This document shows, in pieces, positions 1 through 24,000 of a stretch of DNA of 24,000 bases. The position numbers and the translations under genes are program-made. Location of the stretch: contig JAYTOU010000070.1 of assembly GCA_043747615.1 (NCBI GenBank), positions 1 through 24,000 of the forward strand. Reading direction: 5' to 3'. The stretch's first letter is position 1. The number at the start of each line of letters is the position of its first letter. The stretch comes from Myxococcales bacterium (GTDB lineage: Bacteria > Myxococcota_A > Polyangia > Polyangiales > Polyangiaceae). The notes under the pieces were generated by a model that saw only the letters and a program-made list of their open reading frames with translations, ran no database searches and was not told where the DNA came from.

Positions 1-21
1 TTCAATTCCCGTTGGGGTCAC
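1..21 (+). repeat. Left copy of a 21-bp direct repeat (candidate att core, within the tRNA 3' end)
   Basis: ttcaattcccgttggggtcac is identical to 11438-11458. The match could extend left of the window. Confidence 0.7.
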
Positions 22-23
22 CA
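1..23 (+). tRNA. 3' end of a tRNA gene; the 5' part and anticodon lie outside the window, so the isotype is undetermined
   Basis: 1-23 parse as TTCAATT (T-loop), CCCGT (T-stem 3' strand), TGGGGTC (acceptor 3' strand), A (discriminator), CCA. Segment lengths match a canonical tRNA 3' half. Confidence 0.55.
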
Positions 24-28
24 TTTCT

Positions 29-60
29 ACTCGGAAAAAGAAGCGGTTTCGTGAGTTTTT
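29..60 (+). terminator. Possible intrinsic terminator after the tRNA
   Basis: Imperfect hairpin ACTCGGAAA (29-37) / TTTCGTGAGT (47-56), with one wobble and one bulge, running into a T5 tract (56-60). Judged by eye only. Confidence 0.3.
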
Positions 61-63
61 GAC

Positions 64-701
64 TCAGCTCACCGCCTGGTGTCCCAAAGATGTCCCAACG
101 GGCGCATCAAGGGCTGCCATGAACTCCCGTCCGCCACCGGGCGAGAGGTGCGAATAGCGCATCTTCATCTGGATCGTGGAGTGGCCTAGCCATTCCTGAA
201 CCTGACGGAGAGGCGCCCCCGACATCACGAGCTGACTGGCGAACGAGTGCCGGCAGTCGTGCCATCGGATCTTGCGTAGCCCTGCCCTGCGGCATGCGCC
301 CCAGAGCCTTTCGTGCAGCTGGTAGATGCTGAGGGGCTTCCCGTCCGGGTTGCAGAAGACGCGAGGGCCTCTCAGGTGCTTCAGCTCCTTTAACGCCCGT
401 TCTAGCTCGGGGGTCGTTGGAACCTTTCGATCCTTGCCGCTCTTCGTGGGCCCTACGATGCCCAGCGACGACGAACGGCGAATGATGACCTTCTTGTTAG
501 TGAAATCGAGATCGCCCCACTCAGGGCGATCTGCTCCCCTGCCCTGGCGCCCGTCCGGAACGCGAAGAGCAAGAGCGCTCGTTCCTCGATGTTGCGCGCC
601 GCACTGATCGCCAAGGCCGACTCTTCGCTGTTGAAGAAGTCCGTCTTGGAGTCCGGGGAGTGGGAGATCCTCACGGCGGTGCCGGCCTTTCCGAAACTGA
701 A
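64..701 (-). pseudogene. Tyrosine recombinase (phage-type integrase), N-terminally truncated and frameshifted
   Basis: One minus frame reads EWGDLDFTNKKVII...RWHDCRHSFASQLVMSGAPLRQVQEWLGHSTIQMKMRYSHLSPGG...HQAVS, with stop at 64-66. It carries the HxxR box and the catalytic Tyr context. The upstream part (DFFNSEESALAISAARNIEERALLLFAFRTGARAGEQIAL, with the Arg-I motif) is in another frame, switching near 520-527. Homology stops near 690-705, where MFS coding begins, so the N-terminal core-binding domain is absent. Confidence 0.8.
78..98 (+). repeat. Two direct TGTCCCAA motifs 11 bp apart (candidate recombinase arm-type sites)
   Basis: TGTCCCAA at 80-87 and 91-98, inside the integrase 3' coding end and about 60 bp from the att core. 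Confidence 0.35.
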
Positions 702-2180
702 GGTGCCGAGCAAGAGTTTCACCTCGCCGCGCGCGCCGCCATCCTGTCGTTCATCGTCGTGTTCGGCGTCACCAAAGCGCTCACGAACTACCTCGCGGGC
801 CGGCTCTCGGATGCGTATGGGCGCAAGGTAATCTTGGTCGGCGGCTGGCTCGTGGCGTGCCCGGTGCCGTTTCTCCTCATGTGGGCGCCCTCGTGGAGCT
901 GGGTACTCTTCGCGAACGTGCTGCTCGGCATGAGCCAAGGGCTCACGTGGTCCACGACGGTCATCATGAAGATCGACCTCGCGGGGCCGCAGAAGCGCGG
1001 GCTTGCGATGGGCCTGAACGAGTTCGCCGGTTACTTCGCCGTGGCGATGTCCGCGCTCGCGACCGGGACCATTGCCTCGACGTTCGGCCTTCGCCCGCAG
1101 CCGTTCTATTTGGGCGTCGTCTTCGTCACGTTCGGTCTCTTGCTGTCCCTCGTCCTCGTGCGCGAGACGAAGCACCACGTCCACCACGAGGCGAAGCTCG
1201 AAGGAGCCTTGCCACCAGGCGGCGTGCCTTCGCAGCGGCAAGTTTTCGCGCTTACCTCGGTGCGCGACAAGAACCTGTCGAGCGTGAGCCAGGCAGGGCT
1301 CGTCAACAACCTGAACGACGGCATGGCGTGGGGACTTTTCCCGATCTTCTTCGCCGCCTCCGGCATGAGCCTCGCTCAGATCGGGTGGCTCGCCGCGATC
1401 TATCCCGGCGTGTGGGGAATGGGGCAGCTCTTCACTGGAGCGCTCTCCGACAAGATCGGACGCAAGTGGCTCATCGTGACGGGGATGTGGGTACAGGCGA
1501 TCGGCATCGTCGTGACGGTGCTCTCCAAGATGTTCTTGGACTTCGCCGTGGGCGGTGTGCTCCTCGGCCTGGGGACCGCGATGGTGTACCCGACGCTGCT
1601 CGCCGCGATTGGCGATGTCGCTCACCCAACGTGGCGCGCGTCGACGGTCGGCGTGTACCGGCTCTGGCGCGATCTCGGTTACGCGATCGGCGCTCTGCTC
1701 GCCGGTGTCGTCGCCGATGCGCTCGGGCTCCGCGCCGCGATCTGGGCCATCGCTGCGCTCACCTTCGGCTCGGGACTCGTGGCGGCCTTCCGTATGAAAG
1801 AGACGTTGGGGGCACGGCGGACGGGCGCGAAGCTCGTGCCCGAGCCAGCTTGTATCACGGTGGATGATCTGGACTCGCTCATGGGGAAGCGTGAGGCTGT
1901 GTTCGTCGTCGACGTGCGCTCCCCCGAGGAGTTTGCCGCCGCCCATGTGTCGAGCGCGACGAACATCCCGCTGCAGACGCTCGAAGCGAATGCAGGCACT
2001 CTCCCGCTCGACGCGCTCGTGGTCACGGTTTGCGGCAAGGGTGGCGGGCGGTCCGAGAGCGCCGCCAAGTTGCTCCGCCAACGCGGTTTTCAAACAGCGC
2101 TATCGCTATGCGGCGGGACGAACGCCTGGATGACGGCGCATAGCGAGAAAACGACTGGTCTTCTAACGACGCCACCATGA
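660..2180 (+). CDS. MFS transporter fused to a C-terminal rhodanese domain; appears to lack the first transmembrane helix (5'-truncated)
   Basis: Motif A ([10 protein letters not shown]) follows the first visible TM helix, so that helix is TM2; I count 11 TM segments. The C-terminal ~120 aa are rhodanese-like with the active loop CGKGGGR. Recognisable MFS sequence begins around 705 ([16 protein letters not shown]). The GTG at 660 is only the first in-frame start, and it overlaps integrase remnant sequence. Confidence 0.75.
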
Positions 2181-3192
2181 TCTACCTCGACTACAACGCC
2201 ACGACGCCGCTGCTCCCCGAGGTCATCGCCGCGATGGATCCGTATTTGCGCGAGCATTTCGGCAATCCATCGAGCAGTCATGTCTACGGACAGCGGGCGC
2301 GCGGGGCGATCGATGTCGCGCGGTCTCAAGTCGCGGAGCTCCTCGGCTGCGAGCCCGACGAGGTGATCTTCACGTCGGGCGGGACCGAAGCTAACAACCT
2401 CGCGATTCGCGGGGTCGCCGAAGCGAGCGAAGGGAAGCGCCACATCGTCACCTCGACCATCGAGCACCCGGCGACGGCGGCCCCGTGATCGTGCACGCGA
2501 ACAACGAGACCGGGACGATGCAGCCCATCGCCGAGCTCGCCGGTATCGCACGCGAGCGTGGCTGTCTGGTCCACACGGATGCCGCGCAGTCGGTTGGCAA
2601 GGTGCGGACGAAGGTGCGCGAGCTTGGCGTAGACCTGCTCTCCGTCGCCGGGCACAAACTCTACGCGCCGAAGGGTGTCGGTGCGCTGTACGTACGCAGG
2701 GGAACCCCGCTGCGACCGTTCGTTCTTGGAGCCGGGCACGAGCGCGGTCTGCGGCCGGGCACCGAGAACGTGGCTTCGATCGTCGCTCTTGGAGTCGCCT
2801 GCGAGCTTGCCGGGAAGCGTCTCTCCGTATCGGGCGACGCCGTACGCGCTCTCCGCGATCGACTCTGGGCTCGCCTCCTTGCAGTCGTCCCTGGGCTCGC
2901 GTTGAACGGGCACGAGACCGAGCGACTGCCGAACACGTTGAATGTGCGTTTTCCCGGAGTGACCGGGAGCGCGGTGCTCGGCTCGGCGCCCGAGGTTGCC
3001 GCTTCGACGGGCTCGGCGTGCCACGAGGGCGGTCGCGAGAGGGCTTCGTCGGTGTTGCTCGAGATGGGGCTGCGGCCTGATGAAGCCCTCGGATCCGTCC
3101 GTCTCTCTTTGGGGGTGGCGACGACGACGCAGGACGTGGACGACGCTGCCGACGTGCTCACGCGGGGATGGCGAGCATTGGGATCATCCTAA
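2177..3192 (+). pseudogene. NifS/IscS-family cysteine desulfurase or selenocysteine lyase, disrupted by an internal deletion plus frameshift
   Basis: ORF 2177-2488 (YLDYNATTP...[13 protein letters not shown]...TSTIEHPA) and ORF 2485-3192 (VHANNETGT...SVAGHKLYAPKG with the PLP Lys...STGSACHEG with the active Cys) are in different frames. Compared with E. coli IscS recalled from memory, roughly 40 residues between EH(K/P)A and HxNNE are missing, at about 2470-2490. The ATG at 2177 overlaps the MFS stop (ATGA). Confidence 0.75.
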
Positions 3193-3223
3193 TGCGATGA
3201 GTGGACGGCACGTGGATCGTCGC

Positions 3224-4480
3224 TCACTTGCGCAGCGCGCACGTACGAAAGCCGGCCAAGACGTCCCGACGATCCGGTGGGTAGAAGTTGCGCCAGGTAT
3301 TCCGGAGCAGCCGCGCGCGCGTCGCCCAACAACCGCCGCGCAGCACCTTGTGGGGCGTCGCGAACCACGGCTCCGAGTACTCCCGGTAAGGATCGACGAT
3401 GAAGCCCTGATAAGGTCCGAAATCAGTCGCCGTCCACTCCCACGTGTTGCCGATCATCTGTCGGCAGCCGAACGCGCTGTCTCCGGCGGCAAACGCGCCG
3501 ACGTCCACGGGCCCACCGCAGCGGCCATCCAGGTTCGCGTTCGCTTCGGACGGCACGGCCTCACCCCACGGGAAAGGGCGCTTTTCGTCCGTCGACGCAG
3601 CGAGCTCCCACTCCGCCTCCGTCGGCAGTCGGCGCTGTGCCCAACGACAATAGGCTTCCGCCTCGAACCAACACACGTGCACGATCGGCTGGTGCGGCGG
3701 CAGCGGCTCGCGCTTGTCGTAACGGCGCACGTCGAAACCGCCGTCGCCGAGCGGACGCCAGTACACGGGATGGTGTGCGCCGTTTCGCGTGCGCCAGTTC
3801 CACCCGGCATCCGTCCACAGCTCACGCCGAGCGTAGCCCCGTGCCTGGACAAACTTCAGGAACTCCTCGTTGGTGACGGCCGCGCGCGCGATTCGAAACG
3901 TCGGTACGTCGACCGGATGCGCCCACTTCTCGTTGTCGAATACGAACGATTCGCGAGGGGTCGCACCGAGCTGGTACCGGCAACCCCGCACCTCGACGTC
4001 GCCCGGAAGCGCCCCTCCGGCGACGGCGAGCGTAGTGACACCCGCGTGCACGAATGTCGGTGCCGGGTAGGCGAGGGTCTGGCGCGTGTATGTCAAGGCC
4101 TCGTCGTGCATGTCCTCGTGGAACAGCGCGAGTCGATGAAAATAGGGATCTTCAACGTCTCGGTCCGTCTCGCAGCATCGTTCGAAGACCTCGGCCATGT
4201 ACGCGAGGGTGGCCTGACGATCTGGAAGCGTCAGGTCCCAGCGCGTGTCGTGCGGGACGCGAGCGGAGTCGTAGAGCGCGTCCCCATCCGAGCGGATCGG
4301 CGACACACCGCGCGCATGCCGCAGCGCCCATTGTTCTTGGAACCAGGCAACGTGCCCGAGCTCCCAGCGGAGCGGATTGACGATCGCCAGACGGGGCCCG
4401 AGCCATTGCTCGTCGGTGAGGTCGAGCGCCAGGCCAAGCGTCCGCGCCCGCGAGTCCTTCAGGTCATCGATAATTCCCAT
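3224..4480 (-). CDS. senA: EgtB-like sulfoxide/selenoxide synthase (DinB-like plus FGE-sulfatase-type domains); candidate selenoneine synthase SenA
   Basis: N-terminal DinB-like part carries the three-His iron site (WELGHVAWFQE; FHEDMHDE). The C-terminal part is FGE-sulfatase-like (GNTWEWT, RGGCWAT). The SenA call rests on context with SenB-like and SelD genes. I prefer the ATG at 4480 (MGIIDDL) over the GTG at 4507, which would leave 5 bp to the senB start. Confidence 0.75.
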   Translation of the reverse strand: MGIIDDLKDSRARTLGLALDLTDEQWLGPRLAIVNPLRWELGHVAWFQEQWALRHARGVSPIRSDGDALYDSARVPHDTRWDLTLPDRQATLAYMAEVFERCCETDRDVEDPYFHRLALFHEDMHDEALTYTRQTLAYPAPTFVHAGVTTLAVAGGALPGDVEVRGCRYQLGATPRESFVFDNEKWAHPVDVPTFRIARAAVTNEEFLKFVQARGYARRELWTDAGWNWRTRNGAHHPVYWRPLGDGGFDVRRYDKREPLPPHQPIVHVCWFEAEAYCRWAQRRLPTEAEWELAASTDEKRPFPWGEAVPSEANANLDGRCGGPVDVGAFAAGDSAFGCRQMIGNTWEWTATDFGPYQGFIVDPYREYSEPWFATPHKVLRGGCWATRARLLRNTWRNFYPPDRRDVLAGFRTCALRK

Positions 4481-4512
4481 GCGACGCTCTCGCAATCTAC
4501 ACTCCACCGCGC

Positions 4513-5514
4513 ATGAATGTCGTCTTCGTATGCAAGGCCCCGCGGGGCTCGCGCCTGGGGAACCGCATCACCGCGCTTCGCTGGAAGAAGCTGGTGGAGG
4601 AGCTCGGACACCGCGTGGTGATCACCTCGTCCCTCCCCCGCGGCCCGTACGACGTCCTCGTCGCACTGCATGCCCGTCTCGCGGCGGGCGCCGTCGCGTG
4701 GTCGCGCGCGAACCACGCCTCGCGCCCCATCGTCGTCGCCTTGACCGGAACGGACCTCTATCGCGACATTCACCACGACGCCGAGGCGAAGGAATCGCTC
4801 GCGCTCGCGGATCGTCTCATCGTCTTGCACGAGCTTGCGCCTCTCGACGTCCCAAGGCCCTTCCGAAGCAAGACGCGCGTCATTCGTCAATCGGCGCCGC
4901 CCGCGCCACGCCAAACGTCTGGCGGCGCAAAAGAGCGCGACGCCTTCGAGGTCGCATTCGTCGCCCACCTGCGCGCCGAGAAGGATCCCATGCGCGTTGC
5001 CGCCGCCGTTCGCTTGCTGCCGGCGGCGTCGCGCGTGCGCGTTCGGCATGTCGGCCGCGCGCTCAGCGAAGAACTGGACCGGCAGGCAACGAAGGAGACG
5101 AAAACGAACGCGCGGTACGCTTGGCTCGGCGAGGTCTCCCCGGCGCGCGCCCGCCACCTGATCGCGCGGTCGCACGTGCTCGTCCTCACGAGCATCATGG
5201 AGGGCGGGGCGAACGTCCTCGGCGAGGCAATCGTCGCCGGAACACCGCCGATCACGTCGCGCATCCCCGCCGCCGTCGCGGCGCTCGGCGCGAAGTACCC
5301 TGGTTTTTTCCCGGTTGGCGACACGCGAGCGCTCGCGCGCATGCTGTCGCGCGCGGAACGCGAACCTGCGTTCCTCGCCGAGCTACGGCGGCAGACCCGC
5401 GCCCGCCGCCATCTCTTCACGGCGAAGGCGGAGAGAAGCGCATGGCGTTCGCTGCTCGAAGAGCTCGCGCCGCCCGCTCGGGCGCGACGCGGCGAACCTC
5501 ACCCGATAGGATGA
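4513..5514 (+). CDS. senB: GT-B-type glycosyltransferase; candidate selenosugar synthase SenB
   Basis: 333 aa with a C-terminal GT4-like nucleotide-sugar binding stretch (LTSIMEGGANVLGEAIVAGTPPITSRIP). It is divergent from and adjacent to the EgtB-like gene, with SelD nearby. Assignment is by context and fold-level resemblance; no search was run. Confidence 0.65.
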   Translation: MNVVFVCKAPRGSRLGNRITALRWKKLVEELGHRVVITSSLPRGPYDVLVALHARLAAGAVAWSRANHASRPIVVALTGTDLYRDIHHDAEAKESLALADRLIVLHELAPLDVPRPFRSKTRVIRQSAPPAPRQTSGGAKERDAFEVAFVAHLRAEKDPMRVAAAVRLLPAASRVRVRHVGRALSEELDRQATKETKTNARYAWLGEVSPARARHLIARSHVLVLTSIMEGGANVLGEAIVAGTPPITSRIPAAVAALGAKYPGFFPVGDTRALARMLSRAEREPAFLAELRRQTRARRHLFTAKAERSAWRSLLEELAPPARARRGEPHPIG

Positions 5515-5518
5515 TGAG

Positions 5519-6898
5519 ATGAGCAAGCACTACGACGCAATCGTCATCGGCACAGGTCAGGCAGGTCCGTCGCTCGCCGTACGTCTGGCAAGCGCGGGAC
5601 GAAAGACCGCGATCCTCGAGCGAAAGCGGTTCGGCGGCACATGCGTCAACGTCGGGTGCATCCCCAGCAAGACCTTGATCGCCAGCGCGCGCACCGCTCA
5701 TGTCGCCAGGCGCGCCGCGGACTACGGCGTGATCGTCGAAGGCGGGGTCACTGTCGACATGAAACGCGTGAAGGCGCGCAAGGACGCTGTGGTCCAGCGG
5801 TCGAACGAGGGCGTCACGCGCTGGCTCCGGAATACGGCGAACCTCACGGTGATCGAGGGGCACGGCCGATTCGAAGGCCCCCACGTCATCCGCGTGAACG
5901 ACGACGTCCTCGAGGCCCCTCAGGTCTTCATCAACGTCGGTGCGCGCCCGATGGTGCCCGACCTTCCGGGGCTCGACGGGGTGCCGTTTCTCACGAGCTC
6001 CTCGATCATGGATGTCGACTTCGTCCCCGAGCATCTGATCATCATCGGAGGCAGCTACATCGGCCTCGAGTTTGCTCAGATGTATCGCCGCTTCGGCAGT
6101 CGAGTGACGGTGATCGAGAAGGGACCGCGGATCGCGGCGCGCGAGGACGAGGACGTTTCAACCGAGATCAAGAGTATTCTCGAGGCCGAAGAGATCGCGT
6201 TCAAGTTGAACGCGCAGTGCTTGAAGTTCGGCCGGCGCGGAGACGGGGTGGTCGTGTCGGTGAGCTGCGACGGAACGCTCGACGAGATCGCGGGCTCGCA
6301 TCTCCTCGTAGCCGTTGGGCGGGTGCCAAACACCGCCGACCTTGGGCTCGACGCCGCGGACGTCGCCGTGGATGCGCACGGCTTCGTCGTCGTCGACGAC
6401 GAGCTCCGCACGAGCGTCCCCGGGGTATGGGCCCTCGGAGACGCGAACGGTCGCGGCGCGTTCACGCACACGTCTTACAACGACTATGAGATCGTCGCCG
6501 CGAACTTGCTCGATGGTGGCTCACGCCGCGTGAGTGATCGCATCCCGGCCTACGCGCTCTTCGTCGACCCGCCGCTCGGCCGCGCAGGGCTGACCGAGCG
6601 CGACGTGCGCGCCTCCGGCCAGAAAGCGCTGATCGGGAAGATGATGATGGCGCGCGTCGGTCGGGCGCAGGAGCGCGGCGAGACTCTGGGCTTCATGAAA
6701 GTGATCGTCGACGCAGAGAGCCGCAAGATCCTGGGCGCGTCCCTACTCGGGATCGAAGCGGACGAGGTCATCCACGCGCTCCTCGACGTGATGTACGCTG
6801 GCGGCACCTGCGACCTCATCACGCGGGCAATGCACATCCATCCGACGGTCTCGGAGCTGATCCCGACCCTACTCGGCGATCTGAAGCCGCTGGAGTGA
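5519..6898 (+). CDS. Class I FAD-dependent pyridine nucleotide-disulfide oxidoreductase (mercuric/glutathione/lipoamide reductase-like)
   Basis: GTGQAG dinucleotide-binding motif, redox-active GGTCVNVGCIPSK, second Rossmann motif IIGGSYIGLEFA, and C-terminal HPTVSE His-Glu dyad. It has no C-terminal Cys pair and no N-terminal metal-binding domain, so it is not a bona fide MerA. It starts 4 nt after the senB stop, with AGGA 7 nt upstream. Confidence 0.85.
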   Translation: MSKHYDAIVIGTGQAGPSLAVRLASAGRKTAILERKRFGGTCVNVGCIPSKTLIASARTAHVARRAADYGVIVEGGVTVDMKRVKARKDAVVQRSNEGVTRWLRNTANLTVIEGHGRFEGPHVIRVNDDVLEAPQVFINVGARPMVPDLPGLDGVPFLTSSSIMDVDFVPEHLIIIGGSYIGLEFAQMYRRFGSRVTVIEKGPRIAAREDEDVSTEIKSILEAEEIAFKLNAQCLKFGRRGDGVVVSVSCDGTLDEIAGSHLLVAVGRVPNTADLGLDAADVAVDAHGFVVVDDELRTSVPGVWALGDANGRGAFTHTSYNDYEIVAANLLDGGSRRVSDRIPAYALFVDPPLGRAGLTERDVRASGQKALIGKMMMARVGRAQERGETLGFMKVIVDAESRKILGASLLGIEADEVIHALLDVMYAGGTCDLITRAMHIHPTVSELIPTLLGDLKPLE

Positions 6899-6906
6899 TC
6901 GAAATT

Positions 6907-7950
6907 TCAGCGATCGACCACGTGGATGTGGCCGACGCGCCCGGCGGCGAGCGTTCCGATGATCGCCGCGCAGGGTGTTCCGCGGGAGCGCAGCTCGCCA
7001 ATGAGCTTGTCCGCCTCGTCGGGCGAGACGGCGATCAGCAAACCGCCTGAAGTCTGAGCATCGCTGAGGACGAGCTGCGACTCCTTGTCGATCCCGGTCG
7101 CGTACTCGACCGAGTCGCTCAGGAAGCGCCAGTTTGCGTGGGTGCCCCCCGGCGCGATCCCTTCGCGGACATAGGTCCAGGCCGCGTCGATCACGGGCAC
7201 GTCCTCGAGGCGCACGGTCGCGCTGCATCCGCTCGCCCTGACGATGTTGCGCAGGTGGCCGAGGAGACCGAAACCGGTGATGTCGGTGCAGGCGTGCACG
7301 GACACCGTGGCCATCGCCTCTGCTGCCGCGCGGTTCAGCATGCTCATGAGACGGATCGCCTCGCCGATGGCGTGCGCAGCATCGCGATCTTGCTTTGCCG
7401 CGGTGGTCACGATTCCAATGCCGATCGGCTTCGTGAGGACGAGGACGTCACCCGGAAGACCACCGGCGTTCGAGGCGATCTTCTTGGGATGCACCATGCC
7501 GGTCACTGCGAGCCCGTAGATGGGTTCGTCGGTCTTGATCGTGTGACCACCGACGATGTCGATCCCGGCCTCCCGTGCCTTCTCCGCGCCGCCGCGCAAA
7601 ATCTCGCCGAGCACCGACACGTCGAGCTCGGATTCCGGGAAGCCGACGAGGTTGAGCGCGGCGATGGGCCAGCCGCCCATGGCGTAAACGTCGCTGAGCG
7701 CGTTCGCCGCGGCCACTGCCCCGAACTCGTACGGATCGTCCACGACGGGCGTGAAGAAATCCGTGGTCAAGACGAGAGCTCGCTCGTCATCGATGCGATA
7801 GACCGCGGCGTCATCGCCGGTCGCGCTCCCGACGAGCACGTTCGGATCGGTGACGGGCGGTAGTCTGCTGAGCAGCGGAAAGAGGTAGCCGGGCGGATGT
7901 TTTGCGGCGCAACCAGCGCGCTTGGCAATCTGCGTGAGGCGAACGGACAT
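6907..7950 (-). CDS. selD: Selenide, water dikinase (selenophosphate synthetase), Cys-type; SenC role in a sen cluster
   Basis: N-terminal glycine-rich loop AGCAAK, with the Cys encoded by TGC rather than TGA. AIR-synthase-like core (DDAAVY, DFFTP, GGHTI, TDITGFGLLGH). AGGAGA Shine-Dalgarno sequence 5-6 nt upstream of the ATG. Confidence 0.9.
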   Translation of the reverse strand: MSVRLTQIAKRAGCAAKHPPGYLFPLLSRLPPVTDPNVLVGSATGDDAAVYRIDDERALVLTTDFFTPVVDDPYEFGAVAAANALSDVYAMGGWPIAALNLVGFPESELDVSVLGEILRGGAEKAREAGIDIVGGHTIKTDEPIYGLAVTGMVHPKKIASNAGGLPGDVLVLTKPIGIGIVTTAAKQDRDAAHAIGEAIRLMSMLNRAAAEAMATVSVHACTDITGFGLLGHLRNIVRASGCSATVRLEDVPVIDAAWTYVREGIAPGGTHANWRFLSDSVEYATGIDKESQLVLSDAQTSGGLLIAVSPDEADKLIGELRSRGTPCAAIIGTLAAGRVGHIHVVDR

Positions 7951-7977
7951 CGCATTCTCCTGTGGGTGATCAGTAAG

Positions 7978-9018
7978 TCATGCCATGGACGCGAGGCCAG
8001 CAGCGGTCGCTACGAGCCAGACGCCAAGGGCCAAGGCCACGGCGACGCGAGGCCGTGACTCGCGTGCGAGGACGAAGAGAGAGGGCAGGTTCACGATCGG
8101 CCCCGCGACCACGAACGCAACGGCGACGCCGATCGGCGCGCCCGCGGCGAGCAGCAGGAGCGCGACCGGGACTTCGAAGAACGTGGGCAGAGCAACGAGC
8201 ATTCCGATGAGAGCGACCACGGTGATCGCGAAGACCGTACCTCCACGCGTGAGCATGGCGACGTGCGGAAGAAGAAGGCCTGAAACGAGCACGCCGGCGA
8301 TGATGAGCGGCACGGTCACGACGGTGAGGTACCCAACGCTCCTCGCGAAGCGGACGAGCAGGGCGCCGAGCGTCATGTCCTCGTCGGCATCGACCTCGCA
8401 CGCGACGCTGCGCGCGGGTGACACGTCTTTCTCCATGGCCCGGCCGATGCCCGCAGAGAGCCCGAGAACGATGACGAGCGCCGCCACGACGCGAACCGCA
8501 GCGACCCGCACGGGGAGGAGCGCGAAGCTCAACACGATGGCGGCGATGTTCAGGCCGGGCGACGCCAACATGACTGCGAGTGAAGGACCGAGGCGCGCAC
8601 CGCGCTCGTAGAGGCCCGTGAAGACCGGGGTGACACAGCAACAGCACAACATGAGCGGCGCGCCTGCGAGCGCCCCCATGATCGTCGGCCGCCCTCCGCG
8701 TGCCCCGAGCCAGCGCTTCACCCATGACGAGGGAACCGCCGCGCGAACCGCTGCGCCGACGAGGATCCCGAAGACGAGCGCTGGCCAGATTTTACCGAAG
8801 TAGAACAGCGTCGTTGCCACGACGCCTCCGTCAACGAGCGCCGACGTTGAAACGCCCAGCTTTCCGGACTCACGTACGCGCCCGAGCACGCGCAGCGAGC
8901 CGCCCCATTTGTAATAAAAGAGTGCCGACACGATCATCGCGAGGATGAAAGCGCCGCCGAATTGCGTGCGCGCGGAGCCTCCGGATTTGCCCGCCATTGC
9001 AGCCGAGGTCGTCGTCAT
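7978..9018 (-). CDS. Polytopic permease of the DUF318/ArsP-type predicted-permease family with a CCCC motif
   Basis: About 10 hydrophobic helices in two halves, split by an acidic loop (EVDADEDM). The motif GAPLMLCCCCVTPVF sits where family members carry a vicinal Cys pair before a Pro. It ends 27 bp upstream of the selD start on the same strand. Start is uncertain: ATG 9018, ATG 8997 or TTG 9054. Confidence 0.7.
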   Translation of the reverse strand: MTTTSAAMAGKSGGSARTQFGGAFILAMIVSALFYYKWGGSLRVLGRVRESGKLGVSTSALVDGGVVATTLFYFGKIWPALVFGILVGAAVRAAVPSSWVKRWLGARGGRPTIMGALAGAPLMLCCCCVTPVFTGLYERGARLGPSLAVMLASPGLNIAAIVLSFALLPVRVAAVRVVAALVIVLGLSAGIGRAMEKDVSPARSVACEVDADEDMTLGALLVRFARSVGYLTVVTVPLIIAGVLVSGLLLPHVAMLTRGGTVFAITVVALIGMLVALPTFFEVPVALLLLAAGAPIGVAVAFVVAGPIVNLPSLFVLARESRPRVAVALALGVWLVATAAGLASMA

Positions 9019-9103
9019 CACCGGAAGATGAGCTTGTCTCGCTTCGCGACGCAACCGCTGTCTGGCGGGCTCGCTCCGATTCGGCCGCGCTCGGGCGAGC
9101 GCG

Positions 9104-10048
9104 TTAGACCGCGCGCGACGGCTGCATCCAGGGCTTCGAAAGGTATCGGTCCCATGAGTCGGGCAATAGCGTCACGACAGGACCAGTAATGCCGTCCCGC
9201 GCTGCGATCCTGAGCGCGACAACGACCGCGGTCCCCGCCGAGCCGCCGACGAAGAGCCCCTCTTCGCGAACGAGGCGATGGACCATCGCGAAGCTATCGG
9301 TGTCAGAAACGCTTTCGGCGCTGTCGATCACGCTGCGGTCGAGGATCGCGGGTGGCTTGCTCGTGCCGATTCCTTCGACCTCATAGGCGGCGTCGGGGCC
9401 AACGATCCCATCCGCGGCCCACCGAGCGAGACCAGAGCCGACGGGGTCCGCAAGGACGATTTGGACGTTCAGTACGTGACGTTTCAGGAACCGGCCAACC
9501 CCGGTGATGGTGCCCCCCGTGCCGGCTCCAGCGACGAACGCTCCGATCCGAGCGCCCGTCTGTTCGAGGAGCTCGGGGCCCGTGGTCTCCTCGTGGGCGC
9601 GGACGTTCACGGGATTGCGGAACTGGTCGGTGAGGAACCACCCCTCTTCATCTGCGAGGCGACGGGCAACGTTCTGGAAATTCTCAGGACTATCCGGCGG
9701 CGCGTTCGGAGTGATCACGACGCGCGCGCCGAGGGCCGTAAGCGCAGCTCGTTTGTCGACGGACATTTTCTCCGGCAGTACGCAAACGAGCTTGTAGCCT
9801 CGCACGGCGGCGACGAGCGCGAGCCCCATTCCCGTGTTTCCGGCCGTCGCCTCGATCAGGGTCGCGCCGGGCTTCAGGAGATTGCGTCGTTCGGCATCGT
9901 CGACGATGGCGAGGGCGATCCGGTCTTTCACGCTTCCTCCCGGATTTAGATGCTCGCACTTCACGAGGATCGAAACCGGGAGGCCATGCCCGATGTGTCG
10001 CAGCCGCACGAGCGGCGTGTGCCCAATGTGATCGAGAATCGTCGACAT
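9104..10048 (-). CDS. PLP-dependent cysteine synthase / cystathionine beta-synthase family enzyme (CysK/CysM-like)
   Basis: IGHTPLVRL; NPGGSVKDR with the PLP Lys; GNTGMGLA; GAGTGGTITG phosphate-binding loop. It lies first on the minus strand before the permease and selD. The ATG at 10048 is preferred; the ORF extends to a TTG at 10096. Confidence 0.85.
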   Translation of the reverse strand: MSTILDHIGHTPLVRLRHIGHGLPVSILVKCEHLNPGGSVKDRIALAIVDDAERRNLLKPGATLIEATAGNTGMGLALVAAVRGYKLVCVLPEKMSVDKRAALTALGARVVITPNAPPDSPENFQNVARRLADEEGWFLTDQFRNPVNVRAHEETTGPELLEQTGARIGAFVAGAGTGGTITGVGRFLKRHVLNVQIVLADPVGSGLARWAADGIVGPDAAYEVEGIGTSKPPAILDRSVIDSAESVSDTDSFAMVHRLVREEGLFVGGSAGTAVVVALRIAARDGITGPVVTLLPDSWDRYLSKPWMQPSRAV

Positions 10049-10294
10049 TGGGCGGAGCTTAGCTTGCCGCGACGCGACTGGAGGGCTCGTCGTCAAGGAG
10101 GCGTCGCAGAAAAGCGCTATGGAGAAGGACCATCGCGACCATCCCGAAATAACGCGACGGGGTCCTCTGGAAATCCGCGTCGTTCTGTACCTGCTCGCGG
10201 TTCCTTGGGAGGGCCGTCGCGACGGCGTCGCCGTCTACCCTCGAACGTTGGAATGCCGATCCCGTTTACCGTCCCCAATGGTATGTGACGAGCA

Positions 10295-11270
10295 ATGGCG
10301 TCGCGCACGATCCGCCCGAACCTCGCGAAGCTCTCGGGCTCGGTGGCCTACCGCGCGATCCTCGGCGAGGTCAGCGCGCTGCTCGAAAGCGCACGGCGAG
10401 CGGCCGCCCGCGCGGTGAACACCGTCATGACGACCACGTACTGGGAAATCGGTCGCCGGCTCGTTGAGCACGAGCAGCGCGGGAGGGCGCGGGCCGCGTA
10501 CGGCGCTGCGCTCCTGCGCCGGCTATCGAAGGATCTGGCAGGACGCTTCGGTCGCGGATTCTCGGAGCGCAACCTCGAACAGATGCAGCGCTTCTACCTG
10601 ACGTGGCCCATTTCGCAGACGCTGTCTTCGAAATTCCAGGAAGGACCGGCACTCGCGCCGCGATCCAAGATTTCGCAGACGCTGTCTGCGAAGTCCCAAG
10701 ACCACATTGCGCCAAGCTTCCCTCTGCCGTGGTCCCACTATGTTCGCCTCCTCGCTGTCAGGAACGAGAACGCCCGGGCGTTCTACGAGTACGAGGCTCT
10801 CCGCGGTGGTTGGACGGCCCGCCAGCTCGACCGACATCTCAAAGCTCGAGACGTTCCTACTTGAGCTCGGCGGCGATTTCACCTTCGTTGGTCGCCAGCG
10901 CCGATTGCGCGTCGGAGATGAGTGGTTTCGGATCGACCTGCTTTTCTTTCACCGGCGCCTGCGATGCCTCGTGGTGATCGACCTCAAGCTGGGGAAGTTC
11001 AGCCACGCCGACGCGGGCCAGATGCACCTATACTTGAACTACGCCCGGGAGCACTGGATGGTGTCCGGCGAGAATCCTCCGGTCGGGATCATCCTCTGCG
11101 CCGAGAAGGACGAGGCGGTCGTCCGATACGCGCTCGAAGGCTTACCCAACAAGGTGCTGGCTGCGGCGTATCGGACAACGTTGCCTGCAGAAGAAGTTCT
11201 CGCCGCCCAGCTTCGAAAATCCGCGAGGCTCCTGACAACCCGGACTCCACGCCGCTCGACACCCCGCTGA
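10295..11270 (+). pseudogene. DUF1016/YhcG-type PDDEXK nuclease, split by an internal deletion and frameshift
   Basis: ORF 10295-10864 has the N-terminal domain (YWEIGRRLVEHEQ, GFSERNLEQMQRFY, WSHYVRLL). A second frame up to 11270 has the nuclease core (FLLELGGDFTFVGRQRRLRVGDEWFRIDLLFFHRRLRCLVVIDLKLGKF). The junction is near 10830-10845. Tens of residues normally between the two parts appear to be missing. Confidence 0.7.
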
Positions 11271-11287
11271 CGATGGGGCGAGTTGGG

Positions 11288-11359
11288 TGTCCCATGGGTG
11301 TCCCAAGCCTCGCGGAAACGGACGGAAACAGACGGCAGCCAACGGGAACGTTTGGGACA
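11288..11359. repeat. Cluster of TGTCCCAA-type motifs near the right island end
   Basis: TGTCCCAt at 11288-11295 and TGTCCCAA at 11299-11306, again 11 bp apart. An inverted copy TTGGGACA lies at 11352-11359, and a further inverted copy at 11822-11829 outside the island. Confidence 0.35.
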
Positions 11360-11437
11360 CGGCATCTTGCGTTAACACGGTGACTTAGGGGCCAAGACCG
11401 CGTCACTACTTGGTTATCTCAAGATGCCGATCTCAAT

Positions 11438-11458
11438 TTCAATTCCCGTTGGGGTCAC
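11438..11458 (+). repeat. Right copy of the 21-bp direct repeat (displaced tRNA 3' fragment, candidate att site)
   Basis: 21/21 identity to 1-21. The upstream bases (tcaat) cannot form the T-stem and the copy is followed by tg rather than ca, so it is not a second tRNA gene. Confidence 0.7.
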
Positions 11459-11859
11459 TGGTTTTCTCTGTATCATTCCGCGCGGATGTAACTTTTCACG
11501 GCGGATTTTGGACAGCTCGGTGGACAACCCCACCGATTCGCAGAGGTCGTCGGGGAGCGCCGGCCGGCGTCGACGGTTCCGTCCTCGATTGATCCATCGG
11601 CGAGAAGGGCATCCGTCGCGGCCGCGTCGCTGTTCGGTGATACGGCCGCGTCGTCGCCGCAGCCGGTAGCTTGCGCGTTCACGACGTGCGACGACGAATC
11701 GGGCGACGCGGGAGCCAGTATTGGCGGCTCCTCAACGACCACGTGTGCGCCGTGAACACCCAGCGAACCATTGGCGCCATTCCGCGCAGTAGAAAAGTTC
11801 CGACGATGAACTCGCCGCTAGTTGGGACAGCACGGGCACCCGCTGTTAGCGTTGCCGCC

Positions 11860-12141
11860 ATGCGAACCGTTGCCCCCATTGCGTTGGCCATCCTTGGACT
11901 GATGACGTACGGATGCAGCTCAACAAGCAGCACGCCGAAAACGCCGCCCACATGCGCGCAGCTTCAAACGCAGATCAATGCGTGTACGAATATCTCCCAG
12001 GCCGCAAAGGATTCACTAGGTCCTTTCTGCGCGACGGCATCCGACGCATGTCGGTCATGTCTTGACGGACAGCTTTGTGGAGCCACCGAGCAGTGTGACC
12101 CGCAATGCCACAAGATCGCTGATGCGGGCGGGGGTGGCTGA
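11860..12141 (+). CDS. Small cysteine-rich putative lipoprotein (hypothetical)
   Basis: MRTVAPIALAILGLMTYGC is a signal peptide with a lipobox-like Cys. The mature part has 8 further Cys (CAQLQTQINAC...CRSCLDGQLCGATEQCDPQC). An alternative ATG lies at 11806. Confidence 0.5.
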   Translation: MRTVAPIALAILGLMTYGCSSTSSTPKTPPTCAQLQTQINACTNISQAAKDSLGPFCATASDACRSCLDGQLCGATEQCDPQCHKIADAGGGG

Positions 12142-12468
12142 GACGCGCGAGGCCTTTCTCCGTCTCGCGGTCCACCTGCTTCGTGATGTGAAAGCGCCCA
12201 TGCGTGAAGTCGAGATCGCCAGCGGTTAGCGCCGCGATCTCGTTCGAGCGCGCTGCGAAGTAGACGGCCACGGCGTACACGCCGCGTCGGCGGGCGGGCA
12301 CTTCTTCGCATTCGAGAAGCTGTAGAAACTCGTCGGGGTCCAGGGGTCCAGGATGACGCGACTTCGACCGTCCCCATTGTCGGGCCCGCGCACTTTCGTT
12401 ACCGGGTTGACGGTGCGGTGAGCACGCGCAGGCGTCGCTCTTCGAGTTGCAGGCCTCGTCGAAGGCAC
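12142..12468 (-). pseudogene. Remnant of a second, unrelated tyrosine integrase (middle fragment only)
   Basis: Minus frames read NPVTKVRGPDNGDGRSRVILDP and then, in another frame, DEFLQLLECEEVPARRRGVYAVAVYFAARSNEIAALTAGDLDFTHGRFHITKQVDRETEKG (Arg-I region). The catalytic C-terminal half is missing, because homology ends where the lipoprotein gene ends. Confidence 0.6.
12336..12351. repeat. Perfect 8-bp tandem duplication (gggtccag x2) causing the frameshift in the integrase remnant
   Basis: Removing one copy joins ...RVILDP to DEFLQLLE... in a single frame. Confidence 0.8.
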
Positions 12469-12512
12469 ACGTCAGATCGCCTCAAGCGGGAGGTCATTCC
12501 CACTTTCACCAG

Positions 12513-12553
12513 GTAACGTTACTTCGGCAAATGCTTGTTCCATTATTATGGAA
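12513..12553. promoter_or_regulatory. AT-rich promoter/operator region of the ars operon with two palindromes
   Basis: Perfect 10-bp palindrome GTAACGTTAC (12513-12522) and inverted repeat TTCCAT-tatt-ATGGAA (12538-12553), 43-83 bp upstream of the arsR GTG. This is a locally AT-rich patch in a GC-rich background. No -35/-10 boxes could be assigned confidently. Confidence 0.45.
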
Positions 12554-12595
12554 TCATAGCTTGCGGAGTTGCTTCGAGGATACTAGAAGTAGGTT

Positions 12596-12904
12596 GTGAC
12601 CTCGAAGCTGGATCGCCGCGCCGAGCAGCTGAGTGCCCTGGGCCACTCCGTTCGGCTCAAGATCCTCCGATTCGTCGTGCAAGCGGGCGTCGAAGGCTCC
12701 GCAGCGGGCGACATCCAGGCTCACGTCGAGCTGCCAGCGTCCACGTTGAGTCATCACCTGAAGCGGCTGGTCGACGCCGGGGTGCTCTCCACCCGATCCG
12801 AGGGAACCTTCCACTTCTACGCCGCCGACTACACCGCCCTCCGCGCTCTCACCGACTACCTTTGGGAAGACTGCTGCAAGCGCGGCAAGTCCGGCTGCTG
12901 CTGA
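12596..12904 (+). CDS. arsR: ArsR/SmtB-family metalloregulator with C-terminal cysteine pairs
   Basis: Winged-helix signature LSALGHSVRLKILRFV...ELPASTLSHHLKRLVDAGVL. It lacks the CVC site in helix 3 and has C-terminal CC-x6-CC (EDCCKRGKSGCC). The GTG at 12596 is the first possible start after in-frame stops. Confidence 0.85.
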   Translation: MTSKLDRRAEQLSALGHSVRLKILRFVVQAGVEGSAAGDIQAHVELPASTLSHHLKRLVDAGVLSTRSEGTFHFYAADYTALRALTDYLWEDCCKRGKSGCC

Positions 12905-12920
12905 GCAAAGCCTTTTTTTT
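12893..12920 (+). terminator. Possible weak terminator/attenuator between arsR and arsM
   Basis: GGCTGCT..AGC-AA-AGCC imperfect stem overlapping the arsR stop, followed by a T8 run (12913-12920). Judged by eye only. Confidence 0.3.
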
Positions 12921-12976
12921 GCGCTTAATGTTCGAGTATTTTGGAAGTAGTTAACCCCACACACGAGGAGTCGATC

Positions 12977-13894
12977 ATGAAGAACCCTAGCGTTCAAAAA
13001 TCCGAGAAGACCTGCTGCGCCCCAAGCTGCTGCGAGGGCGACAACGCCGCGGCGAAGGCCGAGACCGCAAAGGTCGACGACGCCGTTCGTGAGACGGTCA
13101 AGGAGCGCTACGGCCAGGCGGTCGCGGCAGTCATGAAAGGCTCGAAGCCTTCGTGCTGTGGGTCGTCTGCAGCGCCGGGCATCCGCGGCACGGACCCGAT
13201 CACGCGCAACCTCTACGACGCGGAGCAGGCGGGCGGCGTGCCCGATGACGCCTTGCTCGCCTCCTTCGGCTGCGGCAACCCCACCGCCCTCGCCAATCTG
13301 AACCCCGGCGAGACCGTGCTCGACCTCGGCTCAGGGGGCGGCATCGACGTGCTTCTGTCGGCCAAGCGGGTCGGCCCCACCGGCAAGGCGTACGGGCTCG
13401 ACATGACCGACGAGATGCTCGACCTCGCCATGAAGAACAAGGCGAAGGCGGGCGCGGCGAACGTGGAGTTCTTGAAAGGACACATCGAGGCAATCCCGCT
13501 ACCGGCCGCCTCGGTGGACGTGATCATCTCCAACTGCGTCATCAACCTCTCCACCGACAAGGACAAGGTGCTCGGCGAAGCCTTCCGCGTGCTGCGCTCG
13601 GGGGGTAGGTTCGCCGTCTCCGACATCGTGGTTCGCCGCGAGCTTCCCGAACCGGTGAGGAAGTCGATGGAGCTGTGGAGCGGGTGCATCGCAGGGGCGC
13701 TTCTGGAAAAGGAGTACGTCGCCAAGTTGAAGGCCGCCGGGTTCATCGACATCGAGGTCGAGCCGACCCGCATCTATACGAAGGAGGACACCGCGGAGAT
13801 GACGTCGTCCTGCTGCGGCGAAGAGGCCGAGACGGCCCTCGAGGCCCTGGACGGCGCCGTCATGAGCGCCTTCATCCGCGCGACGAAGCCATGA
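12977..13894 (+). CDS. arsM: Arsenite S-adenosylmethionine methyltransferase
   Basis: SAM motif [12 protein letters not shown]. Conserved Cys contexts FGCGNP, SNCVINL and WSGCIAGA, plus an N-terminal Cys-rich stretch (CCAPSCC, PSCCG). GAGGAG Shine-Dalgarno sequence upstream of the ATG at 12977. Confidence 0.9.
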
Positions 13895-14907
13895 GCACGC
13901 GCACCAAGGTCGGCATCAACGGGTTCGGCCGTATGGGTCGGCTCGCGCTTCGAGCGGCATGGCGTTGGCCCGACTTCGAGTTCGTCCACATCAACGAGCT
14001 GAAGGGCGGGCCCAAAGTCGGCGCGCATCTCCTCGCGTTCGACTCGGTGCACGGTCGATGGGACCAAGAGGTCGTCACCGCGGCGGACGCCATCGCCATC
14101 GCGGGGAAGGCCATCCCCTTCACCGGATACGCCACGCCGGCAGAGGTGCCGTGGAAGGAGCACGGGGTCGAGATCGTCCTCGAGTGCTCTGGGAAGTTCA
14201 GGACCCCGGCGCTCATCGCTCCCTACTTCGCGGTCGGAGTGAAGAAGGTCATCGTCGCCGCCCCCGTCAAGGAGGGCGCGCTCAACGTCGTCGTCGGGGT
14301 GAACGATCACCTCTACGACCCGGAGAAGCACCACTTGCTCACGGCGGCTTCCTGCACGACCAACTGCCTTGCTCCCGTGGTGAAGGTCATTCACGAGGGC
14401 ATCGGCATCCGCCACGGTGTGATCACCACCATCCACGACATGACGAACACCCAGACGGTCGTTGATGCGCCCCACGAGGATCTTCGGCGAGCACGGGCCA
14501 GCAGCCTCTCCCTCATTCCGACGAGCACCGGGTCGGCGACGGCGATCTCGTTGATCTACCCCGAGCTGAAGGGAAAGTTGAACGGCCTCGCCGTGCGGGT
14601 GCCCCTCTTGAATGCGTCGCTCACCGATTGCGTCTTCGAGGTCTCTCGGCCGACGACGACGGACGAAGTGAACGCGCTCCTCAAGACTGCCGCGGAGGGG
14701 CCGCTGAAGGGCATCCTGGGCTATGAAGAGCGCCCGCTGGTTTCGGTGGACTACAAGGACGATACGCGATCGGCGATCATCGACGCCCCATCGACCATGG
14801 TGGTGGACGACACGAGCGTGAAGATCCTCGCCTGGTATGACAACGAGATCGGCTACGTGCACCGCATGATGGAGCTCGCCCGCACGGTTGCCCAGAGCCT
14901 TCGGTGA
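13891..14907 (+). CDS. Glyceraldehyde-3-phosphate dehydrogenase (ars-operon type, partner of ArsJ)
   Basis: [12 protein letters not shown]-binding motif and active site SCTTNCLAP. The start overlaps the arsM stop (ATGA). Confidence 0.9.
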
Positions 14908-16160
14908 GCTCGTTGAGCGCCATCCGCAACTACAGCCTCGTGACCGCCGCCTACTGGGCGTTCACGTTGACGGACGGCGCGCTGCGGATGCTCGTCCTCT
15001 TGCATTTCCACGAGCTGGGCTACACGCCGGTCCAGCTCGCGTTCCTGTTTCTCTTCTACGAGCTCTTCGGCGTCGTCACCAACTTGCTGGGCGGCTGGAT
15101 CGCCTCGCGGATGGGTCTGCGTGTGACTCTCCTTGGCGGGCTCGCCCTCCAGGTGGTCTCGCTCGTGCTCCTCGGCATGGTGAACCCTGCGTGGCCGAAG
15201 CTCACGTCCGTCGGCTACGTCATGAGCGCCCAGTCGCTTTCGGGCATCGCCAAGGACCTCACGAAGATGAGCGCCAAGAGCACGACCAAGCTCCTGGTAC
15301 CCGAAACCAACGAGTCGTCGCTCTTCAAATGGGTGGCAATCCTCACGGGCTCGAAGAACGCGCTCAAGGGCGTGGGATTTTTTCTTGGCGGTCTCCTGCT
15401 CACGGCATGGGGCTACCGGCACGCGCTCTTCGGGATGGCCGCGGCTCTCTTCATCGTCCTCGCCGGCTCCTTCTTTTCCCTCCCGCGCGGGCTGGGGAAG
15501 TCGAAGTCCAAGAGTAAATTTAAGGGGCTTCTGTCGAAGACGCGCGAGGTGAACATCCTCTCGGCTGCGCGGTTCTTCCTCTTCGGCGCGAGGGACATCT
15601 GGTTCGTCGTTGGCGTGCCCGTCTTCTTGTCAGAGAACCTCGGCTGGGGGTTCGCCGAGATCGGCACCTTCCTAGCTGTCTGGGTGATTGGGTATGGGGT
15701 CATCCAGTCGGGCGCCCCGCTCCTCATTGGCCGGTGGACCGGTGGCCGAGCGCCCCAAGGGCGAACCGCCCAGGTCCTCGCCTTCGTCCTCGCGGGCGTC
15801 ACAGCGATCGTCGCCGCCGGGATCGTCGCGGGCTACGCGCCGGTAGTCGTCATCCTGGTCGGCCTGGGCATCTTCGGCGCCGTCTTCGCGGTCAACTCCT
15901 CCGTCCACTCGTACTTGATCCTTGCGTACTCGGACGGAGACAAGGTGGCGACGAACGTGGGCTTCTATTACATGGCCAACGCCGGGGGCCGCCTCGTAGG
16001 GACGCTTCTGTCGGGCGTGATGTTTCAAGTTGCCGGGGTCACGGGTTGCCTATGGACCTCGGTGGCGTTCGCAGCGATGGCGGGGGTTGTCTCTCTCGGC
16101 CTGCCGAAGAAGGAGTCCTCGACGTTGATGACGGAGATGAAAACCGAGGGGGCGGATTGA
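14904..16160 (+). CDS. arsJ: MFS permease ArsJ (organoarsenical efflux; 1-arseno-3-phosphoglycerate exporter)
   Basis: ArsJ-like N-terminus ([37 protein letters not shown]) and a 12-TM MFS layout. The GTG start overlaps the gapdh stop (GTGA). Confidence 0.85.
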
Positions 16161-16193
16161 CTACGCGGCGTGCGGTTTTGAAACTCATCGCCC

Positions 16194-16734
16194 GTGACGA
16201 GCGGGCACGTCGGCCCGAATGGAGCACAGGGTCAAGGTCAAGGTGCCGCTCAAGGCTCGGGGACCGTGCGTCCTCCGGCTCCCCCTCCCCCTCCCGCACC
16301 ACCGCCGCTCCCGCCCACGCCGGCACCCGCCCTGCCCCCCCGCACCTGCGTACGTACCGCCCGCGCCTCCTGCGACCGCGAGATACGAAGCTCCGCAGCC
16401 GGCGTCGCCACCCATTCGCGCCGAATCGGGCTTCGCGACCTGCGCAAATACAAGGGTGGGCTTCTGGTCAGGATTTCATTTTGGACCGTGCATTGGTTTC
16501 GCGACGCGCGGCGAGATCATCGGCTTCGATCTCGAGCTTGATGTCTTCGCGGGCGGAACGGTGCCGACCGTGGACTTTCTCGTCCCTATCTCGATCGTGA
16601 TCCCGATTGGTGCGCGCGACGATCTCTGGGACGGAGCCTACGTCCGTGTGGGTCCGCAGTTGGGCTACAGCATCACCACCGGAAAGCCGTCGGACGGATT
16701 TTTTCGTCTCGGCGGTCACGTCGGGTTCGGGTAG
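16194..16734 (+). CDS. Hypothetical proline-rich protein with a beta-strand-rich C-terminal domain; split over two frames at a C7 tract
   Basis: Frame from 16194 reads GQGQGAAQGSGTVRPPAPPPPPAPPPLPPTPAPALPP. Frame from 16219 continues PPAPAYVPPAPPATARYEAPQPASPP, followed by GFWSGFHFG...GYSITTGKPSDGFFRLGGHVGFG. The frames would fuse if the C7 run at 16335-16341 were C6. No signal peptide was found. Confidence 0.35.
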
Positions 16735-17096
16735 ACGACTGGCGCCCTCCGAGCCACGCTCAGCCGGGCGCATGGGTAACCTGATGGCATCGTGCCGTGC
16801 GAAAGTTTCTTCTCGTCGGGTTTGGCTGCGCATGAGTCACGCAGACCGAGCAAGCGGCGACGCGACGGTTGTGGCTGGACTATTTAGCGTCTAGGAATGC
16901 GACGATGAAAGCCCGCTCCGTCGAGCTTGGACGCCCCGCTCGCTTCGACCAGCGTTGGAGCGGAAGCCTACGTCGAGGAAGCGCTTCGCTGGGCACTACC
17001 TGCCGACGTGCGGGCAACGCCCCTACCTTCGACCGCGCTGCAGCCAGCAGCGAAAGCTTCTCCGGAACGCATCGTGTTCGCTGACGACAACCGCCC

Positions 17097-17513
17097 GTGA
17101 TTCCCGAGGCGCGAGGCAGACAGCCCGGCGCACTTCGCGTCTTGGTCGTCGACGACAACGAGGACGCGGCGGAAATGCTCTCCGACGCCCTCGGCATGCT
17201 GGGATGCGACGCGCGAGTCGCCTACGACGGCGCCGAAGCCATCCGCATCGCCCACGAGTTCGACCCCGAGCTTGCCCTGCTCGACATCGGCCTCCCCGTC
17301 ATGGACGGGTACGAGCTCGCGGGGCATCTACGCAGGGCCGCGCGCGGAGAGCAGCTTCGGCTCGTTGCGGTCACCGGGTATGGCCAAGATTCCGATCGGA
17401 TCCGTGCTGCCCAGGCAGGCTTCGACGCGCACTTGGTCAAACCCGTAGAGCTGCAAATAGTCATTGAACTGATCGACGACTGCCGAAAGCGCGTTGGCGG
17501 GCGCCCGTCCTAG
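17097..17513 (+). CDS. Stand-alone CheY-like response regulator receiver protein
   Basis: VLVVDDNED, phospho-acceptor context LALLDIGLPVMDG, VAVTGYG and HLVKP. No output domain. GTG start. Confidence 0.85.
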   Translation: MIPEARGRQPGALRVLVVDDNEDAAEMLSDALGMLGCDARVAYDGAEAIRIAHEFDPELALLDIGLPVMDGYELAGHLRRAARGEQLRLVAVTGYGQDSDRIRAAQAGFDAHLVKPVELQIVIELIDDCRKRVGGRPS

Positions 17514-17820
17514 CTCACCGTCACAGAGGCGATAACTTCCCCGACACAGAGGGCTTCTGGAAGAGGCAGGCTCATTCGTCTGCCGGCAGTTTCCCTCGCG
17601 GACGAAGGTCAACCAGGGCTCCGAGCGTGCGCTGTGGCGGAATGCGTCGCCGAGATGCGGCTGCGAATCTCGGTAAGGATGCGTGACATTCGTCGCTGCC
17701 GTGTGTTGGTGAGGCGACCGTTGCCGTCGGCCGTCGAAAATCAATCGCCTCCACTACATATGCACTCTACATGTTAGCGCCCCGCGTCGATTCGGAACGC
17801 AGATTGCAGAGTCGCGGCGC

Positions 17821-18870
17821 ATGACGAAGCGTTCACGGCGGGAGTTCATCGCCCTTTCAACTGCAGGCGTAACGCTCGCGATGGGAAGTGGTTGTGCTCG
17901 CGCCGCGCCACCCCCTGCCGCTCGCGTTGCGACGAATGCAACGGCTCCGATACCGCGTCGCGCGTTGGGAAAGACGGGAGTACAAGTTTCGATCCTCGGT
18001 ATTGGCGGCTCTCATCTCGGGGAGGTGAAGGAGGAGACCAGCGCGATTCGCATCGTGCACGAAGCCATCGACGCGGGGATCAATTTCATGGACAACGCGT
18101 GGGAATACCACGACGGAAAGAGCGAGGAGATCATGGGGCGCGCACTCGCCGGTGGCTTCCGCGCCAAGGTCTTTCTCATGACCAAGGTCTGCTCGCACGG
18201 TCGCGGTGCCAGCGTCGCCATGCAACAGCTCGAAGATTCACTGCGCAGACTGGGAACCGACCACCTCGATCTCTGGCAGGTGCACGAGTGCGTCTACGAC
18301 AATGATCCCGACCGGCACTTCGCCAAAGGTGGCGTCATCGAGGCCATCGACAAAGCAAAGCAACAGGGCAAGGTGCGCTTCGCGGGTTTCACCGGGCACA
18401 AGAGCCCCGACATTCACCTAAAAATGCTTTCGTACAATTATCCGTTCGACACCGTGCAGATGCCCCTCAACTGCTTCGACGCAACCTTCCGCAGCTTCGA
18501 GCAGCGAGTCATGCCCGAGCTCGTGAAGAGAGGCATCGCGCCCATCGGGATGAAGAGCCTCACCGGCCACGGTGAGCCCGTCTCCAAGGGCGTCGTTACG
18601 GCCGCCGAGGCTCTTCACTACGCGATGAGCGTGCGCGGAGTGGCAACCACTGTCAGCGGGATCGACAGCCTCGACATCCTCCGCCAAAATCTGGCCGTTG
18701 CGCGCGGAATGACTCCGATGACGGAGGAGCAAATGGTCGCCCTGCGATCACGCGTTGCCGACGCCGCGGCTGACGGACATCTCGAGCTCTACAAGACGAC
18801 GACGCACTTCGACGGCAAGGTCGGGCGCGAGCAGCACGGATATCCACTAAAGGACGAGCTCCCGCTCTGA
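17821..18870 (+). CDS. Aldo/keto reductase with a twin-arginine (Tat) signal peptide
   Basis: N-terminus MTKRSRREFIALSTAGVTLAMGSGCARA has an SRRxFI Tat motif, with cleavage either lipobox-like (GSGC) or AxA. AKR tetrad contexts are FMDNAWEY, LMTKV and WQVHE. Confidence 0.85.
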   Translation: MTKRSRREFIALSTAGVTLAMGSGCARAAPPPAARVATNATAPIPRRALGKTGVQVSILGIGGSHLGEVKEETSAIRIVHEAIDAGINFMDNAWEYHDGKSEEIMGRALAGGFRAKVFLMTKVCSHGRGASVAMQQLEDSLRRLGTDHLDLWQVHECVYDNDPDRHFAKGGVIEAIDKAKQQGKVRFAGFTGHKSPDIHLKMLSYNYPFDTVQMPLNCFDATFRSFEQRVMPELVKRGIAPIGMKSLTGHGEPVSKGVVTAAEALHYAMSVRGVATTVSGIDSLDILRQNLAVARGMTPMTEEQMVALRSRVADAAADGHLELYKTTTHFDGKVGREQHGYPLKDELPL

Positions 18871-18877
18871 GAACCCC

Positions 18878-19849
18878 ATGACGACCATTGCTCAAAGAGC
18901 GCTCGGCAAAACAGGCGCGCACGTATCCGCGCTCGGCATGGGCGGTCACCATCTTGGCGGCGCCAAAGACTACGAAGAAGCCGAGAAGATGGTGCATGAC
19001 GCCCTCGATGCCGGCATCACCTTCTTCGACAATTGCTGGGAATACCACAATGGTAAAAGCGAGGTCTGGCTCGGACGCGCACTCGATTCTGGCGCCCGGC
19101 GGCAGAAGGCGTTCGTGATGACGAAAGTCTGCACGCACGGCCGCGACGGAACGCTCGCTTTGAAGATGCTCGACGAATCACTCCGCCGTCTGCGCACGGA
19201 CTACCTCGATTTGTGGCAAGTGCACGGCGTGACGTTCGACAATGACCCGGAGCTTGCGTTCCGCAAAGGCGGAGTCATCGAGGCCCTCGACAGCGCCAAG
19301 CGCGCCGGCAAGGTTCGCCTCGTGGGGTTCACGGGGCACAAGGACCCTCGCATTCATCTAAAGATGCTCTCGTACAAATATCGATTCGACAGCGTGCAGA
19401 TGCCGCTGAACTGCTTCGACGCAAGCTTTCGGAGCTTCGAGCAGCTGGTGCTCCCAGAGCTGCAAAGACAAGGCATTTCGGCGCTTGGAATGAAGCCGAT
19501 GGGAGGGCGGGCAGACGGCATAAAAAAGGGCGTGGTCAGTGCCGAAGAGATGCTCCGGTATGCGATGAGCCTGCCCGTAGCCACGACGATCAGTGGAATG
19601 GAGTCGCCAGACGTGCTGCGAAAGAACATCGCCCTGGCCCAAGCGTTCAAGCCCATGACGGCGGCTGAGATGGTCGTCGTGCGCGACAAGTGTCGAGAGG
19701 CTGCAGGCGACGGCCGCTTCGAGCTCTACAAGACGTCACTCAAGTTCGACAATCCGCACGCGCGATTGACGCACGACTTTCCGGTCGATCCGAAGCAGAA
19801 AGAAGTGGAGGAAGAGCTGCAGCAGGTCATGGGCTCACCGCCACCGTGA
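18878..19849 (+). CDS. Aldo/keto reductase, signal-less paralogue of the upstream gene
   Basis: Collinear with 17821-18870 from RALGKTG onward, roughly 60 percent identical by eye. It starts 7 nt after the upstream stop and has no signal peptide. Confidence 0.85.
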   Translation: MTTIAQRALGKTGAHVSALGMGGHHLGGAKDYEEAEKMVHDALDAGITFFDNCWEYHNGKSEVWLGRALDSGARRQKAFVMTKVCTHGRDGTLALKMLDESLRRLRTDYLDLWQVHGVTFDNDPELAFRKGGVIEALDSAKRAGKVRLVGFTGHKDPRIHLKMLSYKYRFDSVQMPLNCFDASFRSFEQLVLPELQRQGISALGMKPMGGRADGIKKGVVSAEEMLRYAMSLPVATTISGMESPDVLRKNIALAQAFKPMTAAEMVVVRDKCREAAGDGRFELYKTSLKFDNPHARLTHDFPVDPKQKEVEEELQQVMGSPPP

Positions 19850-19946
19850 GGCCACGCGATGAGTCACCGCGATGAGCCAATGGTTCGCACAGACGAGCCT
19901 GCAATAGTCCCTGCGAGCTGCTAGATTCAATTCGGGGCGCTGGCCG

Positions 19947-21896
19947 ATGAAGACACTGGTTTTTGGCGAGGGGGCGGCGTCGTCCGATGCAGCGCGCATT
20001 CTGGCGGCGCGTGGTCATCAGGTGAGCGTCGCGGAGGACCTGACGTCCGCCATTGAAATTCCGGCGCCCATTGCCCTCGTAGTCCTCGTTGGGTCTGCGT
20101 CGAGCACACTCGTCGAGTCGTGTGCCGCGGTCAGGAAGAGTGCGGCCTGTGAATGCGCGGTGATCCTCGCGTCGCTCACGGACGAAGAGCTACCGCTCGT
20201 GTCCGCGCTTCTCGACGCTGGGGCAAACGACTTTCACGCGCGGTCCGTCGGCGTCGAGCCCCTCGAGAGTCGGCTGACCGTCGCCGAGCGAGCGGTGCAC
20301 GCACGTGCCTTGCGGGACGGCGAGCTCTTGCAAAGCACGCAGGTGGCGGAAGCTTTGCGGCAAAGCGAAGAGAGTCTTTTGATCACGCTGCGGAGCATCG
20401 GCGACGCTTTCATCGCGACCGACGCACGCGGCCACATCGTGCAGATGAACCCGACCGCGGAGCTTCTCACTCTTTGCACGCTCGGCGAAGCGGCAGGAAG
20501 GCCGCTCTCCGAGTTCTGCTCGCTTCTCGACGAGTCCACCCGGACCCCTGTGCGGAGCCCCGTCGATCGCGTTCTCGACGAACATAGGGTCGTGAGCATT
20601 CCCCCGAACACCTGCCTCGTCAGGCGGGACGGCACCGAGCGCTCCGTCGCCGATAGTGCCGCACCGATTCGTGATGCGAACGGAAAAGTGAGCGGCGCGG
20701 TCTTGATCCTCCGCGACGTCTCGGCAGCGCGAGCGGCGAGCGCCGAGCGCGAACAGTTGATGGCCCGCCTCGTCTTGAGCGAGCGAATGGCATCGCTAGG
20801 CACGCTGGCCGCCGGGATCGCACACGAAATAAACAACCCGCTCGCGTACGTGATCACCAATCTCGAGCTTCTCGAGGAGGCTTTTCGCACTCCTGCGTTG
20901 CGGCAGGGTGTCGACGCCATGCTGGGTGACGCGCGCGACGGTGCGGAGCGGGTTCGTGCGATCGTGCGCGGGCTGAGCGCCTTTTCCAGCGCAGATGAAG
21001 CGACGCCGGTCCCTATCGACATCGCTCATGTGCTCGATCTCTCGATCCGCATGACCTTCAACCAGATTCGCCAGCGCGCGCGCCTCGTCACCGATTATCA
21101 GCGTGTGCCGGCCGTCCAAGGCGATGAAGCCCGACTCAGTCAGGTCTTCATGAACCTCCTCCTCAACGCGGCCCAAGCTCTTCCCGGGGGCCAGGAGGAG
21201 TCGAACGAGGTGCGGGTCTCCGTGCGTTGTGATGTTGACGGCAACGTCATCGTGGACATTCACGATACGGGTCCCGGCATGGCCCCCGAGGTCGCCGCCC
21301 GCATCTTCGATCCCTTCTTCACCACGAAGCCCGTCGGCGAAGGAACGGGGCTCGGGCTCGCCATTTGTCACGGCATCATCACCTCGATGGGCGGCCAGAT
21401 CTCGGTCGAGAGCGAGCCGGGAAAAGGCACGACGATGCGCGTGATCCTGAAGGCAACGGATCGACCGGCAGTGGAGAAGGCGGCAGCTCCGACCACGCTC
21501 GCGCATGAACCAGGCCCGCGCAGTCGCGTGCTTCTCGTCGACGACGATCCCAGCGTGCTCTCCGCGCTCCGGCGGGCCCTGGCGAGCGAGCACGACGTGG
21601 TGGTCGCGAACGGGGGCGAGGACGGGCTGGCGCATTTCGTCGCGGGCGAGACCTTCGATGCCATCCTTTGCGACCTCATGATGCCGAACGCCACCGGGAT
21701 GGACCTCCACGCCGCGCTCCTCGATCTCGCGCCCGGGCAGGCGGCGCGGATGATCTTCATCACCGGTGGCGCGTTCAGCACGGGTGCGTGTCAGTTCCTC
21801 GAACGCGTGCCGAACTGCCGATTCGAAAAACCCTTCGACCTCGGGAGTCTGCGCACCGCCATACGCGAGCTTTGCGCCAGCTCCACCGCCTCCTGA
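19947..21896 (+). CDS. Hybrid sensor histidine kinase: degenerate N-terminal receiver-like domain, PAS, HisKA, HATPase_c, C-terminal receiver
   Basis: H-box GIAHEINNPLAYV, G-boxes DTGPGM and GTGLGLA, and C-terminal REC (VLLVDDDPS, ILCDLMMPNATG, FEKPF). The N-terminal ~110 aa align to a REC fold but lack the DD pair and the phospho-Asp (LVVLVGS). Confidence 0.85.
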   Translation: MKTLVFGEGAASSDAARILAARGHQVSVAEDLTSAIEIPAPIALVVLVGSASSTLVESCAAVRKSAACECAVILASLTDEELPLVSALLDAGANDFHARSVGVEPLESRLTVAERAVHARALRDGELLQSTQVAEALRQSEESLLITLRSIGDAFIATDARGHIVQMNPTAELLTLCTLGEAAGRPLSEFCSLLDESTRTPVRSPVDRVLDEHRVVSIPPNTCLVRRDGTERSVADSAAPIRDANGKVSGAVLILRDVSAARAASAEREQLMARLVLSERMASLGTLAAGIAHEINNPLAYVITNLELLEEAFRTPALRQGVDAMLGDARDGAERVRAIVRGLSAFSSADEATPVPIDIAHVLDLSIRMTFNQIRQRARLVTDYQRVPAVQGDEARLSQVFMNLLLNAAQALPGGQEESNEVRVSVRCDVDGNVIVDIHDTGPGMAPEVAARIFDPFFTTKPVGEGTGLGLAICHGIITSMGGQISVESEPGKGTTMRVILKATDRPAVEKAAAPTTLAHEPGPRSRVLLVDDDPSVLSALRRALASEHDVVVANGGEDGLAHFVAGETFDAILCDLMMPNATGMDLHAALLDLAPGQAARMIFITGGAFSTGACQFLERVPNCRFEKPFDLGSLRTAIRELCASSTAS

Positions 21897-22092
21897 AACG
21901 AAACCGTCGCTGCGTTGCGGCCTCGCACGAGCTCGTCTGAAAGTGACCCGAAGAGACGCACCGCGCCTGACCGAGGTCGAGGATGAGCAGATTGGGGGCC
22001 CATGTAATCGCGCCTCCTCAGGTTGACGTTAGGGTCGTTGCGCGTAGGGTGCTCGGTCCTGGGACGGCAGCACGTCGCAGCAGGAGCTGCGA

Positions 22093-23643
22093 ATGATGAT
22101 TTCCCCGCGAGGTCGTTCGTCCACCCGACCTGCCCCCGTCACGATGGACGACGCGGTGTCACCGAGCGTCTGGCTCGTCGACGACAGCCCACTTCAGGGT
22201 GAGGTGGCGCGGCAGGCCCTCGCCCGCAGGCATCGGGTCGTCCTATTTGACGGAGCAGCGCCGATGATCGAGCGCCTCTCCACCGGGGACCGGCCAGATA
22301 TTCTCGTGCTCGATTGGCATATGCCCGAGGTCTCGGGCGAAGAAGCATGTCGCTTCGTGCGCACCATCGCCGACGCTGCCGAGCTGCCGATCATCGTCTT
22401 GACCGCGACGGGCGACCAACAAGACCTTCTTGATGGCTTGGCTGCGGGGGCCAACGACTTCGTCAAAAAGCCCGTGCTCGAAGCCGAGCTGAACGCGCGC
22501 ATTTCGTCCCTCGTCCGGATGAAACGCGTTCATGCTCGGCTCGCATCAACGGAGTGGGCGTTGCGAGAAGAAGCGGGTTTTCGCGAGCGCTTTCTGGCAA
22601 TCCTGGCGCATGACTTGCGCCAACCTCTGAATATTTTCTCGGTCGGTAGCGAGGCACTGGCGGCTTCGGACACGCCGCAAGCGGTACGTGACAGGCTGAA
22701 GCTGGTGTTCGCCAAGGCGACCGCACGCATGCAGAGGATGATCGAGGAGCTTCTCGACTTCAGTCGAAGCCGACCGCAAGGCGGCGGAATGCCCATCGTG
22801 GTGCAGCCCACTGATCTGAGCGTCGTCATCCGAGACATTGTCGAGCAAGTCCGACTCGAACACCCGACCCGAACGATCCGGTTCGACGGTTGCGATAGCT
22901 CCGTGGGCAGGTGGGACGCCGATCGCATGGCGCAGGTGGTCGGTAATCTCGTCGAGAACGCGCTAGCTCACAGCGCACCCGCCTCCCCCGTGAATGTCGC
23001 GTTGAACGCCGCGCCGGGCGGCATCGAGCTAACGGTCGAGAACGACGGTGACCCCATCGCGCCCGCACTCGTGCCGATGCTCTTCGACCCCTTCCAACAG
23101 GGAGCGTCACGCACGGCAAACGAGCGGGGCCTTGGTCTCGGCCTGTACATCGTCGATCAAATCGTCAAGGCGCACGGCGGGACGGTCGCCGTCGACTGCG
23201 GAGGCGGACGCGTTCGTTTCAGCGTGGTGGTCCCGCTCGCACCGACCGACGTGAGAGCGGACGTACCGGTCGCGCCGCTGATCCTCGTCGTCGACGACAA
23301 CATGGACAACTCCGCGATGTGCGTTGCGGTCCTCGAGCGCGCGGGGTTTCGTGTTGATCGCGCATCCGACGGAATTGAGGCTCTGGAGAAAATTGCCAAG
23401 GCTCCGCCCGATCTGGTCTTCATGGATCTCGCGATGCCACGAATGGATGGCTGGGAAGCCACGCGGCTCATCAAAGCTGACCCGCTCACGCGGGGTATCG
23501 TCGTCGTCGTCCTGACCGGCCTCTCTGCACCGGCCGATCACGAACGAGCCCGAGCGGCGGGCGCGGAGCAGGTATCGCGGCGGCCGTCGTCTTCACAAGA
23601 AATTCTCGCGCTCACTCGCTTACACCTCGGCGACGCTGCCTAA
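22093..23643 (+). CDS. Hybrid histidine kinase with receivers at both ends (REC-HisKA-HATPase_c-REC)
   Basis: N-terminal REC (WLVDDSP, LVLDWHMPEVSG, FVKKP), H-box LAILAHDLRQPLN, ATPase boxes NLVENALAHS and GLGLGLYIV, and C-terminal REC (ILVVDDNMD, VFMDLAMPRMDG). An alternative start lies at 22144. Confidence 0.85.
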   Translation: MMISPRGRSSTRPAPVTMDDAVSPSVWLVDDSPLQGEVARQALARRHRVVLFDGAAPMIERLSTGDRPDILVLDWHMPEVSGEEACRFVRTIADAAELPIIVLTATGDQQDLLDGLAAGANDFVKKPVLEAELNARISSLVRMKRVHARLASTEWALREEAGFRERFLAILAHDLRQPLNIFSVGSEALAASDTPQAVRDRLKLVFAKATARMQRMIEELLDFSRSRPQGGGMPIVVQPTDLSVVIRDIVEQVRLEHPTRTIRFDGCDSSVGRWDADRMAQVVGNLVENALAHSAPASPVNVALNAAPGGIELTVENDGDPIAPALVPMLFDPFQQGASRTANERGLGLGLYIVDQIVKAHGGTVAVDCGGGRVRFSVVVPLAPTDVRADVPVAPLILVVDDNMDNSAMCVAVLERAGFRVDRASDGIEALEKIAKAPPDLVFMDLAMPRMDGWEATRLIKADPLTRGIVVVVLTGLSAPADHERARAAGAEQVSRRPSSSQEILALTRLHLGDAA

Positions 23644-23866
23644 CCGACGCGCTCGAGTGTCCTCGTCCGGCGGCGTCGTGGCCTACCGCGCGGGCTCCGC
23701 GTCACAAGCAACTCAGGGCACGTGGGCAATCCGTTACCCGCGTAGCTTGGTTAGTGATTTAGCCAGCGCACAAATGCGCACACGCGCTTCATGAGCGAAA
23801 ACCAGGCAAATTTGTGGCTTTTGCGAGCGACGAACGATCGGCACGCACGTTGCTCCATGTCGCGAC

Positions 23867-24000
23867 ATGACCATCACGAACCGGCCGCGTCTGACGACGA
23901 TCCTCTGCGCGACGCTCCTCTCCTTCCTCGCTGCGTGCTCCGGCGCGCCTGACTCGGGGGAGGACACGAGCGCGACTTCGGAGTCGTCGAGCGCAATCAC
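23867..24000 (+). CDS. 5' end of a putative lipoprotein gene (runs off the window)
   Basis: MTITNRPRLTTILCATLLSFLAACSGAPDSGEDTS is a positive n-region, hydrophobic core and LAAC lipobox. It is not in the ORF track because it is open-ended and short. Confidence 0.5.
   Translation, partial: MTITNRPRLTTILCATLLSFLAACSGAPDSGEDTSATSESSSAI

Follow-up and report, generated by a model that had tools for sequence, protein, structure and literature searches.

Positions 1-11458 of the 24,000-nt stretch analysed here (the window; Myxococcales bacterium, GCA_043747615.1, JAYTOU010000070.1:1-24000) are best explained, with a probability of roughly 0.7, as the remnant of an integrative island that was inserted by a tyrosine integrase into the 3' end of a tRNA-Glu(CUC) gene, later than an older element lying in tandem with it. 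The host is an uncultured Polyangiaceae-like myxobacterium, and the island encloses a cluster of selenoneine (sen) genes.

The 21-mer TTCAATTCCCGTTGGGGTCAC was found in two exact copies on the + strand of the 24-kb window, at 1-21 and 11438-11458, and the count remained two when 3 mismatches were allowed; a search reaching from 4.5 kb to the left of the window as far as window coordinate 33,643 gave no further copy (≤4 mismatches). A longer identical contig from another sample (L001; 1 mismatch against the window in 16.9 kb) spans both copies, by which the possibility that the repeat is an assembly artefact of a contig starting at base 1 was rejected. The repeat is exactly 21 bp long: in L001 the tRNA copy is preceded by g and followed by "ca", and the second copy is preceded by t and followed by "tg". 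Positions 1-23 (+) are composed of the T-loop (TTCAATT), the 3' strand of the T-stem (CCCGT), the 3' strand of the acceptor stem (TGGGGTC), the discriminator A and CCA, and 1-21 are taken as the attL core. ARAGORN returned no tRNA in the window alone because the source contig begins at base 1 of the repeat; in L001 it returned an intact 75-nt tRNA-Glu(CTC) at 4431-4505, the last base of which is window position 23, preceded by a tRNA-Gln(CTG). The second copy (11438-11458) is preceded by gatctcaat, which is incompatible with the 5' T-stem strand ACGGG, and it is therefore a displaced tRNA-Glu 3' fragment and not a gene; it would serve as the sen island's attR core and would once have been the end of the tRNA beside the older island. 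Its flank, "CAC tgg", is normal for a displaced native end because the native tRNA-Glu of this lineage is usually without an encoded CCA. Terminator scans beside either repeat copy gave nothing convincing. A preliminary description of this DNA had reported a canonical tRNA 3' end at 1-23, an exact recurrence of 21 bp at 11438-11458 and flanking bases there unable to form a tRNA; each of these points holds, and the complete gene begins where it should, upstream of the window.

Were the second 21-mer a chance or unrelated copy, such as a decayed tRNA pseudogene left by a local duplication, the region would be ordinary chromosome, and the failure to find an empty site or a compositional break (see below) would be in keeping with this. 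Such an origin is highly improbable: the chance expectation for a second copy is 0, with 0 of 100 shuffles matching, and the copy covers only the 3' end, the part that integrases target, with an integrase-end motif on one side and a second integrase remnant on the other. Across 185,579 species (one genome each) the 21-mer was recovered in 18 stretches from 17 genomes and so is not a dispersed repeat; 17 of the 18 are tRNA-Glu 3' ends, and the sole non-tRNA stretch is again a displaced fragment followed by an integrase. An assembly artefact in the motifs or integrase remnants is likewise opposed by three independent assemblies.

Beside the tRNA lies a tyrosine integrase pseudogene, designated family 1 (64-700, -), recognised by Pfam PF00589 (2.8e-22, 64-609), reading frames and alignment, of which the C-terminal ~195-215 residues are left. 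Its stop codon is at 64-66 (read as TCA on the + strand), and between it and the tRNA is the 40-bp gap (24-63) that had been described before. Against homologs 267-313 aa long it has lost ~90-120 residues at the N-terminus, and a 1-nt frameshift is present near nt 530, so that no complete protein with a core-binding domain is encoded; the catalytic columns R60, H155/R158, H181 and Y190 (R, HxxR, H, Y) are kept in the alignment. No excisionase gene was found upstream of it. The frameshifts are real, being seen in 3 independent assemblies with ≤1 base difference over the regions common with the window, and the earlier judgement that the integrase is broken was thus well founded. Firm integrase homology stops at nt ~653 (DSKTDFF) and homology to the adjoining MFS gene begins at nt 704; from these homology limits, a deletion or illegitimate-recombination junction was placed at 660-704. 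Because the integrase and MFS genes are both without 5' ends and abut at ~660-704, the island as it stands derives by deletion from something larger, which speaks against the proposal that it was acquired as a unit of ~11.4 kb.

The 9-mer RTGTCCCAW occurs 5 times in 24 kb (0.38 expected), at 79, 90, 11287, 11298 and 11352 (-), all beside the two repeat copies (58-77 bp from attL, 78-151 bp from attR) and nowhere else in 38 kb. By motif count, the doublet GTGTCCCAA/ATGTCCCAA (79-98, +; 11 bp apart), within the last codons of the integrase, is a candidate for an accessory site (arm-type or Xis) in the int-proximal arm. The far-arm copies (11287-11360) are GTGTCCCAT at 11287 and GTGTCCCAA at 11298, both on the + strand and 11 bp apart, and GTGTCCCAA at 11352-11360 on the - strand; the doublets of the two arms share identical 11-bp spacing and orientation. 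The integrase or its excisionase most likely binds at the copies of RTGTCCCAW, and the doublets at both ends suggest recombination-accessory sites. A comparison of 8-mers shared between the arms was not discriminating in GC-rich DNA, where ~5% of random segment pairs share at least 4, and the likeness of the arms therefore rests on the count and placement of RTGTCCCAW. The attP of lambda-type tyrosine integrases carries accessory arm-type Int or Xis sites. The present locus resembles such an attP in that each arm has short direct repeats spaced by one helical turn (11 bp), at distances of some tens of bp up to ~150 bp from the core, and one further copy is inverted. Related elements also differ in the sequence of the motif, as would follow if protein and DNA site co-evolve in their specificity. 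Unlike lambda-type systems, the integrases are short (~290-310 aa), the arm sites here are putative and the int-proximal doublet lies inside the coding sequence.

Right of 11458, a remnant of a second, unrelated tyrosine integrase (family 2) was detected at 12160-12481 (-; tblastn E 1e-17), spanning the end of the core-binding region and the beginning of the catalytic domain. It is 59% identical over 58 aa to the integrase of contig L022, which lies directly downstream of tRNA-Glu(CTC), and also matches the integrases of L034, L025, L024, L020 and L010 (PF00589 proteins); the stretch between the remnant and 11459 is unrecognisable. A possible further family-2 fragment at 11527-11628 was too weak to claim (E ~0.007-0.01). 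As judged from this homology, the sequence right of 11458 is an older integrase remnant and not native chromosome, a point absent from the preliminary description, and with that remnant in place the locus reads as a tandem array in which the sen island would be the newer member. Relatives of the remnant are placed immediately after tRNA-Glu(CUC) in five other Myxococcota genomes. The family-2 integrase is intact and adjoins tRNA-Glu(CTC) on its downstream side in L022, L024, L025 and L034, and it follows a displaced fragment in L020; the order tRNA-Glu then family-2 integrase, found in 4 other species, is the configuration predicted here before the arrival of the sen island. The left flank, groEL-groES-tRNA-Gln-tRNA-Glu, is kept in 8 of the other Myxococcota genomes (groEL 71-83% identical in amino acids), and the sequence following tRNA-Glu is different in every one of the genomes compared. 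None of the right-flank proteins of the window (ars, aldo-keto reductases, kinases) was found downstream of tRNA-Glu in 17 other genomes, each covered for 0.2-7.8 kb past the tRNA.

Homologs of the family-1 integrase (55-75% identity) come from Polyangiaceae MAGs, and integrases so related to it lie beside tRNA-Glu, at the matching position, in other Polyangiaceae contigs, one of them bounding an element of ~8.9 kb. In L011 and L012 int comes first, its last codons holding a doublet with 11-bp spacing, and a tRNA 3' end follows; in L012 the 14-nt core recurs 8.9 kb away; in L010 a 23-nt tRNA-Glu fragment adjoins the P0019 integrase, with a triplet of GTGCCCAC. The distance of these doublets and triplets from the core is 46-58 bp. 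In L012 the far arm holds no exact repeat of that element's int-proximal motif, and for this reason the pattern of one motif in both arms is documented here only. The two sequenced relatives of the sen-island element carry defence-like and not metabolic cargo. Tandem arrays at tRNA-Glu, seen in the window, L010 and L020/L025, together with the deletion junction, might also point to a collapsed array of two elements of the same type, the left integrase coming from one and the sen block and far arm from another, with a deletion of all that lay between them, a middle att copy included. This is quite improbable, as it needs two elements with identical arm motifs in addition to the deletion; nothing separates it from the single-element model, and since an integrative element would carry the sen genes in this case too, the main conclusion would be unchanged. 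Among complete phages, the myxophage Mx8 integrates at a tRNA gene and carries attP inside int. The locus is like Mx8 in its myxobacterial host, its tRNA 3'-end target and an integrase frame into or next to the core (family-2 ORFs extend into the tRNA in L010, L025 and L034), but the tRNA is a different one, no phage structural genes were seen here, and a comparison of the family-1 integrase with IMG/VR gave only 41-42% identity at best, nothing there tying the element to a known phage.

In the Islander scheme, a tDNA island has an intact tRNA at one end, a same-orientation 3' fragment downstream and an integrase inside, and in a tandem array every member brings an integrase and a tDNA fragment of its own (PMC4383910). 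An intact tRNA, a downstream same-strand 3' fragment and an integrase (as a pseudogene) inside are all present at this locus; for an array, the second integrase remnant is present at 12160-12481 (-), and no third tDNA fragment closing the older island was found out to window coordinate 33,643. The locus corresponds to the T-loop/T-stem attP class of these islands (Hudson, Lau & Williams 2015, PMC4383910) in its regenerated tRNA, displaced fragment, adjoining integrase, core reaching from the T-loop to the 3' end, and second integrase after the fragment, as in an array. It differs from them in that both integrases are pseudogenes, deletion has left the newer island with neither the 5' part of int nor any xis, a distal fragment of the older one was not detectable, and no empty site is documented. 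Nothing in the mechanism departs from the standard tRNA-island model, and the attL/attR assignment made earlier is sustained by the intact upstream tRNA, the same-orientation fragment, the integrase pseudogene, the shared 9-mer and the like layouts elsewhere.

The interior begins with an MFS transporter fused to a rhodanese domain (704-2180, +), which by Pfam, hydropathy and homologs of 509-533 aa is without TM1 (~26-43 N-terminal residues), followed by a NifS/IscS-type cysteine desulfurase (Aminotran_5) pseudogene (2177-3192, +; Pfam and profiles), split in two identically in independent assemblies and lacking profile positions ~102-145. The sen genes comprise senA (selenoneine synthase; 3224-4480, -; NCBIfam NF041186, 488 bits, cutoff 420; Pfam DinB_2 and FGE-sulfatase), senB (selenosugar synthase; 4513-5514, +; TIGR04348, 352 bits, cutoff 300) and senC/selD (selenophosphate synthetase; 6907-7950, -; TIGR00476, 392 bits, cutoff 125); all three are intact and lie together within 3224-7950, each above its family-model cutoff. 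A FAD-dependent pyridine-nucleotide-disulfide oxidoreductase gene (5519-6898, +; NF004992, 759 bits, cutoff 629; Pfam) is, by its position, probably cotranscribed with senB. These are followed by an ArsP_1-type permease (7978-8997, -; Pfam), which also adjoins sen genes in relatives L018 and L037, a PLP-dependent cysteine synthase/cystathionine beta-synthase-like enzyme (9104-10048, -) and a DUF1016/YhcG PD-(D/E)XK nuclease pseudogene (10295-11270, +), frameshifted and with a 60-bp internal tandem duplication. The hercynine gene egtD was not found in the 24-kb window. The accessory genes resemble a chromosomal sulfur-type cluster of L038, with the sen module nested inside.

Selenoneine clusters of senA, senB and senC have been described (bioRxiv 10.1101/2022.04.13.486033; later PMC10891094, PMC11237966). 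As in these, SenA, SenB and SelD exceed the NCBIfam equivalog cutoffs, senB and senA are divergent, which is also so in relatives, and a permease adjoins; in contrast to them, the FAD disulfide oxidoreductase gene lies between senB and senC, and the cluster is nested among the MFS-rhodanese, cysteine desulfurase (pseudogene) and cysteine-synthase-like genes inside an att-bounded island. Mobile elements are not discussed in the founding preprint (bioRxiv 10.1101/2022.04.13.486033); the element is of a familiar type, with what would be a selenoneine cargo not previously reported on such an element. In the 4 nearest SenA relatives examined (73-86% identity) the sen genes are at 4 different loci, with no tRNA, integrase or core copy beside them.

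No empty site, with tRNA-Glu joined directly to the sequence right of 11458, was found: among GTDB representatives the left flank is common and the right flank is not shared with the window, and exact-protein look-ups of window genes returned the same strain with the island only (at least 3 samples) and no island-free variant. A search of JGI metagenomes for the tRNA T-stem, 21-mer and TGG gave 0 matches, as did the control (far arm plus 21-mer), so the species is absent from them and the result uninformative. GC, GC3 and tetranucleotide composition of cargo and flanks were similar and gave no signal, cargo GC3 (0.813) equalling that of the left (0.814) and right (0.798) flanks; GC3 of the integrase remnant is 0.61.

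These data bear on a reading in which a small element (integrase, excisionase, yhcG and arms) integrated without the sen genes and a 9.4-kb sen/accessory block later took the place of its interior through recombination, either illegitimate or homologous. In that case the att sites would be genuine, but site-specific integration would not be what brought the selenium genes. The left boundary of the sen block is indeed a non-homologous junction, across which sen genes could have joined the integrase remnant after integration. The abruptness of that junction (nt ~660-704), a cargo GC3 like the host flanks and not like the integrase remnant, related elements of ~9 kb with defence-type genes and no sen, and the likeness of the accessory genes to the L038 cluster with its nested sen module would all suit a late arrival. 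It is nevertheless considered unlikely: the right edge of the block (the PALP-yhcG intergenic region, 10049-10294) has no IS, repeat or second junction signature, replacement and truncation are two events against one for an internal deletion, and metabolic genes are common cargo of integrative islands, lying between int module and far att site (PMC4383910). Of the earlier claim of horizontal acquisition, the attL/attR island at tRNA-Glu therefore stands, the exact 11.4-kb unit does not, and carriage of the sen genes as cargo is probable.

Under the favoured reading of a remnant tRNA-Glu island, the insertion target would have been the stretch from the T-loop to the first C of CCA in tRNA-Glu(CUC) of a Polyangiaceae-like myxobacterium, and the attP of the element, with the sen genes presumably already aboard, would have held a copy of the tRNA 3' end. 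Integration would have regenerated the tRNA at attL (1-21), with CCA now supplied by the element, and displaced the original 3' fragment to the far end as attR (11438-11458), where it would still be next to its former neighbour, the decayed integrase of the older element; the sen island would thus be the second to arrive in a two-member tandem array. A single deletion after integration would have cost the element the 5' part of the integrase gene, any genes for an excisionase or for regulation, and the beginning of the MFS gene, and more frameshifts or deletions would have struck the integrase, cysteine desulfurase and yhcG, leaving an element no longer able to move by itself in which senA, senB and senC survive.

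A broader proposal, tentative as a whole, is that tRNA-Glu(CUC) in Polyangiales may be a shared landing pad at which two unrelated integrase families stack islands in either order. As parts of that same doubtful whole, the tRNA would be followed by family 1 and then family 2 here and by the reverse in L010; family-1 elements might form an undescribed group of ~9-11 kb with accessory doublets in the last codons of int, ferrying defence or metabolic cargo, here the complete selenoneine pathway; the adjacent arsR-arsM-gapdh-arsJ genes might be cargo of the older island, making this an accreted selenium/arsenic island; and the sen island, its att cores and arm motifs being intact, could perhaps be excised in trans by a related integrase. 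Marking tRNA-Glu(CUC) as a Myxococcota integration hotspot is useful for island prediction and for the engineering of hard-to-manipulate bacteria. The discovery of the sen pathway is recent and its distribution patchy, and an att-bracketed cluster offers one concrete route by which it may spread among myxobacteria. senB-senA was also found on an IS-flanked plasmid (Methylorubrum), a second possible route of spread.

The exact 21-mer TTCAATTCCCGTTGGGGTCAC is present on the plus strand at 1–21 and 11438–11458; no further copy was found in the window with up to three mismatches allowed, and none of 100 shuffles produced a match. Positions 1–23 comprise the T-loop, the 3' strand of the T-stem, the 3' strand of the acceptor stem, the discriminator and CCA of a tRNA, and an integrase reading frame stops at 64–66, 40 bp past it. 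ARAGORN called no tRNA in the window because the source scaffold (ENA ERZ28573532, BUSI22-1 scaffold_875, whose initial 24 kb make up the window) starts at base 1 of the repeat. In a 92.8-kb contig from another sample (L001; 1 mismatch in 16.9 kb against the window) the locus lies mid-contig, and ARAGORN called a tRNA-Gln(CTG) and an intact 75-nt tRNA-Glu(CTC), the latter ending exactly at window position 23. The bases on either side of both copies differ in this contig, fixing the repeat length at exactly 21 bp. L002 is identical to the window, and a third assembly (L003) is 100% identical across 4103–13411; independent assemblies agree, and the frameshifts in the window genes are therefore real. 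The start of scaffold_875 at base 1 of the repeat indicates that the assembler broke at the tRNA/repeat, which could reflect strain heterogeneity at the site or a conserved tRNA common to several genomes in the sample.

Among genomes representing 185,579 species (one genome each), the exact 21-mer was found in 18 stretches from 17 genomes. Sixteen of these form the 3' end of a tRNA-Glu(CTC) that comes after a tRNA-Gln(CTG), all in Myxococcota MAGs, and a seventeenth belongs to a Patescibacteria tRNA-Glu(TTC). The last (L020) lies outside any tRNA, shares its contig with the tRNA copy (L025) and has an integrase after it. The preliminary description had recorded the exact direct repeat correctly, and two of the observations it had named as contrary to insertion, the lack of an intact upstream tRNA and dispersal of the 21-mer genome-wide, were not made. 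Native tRNA-Glu genes of the lineage mostly lack an encoded CCA, so the "CAC tgg" at the second copy has the expected look of a displaced native end. The left flank groEL-groES-tRNA-Gln-tRNA-Glu is kept in eight of the 21-mer genomes (groEL 71–83% protein identity), and the sequence past tRNA-Glu is different in all eight. In L022, L024, L025 and L034 the tRNA is followed by a PF00589 integrase that is encoded on the other strand, with the 3' end of the gene at the tRNA; other genomes have a hairpin and unrelated genes there. These integrases belong to a type (family 2) unrelated to the integrase at the left end of the window (family 1), and family-2 reading frames extend into the 3' end of tRNA-Glu in L010 (15846–17240; tRNA 17202–17274) and, downstream of the core, in L025 and L034. 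This recalls myxophage Mx8, in which attP lies inside int.

After correction of the frame, the family-1 integrase of the window (64–~700, minus strand) keeps the catalytic R, HxxR, H and Y columns and shows 55–65% identity over the alignment to homologs of 267–313 aa. Its best matches come from Polyangiaceae MAGs and metagenomes, at 55–75% identity. About 90–120 N-terminal residues are missing and a 1-nt frameshift lies near nt 530. Firm integrase homology ends at ~nt 653. The adjoining MFS gene, which points away from it on the opposite strand, has no TM1, and its homology to relatives of 509–533 aa begins at nt 704. Two divergent genes that both lack their 5' ends thus abut within ~45 bp, the signature of a deletion or other illegitimate join. 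Intact family-1 relatives carry an HTH_17 (excisionase-like) gene just upstream of int that is gone from the window. From the lost 5' ends and the absent HTH_17 gene it follows that the 11.4 kb left today derive from something larger and are incapable of self-excision. An att-bounded integrase island in some form is almost certain, and the earlier suggestions of such an island and of a broken integrase both stand; its acquisition as an 11.4-kb unit does not, what remains being a deletion derivative.

Three contigs carrying family-1 relatives show the same architecture of integrase, repeats and tRNA 3' end. In L011 and L012, GTGGCAACAG occurs twice, 11 bp apart, in the last codons of the integrase, with a tRNA 3' end ~47 bp beyond the doublet, where the contigs end. 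A 14-nt core is repeated 8.9 kb away in L012, bounding an element that encodes an AAA ATPase, an S8 peptidase, an HTH_3-M78 protein, a DUF3368 protein, two HTH_17 proteins and the integrase. In L010 the integrase (P0019) adjoins a 23-nt tRNA-Glu(CTC) fragment; 46 bp separate the core from a GTGCCCAC triplet, and the true tRNA lies 6 kb away beside a different, 464-aa integrase. These repeat layouts place the att core of family 1 in the same segment of the same tRNA. No close relative of the family-1 integrase was found in IMG/VR (best 41–42% identity). Related elements with defence-like cargo occupy L012 1908–10808 (AAA ATPase, S8 peptidase and the HTH_3-M78 protein, of ImmA/IrrE type) and L011 1–10910 (DUF4062-TPR protein, Peptidase_C14 caspase and IS66 TnpB).

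The motif RTGTCCCAW occurs five times in the 24 kb against 0.38 expected: as a plus-strand doublet at 79 and 90, 11 bp apart and within the final integrase codons, as a second plus-strand doublet at 11287 and 11298, also 11 bp apart, and as a single minus-strand copy at 11352. The flanking 4.5 kb on the left and 9.6 kb on the right contained no more copies. A shared-8-mer test of the sequences next to the cores was not discriminating in this GC-rich DNA, so the pairing of the two ends is argued from the number of motif copies, their restriction to the two arms and the common spacing. A collapsed array of two like elements is regarded as very improbable. The motif layout fits candidate accessory sites (arm-type Int or Xis, with binding presumed) of a split attP, in a lambda-like geometry. 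Loss of the island would be predicted to leave the empty-site junction ...ACGGGTTCAATTCCCGTTGGGGTCAC joined to TGGTTTTCTCTGTATC, and the circular form would carry the attP junction ...GATCTCAATTTCAATTCCCGTTGGGGTCAC joined to CATTTCTACTCGGAAAAAG.

Between the integrase remnant and the right arm, the island encodes an MFS-rhodanese transporter (704–2180, plus strand), a split NifS/IscS-type cysteine desulfurase (2177–3192, plus), senA (3224–4480, minus; NF041186, 488 bits, cutoff 420), senB (4513–5514, plus; TIGR04348, 352 bits, cutoff 300), an FAD disulfide oxidoreductase (5519–6898, plus), selD/senC (6907–7950, minus; TIGR00476, 392 bits, cutoff 125), an ArsP_1 permease (7978–8997, minus), a cysteine-synthase-like PLP enzyme (9104–10048, minus) and a frameshifted DUF1016/YhcG nuclease (10295–11270, plus). 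Four of the 12 genes are pseudogenes. The sen (selenoneine) label is justified by scores above the curated cutoffs. The N-terminal domain of the yhcG pseudogene contains a 60-bp tandem duplication (10610–10641 and 10670–10701; 32 nt aligned, 88% identity).

Lying between attL and the far arm with attR, the sen block was either aboard the element already or inserted afterwards; the former needs one later deletion and the latter additionally an unmarked replacement. An island that brought sen as cargo is given a probability of roughly 0.7, and later capture of the block by the island is considered unlikely. The nearest SenA relatives with context examined (n = 4, 73–86% identity) have their sen genes in four different neighbourhoods, none with the tRNA, a core copy or either integrase, and on the 25-kb plasmid pMPOP01 of Methylorubrum populi BJ001 (NC_010727.1) senB-senA lies at 4532–6769 between IS256-like and IS6-like transposases, with selD not listed beside them. 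Such patchiness fits mobility. The cargo inference is weakened on four points. No empty site turned up, and the metagenome collection searched lacks this species. Composition is silent on cargo origin (GC3 0.813 for cargo versus 0.798 and 0.814 for the flanks; 0.613 for the integrase remnant). The accessory genes look like a reduced form of a sen-free, sulfur-type cluster (L038 534–7794: ArsR-rhodanese regulator, metallo-beta-lactamase, MFS-rhodanese, DsrE, methyltransferase, Pyr_redox_2, Aminotran_5 and PALP), with the sen module apparently placed between desulfurase and PALP. On its left the block is bounded by a non-homologous junction.

The right flank is probably the remnant of an older island, not native chromosome. 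In a translated search against the 21-mer loci of other genomes, 11459–12595 matched their integrases: the minus-strand stretch from 12481 to 12160 codes for "...DEFLQLLECEEVPARRRGVYAVAVYFAARSNEIAALTAGDLDFTHGRFHITKQVDRETE", which matches the L022 integrase (E 1e-17, 59% identity over 58 aa) as well as those of L034, L025 and L024, the 464-aa L010 integrase and the one that follows the displaced fragment of L020. The N-terminus of this family-2 remnant is cut near 12481–12510 and its C-terminal half is unrecognisable; arsR starts at 12596. A weak second match, to family-2 residues ~83–128, lies out of order at 11527–11628 on the minus strand (E ~0.007–0.01) and could be either another fragment or a chance match. 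The displaced tRNA fragment therefore still precedes the gene that adjoins the tRNA in other species. The family-2 element would have entered first and the sen island would later have integrated into the regenerated tRNA, the order expected from the remnant's position; the array order in L010 is opposite. A search as far as window coordinate 33,643 turned up no third tDNA fragment.

The locus conforms to the textbook picture of a T-loop-class tDNA island and is probably part of a tandem array as Islander (PMC4383910) uses the term; the tRNA, oriented 3' fragment and integrase of an Islander-type island are present, and of these only the integrase is not intact. New here are the host and the cargo (sen). 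Horizontal transfer, mobile elements and islands go unmentioned in the founding sen preprint.

Directly after the older integrase remnant, 12596–16160 encodes arsR, arsM (arsenite methyltransferase, NF008823), gapdh and an MFS gene, the arsJ-type arsenate-resistance pair, and selenium and arsenic genes thus stand side by side at one tRNA hotspot. A Phage_lysozyme2-domain gene past the window end (~23867–24625; L119 11724–12482), after two hybrid histidine kinases, may also point to mobile DNA on that side. In IMG/VR, the 21-mer lies outside a tRNA in L005 (159–179, minus strand), with GGGGGACAG-type repeats on both sides, and in L006 (~520–565), where a tRNA-Glu 3' half is followed by an opposite-strand integrase; both copies look like att sites of other elements using the same tRNA. 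Two very large viral contigs (L004 and L007, 393–407 kb) carry densely packed tRNA arrays; L004 1–7688 contains 35 tRNA genes within 7.7 kb, and one tRNA-Glu among them ends in the same 21-mer.

What the first reader, a model, noticed from the sequence alone, without database searches (positions are those of the whole stretch)
3224..7950. Selenoneine-type (sen) biosynthetic core: EgtB-like SenA, glycosyltransferase SenB and an orphan Cys-type SelD
Seen: an EgtB-like DinB plus FGE-fold enzyme with an intact three-His iron site. A ~333-aa GT-B-like protein is divergently adjacent, and a selenophosphate synthetase lies 1.4 kb away. No selA, selB or 2-selenouridine synthase partner for SelD is in the window. 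Established: SelD plus a glycosyltransferase plus an EgtB homologue is the three-gene sen pathway reported in 2022 (selenophosphate, then selenosugar, then C-Se bond formation on hercynine to give selenoneine). Inference: this locus makes selenoneine or a related selenosugar-derived metabolite. The pathway itself is therefore already described. What is unusual here is that it is split over three transcription units with extra genes interleaved. No hercynine-forming histidine methyltransferase (EgtD) is present in the window.
Basis: partly seen in the sequence, partly recalled or inferred. Interest (0 to 1): 0.85.

Follow-up and report, generated by a model that had tools for sequence, protein, structure and literature searches.

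The report
Myxobacterial selenoneine (sen) gene cluster
This is an ordinary, intact copy of the already described three-gene pathway that makes the selenium antioxidant selenoneine; its one new feature is a flavin reductase gene that keeps turning up beside these genes in its myxobacterial relatives.

Summary
The gene at 3224-4480(-) passes NCBI's SenA equivalog model. It carries the full published SenA active-site motif (NEH / HR / HxH / Y-Y-N-F-Y-R), not the OvsA or EgtB motif. The gene at 4513-5514(+) passes the SenB equivalog model and keeps the catalytic Lys and Glu residues. The gene at 6907-7950(-) is a Cys-type SelD.

One trap: the closest solved structure by score is OvsA (ovoselenol pathway). 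However, the three residues that decide histidine versus hercynine are the SenA ones.

Only 22 of 80 related genome loci have egtD (the histidine methyltransferase that makes hercynine) beside senA, and the authors of the pathway note that most sen clusters lack it. The divergent senA/senB layout with a roughly 30-bp spacer is the rule in Myxococcota.

The modestly new part is the FAD disulfide reductase co-transcribed with senB. Its close homologues sit next to selD-senB and next to egtD. A second lineage of the same enzyme class sits in the sen operons of other myxobacteria. I propose it is an accessory reductase of the pathway; this is untested.

Verdict: new member of a known kind, low-to-moderate interest.

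The parts
3224..4480 (-). senA: selenoneine synthase (non-haem-iron selenoxide synthase), 418 aa. The ORF could extend to the GTG at 4507.
   Evidence: NF041186 SenA 488.6 bits, above the 420 cut-off. DinB_2 + FGE-sulfatase domains. Composite motif N44 E49 H52 / H86 R89 / H130 M133 H134 / Y374 Y377 N407 F408 Y409 R413 matches the published SenA criterion. The public gene call is 3224-4480.
4481..4512 (.). 32-bp divergent senA/senB spacer. It must hold or overlap both promoters.
   Evidence: The spacer is 28-33 bp in nine related myxobacterial loci, with a conserved central GAGTGTA / GAGTATGCT. Its -10-like reading is inference only; the consensus promoter scan found nothing.
4513..5514 (+). 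senB: selenosugar synthase (Se-glycosyltransferase, GT-B fold), 333 aa
   Evidence: TIGR04348 351.7 bits, above the 300 cut-off. E = 8e-52 to V. paradoxus SenB structures 8jjq/8fbx. The equivalents of N20, T23, H58, D86, R155, K158, E231 and E239 are conserved. V157 is replaced by E, and the EGGAHV motif reads EGGANV.
5519..6898 (+). Class-I FAD/NAD(P)H pyridine-nucleotide-disulfide oxidoreductase, 459 aa. It starts 4 bp after the senB stop codon and is the proposed accessory reductase.
   Evidence: NF004992 758.7 bits, above the 629 cut-off. Redox-active C42-VNVG-C47 and the HPTVSE dyad are present, with no C-terminal Cys pair. The closest structure is 6kgy. Homologues sit next to egtD (L087, 84% identity) and in a FADox-selD unit facing senB (L091, 75%).
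6907..7950 (-). selD (= senC): selenophosphate synthetase, Cys-type, 347 aa
   Evidence: TIGR00476 392 bits, above the 125 cut-off. E = 7e-75 to E. coli SelD 3u0o, with C14 and K17 and the Asp ligands aligned.
7978..9054 (-). ArsP_1-family permease with a CCCC motif in a membrane segment. It lies 27 bp upstream of selD on the same strand. The public gene call is 7978-8997.
   Evidence: PF03773 107.6 bits. Only weak NCBIfam hits (SO_0444, SaoE), both below cut-off. Homologues lie directly upstream of senA in L016, L034, L037, L067 and L076.
9104..10096 (-). CysK/CBS-like PLP enzyme, first gene of the putative cysK-like / permease / selD unit. The public gene call is 9104-10048.
   Evidence: PF00291 243.9 bits. 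It scores below the cut-off of every NCBIfam cysteine synthase or CBS model. Orthologues at 73-76% identity lie near sen genes in L001 and L002.
2177..3192 (+). nifS-like cysteine desulfurase, disrupted: a 115-nt internal deletion plus a frameshift leave two ORFs, 2177-2488 and 2485-3192.
   Evidence: The Pfam and NCBIfam hits cover profile positions 1-102 and 145-369 in different frames. DNA alignment to the intact L001 orthologue shows the 115-nt gap. The same split appears in both public assemblies.
660..2180 (+). MFS transporter fused to a C-terminal rhodanese domain, overlapping the nifS-like start by 4 bp
   Evidence: MFS_1 170 bits and Rhodanese 52.5 bits. An orthologue at 71% identity lies in the L001 sen neighbourhood, followed by an intact nifS and a cysK-like gene.

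Best explanation
The locus is a functional selenoneine (sen) biosynthetic cluster in an uncultured Polyangiaceae-like myxobacterium.

**Proposed pathway**
1. SelD (SenC) phosphorylates selenide to selenophosphate.
2. SenB transfers a sugar, most likely GlcNAc, from a UDP-sugar onto selenophosphate and cleaves the Se-P bond with its conserved Lys. This gives a 1-seleno-sugar.
3. SenA uses its three-His iron centre and O2 to join the selenosugar to C2 of hercynine. The resulting selenoxide eliminates the sugar and yields selenoneine.
4. Hercynine must come from an egtD located elsewhere in the genome.

**What is shown:** family membership and conservation of every published specificity and catalytic residue.

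**What is inferred:** the chemistry, taken from the characterised V. paradoxus enzymes.

**Additional inferences**
- The FAD disulfide reductase co-transcribed with senB is an accessory enzyme of the pathway. It may keep the selenosugar or selenoneine in the selenol state, or it may reduce oxidised selenium to selenide for SelD.
- The Cys-rich ArsP_1 permease upstream of selD moves a selenium species across the membrane.
For: - SenA, SenB and SelD equivalog models all score above their curated cut-offs.
- The SenA composite motif matches at all 16 specified positions of the published criterion xNEH--HRHxHYYN(F/Y)(F/Y)R. The same alignment returns the published motifs for the three reference enzymes, which controls the method.
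- Y377, N407 and F408 are the three residues whose introduction into OvsA was shown to switch it to hercynine and C2 selenylation.
- H86 and Y409 replace the EgtB residues Arg and Asp, as reported for all SenA proteins.
- SenB keeps the Se-P-cleaving Lys and the sugar-binding N, T and E residues.
- SelD keeps its Cys and Lys.
- In 80 related genome loci, 65 have senB next to the SenA homologue and 22 have egtD next to it.
- An NJ tree places the query inside a large SenA-like clade, with V. paradoxus SenA as sister and OvsA outside.
- For the reductase: there are 4 bp between the senB stop and its start. Group-A homologues are linked to egtD (L087) and to selD-senB (L091). Group-B reductases, 41-46% identical to group A, lie directly after senA or senB in L004, L005, L007 and L011.
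Against: - No egtD lies in the window or in the contig stretch I could inspect, about 10 kb left of the window start to about 6 kb past its right end. The hercynine supply is therefore unproven.
- By raw score the nearest solved structure is OvsA (306 and 296 bits), not V. paradoxus SenA (229 bits). The protein also keeps a roughly 37-aa segment that V. paradoxus SenA lacks.
- No member of this 'long' SenA clade was shown to be characterised in the papers I read.
- SenB has E where V. paradoxus has V157, the residue that contacts the N-acetyl group, and N for H in the EGGAHV motif. The sugar donor may therefore differ.
- The NJ tree is crude and has no support values.
- Close homologues of the reductase (78% and 73% identity) also occur in contexts unrelated to sen, so its link may be lineage-specific.
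- Neighbouring pseudogenes (nifS-like, yhcG) show that the region is under some decay.
Confidence: 0.8

Rival explanations
1. It is an ovoselenol-type (ovs) cluster. The NHISS (non-haem-iron sulfoxide/selenoxide synthase; here the SenA homologue) would act on free histidine at C5, which would explain why no egtD is nearby.
For: The best PDB match is OvsA from Halomonas utahensis, at 296-306 bits against 229 for V. paradoxus SenA. Most ovs-bearing organisms lack egtD. No egtD lies in about 40 kb of contig.
Against: The OvsA-defining residues M401, Q430 and A431 are Y377, N407 and F408 here, which is the SenA set. The query scores higher against the OvsA-YNF mutant than against wild type. No OvsM-like methyltransferase is adjacent: the only methyltransferase in the window passes the arsenite methyltransferase model and sits in an arsR-arsM-gapdh-arsJ unit. 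The 228 OvsA sequences the authors collected came almost exclusively from aquatic gammaproteobacteria. Homologues with the same motif have egtD adjacent in 22 of 80 loci.
Confidence: 0.04
2. The cluster is intact but makes something other than selenoneine in this organism: either only the selenosugar, or a C-Se adduct on another acceptor. This would apply if hercynine is not available, or if the altered SenB sugar pocket changes the intermediate.
For: egtD was not found in the accessible contig. SenB differs at V157 (E here) and in the EGGAHV motif (EGGANV here). An ovsA mutant accumulates SeGlcNAc, so selenosugars can exist on their own.
Against: The hercynine-binding residues are fully conserved, which would be unexpected without the substrate. 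The authors report that hercynine is normally drawn from a distant egt locus. A close relative's contig carries egtD beside the same reductase subfamily, and egtD homologues named as Polyangiaceae or Myxococcota are on record.
Confidence: 0.1
3. It is a sulfur-type ergothioneine EgtB that merely happens to sit next to an unrelated GT4 glycosyltransferase and a SelD that serves selenocysteine or selenouridine synthesis.
For: The overall fold and domain architecture are shared with EgtB. The EgtB-I structure 4x8b scores 239 bits.
Against: The EgtB equivalog model scores below its cut-off, 317 against 360. The thiol-binding residues S/D/R/Q/W/D of EgtB-I are N/E/H/M/F/Y here. The glycosyltransferase passes the SenB equivalog model. 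The senA-senB pairing recurs in 65 of 80 loci across many phyla.
Confidence: 0.02
4. The locus is a decaying remnant in a metalloid-related island and is no longer expressed or functional.
For: Two neighbouring genes are disrupted: the nifS-like gene has a 115-nt deletion, and the DUF1016/YhcG nuclease gene is split.
Against: senA, senB, selD, the reductase, the permease and the cysK-like gene are all full-length, with every catalytic residue intact.
Confidence: 0.04

Closest known systems
sen cluster (senC/selD-senB-senA) of Variovorax paradoxus (selenoneine biosynthesis; bioRxiv 10.1101/2022.04.13.486033)
   Same: It has the same three enzyme families. All published specificity and catalytic residues are conserved, and all three genes are co-localised. 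egtD is not in the cluster, as in most sen clusters.
   Different: - senA and senB are divergent rather than part of a single compact three-gene cassette, and selD sits in a separate convergent unit.
- SenA keeps a roughly 37-aa segment (residues 316-352) that V. paradoxus SenA lacks, and lacks a 12-aa insertion that V. paradoxus SenA has. Identity is about 45% over the aligned columns.
- SenB has E for V157 and EGGANV for EGGAHV.
- Extra genes are present: a reductase, an ArsP_1 permease, a CysK-like enzyme and an MFS-rhodanese fusion.
ovs cluster (OvsA/OvsM + senB/senC) of Halomonas utahensis and Marinobacter (ovoselenol; PMC11030361)
   Same: OvsA is the highest-scoring solved structure (296-306 bits, about 44% identity). 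It shares the NEH/HR selenosugar-side motif and the 37-aa segment, and its pathway uses the same senB/senC selenosugar cassette.
   Different: The histidine-pocket residues are Y/N/F, not M/Q/A. There is no OvsM. The taxon is a myxobacterium, not an aquatic gammaproteobacterium.
EgtB-I of Mycolicibacterium thermoresistibile (ergothioneine sulfoxide synthase, PDB 4x8b)
   Same: It shares the DinB + FGE fold, the three-His iron site, the catalytic Tyr, the hercynine-binding Tyr and Asn, and the 37-aa segment.
   Different: The gamma-glutamylcysteine-binding residues (R87, D416 and others) are replaced by H86, Y409 and others. It scores below the EgtB model cut-off.
RclA / hypothiocyanous-acid reductase (MerA/Har) group of class-I flavoprotein disulfide reductases
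   Same: The sen-linked reductase has the same fold, the CxxxxC redox centre and the C-terminal His-Glu dyad. The best PDB hits are 6kgy/6kod (266 bits), which I recall, without checking here, to be E. coli RclA.
   Different: It scores far below the RclA cut-off (344 against 740) and the HOSCN-reductase cut-off (320 against 650). It belongs to the uncharacterised NF004992 family and has no MerA-type C-terminal Cys pair.

Membership tests
SenA (selenoneine synthase subfamily of non-haem-iron sulfoxide/selenoxide synthases) | N-terminal DinB domain plus C-terminal FGE-like domain | tested here: met
   PF12867 (residues 16-127) and PF03781 (residues 168-422).
SenA (selenoneine synthase subfamily of non-haem-iron sulfoxide/selenoxide synthases) | Three-His iron-binding triad and catalytic Tyr | tested here: met
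   H52, H130, H134 and Y374 align with the reference residues.
SenA (selenoneine synthase subfamily of non-haem-iron sulfoxide/selenoxide synthases) | Published 17-position composite motif xNEH--HRHxHYYN(F/Y)(F/Y)R (PMC11030361 methods) | tested here: met
   The query reads N E H - - H R H M H Y Y N F Y R. The two gap positions were confirmed against an EgtB-II-type sequence carrying the YY insertion. The control references gave their published motifs.
SenA (selenoneine synthase subfamily of non-haem-iron sulfoxide/selenoxide synthases) | Scores above the curated cut-off of the NCBIfam equivalog model NF041186 | tested here: met
   488.6 bits against a cut-off of 420. I did not test whether OvsA proteins would also pass this model.
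SenA (selenoneine synthase subfamily of non-haem-iron sulfoxide/selenoxide synthases) | Catalyses C2 selenylation of hercynine with a selenosugar | not testable with these tools
   This needs an enzyme assay or metabolite analysis.
OvsA (ovoselenol selenoxide synthase) | Histidine-pocket residues Met/Gln/Ala (M401, Q430, A431 of H. utahensis OvsA) | tested here: not met
   The query has Y377, N407 and F408.
OvsA (ovoselenol selenoxide synthase) | Co-occurring OvsM N-pi-methyltransferase | tested here: not met
   The only methyltransferase in the window passes the arsenite methyltransferase model NF008823 (351.8 bits against 263) and lies in an ars operon. Presence elsewhere in the genome is not testable.
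EgtB-I (ergothioneine sulfoxide synthase) | Composite motif xSDH--RRHQHYYNWDR and a score above the TIGR03440 cut-off | tested here: not met
   Six of the motif positions differ. The score is 317.2 bits against a cut-off of 360.
SenB (TIGR04348 Se-glycosyltransferase) | Scores above the equivalog cut-off; catalytic K158; sugar-binding N20, T23 and E231; UDP-binding E239 | tested here: met
   351.7 bits against 300. N17, T20, the K in 'RAEK', the E in 'EGGANV' and the E in 'GEAI' align with the V. paradoxus residues.
SenB (TIGR04348 Se-glycosyltransferase) | Conserved EGGAHV motif and V157 (contact to the N-acetyl group) | tested here: inconclusive
   The motif is EGGANV and V157 is E. The effect on sugar choice is unknown.
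SelD / SenC (selenophosphate synthetase) | AIRS N- and C-terminal domains, N-terminal Cys (or Sec) and Lys, and a score above the TIGR00476 cut-off | tested here: met
   392.3 bits against 125. C14 and K17 align with E. coli C17 and K20.
sen biosynthetic gene cluster (as defined by its discoverers) | Co-localised egtB-like, TIGR04348 and selD genes | tested here: met
   All three lie within 4.7 kb. The definition is quoted.
sen biosynthetic gene cluster (as defined by its discoverers) | A hercynine source (egtD) somewhere in the genome | not testable with these tools
   egtD is absent from the window and from the contig stretch I could inspect (about 10 kb left of the window to 6 kb right of it). 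The genome is an unbinned metagenome scaffold. The nearest genome in the species collection is only 72% identical for SenA.

The most novel reading that the evidence does not exclude
Myxobacterial sen clusters carry a fourth, so far undescribed component: a dedicated NAD(P)H-dependent flavoprotein disulfide/diselenide reductase.

Two separate lineages of this enzyme class have been recruited into sen or egt operons:
- Group A: after senB in this window, before selD in L091, and before egtD in L087.
- Group B: after senA or senB in L004, L005, L007 and L011.

The enzyme would either recycle oxidised selenoneine/ergothioneine or the selenosugar diselenide, or it would deliver selenide to SelD. 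Either role would make it the first enzyme assigned to redox cycling of these compounds or to selenium supply for the pathway. The Cys-rich ArsP_1 permease that recurs beside senA in several phyla would be the matching selenium transporter.
Probability: 0.35. Interest if true: 0.55.

Novelty: new member of a known kind. Interest (0 to 1): 0.3.

Why it matters
As a sen cluster it adds little. The pathway, its enzymes' structures and curated annotation models already exist, and hundreds to thousands of such clusters are on record.

It is useful in three smaller ways:

- It shows that the 'long' SenA form scores closer to OvsA than to the characterised SenA in pairwise and structure-database searches. 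Assignment therefore has to rest on the three pocket residues, not on the best hit.
- It extends sen clusters to Polyangiaceae-like myxobacteria, where they have a fixed divergent senA/senB layout.
- It yields a concrete, testable candidate for an open question about selenoneine: how cells keep it, or its selenosugar precursor, reduced, and how they feed selenide to SelD. The candidates are a recurrently linked flavoprotein disulfide reductase and a Cys-rich permease.

Tried and rejected
- **Promoter and terminator scan of 1-10400:** no promoter-like site, and fewer terminator-like sites than in shuffled sequence. It was uninformative for this 66% GC genome.
- **tRNA and Rfam scans:** nothing found.
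- **Hunt for egtD of the same organism.**
  - tblastn of an EgtD against the window was negative.
  - Walking along the 92.8-kb contig with window proteins covered its positions 20712-59901 and found no PF10017 gene.
  - A look-up with the histidine kinase at 22093-23643 failed, because no identical gene call is on record.
  - A database search with the EgtD from L087 found no homologue in the identity range expected for this organism. The candidate I then looked up came from an unrelated sample.
  - The question stays open.
- **Apparent tyrosine-recombinase remnant near 453-650(-):** not supported by Pfam, so I dropped it.
- **Supplement of the 2022 preprint,** searched for the family of its 'putative selenate transporter': nothing held as text.
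- **Literature searches** for a selenoneine or ergothioneine reductase, or for an oxidoreductase in sen clusters: nothing relevant.
- **ArsM-like methyltransferase at 12941-13894 as a possible OvsM:** rejected. It passes the arsenite methyltransferase model and sits between arsR and the ArsJ-associated GAPDH and arsJ.
- **Structure prediction:** not run, because sequence-level tests against solved structures were already decisive.

Full report
**What is in the sequence**

The window is 66% GC. It is the first 24 kb of a 60-kb metagenome scaffold, ena:ERZ28573532 BUSI22-1_SAMN19433718_METAG-scaffold_875. The same locus also lies on a 92.8-kb contig of a second assembly. The nearest genomes are Polyangiaceae and other Myxococcota MAGs; the best SenA match is 72% identical.

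The region named in the finding holds four intact genes:

| Coordinates | Gene | Key evidence |
|---|---|---|
| 3224-4480(-) | DinB + FGE-fold enzyme (senA) | |
| 4513-5514(+) | GT-B glycosyltransferase (senB) | |
| 5519-6898(+) | FAD pyridine-nucleotide-disulfide oxidoreductase, starting 4 bp after the glycosyltransferase stop | |
| 6907-7950(-) | selD | |

For senA the ORF runs to 4507, but homologues and the public gene call start at the ATG at 4480.

Curated NCBIfam equivalog models name three of them above their cut-offs:
- SenA NF041186: 488.6 bits against 420
- SenB TIGR04348: 351.7 bits against 300
- SelD TIGR00476: 392.3 bits against 125

The EgtB model stays below its cut-off (317 against 360).

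**The one real ambiguity: SenA or OvsA?**

A search of solved structures ranked OvsA first:
- OvsA (the histidine-C5 selenoxide synthase of the ovoselenol pathway): 306 and 296 bits
- EgtB-I: 239 bits
- Characterised V. paradoxus SenA: 229 bits, in two pieces

The split alignment has a simple cause. V. paradoxus SenA lacks a roughly 37-residue segment (query residues 316-352) that the query shares with OvsA and EgtB-I.

The authors of the ovoselenol paper classify these enzymes by a 17-position composite motif. They also showed that three substitutions (M401Y, Q430N, A431F) convert OvsA into a hercynine-using, C2-selenylating, SenA-like enzyme.

I aligned the query with 81 homologue ORFs from the 80 loci and three structure-derived references, then read out the motif positions:

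| Protein | Motif read |
|---|---|
| Query | N44 E49 H52 / (gap, gap) / H86 R89 / H130 M133 H134 / Y374 Y377 N407 F408 Y409 R413 |
| Published SenA criterion | xNEH--HRHxHYYN(F/Y)(F/Y)R |
| OvsA reference | ...YMQAYR |
| EgtB-I reference | SDH..RRHQHYYNWDR |
| V. paradoxus SenA reference | ...YYNFFR |

The query fits the SenA criterion. The three references reproduce their published motifs in the same alignment, which controls the method. Consistently, the query scores higher against the OvsA-YNF mutant than against wild-type OvsA.

A neighbour-joining tree places the query in a myxobacterial clade inside a large SenA-type clade. V. paradoxus SenA is sister to that clade and OvsA lies outside it. 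The tree is crude and has no support values.

**SenB and SelD**

Aligned to the V. paradoxus SenB structure, the query keeps these residues:
- N20 and T23, which are N17 and T20 in the query
- H58 and D86
- R155 and K158 (the Se-P-cleaving lysine)
- E231 and E239

Two differences may matter for sugar choice: V157 is Glu, and EGGAHV reads EGGANV.

SelD aligns end to end with E. coli SelD. Cys14 and Lys17 match Cys17 and Lys20, and the Asp ligands are conserved.

**Context from 80 related genome loci**

- senB is adjacent to the SenA homologue in 65 loci.
- selD lies within 10 kb in only about nine.
- egtD (PF10017) is adjacent in 22.

The absence of egtD from this window is real. It also holds for the inspected contig stretch, from about 10 kb left of the window start to about 6 kb past its right end. 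But it is normal, not unusual.

The divergent senA/senB arrangement with a 28-33 bp spacer is shared by all nine closest myxobacterial loci. In L001 and L091, selD is convergent with senB, as it is here. The 'split over three transcription units' layout is therefore the clade's standard.

**The interleaved and flanking genes**

*The reductase.* The gene after senB is a class-I flavoprotein disulfide reductase. It has C42-VNVG-C47 and the HPTVSE dyad, and no C-terminal Cys pair. It belongs to the uncharacterised family NF004992 (758.7 bits against 629). Its closest structures are 6kgy/6kod.

The family is broad: thousands of proteins are 71-75% identical. Two of its members that I inspected (78% and 73% identical) have unrelated neighbours.

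Within the myxobacterial relatives, however, it is linked to the pathway in three different arrangements:
- senB then reductase, in this window
- reductase then selD, convergent with senB, in L091 (75% identity)
- reductase then egtD, in L087 (84% identity)

A second lineage of the same enzyme class is 65-85% identical within itself and only 41-46% identical to the first. It lies directly after senA (L004, L005) or after senB (L007, L011), and within 3 kb in L015 and L053.

Linkage that survives rearrangement, together with recruitment of two lineages, argues for a functional tie. I found no paper describing such an enzyme.

*The selD unit.* Upstream of selD on the same strand lie two genes:
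- An ArsP_1 (PF03773) permease with a CCCC motif. Its homologues sit directly upstream of senA in five loci from other phyla.
- A CysK/CBS-like PLP enzyme that passes no specific model.

*The other side of senA.* Here lie an MFS-rhodanese fusion and a nifS-like gene. The nifS-like gene has lost 115 nt and its reading frame relative to the intact orthologue in L001.

In L001 the set is ArsR-rhodanese, MBL-fold protein, MFS-rhodanese, NifS, CysK-like, and it follows senA. That looks like a sulfur/selenium-trafficking module. It is shared only by the closest relatives, so plain synteny cannot be excluded.

**Mechanism**

*Shown:* family membership and intact catalytic and specificity residues.

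*Inferred from the characterised V. paradoxus enzymes:*
1. SelD makes selenophosphate.
2. SenB makes a 1-seleno-sugar and cleaves the Se-P bond.
3. SenA couples the selenosugar oxidatively to C2 of hercynine, and the selenoxide eliminates the sugar to give selenoneine.

*My own inference:* the reductase either keeps the selenol species reduced or supplies selenide, and the permease moves a selenium species.

**Verdict**

The locus is a new member of a known kind, one that standard annotation models already name. The features flagged as unusual are typical.

Interest is low to moderate (0.3). What interest there is comes from the candidate accessory reductase and permease, and from the practical warning that best-hit searches point to OvsA for this SenA clade.

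Noticed in passing
window 2177-3192 (+): The nifS-like cysteine desulfurase gene carries a 115-nt internal deletion relative to the intact orthologue in L001 (about 38 codons lost, plus a frameshift). This leaves ORFs 2177-2488 and 2485-3192, which overlap in GTGA. Both public assemblies of this locus show the same split.
   Followed up: yes
window 10295-11270 (+): A DUF1016_N / YhcG_C PD-(D/E)XK nuclease gene is split into two overlapping ORFs in different frames (10295-10864 and 10707/10806-11270). It is probably a frameshifted pseudogene, lying between the selenium genes and the arsenic genes.
   Followed up: partly
window 12596-16160 (+): A complete arsenic unit lies 2.5 kb from the cysK-like gene: arsR (12596-12904), arsenite methyltransferase arsM (12941-13894), ArsJ-associated GAPDH (13891-14907) and arsJ (14904-16160). 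The selenium and arsenic genes form one metalloid-related neighbourhood.
   Followed up: partly
window 4481-4512, and the senB/senA spacers of L001-L007, L011 and L015: The divergent senA/senB spacer is only 28-33 bp in all ten loci. It has a conserved central GAGTGTA / GAGTATGCT that reads as a -10-like hexamer in both directions. This implies very short or absent mRNA leaders, with -35 regions inside the opposite gene.
   Followed up: partly
L031, L040, L045, L061, L062, L065, L066, L069, L071, L072, L079, L080 (directly upstream of senA): A GH84 beta-N-acetylglucosaminidase (PF07555) lies immediately upstream of the SenA homologue in 12 loci (MAGs labelled Binatia, delta-/Proteobacteria, Syntrophobacterales and Thermodesulfobacteriota). 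An AmpG-like MFS follows senB in 9 loci. This may be an undescribed sugar-recycling or sugar-cleavage accessory of the sen pathway.
   Followed up: no
L008-L014, L018, L022, L025 (Methylomirabilota), around locus positions 8.8-13.6 kb: These loci have egtD, a SenA-motif NHISS, and in several cases an OpuA-type ABC transporter (ATPase plus a fused substrate-binding/permease protein), but no senB within 10 kb. Two of the SenA homologues have Thr instead of Asn at the hercynine-binding position.
   Followed up: no
L083 1-1951 (about 8-10 kb left of window position 1 on the 92.8-kb contig): Genes with cysD-like (PAPS_reduct) and cysN-like (GTP_EFTU) domains lie close to the selenium locus. If they encode sulfate adenylyltransferase, as the domains suggest, they could also activate selenate.
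   Followed up: no
L001 3595-5003: In the closest genome relative, an ArsR-rhodanese fusion regulator and an MBL-fold (Blh / persulfide-dioxygenase-like) protein lie between senA and the MFS-rhodanese / nifS / cysK-like genes. The window lacks both.
   Followed up: partly

Follow-up and report, generated by a model that had tools for sequence, protein, structure and literature searches.

A flavoprotein disulfide reductase gene that recurs beside selenoneine and ergothioneine genes encodes a candidate accessory reductase

Selenoneine biosynthesis has been described as a three-gene pathway without a dedicated reductase; an earlier note on the DNA analysed here had pointed this out, in agreement with the papers accessible to us. 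In that DNA, a 24,000-nt stretch from a Myxococcales bacterium (hereafter the window), a gene for a class I flavoprotein disulfide reductase (FDR) is located between senB and selD. The question raised by this locus is what such an enzyme does within a selenoneine cluster. In several bacterial lineages, related FDRs recur beside genes for selenoneine or ergothioneine, and the FDR probably serves these antioxidant pathways as an accessory reductase that has not been described before.

The window contains a sen cluster in which SenA, SenB, and SelD/SenC all score above the curated cutoffs and are encoded within positions 3224-7950. SenA (selenoneine synthase with DinB_2 and FGE-sulfatase domains; 3224-4480, minus strand) had 488.6 bits against NF041186 (cutoff 420), SenB (selenosugar synthase, a GT-B glycosyltransferase; 4513-5514, plus strand) had 351.7 bits against TIGR04348 (cutoff 300), and SelD/SenC (selenophosphate synthetase; 6907-7950, minus strand) had 392.3 bits against TIGR00476 (cutoff 125). 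According to the gene calls, an intergenic region of 32 nt (4481-4512) separates the divergent start codons of senA and senB, and this head-to-head layout was also found in the Myxococcales loci L007-L009, L014, L018, and L024. The FDR gene (5519-6898, plus strand) follows senB; senA is divergent from the senB-FDR pair, and selD is convergent with the FDR gene, 8 nt separating the stop codons. On the other side of senA are a gene for an accessory MFS transporter with rhodanese fused at its C-terminus (660-2180, plus strand; Pfam MFS_1 and Rhodanese), with a 71% identical homologue in L006, the closest sen cluster, and a disrupted gene for a NifS/IscS-like cysteine (selenocysteine) desulfurase (2177-3192, plus strand). 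Compared with L006, the latter has lost about 38 codons out of frame and is thereby split into two ORFs (2177-2488 and 2485-3192); the split is also present in the independent assemblies L001 and L002. Downstream of selD are a gene for an ArsP_1-family permease (7978-8997, minus strand; Pfam and gene call), members of which follow senB in L046, L067, and L075 too, and a gene for an accessory CysK/CBS-like PLP enzyme (9104-10048, minus strand; profile matches), which is also found in L006.

The FDR gene starts with an ATG at 5519 and encodes 459 amino acids. The senB stop codon TGA is at 5512-5514, the gap to the ATG is only 4 nt (TGAG), and by direct reading of the sequence a Shine-Dalgarno-like AGGA (5508-5511, plus strand) lies 7 nt upstream of the ATG, still within the 3' end of senB. 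Judging from this gap and the internal Shine-Dalgarno element, the FDR gene is probably co-transcribed and translationally coupled with senB. A promoter and terminator scan of both strands of 3100-8100 gave no hits and is uninformative for an organism of 66% GC. The product matched the profile NF004992 ("FAD-containing oxidoreductase"; PRK06370.1-4 family) end to end, over residues 1-458 and profile positions 1-458 of 459 (758.7 bits, cutoff 629, E 1.6e-228), which rules out a chance ORF or a wrong start and establishes the gene as genuine. Pfam matches were Pyr_redox_2 (E 6.5e-58), Pyr_redox PF00070 (E 1.3e-20), and Pyr_redox_dim (E 5.2e-24). The sequence has all the features of a class I FDR, namely an N-terminal FAD fold with GxGxxG (GTGQAG, residues 11-16; 5549-5566, plus strand), a CxxxxC redox-active disulfide (C42-VNVG-C47; 5642-5659, plus strand) aligning with the active-site cysteines of RclA in 6KGY, a central NAD(P)H domain (GGSYIGLE, residues 177-184; 6047-6070, plus strand), and a C-terminal dimerisation domain with HPxxxE (HPTVSE, residues 441-446; 6839-6856, plus strand), which by motif and alignment is the predicted His-Glu acid-base dyad of the dimer interface domain. 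The strand after GGSYIGLE ends in ...VTVIE200, which we infer to resemble that of NADH-preferring relatives. By its sequence, the window FDR is a bona fide member of NF004992 with intact catalytic motifs. Coordinates, motifs, and profiles thus agree with the earlier note, which had described a CxxxxC FAD/NAD(P)H oxidoreductase that has its own AGGA and starts 4 nt downstream of the senB stop.

Family membership itself does not name a reaction, and several characterised reductases were rejected as identities, the FDR scoring below the cutoff in each case: dihydrolipoyl dehydrogenase (TIGR01350, 364.4 bits; cutoff 408.8), RclA (NF040477, 343.8 bits; cutoff 740), the HOSCN reductase Har (NF041853, 320.2 bits; cutoff 650), and glutathione and mycothione reductases (NF004776, 278 against 480 bits; NF005884, 300 against 501 bits). 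No genes for E1 or E2 of 2-oxoacid dehydrogenases were found among the ORFs annotated within the window. The closest solved and characterised relatives, with full-length alignments, are RclA (6KGY, 266 bits) and enzymes of the Har/MerA type (8AJJ and 8AJK, 231-234 bits).

The sen association of the FDR was examined in 80 SenB-anchored genome loci. Their SenB proteins are the most similar to that of the window among at least 594 found in GTDB representatives, and the loci do not count as phylogenetically independent. An FDR of the PRK06370 type was present in 10 of them, mostly directly beside senA or senB. These belong to two sister clades, from Myxococcales and Pyrinomonadaceae, for which NF004992 is the best match, but below the cutoff. 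The Myxococcales FDR genes follow either senB (L007, L008, L024, and L171) or senA (L009, L014, L034, and L173), about 20-36 nt lying in between; the Pyrinomonadaceae loci have the order FDR-senA-senB-arsP (L046 and L038) or FDR-egtB-like-senA-senB (L041). By lineage, the FDR was found in 7 of the 8 Myxococcales-type SenB loci and in at least three from Pyrinomonadaceae/Blastocatellia, and nowhere else among the 80. About 70 of the 80 loci, including all those of Burkholderiales, Binatia, and Planctomycetota, have no FDR nearby; therefore, the pathway does not depend on the FDR. Within 5 kb of senA/senB, SelD was the most frequent conserved neighbour (15 of 82 loci) and FDR the second (11 of 82), followed by EgtD (7 of 82). 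From the rate in control flanks, about 1.4 FDR-homologue matches would be expected, against about 11 observed (Poisson P about 4e-7, uncorrected for shared ancestry). FDR genes are thus clearly enriched near senA/senB over background, although the enrichment is lineage-restricted.

The enrichment does not define a dedicated subfamily. In a neighbour-joining tree without bootstrap, Myxococcales-type FDRs from sen and non-sen contexts were interleaved, and of four such FDRs picked irrespective of gene context only two were sen-linked; therefore, a sen-dedicated paralogue inside this clade was unsupported and was rejected. Among 80 metagenome loci with NF004992-family genes at 62-69% identity, senB was found near none, and ORF clustering within 4 kb of the canonical family (82 loci) gave no cluster exceeding 9 loci, most clusters being spurious high-GC ORFs. 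The family is very large (thousands of proteins of 459 aa, about 70% identical), and as a whole it is not sen-specific. Of the co-occurrence check proposed in the earlier note, therefore, the enrichment beside senA/senB was borne out and the dedication of the subfamily was not.

Among the closest relatives, the one at 94% identity (P0002) has the identical layout, with senB followed by FDR and a convergent selD. In the relative at 75% identity (P0007; L167/L168), the FDR gene precedes selD with a 9-nt gap and the pair is convergent with senB, and hence the sen link outlasts rearrangement. The FDR gene at 84% identity (P0003) is followed by egtD (EgtD, TIGR03438, 332 bits), and the one at 65% identity (L132) overlaps the start of a gene for an EgtB/OvoA-like sulfoxide synthase, followed by egtD and a ProV/ProW-type ABC transporter. 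For relatives at 80%, 78%, 77%, and 74% identity, no sen or egt gene was found in the DNA available. The closest complete sen cluster, L006, has senB directly followed by selD, a full accessory set of selenium-handling genes, and no FDR. The placing of the FDR as a member of the sen cluster, as the earlier note had it, is accordingly supported in part, by the enrichment beside senA/senB and by the closest relatives, which lie in sen clusters or beside egtD, and is weakened by the lack of conserved neighbours, by the absence of senB from the loci at 62-69% identity, by L006, and by the interleaved tree.

Most of the loci with an FDR have senA/senB or egtB/egtD adjacent to it and no selD in the flanks, which fits a role common to the sulfur and selenium histidine-betaine pathways. 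Since the FDR mostly accompanies senA/senB/egt genes and not selD, reduction of oxidised selenoneine is favoured over the supply of selenide to SelD. The FDR could, with a chance that we put slightly short of even, serve the selenoneine pathway as an accessory reductase acting most likely on oxidised selenoneine, a substrate and a physiological role that we infer. In this scheme, the predicted homodimeric FAD enzyme would receive two electrons from NAD(P)H, and these would go via FAD to the disulfide of C42 and C47. The dithiol so formed would, together with the H441/E446 dyad, reduce a small oxidised chalcogen substrate. A candidate for this substrate is the selenenic acid that would remain after selenoxide elimination of the SenA product; an alternative candidate is the diselenide or selenenyl-sulfide that selenoneine forms in air. 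The FDR step would then be the final two-electron reduction, which is done by DTT in vitro, and would also serve in antioxidant recycling. In neutral aerobic solution, selenoneine is present as the diselenide (PMC8868364). More tentatively, PRK06370-type FDRs beside senA/senB or egtB/egtD may be the first dedicated bacterial selenoneine/ergothioneine reductases, which would be driven by NAD(P)H, would finish the biosynthesis by reducing the selenenic or sulfenic acid intermediate, and would also regenerate the antioxidant from its oxidised form.

One other explanation, which the earlier note had put beside the reduction of the oxidised product, is that the FDR makes HSe-, on which SelD/SenC acts, by reducing selenite-thiol adducts (selenotrisulfides such as GS-Se-SG), perselenides, or Se(0). 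Selenodiglutathione and selenite are reduced by glutathione reductase and thioredoxin reductase, which speaks for this reading, as does the window itself, where the FDR gene abuts selD and candidate selenium-handling genes (for the MFS-rhodanese, NifS-like, and CysK-like proteins and the permease) are nearby. The L167/L168 arrangement, in which the 75% identical FDR gene and selD are on the same strand, fits it at least as well, and a weak SelD-like fragment lies just 5' of the L041 FDR gene. However, among the loci with an FDR, selD was undetected in L007, L008, L009, and L018 with 10-kb flanks as well as in L171, L173, L046, and L038, the FDR gene is coupled to egtD or egtB-like genes where selenium genes are absent (L004 and L132), and L006 has selD and the accessory set yet no FDR. 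Sequence cannot choose between the two roles; the context leans to the oxidised product or intermediate, and the FDR-selD order in L167/L168 keeps the supply of selenide alive, which we nevertheless consider unlikely. We give the same low weight to the possibility that the FDR holds the SenB product SeGlcNAc as the selenol for O2-dependent SenA under aerobic conditions. The SenB product has been isolated as the diselenide and the aerobic SenA assays contain DTT, and the FDR gene is directly 3' of senB (the window, L166, L007, L008, L024, and L171) or senA (L009, L014, L034, and L173). Nevertheless, such a function leaves the FDR-egtD and FDR-egtB-like-egtD arrangements without senB unexplained, and an enzyme of this kind is missing near most sen clusters.

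The FDR may also have no role in the pathway, being a general oxidative- or electrophile-stress enzyme (RclA/Har-like or another low-molecular-weight disulfide reductase) that hitch-hikes with sen. This is a little less improbable; it agrees with a huge, highly conserved family without conserved context, with the interleaving of sen-linked and unlinked genes in trees, with the missing FDR of L006, and with the location of unlinked Myxococcales copies near AhpC/thioredoxin-type genes. Against it, the adjacency recurs in at least five different gene orders, spread over three FDR clades and at least two phyla, with an approximately eight-fold excess over the control flank rate, and the FDR gene is co-directional with its sen or egt neighbour, usually with gaps of less than 40 nt or overlaps (up to 134 nt in L004). 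In L018 and L041, the FDR gene is 1.4-2.8 kb from the sen or egt neighbour. A very remote alternative is a mercuric or metalloid reductase tied to neighbouring metalloid-resistance genes, to which an arsR-arsM-gapdh-arsJ operon at 12596-16160 and the automatic NCBI annotation of Myxococcales homologues as 'mercuric reductase' would point. The FDR gene, however, is coupled to senB, and the ars operon is 5.7 kb away, past selD, the permease gene, cysK, and a split DUF1016 gene. MerA shares the fold and CxxxxC with the FDR. The FDR differs in that it keeps the His-Glu dyad motif, scored only 337.9 bits against TIGR02053 (cutoff 454.45), and lacks both the N-terminal metal-binding (NmerA) domain and the C-terminal Cys pair; the MerA identity was rejected. 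The absence of these two MerA features, noticed earlier, holds: the protein begins straight at the FAD fold with no N-terminal extension, and its last Cys is C431.

For most major low-molecular-weight redox buffers, such as glutathione, mycothione, trypanothione, and CoA, there is a cognate flavoprotein reductase. In the searchable literature, no cognate reductase for ergothioneine or selenoneine was found in producer organisms, and no published reductase of this kind in selenoneine or ergothioneine clusters was found, subscription-only papers being outside the scope of the search. The final two-electron reduction in both biosyntheses has been left to 'cellular reductants', and an FDR tied to the cluster would make this step testable. 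If our proposal is true, histidine-betaine chalcogen compounds would gain a reductase of their own, comparable to glutathione, mycothione, or trypanothione reductase, and the upkeep of the air-sensitive selenol in the reduced state would be explained. It would also give a first function to part of the huge 'FAD-containing oxidoreductase' family, which is often mislabelled as mercuric reductase or E3, and heterologous production of selenoneine could improve. If the link is merely circumstantial, the FDR is an ordinary stress-related flavoprotein.

Among known systems, RclA of E. coli (6KGY/6KYY) and Har or the S. aureus MerA-type enzyme have in common with the FDR the CxxxxC, the HPxxSE dyad, and ...REDxD after the NAD(P)H fold. 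RclA and Har/MerA-type enzymes use NAD(P)H to reduce HOSCN, a small sulfenyl-type oxidised chalcogen electrophile (PMC9335216, PMC9483559). RclA differs from the FDR in that it does not have the segment of about 18 residues behind the active-site helix and in its genomic context, which is rclBC instead of sen genes. Mammalian Sec-containing thioredoxin reductase (TrxR), itself a class I FDR, directly reduces ergothioneine disulfide and selenoneine diselenide with NADPH (PMC8868364), and this is the only direct enzymatic recycling of oxidised ergothioneine or selenoneine reported in the accessible literature. The activity of mammalian TrxR depends on its C-terminal Sec-containing redox centre, whereas the window FDR has neither a C-terminal redox centre nor an in-frame UGA, and is a bacterial enzyme encoded inside a biosynthetic cluster. 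Within NF004992, the window FDR has the same length and motifs as the other members and 71-73% identity to many proteins of Burkholderiales/Casimicrobiaceae; the family carries no assigned substrate, and most of its members, unlike the window FDR and a few close relatives, are unlinked to sen or egt genes. In the senA-senB-senC cluster of Variovorax paradoxus, the described pathway has no reductase and the reducing equivalents in vitro come from DTT, whereas in the window the FDR gene lies between senB and selD, senA points the other way, and the core is flanked by additional genes for transporters and PLP enzymes.

The region of the window at 3224-10048, together with its flanking accessory genes, is a selenoneine cluster, in a stretch with a G+C content of about 65%. 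It contains senA (3224-4480, minus strand; NF041186, 488.6 bits versus a cutoff of 420), senB (4513-5514, plus; TIGR04348, 351.7 versus 300), the gene for the flavoprotein disulfide reductase (FDR; 5519-6898, plus), selD (6907-7950, minus; TIGR00476, 392.3 versus 125) and genes for an ArsP-family permease (7978-8997, minus) and a CysK/CBS-like PLP enzyme (9104-10048, minus); an MFS transporter fused to rhodanese (660-2180, plus) and a disrupted NifS-like gene (2177-3192, plus) precede them. SenA, SenB and SelD all pass the NCBI curated thresholds. The earlier note described an FDR gene starting 4 nt past the senB stop with its own AGGA, and every particular was correct: the TGA is at 5512-5514, the ATG at 5519, and the AGGA at 5508-5511, within senB and 7 nt 5' of the ATG. 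The start codons of senA and senB are divergent and just 32 nt apart (4481-4512); hence each of the two promoters must extend into coding sequence. The sen loci L007-L009, L014, L018, L024, L171 and L173 of Myxococcales share this head-to-head arrangement. The NifS/IscS-like desulfurase gene upstream of senA consists of two ORFs (2177-2488 and 2485-3192, plus), split by a deletion that is out of frame and spans about 38 codons in comparison with the intact homologue of the Polyangiaceae locus L006; since the lesion is identical in two independent assemblies (L001 and L002), it is probably a real pseudogene. A complete arsenic operon (12596-16160, plus), with arsR, arsenite methyltransferase (NF008823, 352 bits), ArsJ-associated GAPDH (NF033735, 562 bits) and ArsJ (NF033734, 566 bits), lies 2.5 kb past the sen accessory genes, and thus selenium and arsenic functions stand side by side. 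Overlapping DUF1016_N (10295-10864) and YhcG_C (10806-11270) ORFs (10295-11270, plus) look like parts of a single nuclease gene of the PDDEXK type that a frameshift has divided.

The FDR product of 459 aa has all the motifs of class I flavoprotein disulfide reductases: the FAD-binding GxGxxG (residues 11-16), the redox-active C42-x4-C47, the NAD(P)H motif (177-184) and HPTVSE in the dimerisation domain (441-446). NCBIfam NF004992 (PRK06370.1-4, 'FAD-containing oxidoreductase') spans the whole protein, scoring 758.7 bits (cutoff 629). Scores as lipoamide dehydrogenase (Lpd), RclA, HOSCN reductase, MerA, mycothione reductase or glutathione reductase fell under each cutoff. The reported lack of MerA features was borne out, as there is neither an N-terminal metal-binding domain nor a C-terminal Cys pair (C431 is the last Cys), and a MerA-like role is very unlikely. 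The closest solved structures are RclA-type 6KGY/6KYY (266 bits), followed by the Har/MerA-type HOSCN reductases 8AJJ/8AJK (231-234 bits). The protein has a known fold and belongs to a named family without an assigned substrate; in membership it is an unremarkable class I FDR of NF004992 and is none of MerA, RclA and Lpd. The substrate of its closest characterised relatives is HOSCN, a small electrophile of the sulfenyl type, which they reduce at an efficiency near the diffusion limit (PMC9335216).

Taken as a whole, the family is not tied to sen genes. A homologue search with the window FDR gave at least 8000 matches, of which the best 120 were nearly all 459 aa long, with at least 71% identity, and many were from Burkholderiales. 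For metagenome loci with a 62-69% identical homologue, ORF clustering of the flanks found no neighbour common to more than nine of 82 loci. The reductase gene is also absent from L006, whose sen cluster is the closest complete one from GTDB genomes among the best 80 of at least 594 matches (SelD 81%, SenA 72%, SenB 63%); there senB leads straight to selD, though the MFS-rhodanese, NifS and CysK accessories are shared with the window. Within the window's own clade, a 94% identical FDR (P0002) lies between senB and a converging selD, as in the window; a 75% identical one (P0007) precedes selD with a 9-nt gap and is convergent with senB, the gene set being that of the window in changed order; and after an 84% identical one (P0003) comes a genuine egtD (TIGR03438, 332 bits). 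No sen or egt gene was found in the available DNA near four relatives (80, 78, 77 and 74%), two of these contigs being just 2.9 and 4.3 kb. In one of 80 metagenome loci (L132, 65% identity), FDR heads an operon and overlaps by 4 nt the gene of an EgtB/OvoA-like sulfoxide synthase; egtD comes next, and then an ABC transporter of the ProV/ProW type. This tight operon occupies 8741-13790; its sulfoxide synthase scores 245-264 bits with each of the EgtB, OvoA and SenA models, in every case under the cutoff, and its transporter is similar to betaine-type ergothioneine transporters.

With SenB as the anchor, one genome per GTDB species was used and the best 80 of at least 594 matches were kept (L006-L085), a sample biased to the window's relatives. 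Many of the contigs in the analysis are short. An FDR of 42-50% identity lies beside sen genes in 10 of these 80 loci. In Myxococcales it follows senB (L007, L008, L024) or senA (L009, L014, L034), or lies 2.8 kb downstream of senB (L018); in Pyrinomonadaceae/Blastocatellia the order is FDR-senA-senB(-arsP) (L046, L038) or FDR-egtB-like-senA-senB (L041). NF004992 is the best match of these ten FDRs, below its cutoff (473-554 bits), and in a neighbour-joining tree of BLOSUM62 distances without support values they fall into two clades, both sisters of the canonical family. FDR is the second commonest conserved neighbour within 5 kb of senA/senB (11 of 82 loci; SelD 15, EgtD 7). About 11 FDR-homologue matches were observed in 0.94 Mb of sen flanks, where the rate in control flanks (0.65 Mb) would predict about 1.4 (Poisson P ~4e-7, kinship ignored); because the loci share ancestry, the independent linkage events are nearer five to seven. 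The co-occurrence with senA/senB raised in the earlier note therefore held as a recurrent excess beside sen genes, but not for the family at large: of the 80 metagenome loci whose homologue is 62-69% identical, 0 have senB.

In L041 (385-5698), two paralogous DinB_2/FGE-sulfatase genes lie in tandem between FDR and senB (1849-3186 and 3191-4570), which suggests a single operon for an EgtB-like enzyme together with SenA; upstream, at the contig edge, there is a weak SelD-like fragment. The sen-linked FDR genes of L008 (10969-12304) and L038 (7120-8465) are each split over two reading frames, either through assembly error or because the genes are decaying. Among the 80 SenB loci, with flanks of up to 10 kb, senA is adjacent in 63, selD is present in only 15 and egtD in 9; the 'three-gene cluster' is thus often reduced to senA-senB in this sample. 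An ArsP_1-family permease, which may transport selenium or selenoneine, occurs beside sen genes in unrelated lineages (L046, 9457-10548; L067, L075, L069; window, 7978-8997). Ten loci from Binatia and 'Deltaproteobacteria' MAGs (L011, L012, L016, L025, L029, L035, L045, L057, L074, L085) have, some 20 nt away from senA/senB, a gene whose product of about 445 aa is predicted to span the membrane several times.

Conversely, of four Myxococcales-type FDRs chosen solely by the length of their contigs, two (P0246, P0316) lay directly after senB or senA and two (P0264, P0344) were not beside sen genes, with urease and AhpC/thioredoxin-type genes nearby. The FDRs of L172 and L175/L176, of this type and not next to sen, lie amid urease accessory, P-II or ammonium-transporter genes, with AhpC/thioredoxin-family genes within 1-2 kb. 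Linked and unlinked FDRs are interleaved in the same kind of tree (again without support values); this looks like one orthologous reductase, often but not always placed in the sen cluster, rather than like a sen-only paralogue.

It is probable that the FDR gene and the pathway are linked in function, and a reductase without any pathway role is rather unlikely. Between the steps that it might serve, the genomic pattern discriminates weakly. In most FDR-containing loci senA/senB adjoin FDR and selD is not within the flanks, and two canonical FDRs are coupled to egt genes in places where there is no selenium gene; for these reasons, a step that the sulfur and selenium histidine-betaine pathways share is favoured. 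Reduction of a product or intermediate, that is, a sulfenic or selenenic acid or the disulfide or diselenide of the product, may be such a step, a serious possibility if slightly short of probable. The same pattern favours less the supply of selenide to SelD, which is unlikely despite the coupling of FDR to selD in L167/L168 (the loci of P0007) and the extra selenium-handling genes in the window. Reduction of the selenosugar diselenide is similarly doubtful; the SenB product was recovered as a diselenide, but this reading leaves the egt-only contexts unexplained.

Published work bears on the point at which a reductant is needed. The published selenoneine pathway includes no reductase, and DTT was present in all of its assays. 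Selenoneine is a diselenide in neutral aerobic solution, and mammalian Sec-TrxR, another class I FDR, reduces selenoneine diselenide and ergothioneine disulfide (PMC8868364). In the searchable literature (subscription-only articles lie outside it) no reductase in sen clusters is described, as the earlier note had supposed, and no 'ergothioneine reductase' either. The apparent novelty is that FDRs of this type recur, in several lineages, inside clusters for selenoneine and ergothioneine; this implies a cognate reductase. The window would represent a four-gene variant of the sen cluster, in which a known class of enzymes may have a new substrate.

Follow-up and report, generated by a model that had tools for sequence, protein, structure and literature searches.

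A PF03773 permease clade with a C-S-C-C motif, encoded beside selD and selenoneine genes, as a candidate selenium transporter

Known relatives and the permease locus

The selenoneine (sen) pathway has, to our knowledge, no characterised transporter. An earlier, preliminary description of the locus considered here stated that no transporter had been assigned to this pathway at all, which is roughly right, except that a 'putative selenate transporter' has been noted near many sen clusters, recurrently co-localised with senABC (Kayrouz et al. preprint, 10.1101/2022.04.13.486033), its family being named neither in the text nor in the supplement of that preprint. More generally, a 2026 review knows of no specific high-affinity selenium transport system in prokaryotes (PMC13188914). 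The YedE/YeeE (TsuA) proteins of PF04143 are predicted selenium-related and thiosulfate transporters with conserved cysteines and a genomic tie to SelD (PMC5322559). In another family, PF03773 (ArsP_1), ArsP of Campylobacter jejuni and its ars-operon homologues carry out organoarsenical efflux, and have a two-repeat membrane architecture and a conserved transmembrane cysteine motif; all surveyed ars-operon ArsPs have C(S/T)C, directly preceded by LAV (cluster 1) or tPF (cluster 2) (PMC4435449). The nearest curated models of the same superfamily are those of the SO_0444-family Cu/Zn efflux proteins (NF033936) and of SaoE (NF040736). Some SO_0444 members carry selenocysteine in place of the first motif cysteine (U-x-C), which points to the motif as the functional site.

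The permease gene described here lies in a 24,000-nucleotide stretch of a Myxococcales contig (the window), as the middle gene of an apparent operon ending in selD (Table 1). Its product matches PF03773 well above the cut-off (E 8.5e-31, 107.6 bits against 32.3; profile positions 11-291 of 294), in agreement with its initial naming as an ArsP_1/DUF318-type permease. With ArsP it shares the Pfam family, the place of the cysteine motif and probably the two-repeat architecture; the residues before the motif, however, are P-L-M-L in the window and in the whole clade, not LAV or tPF, the motif itself is C-S-C-C (C-C-C-C in the window), and the neighbours are selD, senA and senB rather than an ars operon. 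Enterobacterial YraQ/UPF0718 proteins are 27-32% identical to it over nearly the full length, and share the three-cysteine C[ST]CC-x-x-P and the second-repeat P-T-x-x-E-[IV]-P. The third cysteine straight after C-x-C and the P-T-x-x-E of repeat 2, both present in the permease, mark the YraQ-like C-x-C-C branch. While yraQ has a housekeeping neighbourhood (yhbO-yhbP-yraQ-dolP-diaA), the clade of the permease is found with selenium genes and has its own signature, GxPLMLCSCCx[TA]P ... ALPTFFE[IV]P ... AGPx[VI]NLPSL, of which PLMLCSCC, ALPTFFE and AGPxVNLPSL set it apart from YraQ. Judged by sequence, the permease is a member of a distinct clade within PF03773 (ArsP_1/UPF0718, YraQ-like). With 80.5 bits against a cut-off of 300 for SO_0444 and 73.7 against 325 for SaoE, it belongs to neither of these families, and the motif type of the SO_0444 part of the family, CSC[GS], also differs. 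The likeness to YedE/YeeE is one of analogy only: these proteins belong to another Pfam family with no detectable sequence relationship to the permease, and a Pfam search gave no PF04143 match.

The gene had initially been placed at 7978-9054; an open reading frame of that extent does exist (minus strand, 358 aa, TTG start at 9054), but homologues, including the 96%-identical P0001, start at the position equivalent to ATG 9018 (MTTTSA...), making the shorter form the likely gene. Its TGA stop (7980-7978) precedes the ATG of selD at 7950 by 27 bp on the same strand, as had been described. A scan of 6700-10500 gave no promoter and no terminator between the cysK-like, permease and selD genes, and neither an Rfam nor a tRNA scan of the window gave a match. 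The senA, senB and selD genes of the window all pass the NCBIfam equivalog cut-offs in this one locus. The NifS-like, CysK-like, rhodanese and disulfide reductase neighbours fit selenium mobilisation; the CysK-like gene recurs near the permease or sen genes elsewhere (L001, L039, L087, L102), and a homologue of the FAD oxidoreductase precedes senA in many Acidobacteriota loci.

Table 1. Features of the window discussed in the text.
Feature	Coordinates	Strand	Remarks
MFS transporter with C-terminal rhodanese domain	660-2180	plus	another membrane protein encoded at the locus
NifS-like cysteine desulfurase / selenocysteine-lyase-type gene	2180-3192	plus	disrupted in the window by a frame change near 2485, ~40 residues missing
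senA, selenoneine synthase	3224-4507	minus	NF041186, 488.6 bits (cut-off 420)
senB, selenosugar synthase	4513-5514	plus	TIGR04348, 351.7 bits (cut-off 300)
FAD pyridine-nucleotide-disulfide oxidoreductase	5519-6898	plus	start 4 nt after senB
selD/senC, selenide water dikinase, Cys form (...AGCAAK...)	6907-7950	minus	ATG 7950; TIGR00476, 392.3 bits (cut-off 125)
Spacer, permease stop to selD start	7951-7977	minus	27 nt; AGGAG at 7961-7957
Permease (PF03773 ArsP_1, YraQ/UPF0718-like branch)	7978-9018	minus	likely gene; 346 aa; start ATG 9018
P278-T-F-F-E282, probable second-repeat counterpart of the Cys motif	8173-8187	minus	in loop just before helix 282-291 (model)
Four Cys codons, TGC TGT TGC TGT	8635-8646 (read 8646-8635)	minus	residues 125-128 of the 346-aa form; codon 126 is TGT, 8643-8641
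CysK/CBS-like PLP enzyme	9104-10096	minus	opens the apparent cysK-like - permease - selD operon

The cysteine motif and its probable second-repeat counterpart

The feature that first drew attention to this permease, a run of four cysteines followed by a proline, is indeed present as LMLCCCCVTP (LMLCCCCVTPVF), with codons 8646-8635 and the proline at residue 131, and it sits at the conserved transmembrane cysteine motif of the family, where ars-operon ArsPs have C(S/T)C. The importance then attached to the run, and its reading as a doubled thiol pair and a specialisation, did not survive comparison with the family. All 120 of the 120 nearest homologues (47-96% identity), the 96%-identical one among them, have CSCC. 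Among ~135-137 family representatives we counted CSCC in 75, CTCC in 28, CSCG in 10, CSCS in 9, CACC in 5 and CCCC in 2, the window included, so that CSCC or CTCC accounts for 103 of ~137, and CSCC and CTCC also occur in members lacking a selenium context, enterobacterial YraQ among them. Both the alignment of the clade (A1) and one with Enterobacter, Klebsiella and Caballeronia proteins (A2) show C125 and C127 without variation, while position 2 of the motif accepts S, T, A and C in the census of representatives; it is this middle residue of C-x-C that is cysteine in the permease where the family has serine or threonine. The serine codon at position 126 is TCN in all of 79 homologous genes. 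The run is not a matter of chance composition, being the family motif C-S-C-C plus one substitution, and by these sequence comparisons Ser126Cys is a private, isosteric, single-nucleotide change of the window (one transversion, TCN to TGT); four cysteines are not a feature of the group, whose norm is the three of C-S-C-C. The family assignment and the private nature of the CCCC run we consider nearly certain.

The second CCCC variant in the census, L095, is unrelated and independent, and lies on a 2.3-kb contig without a sen or selD gene. A scan for PLMLCCCCx[TSAP]P over 241 million metagenome records, which was not exhaustive since it missed L095, returned no other permease with CCCC; its single match was a chance one, in a shadow frame of a pyrophosphatase gene. 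One might suppose that the run doubles the thiol pair adaptively, altering substrate or affinity: it is genuinely there, it has arisen a second time independently, and thiol-driven selenite reduction has, from general chemistry, a stoichiometry of four thiols. Such an adaptation is most improbable, however, given the absence of the run from the 96%-identical and all other near homologues, the empty if incomplete metagenome scan, the tolerance of position 2 and the short contig of L095 with no selenium gene on it.

The AlphaFold2 model of the permease (pLDDT 82.6, pTM 0.84) has ~11 helical segments in a symmetric pattern, and places the cysteine motif at a helix break, with helix 110-122 before and helix 126-138 after it. 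In sequence, the two-halved architecture is weakly visible; hhalign of the N-terminal against the C-terminal half gives E 0.059 over 57 columns, with the CxCC region aligned to the PTFFE region. The conserved P-T-F-F-E would be the second-repeat match of the C-S-C-C helix break, and P278, F280 and E282 reach at least 95% conservation among selenium-linked and unlinked members alike. A PDB sequence search with the family profile gave no match at E up to 1. Foldseek of the model against the PDB gave nothing significant, the best matches being bile-acid symporters and KefC (E 0.6, TM ~0.15), and we therefore claim no fold analogy.

Gene neighbourhood of the clade

The linkage to selenium genes, in contrast to the CCCC run, is conserved well beyond the window. 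Among 79 clade loci, all on MAG or metagenome contigs and obtained by a genome scan baited with the cysteine motif itself, 37 have selD, senA or senB in the fetched flanks of the permease, 28 of them within 400 nt. The linked loci span Myxococcota, Acidobacteriota, Verrucomicrobiota and Planctomycetota, their senA, senB and selD genes pass the NCBIfam equivalog cut-offs, and the linked members are scattered over the whole clade tree. At least six gene orders are found, often with spacers of less than 50 nt: cysK-like-perm-selD in the window, perm-selD/senB/senA (L087, L098), senA-selD-perm (L004), senA-senB-perm with or without a preceding FAD oxidoreductase gene (Pyrinomonadaceae), perm-senA-senB (L049, L054, L057, L079) and senA-senB-x-perm (L030, labelled Verrucomicrobia). 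A recurrence of this kind, in so many arrangements and several phyla, is hard to explain without functional coupling, and we regard coupling of the permease to SelD-dependent selenium metabolism as probable.

The neighbouring selenium genes differ from locus to locus. In ~30 Acidobacteriota loci the permease gene directly follows senA-senB, with selD not within 10 kb. Conversely, selD stands beside the permease without sen genes in four loci. L015, from Planctomycetota, has a bare perm-selD pair 10 nt apart with unrelated flanks, the catalytic Cys/Sec codon of its selD being an in-frame TGA (selenocysteine); in L018 selD and the permease gene form a divergent pair; L013, a myxobacterial MAG labelled Archangium, has an operon MT-selD-rSAM-perm-...-DUF2064-GT2 without senA or senB; and L097 combines permease, selD and a radical SAM gene, again without senA or senB. 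Another 16 loci have the permease beside the radical-SAM/DUF2064/glycosyltransferase set only. We note that this second selD-linked set (radical SAM, DUF2064, glycosyltransferases, DoxX) may encode an unknown selenometabolite.

The association is not universal in either direction. Nine clade loci have no selenium gene in flanks of 5 kb or more on either side, and the permease is absent from seven inspected sen clusters, four of them related myxobacterial ones and three on proteobacterial plasmids, the latter three having no PF03773 gene; it is therefore dispensable for the sen pathway. In support of the carrier proposed below, the related clusters that lack the permease have other pairings of a membrane protein with rhodanese, either with an MFS protein or as a fusion to a DedA-type VTT domain. 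Against it, the MFS-rhodanese protein of the window could be the real selenium entry route. Comparison within the clade found no residues discriminating selenium-linked from unlinked members, so that the substrate is probably the same clade-wide and not specific to a sen product. The C-x-C-C site is also present in members with a housekeeping context (the P0114 subclade, P0053, enterobacterial YraQ), and the clade may therefore have a general thiophilic substrate, for instance a sulfur species or a metal, in place of selenium.

Possible functions of the permease clade

Because it adjoins genes for selenium activation and selenoneine synthesis in several bacterial phyla, the clade is, on sequence and gene context, a credible candidate selenium transporter. 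Nothing relevant came out of literature searches on the function of yraQ or on UPF0718, DUF318 or YraQ together with selenium, and we found no paper describing a link between this permease clade and selenium genes. We propose that the permease may be a secondary carrier, the thiol-lined central site of which would bind a thiophilic selenium species, perhaps selenide, or a form derived from selenite and resembling a selenotrisulfide or perselenide, and that it would carry this species through the inner membrane for use by SelD, most likely inward. The imported selenium would then be handed to SelD and to delivery proteins of CysK-like, NifS-like and rhodanese type, all encoded around the permease. 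As a whole, a thiol-lined secondary carrier for SelD-dependent selenium metabolism, with direction and substrate read from context, is the best explanation we can offer, although a tentative one that we would put somewhat below an even chance; uptake of a selenium species specifically is a shade more doubtful still.

Direction is the obvious point of dispute, the characterised or curated relatives (ArsP, and by their names SO_0444 and SaoE) all being exporters. The permease might accordingly act like ArsP or SO_0444 as a valve, for efflux or homeostasis, of surplus selenide or methylselenol, or of Cu, Zn, Hg or As(III), co-expressed with the selenium genes for protection. ArsP, after all, exports MAs(III), C(S/T)C is common to all ars-operon ArsPs, the nearest NCBIfam models are efflux transporters, U-x-C can stand at the motif in SO_0444 members, metal RND/CusB efflux genes flank several loci, and ArsM/UbiE-type methyltransferases lie near many clade members. 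However, the tight coupling to selD (spacers of 10-27 nt) would then set an exporter of selenide beside an enzyme that consumes it, the scores against the two models (80 against 300, 74 against 325) are far below the equivalog cut-offs, and the association is with biosynthetic genes, not with resistance operons. We consider such a valve unlikely.

Export could instead concern the product of the pathway, selenoneine or the SenB selenosugar being secreted with the cysteines touching the selenol transiently. The Acidobacteriota loci with the permease right after senA-senB and no selD nearby would suit this, as would the exporting habit of known family members and the lack of an assigned exporter in the pathway. 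The same clade, however, pairs with selD alone (L015, L018) and occurs with the radical-SAM/glycosyltransferase set without senA or senB (the SelD-linked L013 and L097, and the 16 set-only loci), sen-linked and unlinked members show no residue differences, and selenoneine, a bulky betaine, does not resemble the small thiophilic compounds that the family transports; a product exporter is in our judgment quite unlikely. We hold the same opinion of a general YraQ-like housekeeping permease with a non-selenium substrate such as a sulfur compound, collected into islands that gather sulfur- or thiol-handling genes. In its favor, members with housekeeping neighbours have an identical core site, C[ST]CC is found in enterobacterial YraQ too, and the CysK-like, NifS-like, rhodanese and DoxX neighbours can just as well be counted as sulfur enzymes, but the adjacency to selD, senA or senB in so many gene orders and phyla, at such short distances, speaks against it.

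Finally, the permease is very improbably an ArsP proper, an organoarsenical efflux permease that goes with the window's own ars island (ArsR, ArsM, GAPDH, ArsJ; 12.6-16.2 kb): the Pfam family is the same, the island is 3.5 kb away, ArsM-like genes adjoin the permease in L014 and L039, with an ars island near some members, and the DUF2064 neighbour matches TIGR04282, 'arsenosugar biosynthesis glycosyltransferase', yet the permease is on the strand opposite to the ars genes, in its own operon with selD and beyond a split nuclease gene, its closest relative with a long contig (85% identical) has retained the perm-selD pair but has ars genes nowhere within 10 kb, the motif is preceded by LML instead of LAV or tPF, and its form is the CxCC of YraQ, not CxC[GS].

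Returning to the carrier that we favor, its broadest form would make the C-S-C-C clade a dedicated prokaryotic selenium carrier feeding a thiol-reactive selenium species to SelD, common to at least three SelD-dependent uses, namely selenoneine, selenoproteins (the Sec-SelD pair) and the radical-SAM/DUF2064/glycosyltransferase pathway. We regard this extension as rather unlikely at present; if true, the last of these pathways may make a new selenometabolite. Recognition of the CCCC run as a private mutation removes a false lead, and the clade, embedded as it is among selD and senAB genes in different phyla, is a concrete candidate selenium transporter, one that could aid engineered selenoneine production.

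The permease gene and its cysteine motif

The product of the gene directly upstream of selD matches Pfam PF03773 ArsP_1 (E 8.5e-31), and its sequence places it in this family and in the YraQ-like C-x-C-C branch, within a group with the signature PLMLCSCC and ALPTFFE that is here called the clade. The preliminary description had reported its reading frame, 27 bp ahead of selD on the same strand, and this is borne out by the frame itself, by the permease stop (7980-7978) and by the selD ATG (7950), with an AGGAG at 7961-7957 in the gap. We take the gene to be shorter than the maximal frame because homologues, one of them 96% identical, begin at ATG 9018. A sequence scan found no terminator-like sites between the cysK-like gene, the permease and selD.

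In an AlphaFold2 model (24 sequences, pLDDT 82.6, pTM 0.84), the Cys motif lies at the break between helices 110-122 and 126-138. The two halves of the protein share weak sequence similarity, and this weak alignment (hhalign E 0.059) sets P278-T-F-F-E282 of the second half opposite the Cys motif. In the predicted arrangement, the three conserved thiols lie where a helix is interrupted, opposite a second interruption, in repeat 2, that contains conserved Thr and Glu. Neither a PDB sequence search with the family profile nor Foldseek with the model found a solved structure for the family.

The four-cysteine run described earlier is present; its reading as a special trait, a doubled thiol pair, did not hold up. 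PLMLCSCC occurs in all 120 nearest homologues (47-96% identity, from a 5.8-billion-protein collection). When CCCC was compared with other motifs, as the same description had proposed, CSCC was the commonest (75) among the best 150 of 3629 relatives (54 at E ≤ 1e-30) retrieved by searching 1.84 billion cluster representatives exhaustively with HMMER, followed in the same 150 by CTCC (28), CSCG (10), CSCS (9), CACC (5), C[VA]NC (5) and CCCC (2). One CCCC case is the window protein, the other an unrelated fragment on a 2.3-kb metagenome contig, L095, whose gene is truncated by the contig end and followed by a cytochrome-c-like gene; no selenium genes are visible on that contig. No further permease with the run came to light when 241 million metagenome records, a collection that is not exhaustive, were scanned with a degenerate DNA pattern. 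Motif position 2 Ser is a TCN codon without exception in 79 homologous genes, and the window TGT is reachable from TCN by one C-to-G change. The survey and the codons therefore identify the doubled pair as a private, isosteric and probably near-neutral substitution in a motif that by alignment is C-x-C family-wide and C-x-C-C in this branch. The CCCC run behind the finding is ordinary.

Features of the window and of comparison loci (L numbers)
Feature	Position	Strand	Remarks
MFS transporter with C-terminal rhodanese domain	660-2180	+	
NifS-like cysteine desulfurase gene, broken	2180-3192	+	frame change, ~40 residues missing
senA (selenoneine synthase)	3224-4507	-	NF041186, 488.6 bits vs 420
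senB (selenosugar synthase)	4513-5514	+	TIGR04348, 351.7 bits vs 300
FAD pyridine-nucleotide-disulfide oxidoreductase	5519-6898	+	NF004992, 758 bits; GGTCVNVGC redox motif; 4 nt after senB
selD (selenide water dikinase)	6907-7950	-	TIGR00476, 392.3 bits vs 125
Permease, maximal ORF	7978-9054	-	
Permease gene as adopted	7978-9018	-	346 aa from ATG 9018, start as in homologues
Four Cys codons	8646-8635	-	TGC TGT TGC TGT, within LMLCCCCVTPVF
CysK/CBS-like PLP enzyme gene	9104-10096	-	first of cysK-like-permease-selD
DUF1016 N-terminal domain and YhcG PDDEXK nuclease domain	10295-11270	+	overlapping ORFs 10295-10864 and 10707-11270
ars island: ArsR, ArsM, GAPDH, ArsJ-like MFS	12596-16160	+	opposite to permease
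Two adjacent aldo/keto reductases, then two hybrid histidine kinases with receiver domains	17821-23643	+	
Independent CCCC variant of the clade	L095:83-748		GAPLMLCCCCAAPLF; 44% identical to window protein
UbiE/ArsM-like methyltransferase	L001:9803-10792		also L041, L050, L062, L071, L056, L061, L076
Two-piece senA	L087:13116-13830		74 aa DinB_2 and 168 aa FGE-sulfatase; also L088, L089
selD of L015	L015:10980-12017		in-frame TGA 11022-11024 at catalytic Cys/Sec position (…SCGG-U-ASK…)
Same-strand array of L013	L013:7106-17648		methyltransferase-selD-rSAM-permease-...-DUF2079-epimerase-...-DUF2064-GT2

Selenium genes in the window and beside related permeases

By its profile matches, the sen cluster in the window is complete. 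The FAD oxidoreductase may be a reductase of selenium or disulfide/diselenide species; in L101 and in numerous Pyrinomonadaceae loci, senA is preceded by a homologue. MFS and rhodanese also occur near sen genes on a Hydrogenophaga plasmid and in L039, L062, L087 and L102, encoded separately or accompanied by an MBL-fold protein and a regulator of the ArsR-rhodanese type. The NifS-like gene, with residues 3-103 in one frame (2180-2485) and 143-371 in another (2488-3177), has decayed into a pseudogene or else was misassembled. Between the selenium genes and the ars island, the split DUF1016/YhcG gene is probably a frameshifted nuclease. The island's ArsM matches NF008823 (352 bits) and its ArsR has a Cys-rich C-terminal tail; a GAPDH-MFS pair of this kind has been described in arsenate resistance through export of 1-arseno-3-phosphoglycerate. 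Nothing visible links the aldo/keto reductases and kinases, which are ordinary, to the permease.

Scanning 185,579 species, each represented by a single genome, with the clade's own motifs gave 80 loci, all MAGs; the motif being the bait, these inform on context and not on motif frequency. Neighbours were identified by tblastn with the window proteins, simple ORF calling, ORF clustering and a few HMM scans; every comparator is a contig from a MAG or metagenome and keeps the taxon label under which it was deposited. Within the fetched flanks, whose extent bounds these counts and any call of 'unlinked', selD, senA or senB accompany the permease in 37/79 loci, 28 of them at ≤400 nt. A second recurrent gene set stands alone beside it in 16 and is also present in 13 of the 37 linked loci; 9 have neither, although each side extends for 5 kb or more, and the flanks of 17 are too short for judgement. 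Linked members are scattered over the whole clade tree, and the gene order varies: permease-selD with senB and senA (L087, L098), senA-selD-permease (L004), senA-senB-permease, in some cases after the FAD oxidoreductase (Pyrinomonadaceae), permease-senA-senB (L049, L054, L057, L079) and senA-senB-x-permease (L030, labelled Verrucomicrobia). The 85%-identical L087, the closest relative on a long contig, keeps permease-selD with a 22-nt spacer and has senB, split senA, MFS, MBL-fold, ArsR-rhodanese, NifS-like and PALP genes; no ars island is present at its locus. Its sen cluster may be decaying, with permease-selD intact. A SAM methyltransferase of ~280-330 aa, UbiE/ArsM-like, is found repeatedly next to senA or as the gene immediately upstream of the permease, and is possibly a selenium methyltransferase.

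Co-occurrence with selD apart from sen genes, a check proposed earlier, was found in three loci that tie the permease to selD itself. In L015 (Planctomycetota), with unrelated flanks, selD begins 10 nt past the permease stop and its product, from the in-frame TGA, presumably contains selenocysteine; in L018 the two genes are paired divergently; and L013, a MAG labelled Archangium, carries both in one array. The second set comprises DUF2064 (TIGR04282, 167 vs 134 bits), GT87-like, GT2, methyltransferase, radical SAM/SPASM and DoxX genes, and around L013 also an NAD epimerase, its membrane protein being GT87- or DUF2079-like. Found next to the permease in L013, L002, L097 and 16 Acidobacteriota loci (e.g. 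L022, L033, L060, L076), it is a candidate second SelD-dependent pathway that may produce a new selenometabolite.

Proposed function and its alternatives

Linkage to selD and senAB is tight and recurrent among the 79 loci, and we believe it likely that the permease is coupled to SelD-dependent selenium metabolism. The direction of transport is a more tentative matter. We lean, with considerable reservation, towards uptake of a selenium species: a secondary carrier would bind a thiophilic selenium species at a thiol-lined central site and act upstream of SelD. Uptake is favoured because linkage reaches selD alone and two different SelD-dependent gene sets, because the core site is constant whatever the context, and because the CysK-like, NifS-like and rhodanese proteins encoded nearby belong to types for which selenium delivery to SelD has been proposed. 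All characterised or curated relatives are exporters, which counts against uptake and for an efflux or homeostasis carrier; an exporter beside SelD, a selenide consumer, would however be an odd pairing, and we consider this reading unlikely. The MFS-rhodanese protein of the same locus could instead be the selenium entry route. Export of the pathway product seems improbable to us, and we would give equally little credence to a housekeeping function unrelated to selenium, although some members (the P0114 subclade and homologue P0053) have housekeeping contexts and no residues telling linked from unlinked clade members were found. That the permease is a true ArsP is very improbable: ArsP sensu stricto is encoded in ars operons, and the window permease stands in none and differs in the residues flanking its motif. 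All ars-operon ArsPs have C(S/T)C (PMC4435449); in enterobacterial YraQ and in a Caballeronia homologue, 27-32% identical to the window permease, the motif is C[ST]CC. Membership in the SO_0444 and SaoE equivalogs was rejected (80 and 74 bits vs cut-offs 300 and 325).

For 15 of the 35 close SenB homologues whose contigs reach 10 kb or more, the contig also bears one of the listed permease homologues, as judged by identically sized contigs in both homologue lists, plus L001. No permease lies within 8 kb of senB in four inspected contigs of the remaining set, nor in three proteobacterial plasmid sen clusters inspected; the clusters without it encode MFS and rhodanese proteins (Hydrogenophaga, L102) or, in L100, a fusion of rhodanese with a DedA-type VTT domain. 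This makes the permease an accessory component, restricted to certain lineages and outside the sen core. The earlier view that the sen pathway has no assigned transporter stands in that literature searches found no paper connecting PF03773/UPF0718 permeases with selenium, and needs amending in that the sen discovery preprint (Kayrouz et al., 10.1101/2022.04.13.486033) mentions only a 'putative selenate transporter', family unstated. According to a 2026 review, prokaryotes have no known specific high-affinity selenium transporter (PMC13188914). The permease family itself is known; the functional association reported here is new and apparently undescribed.
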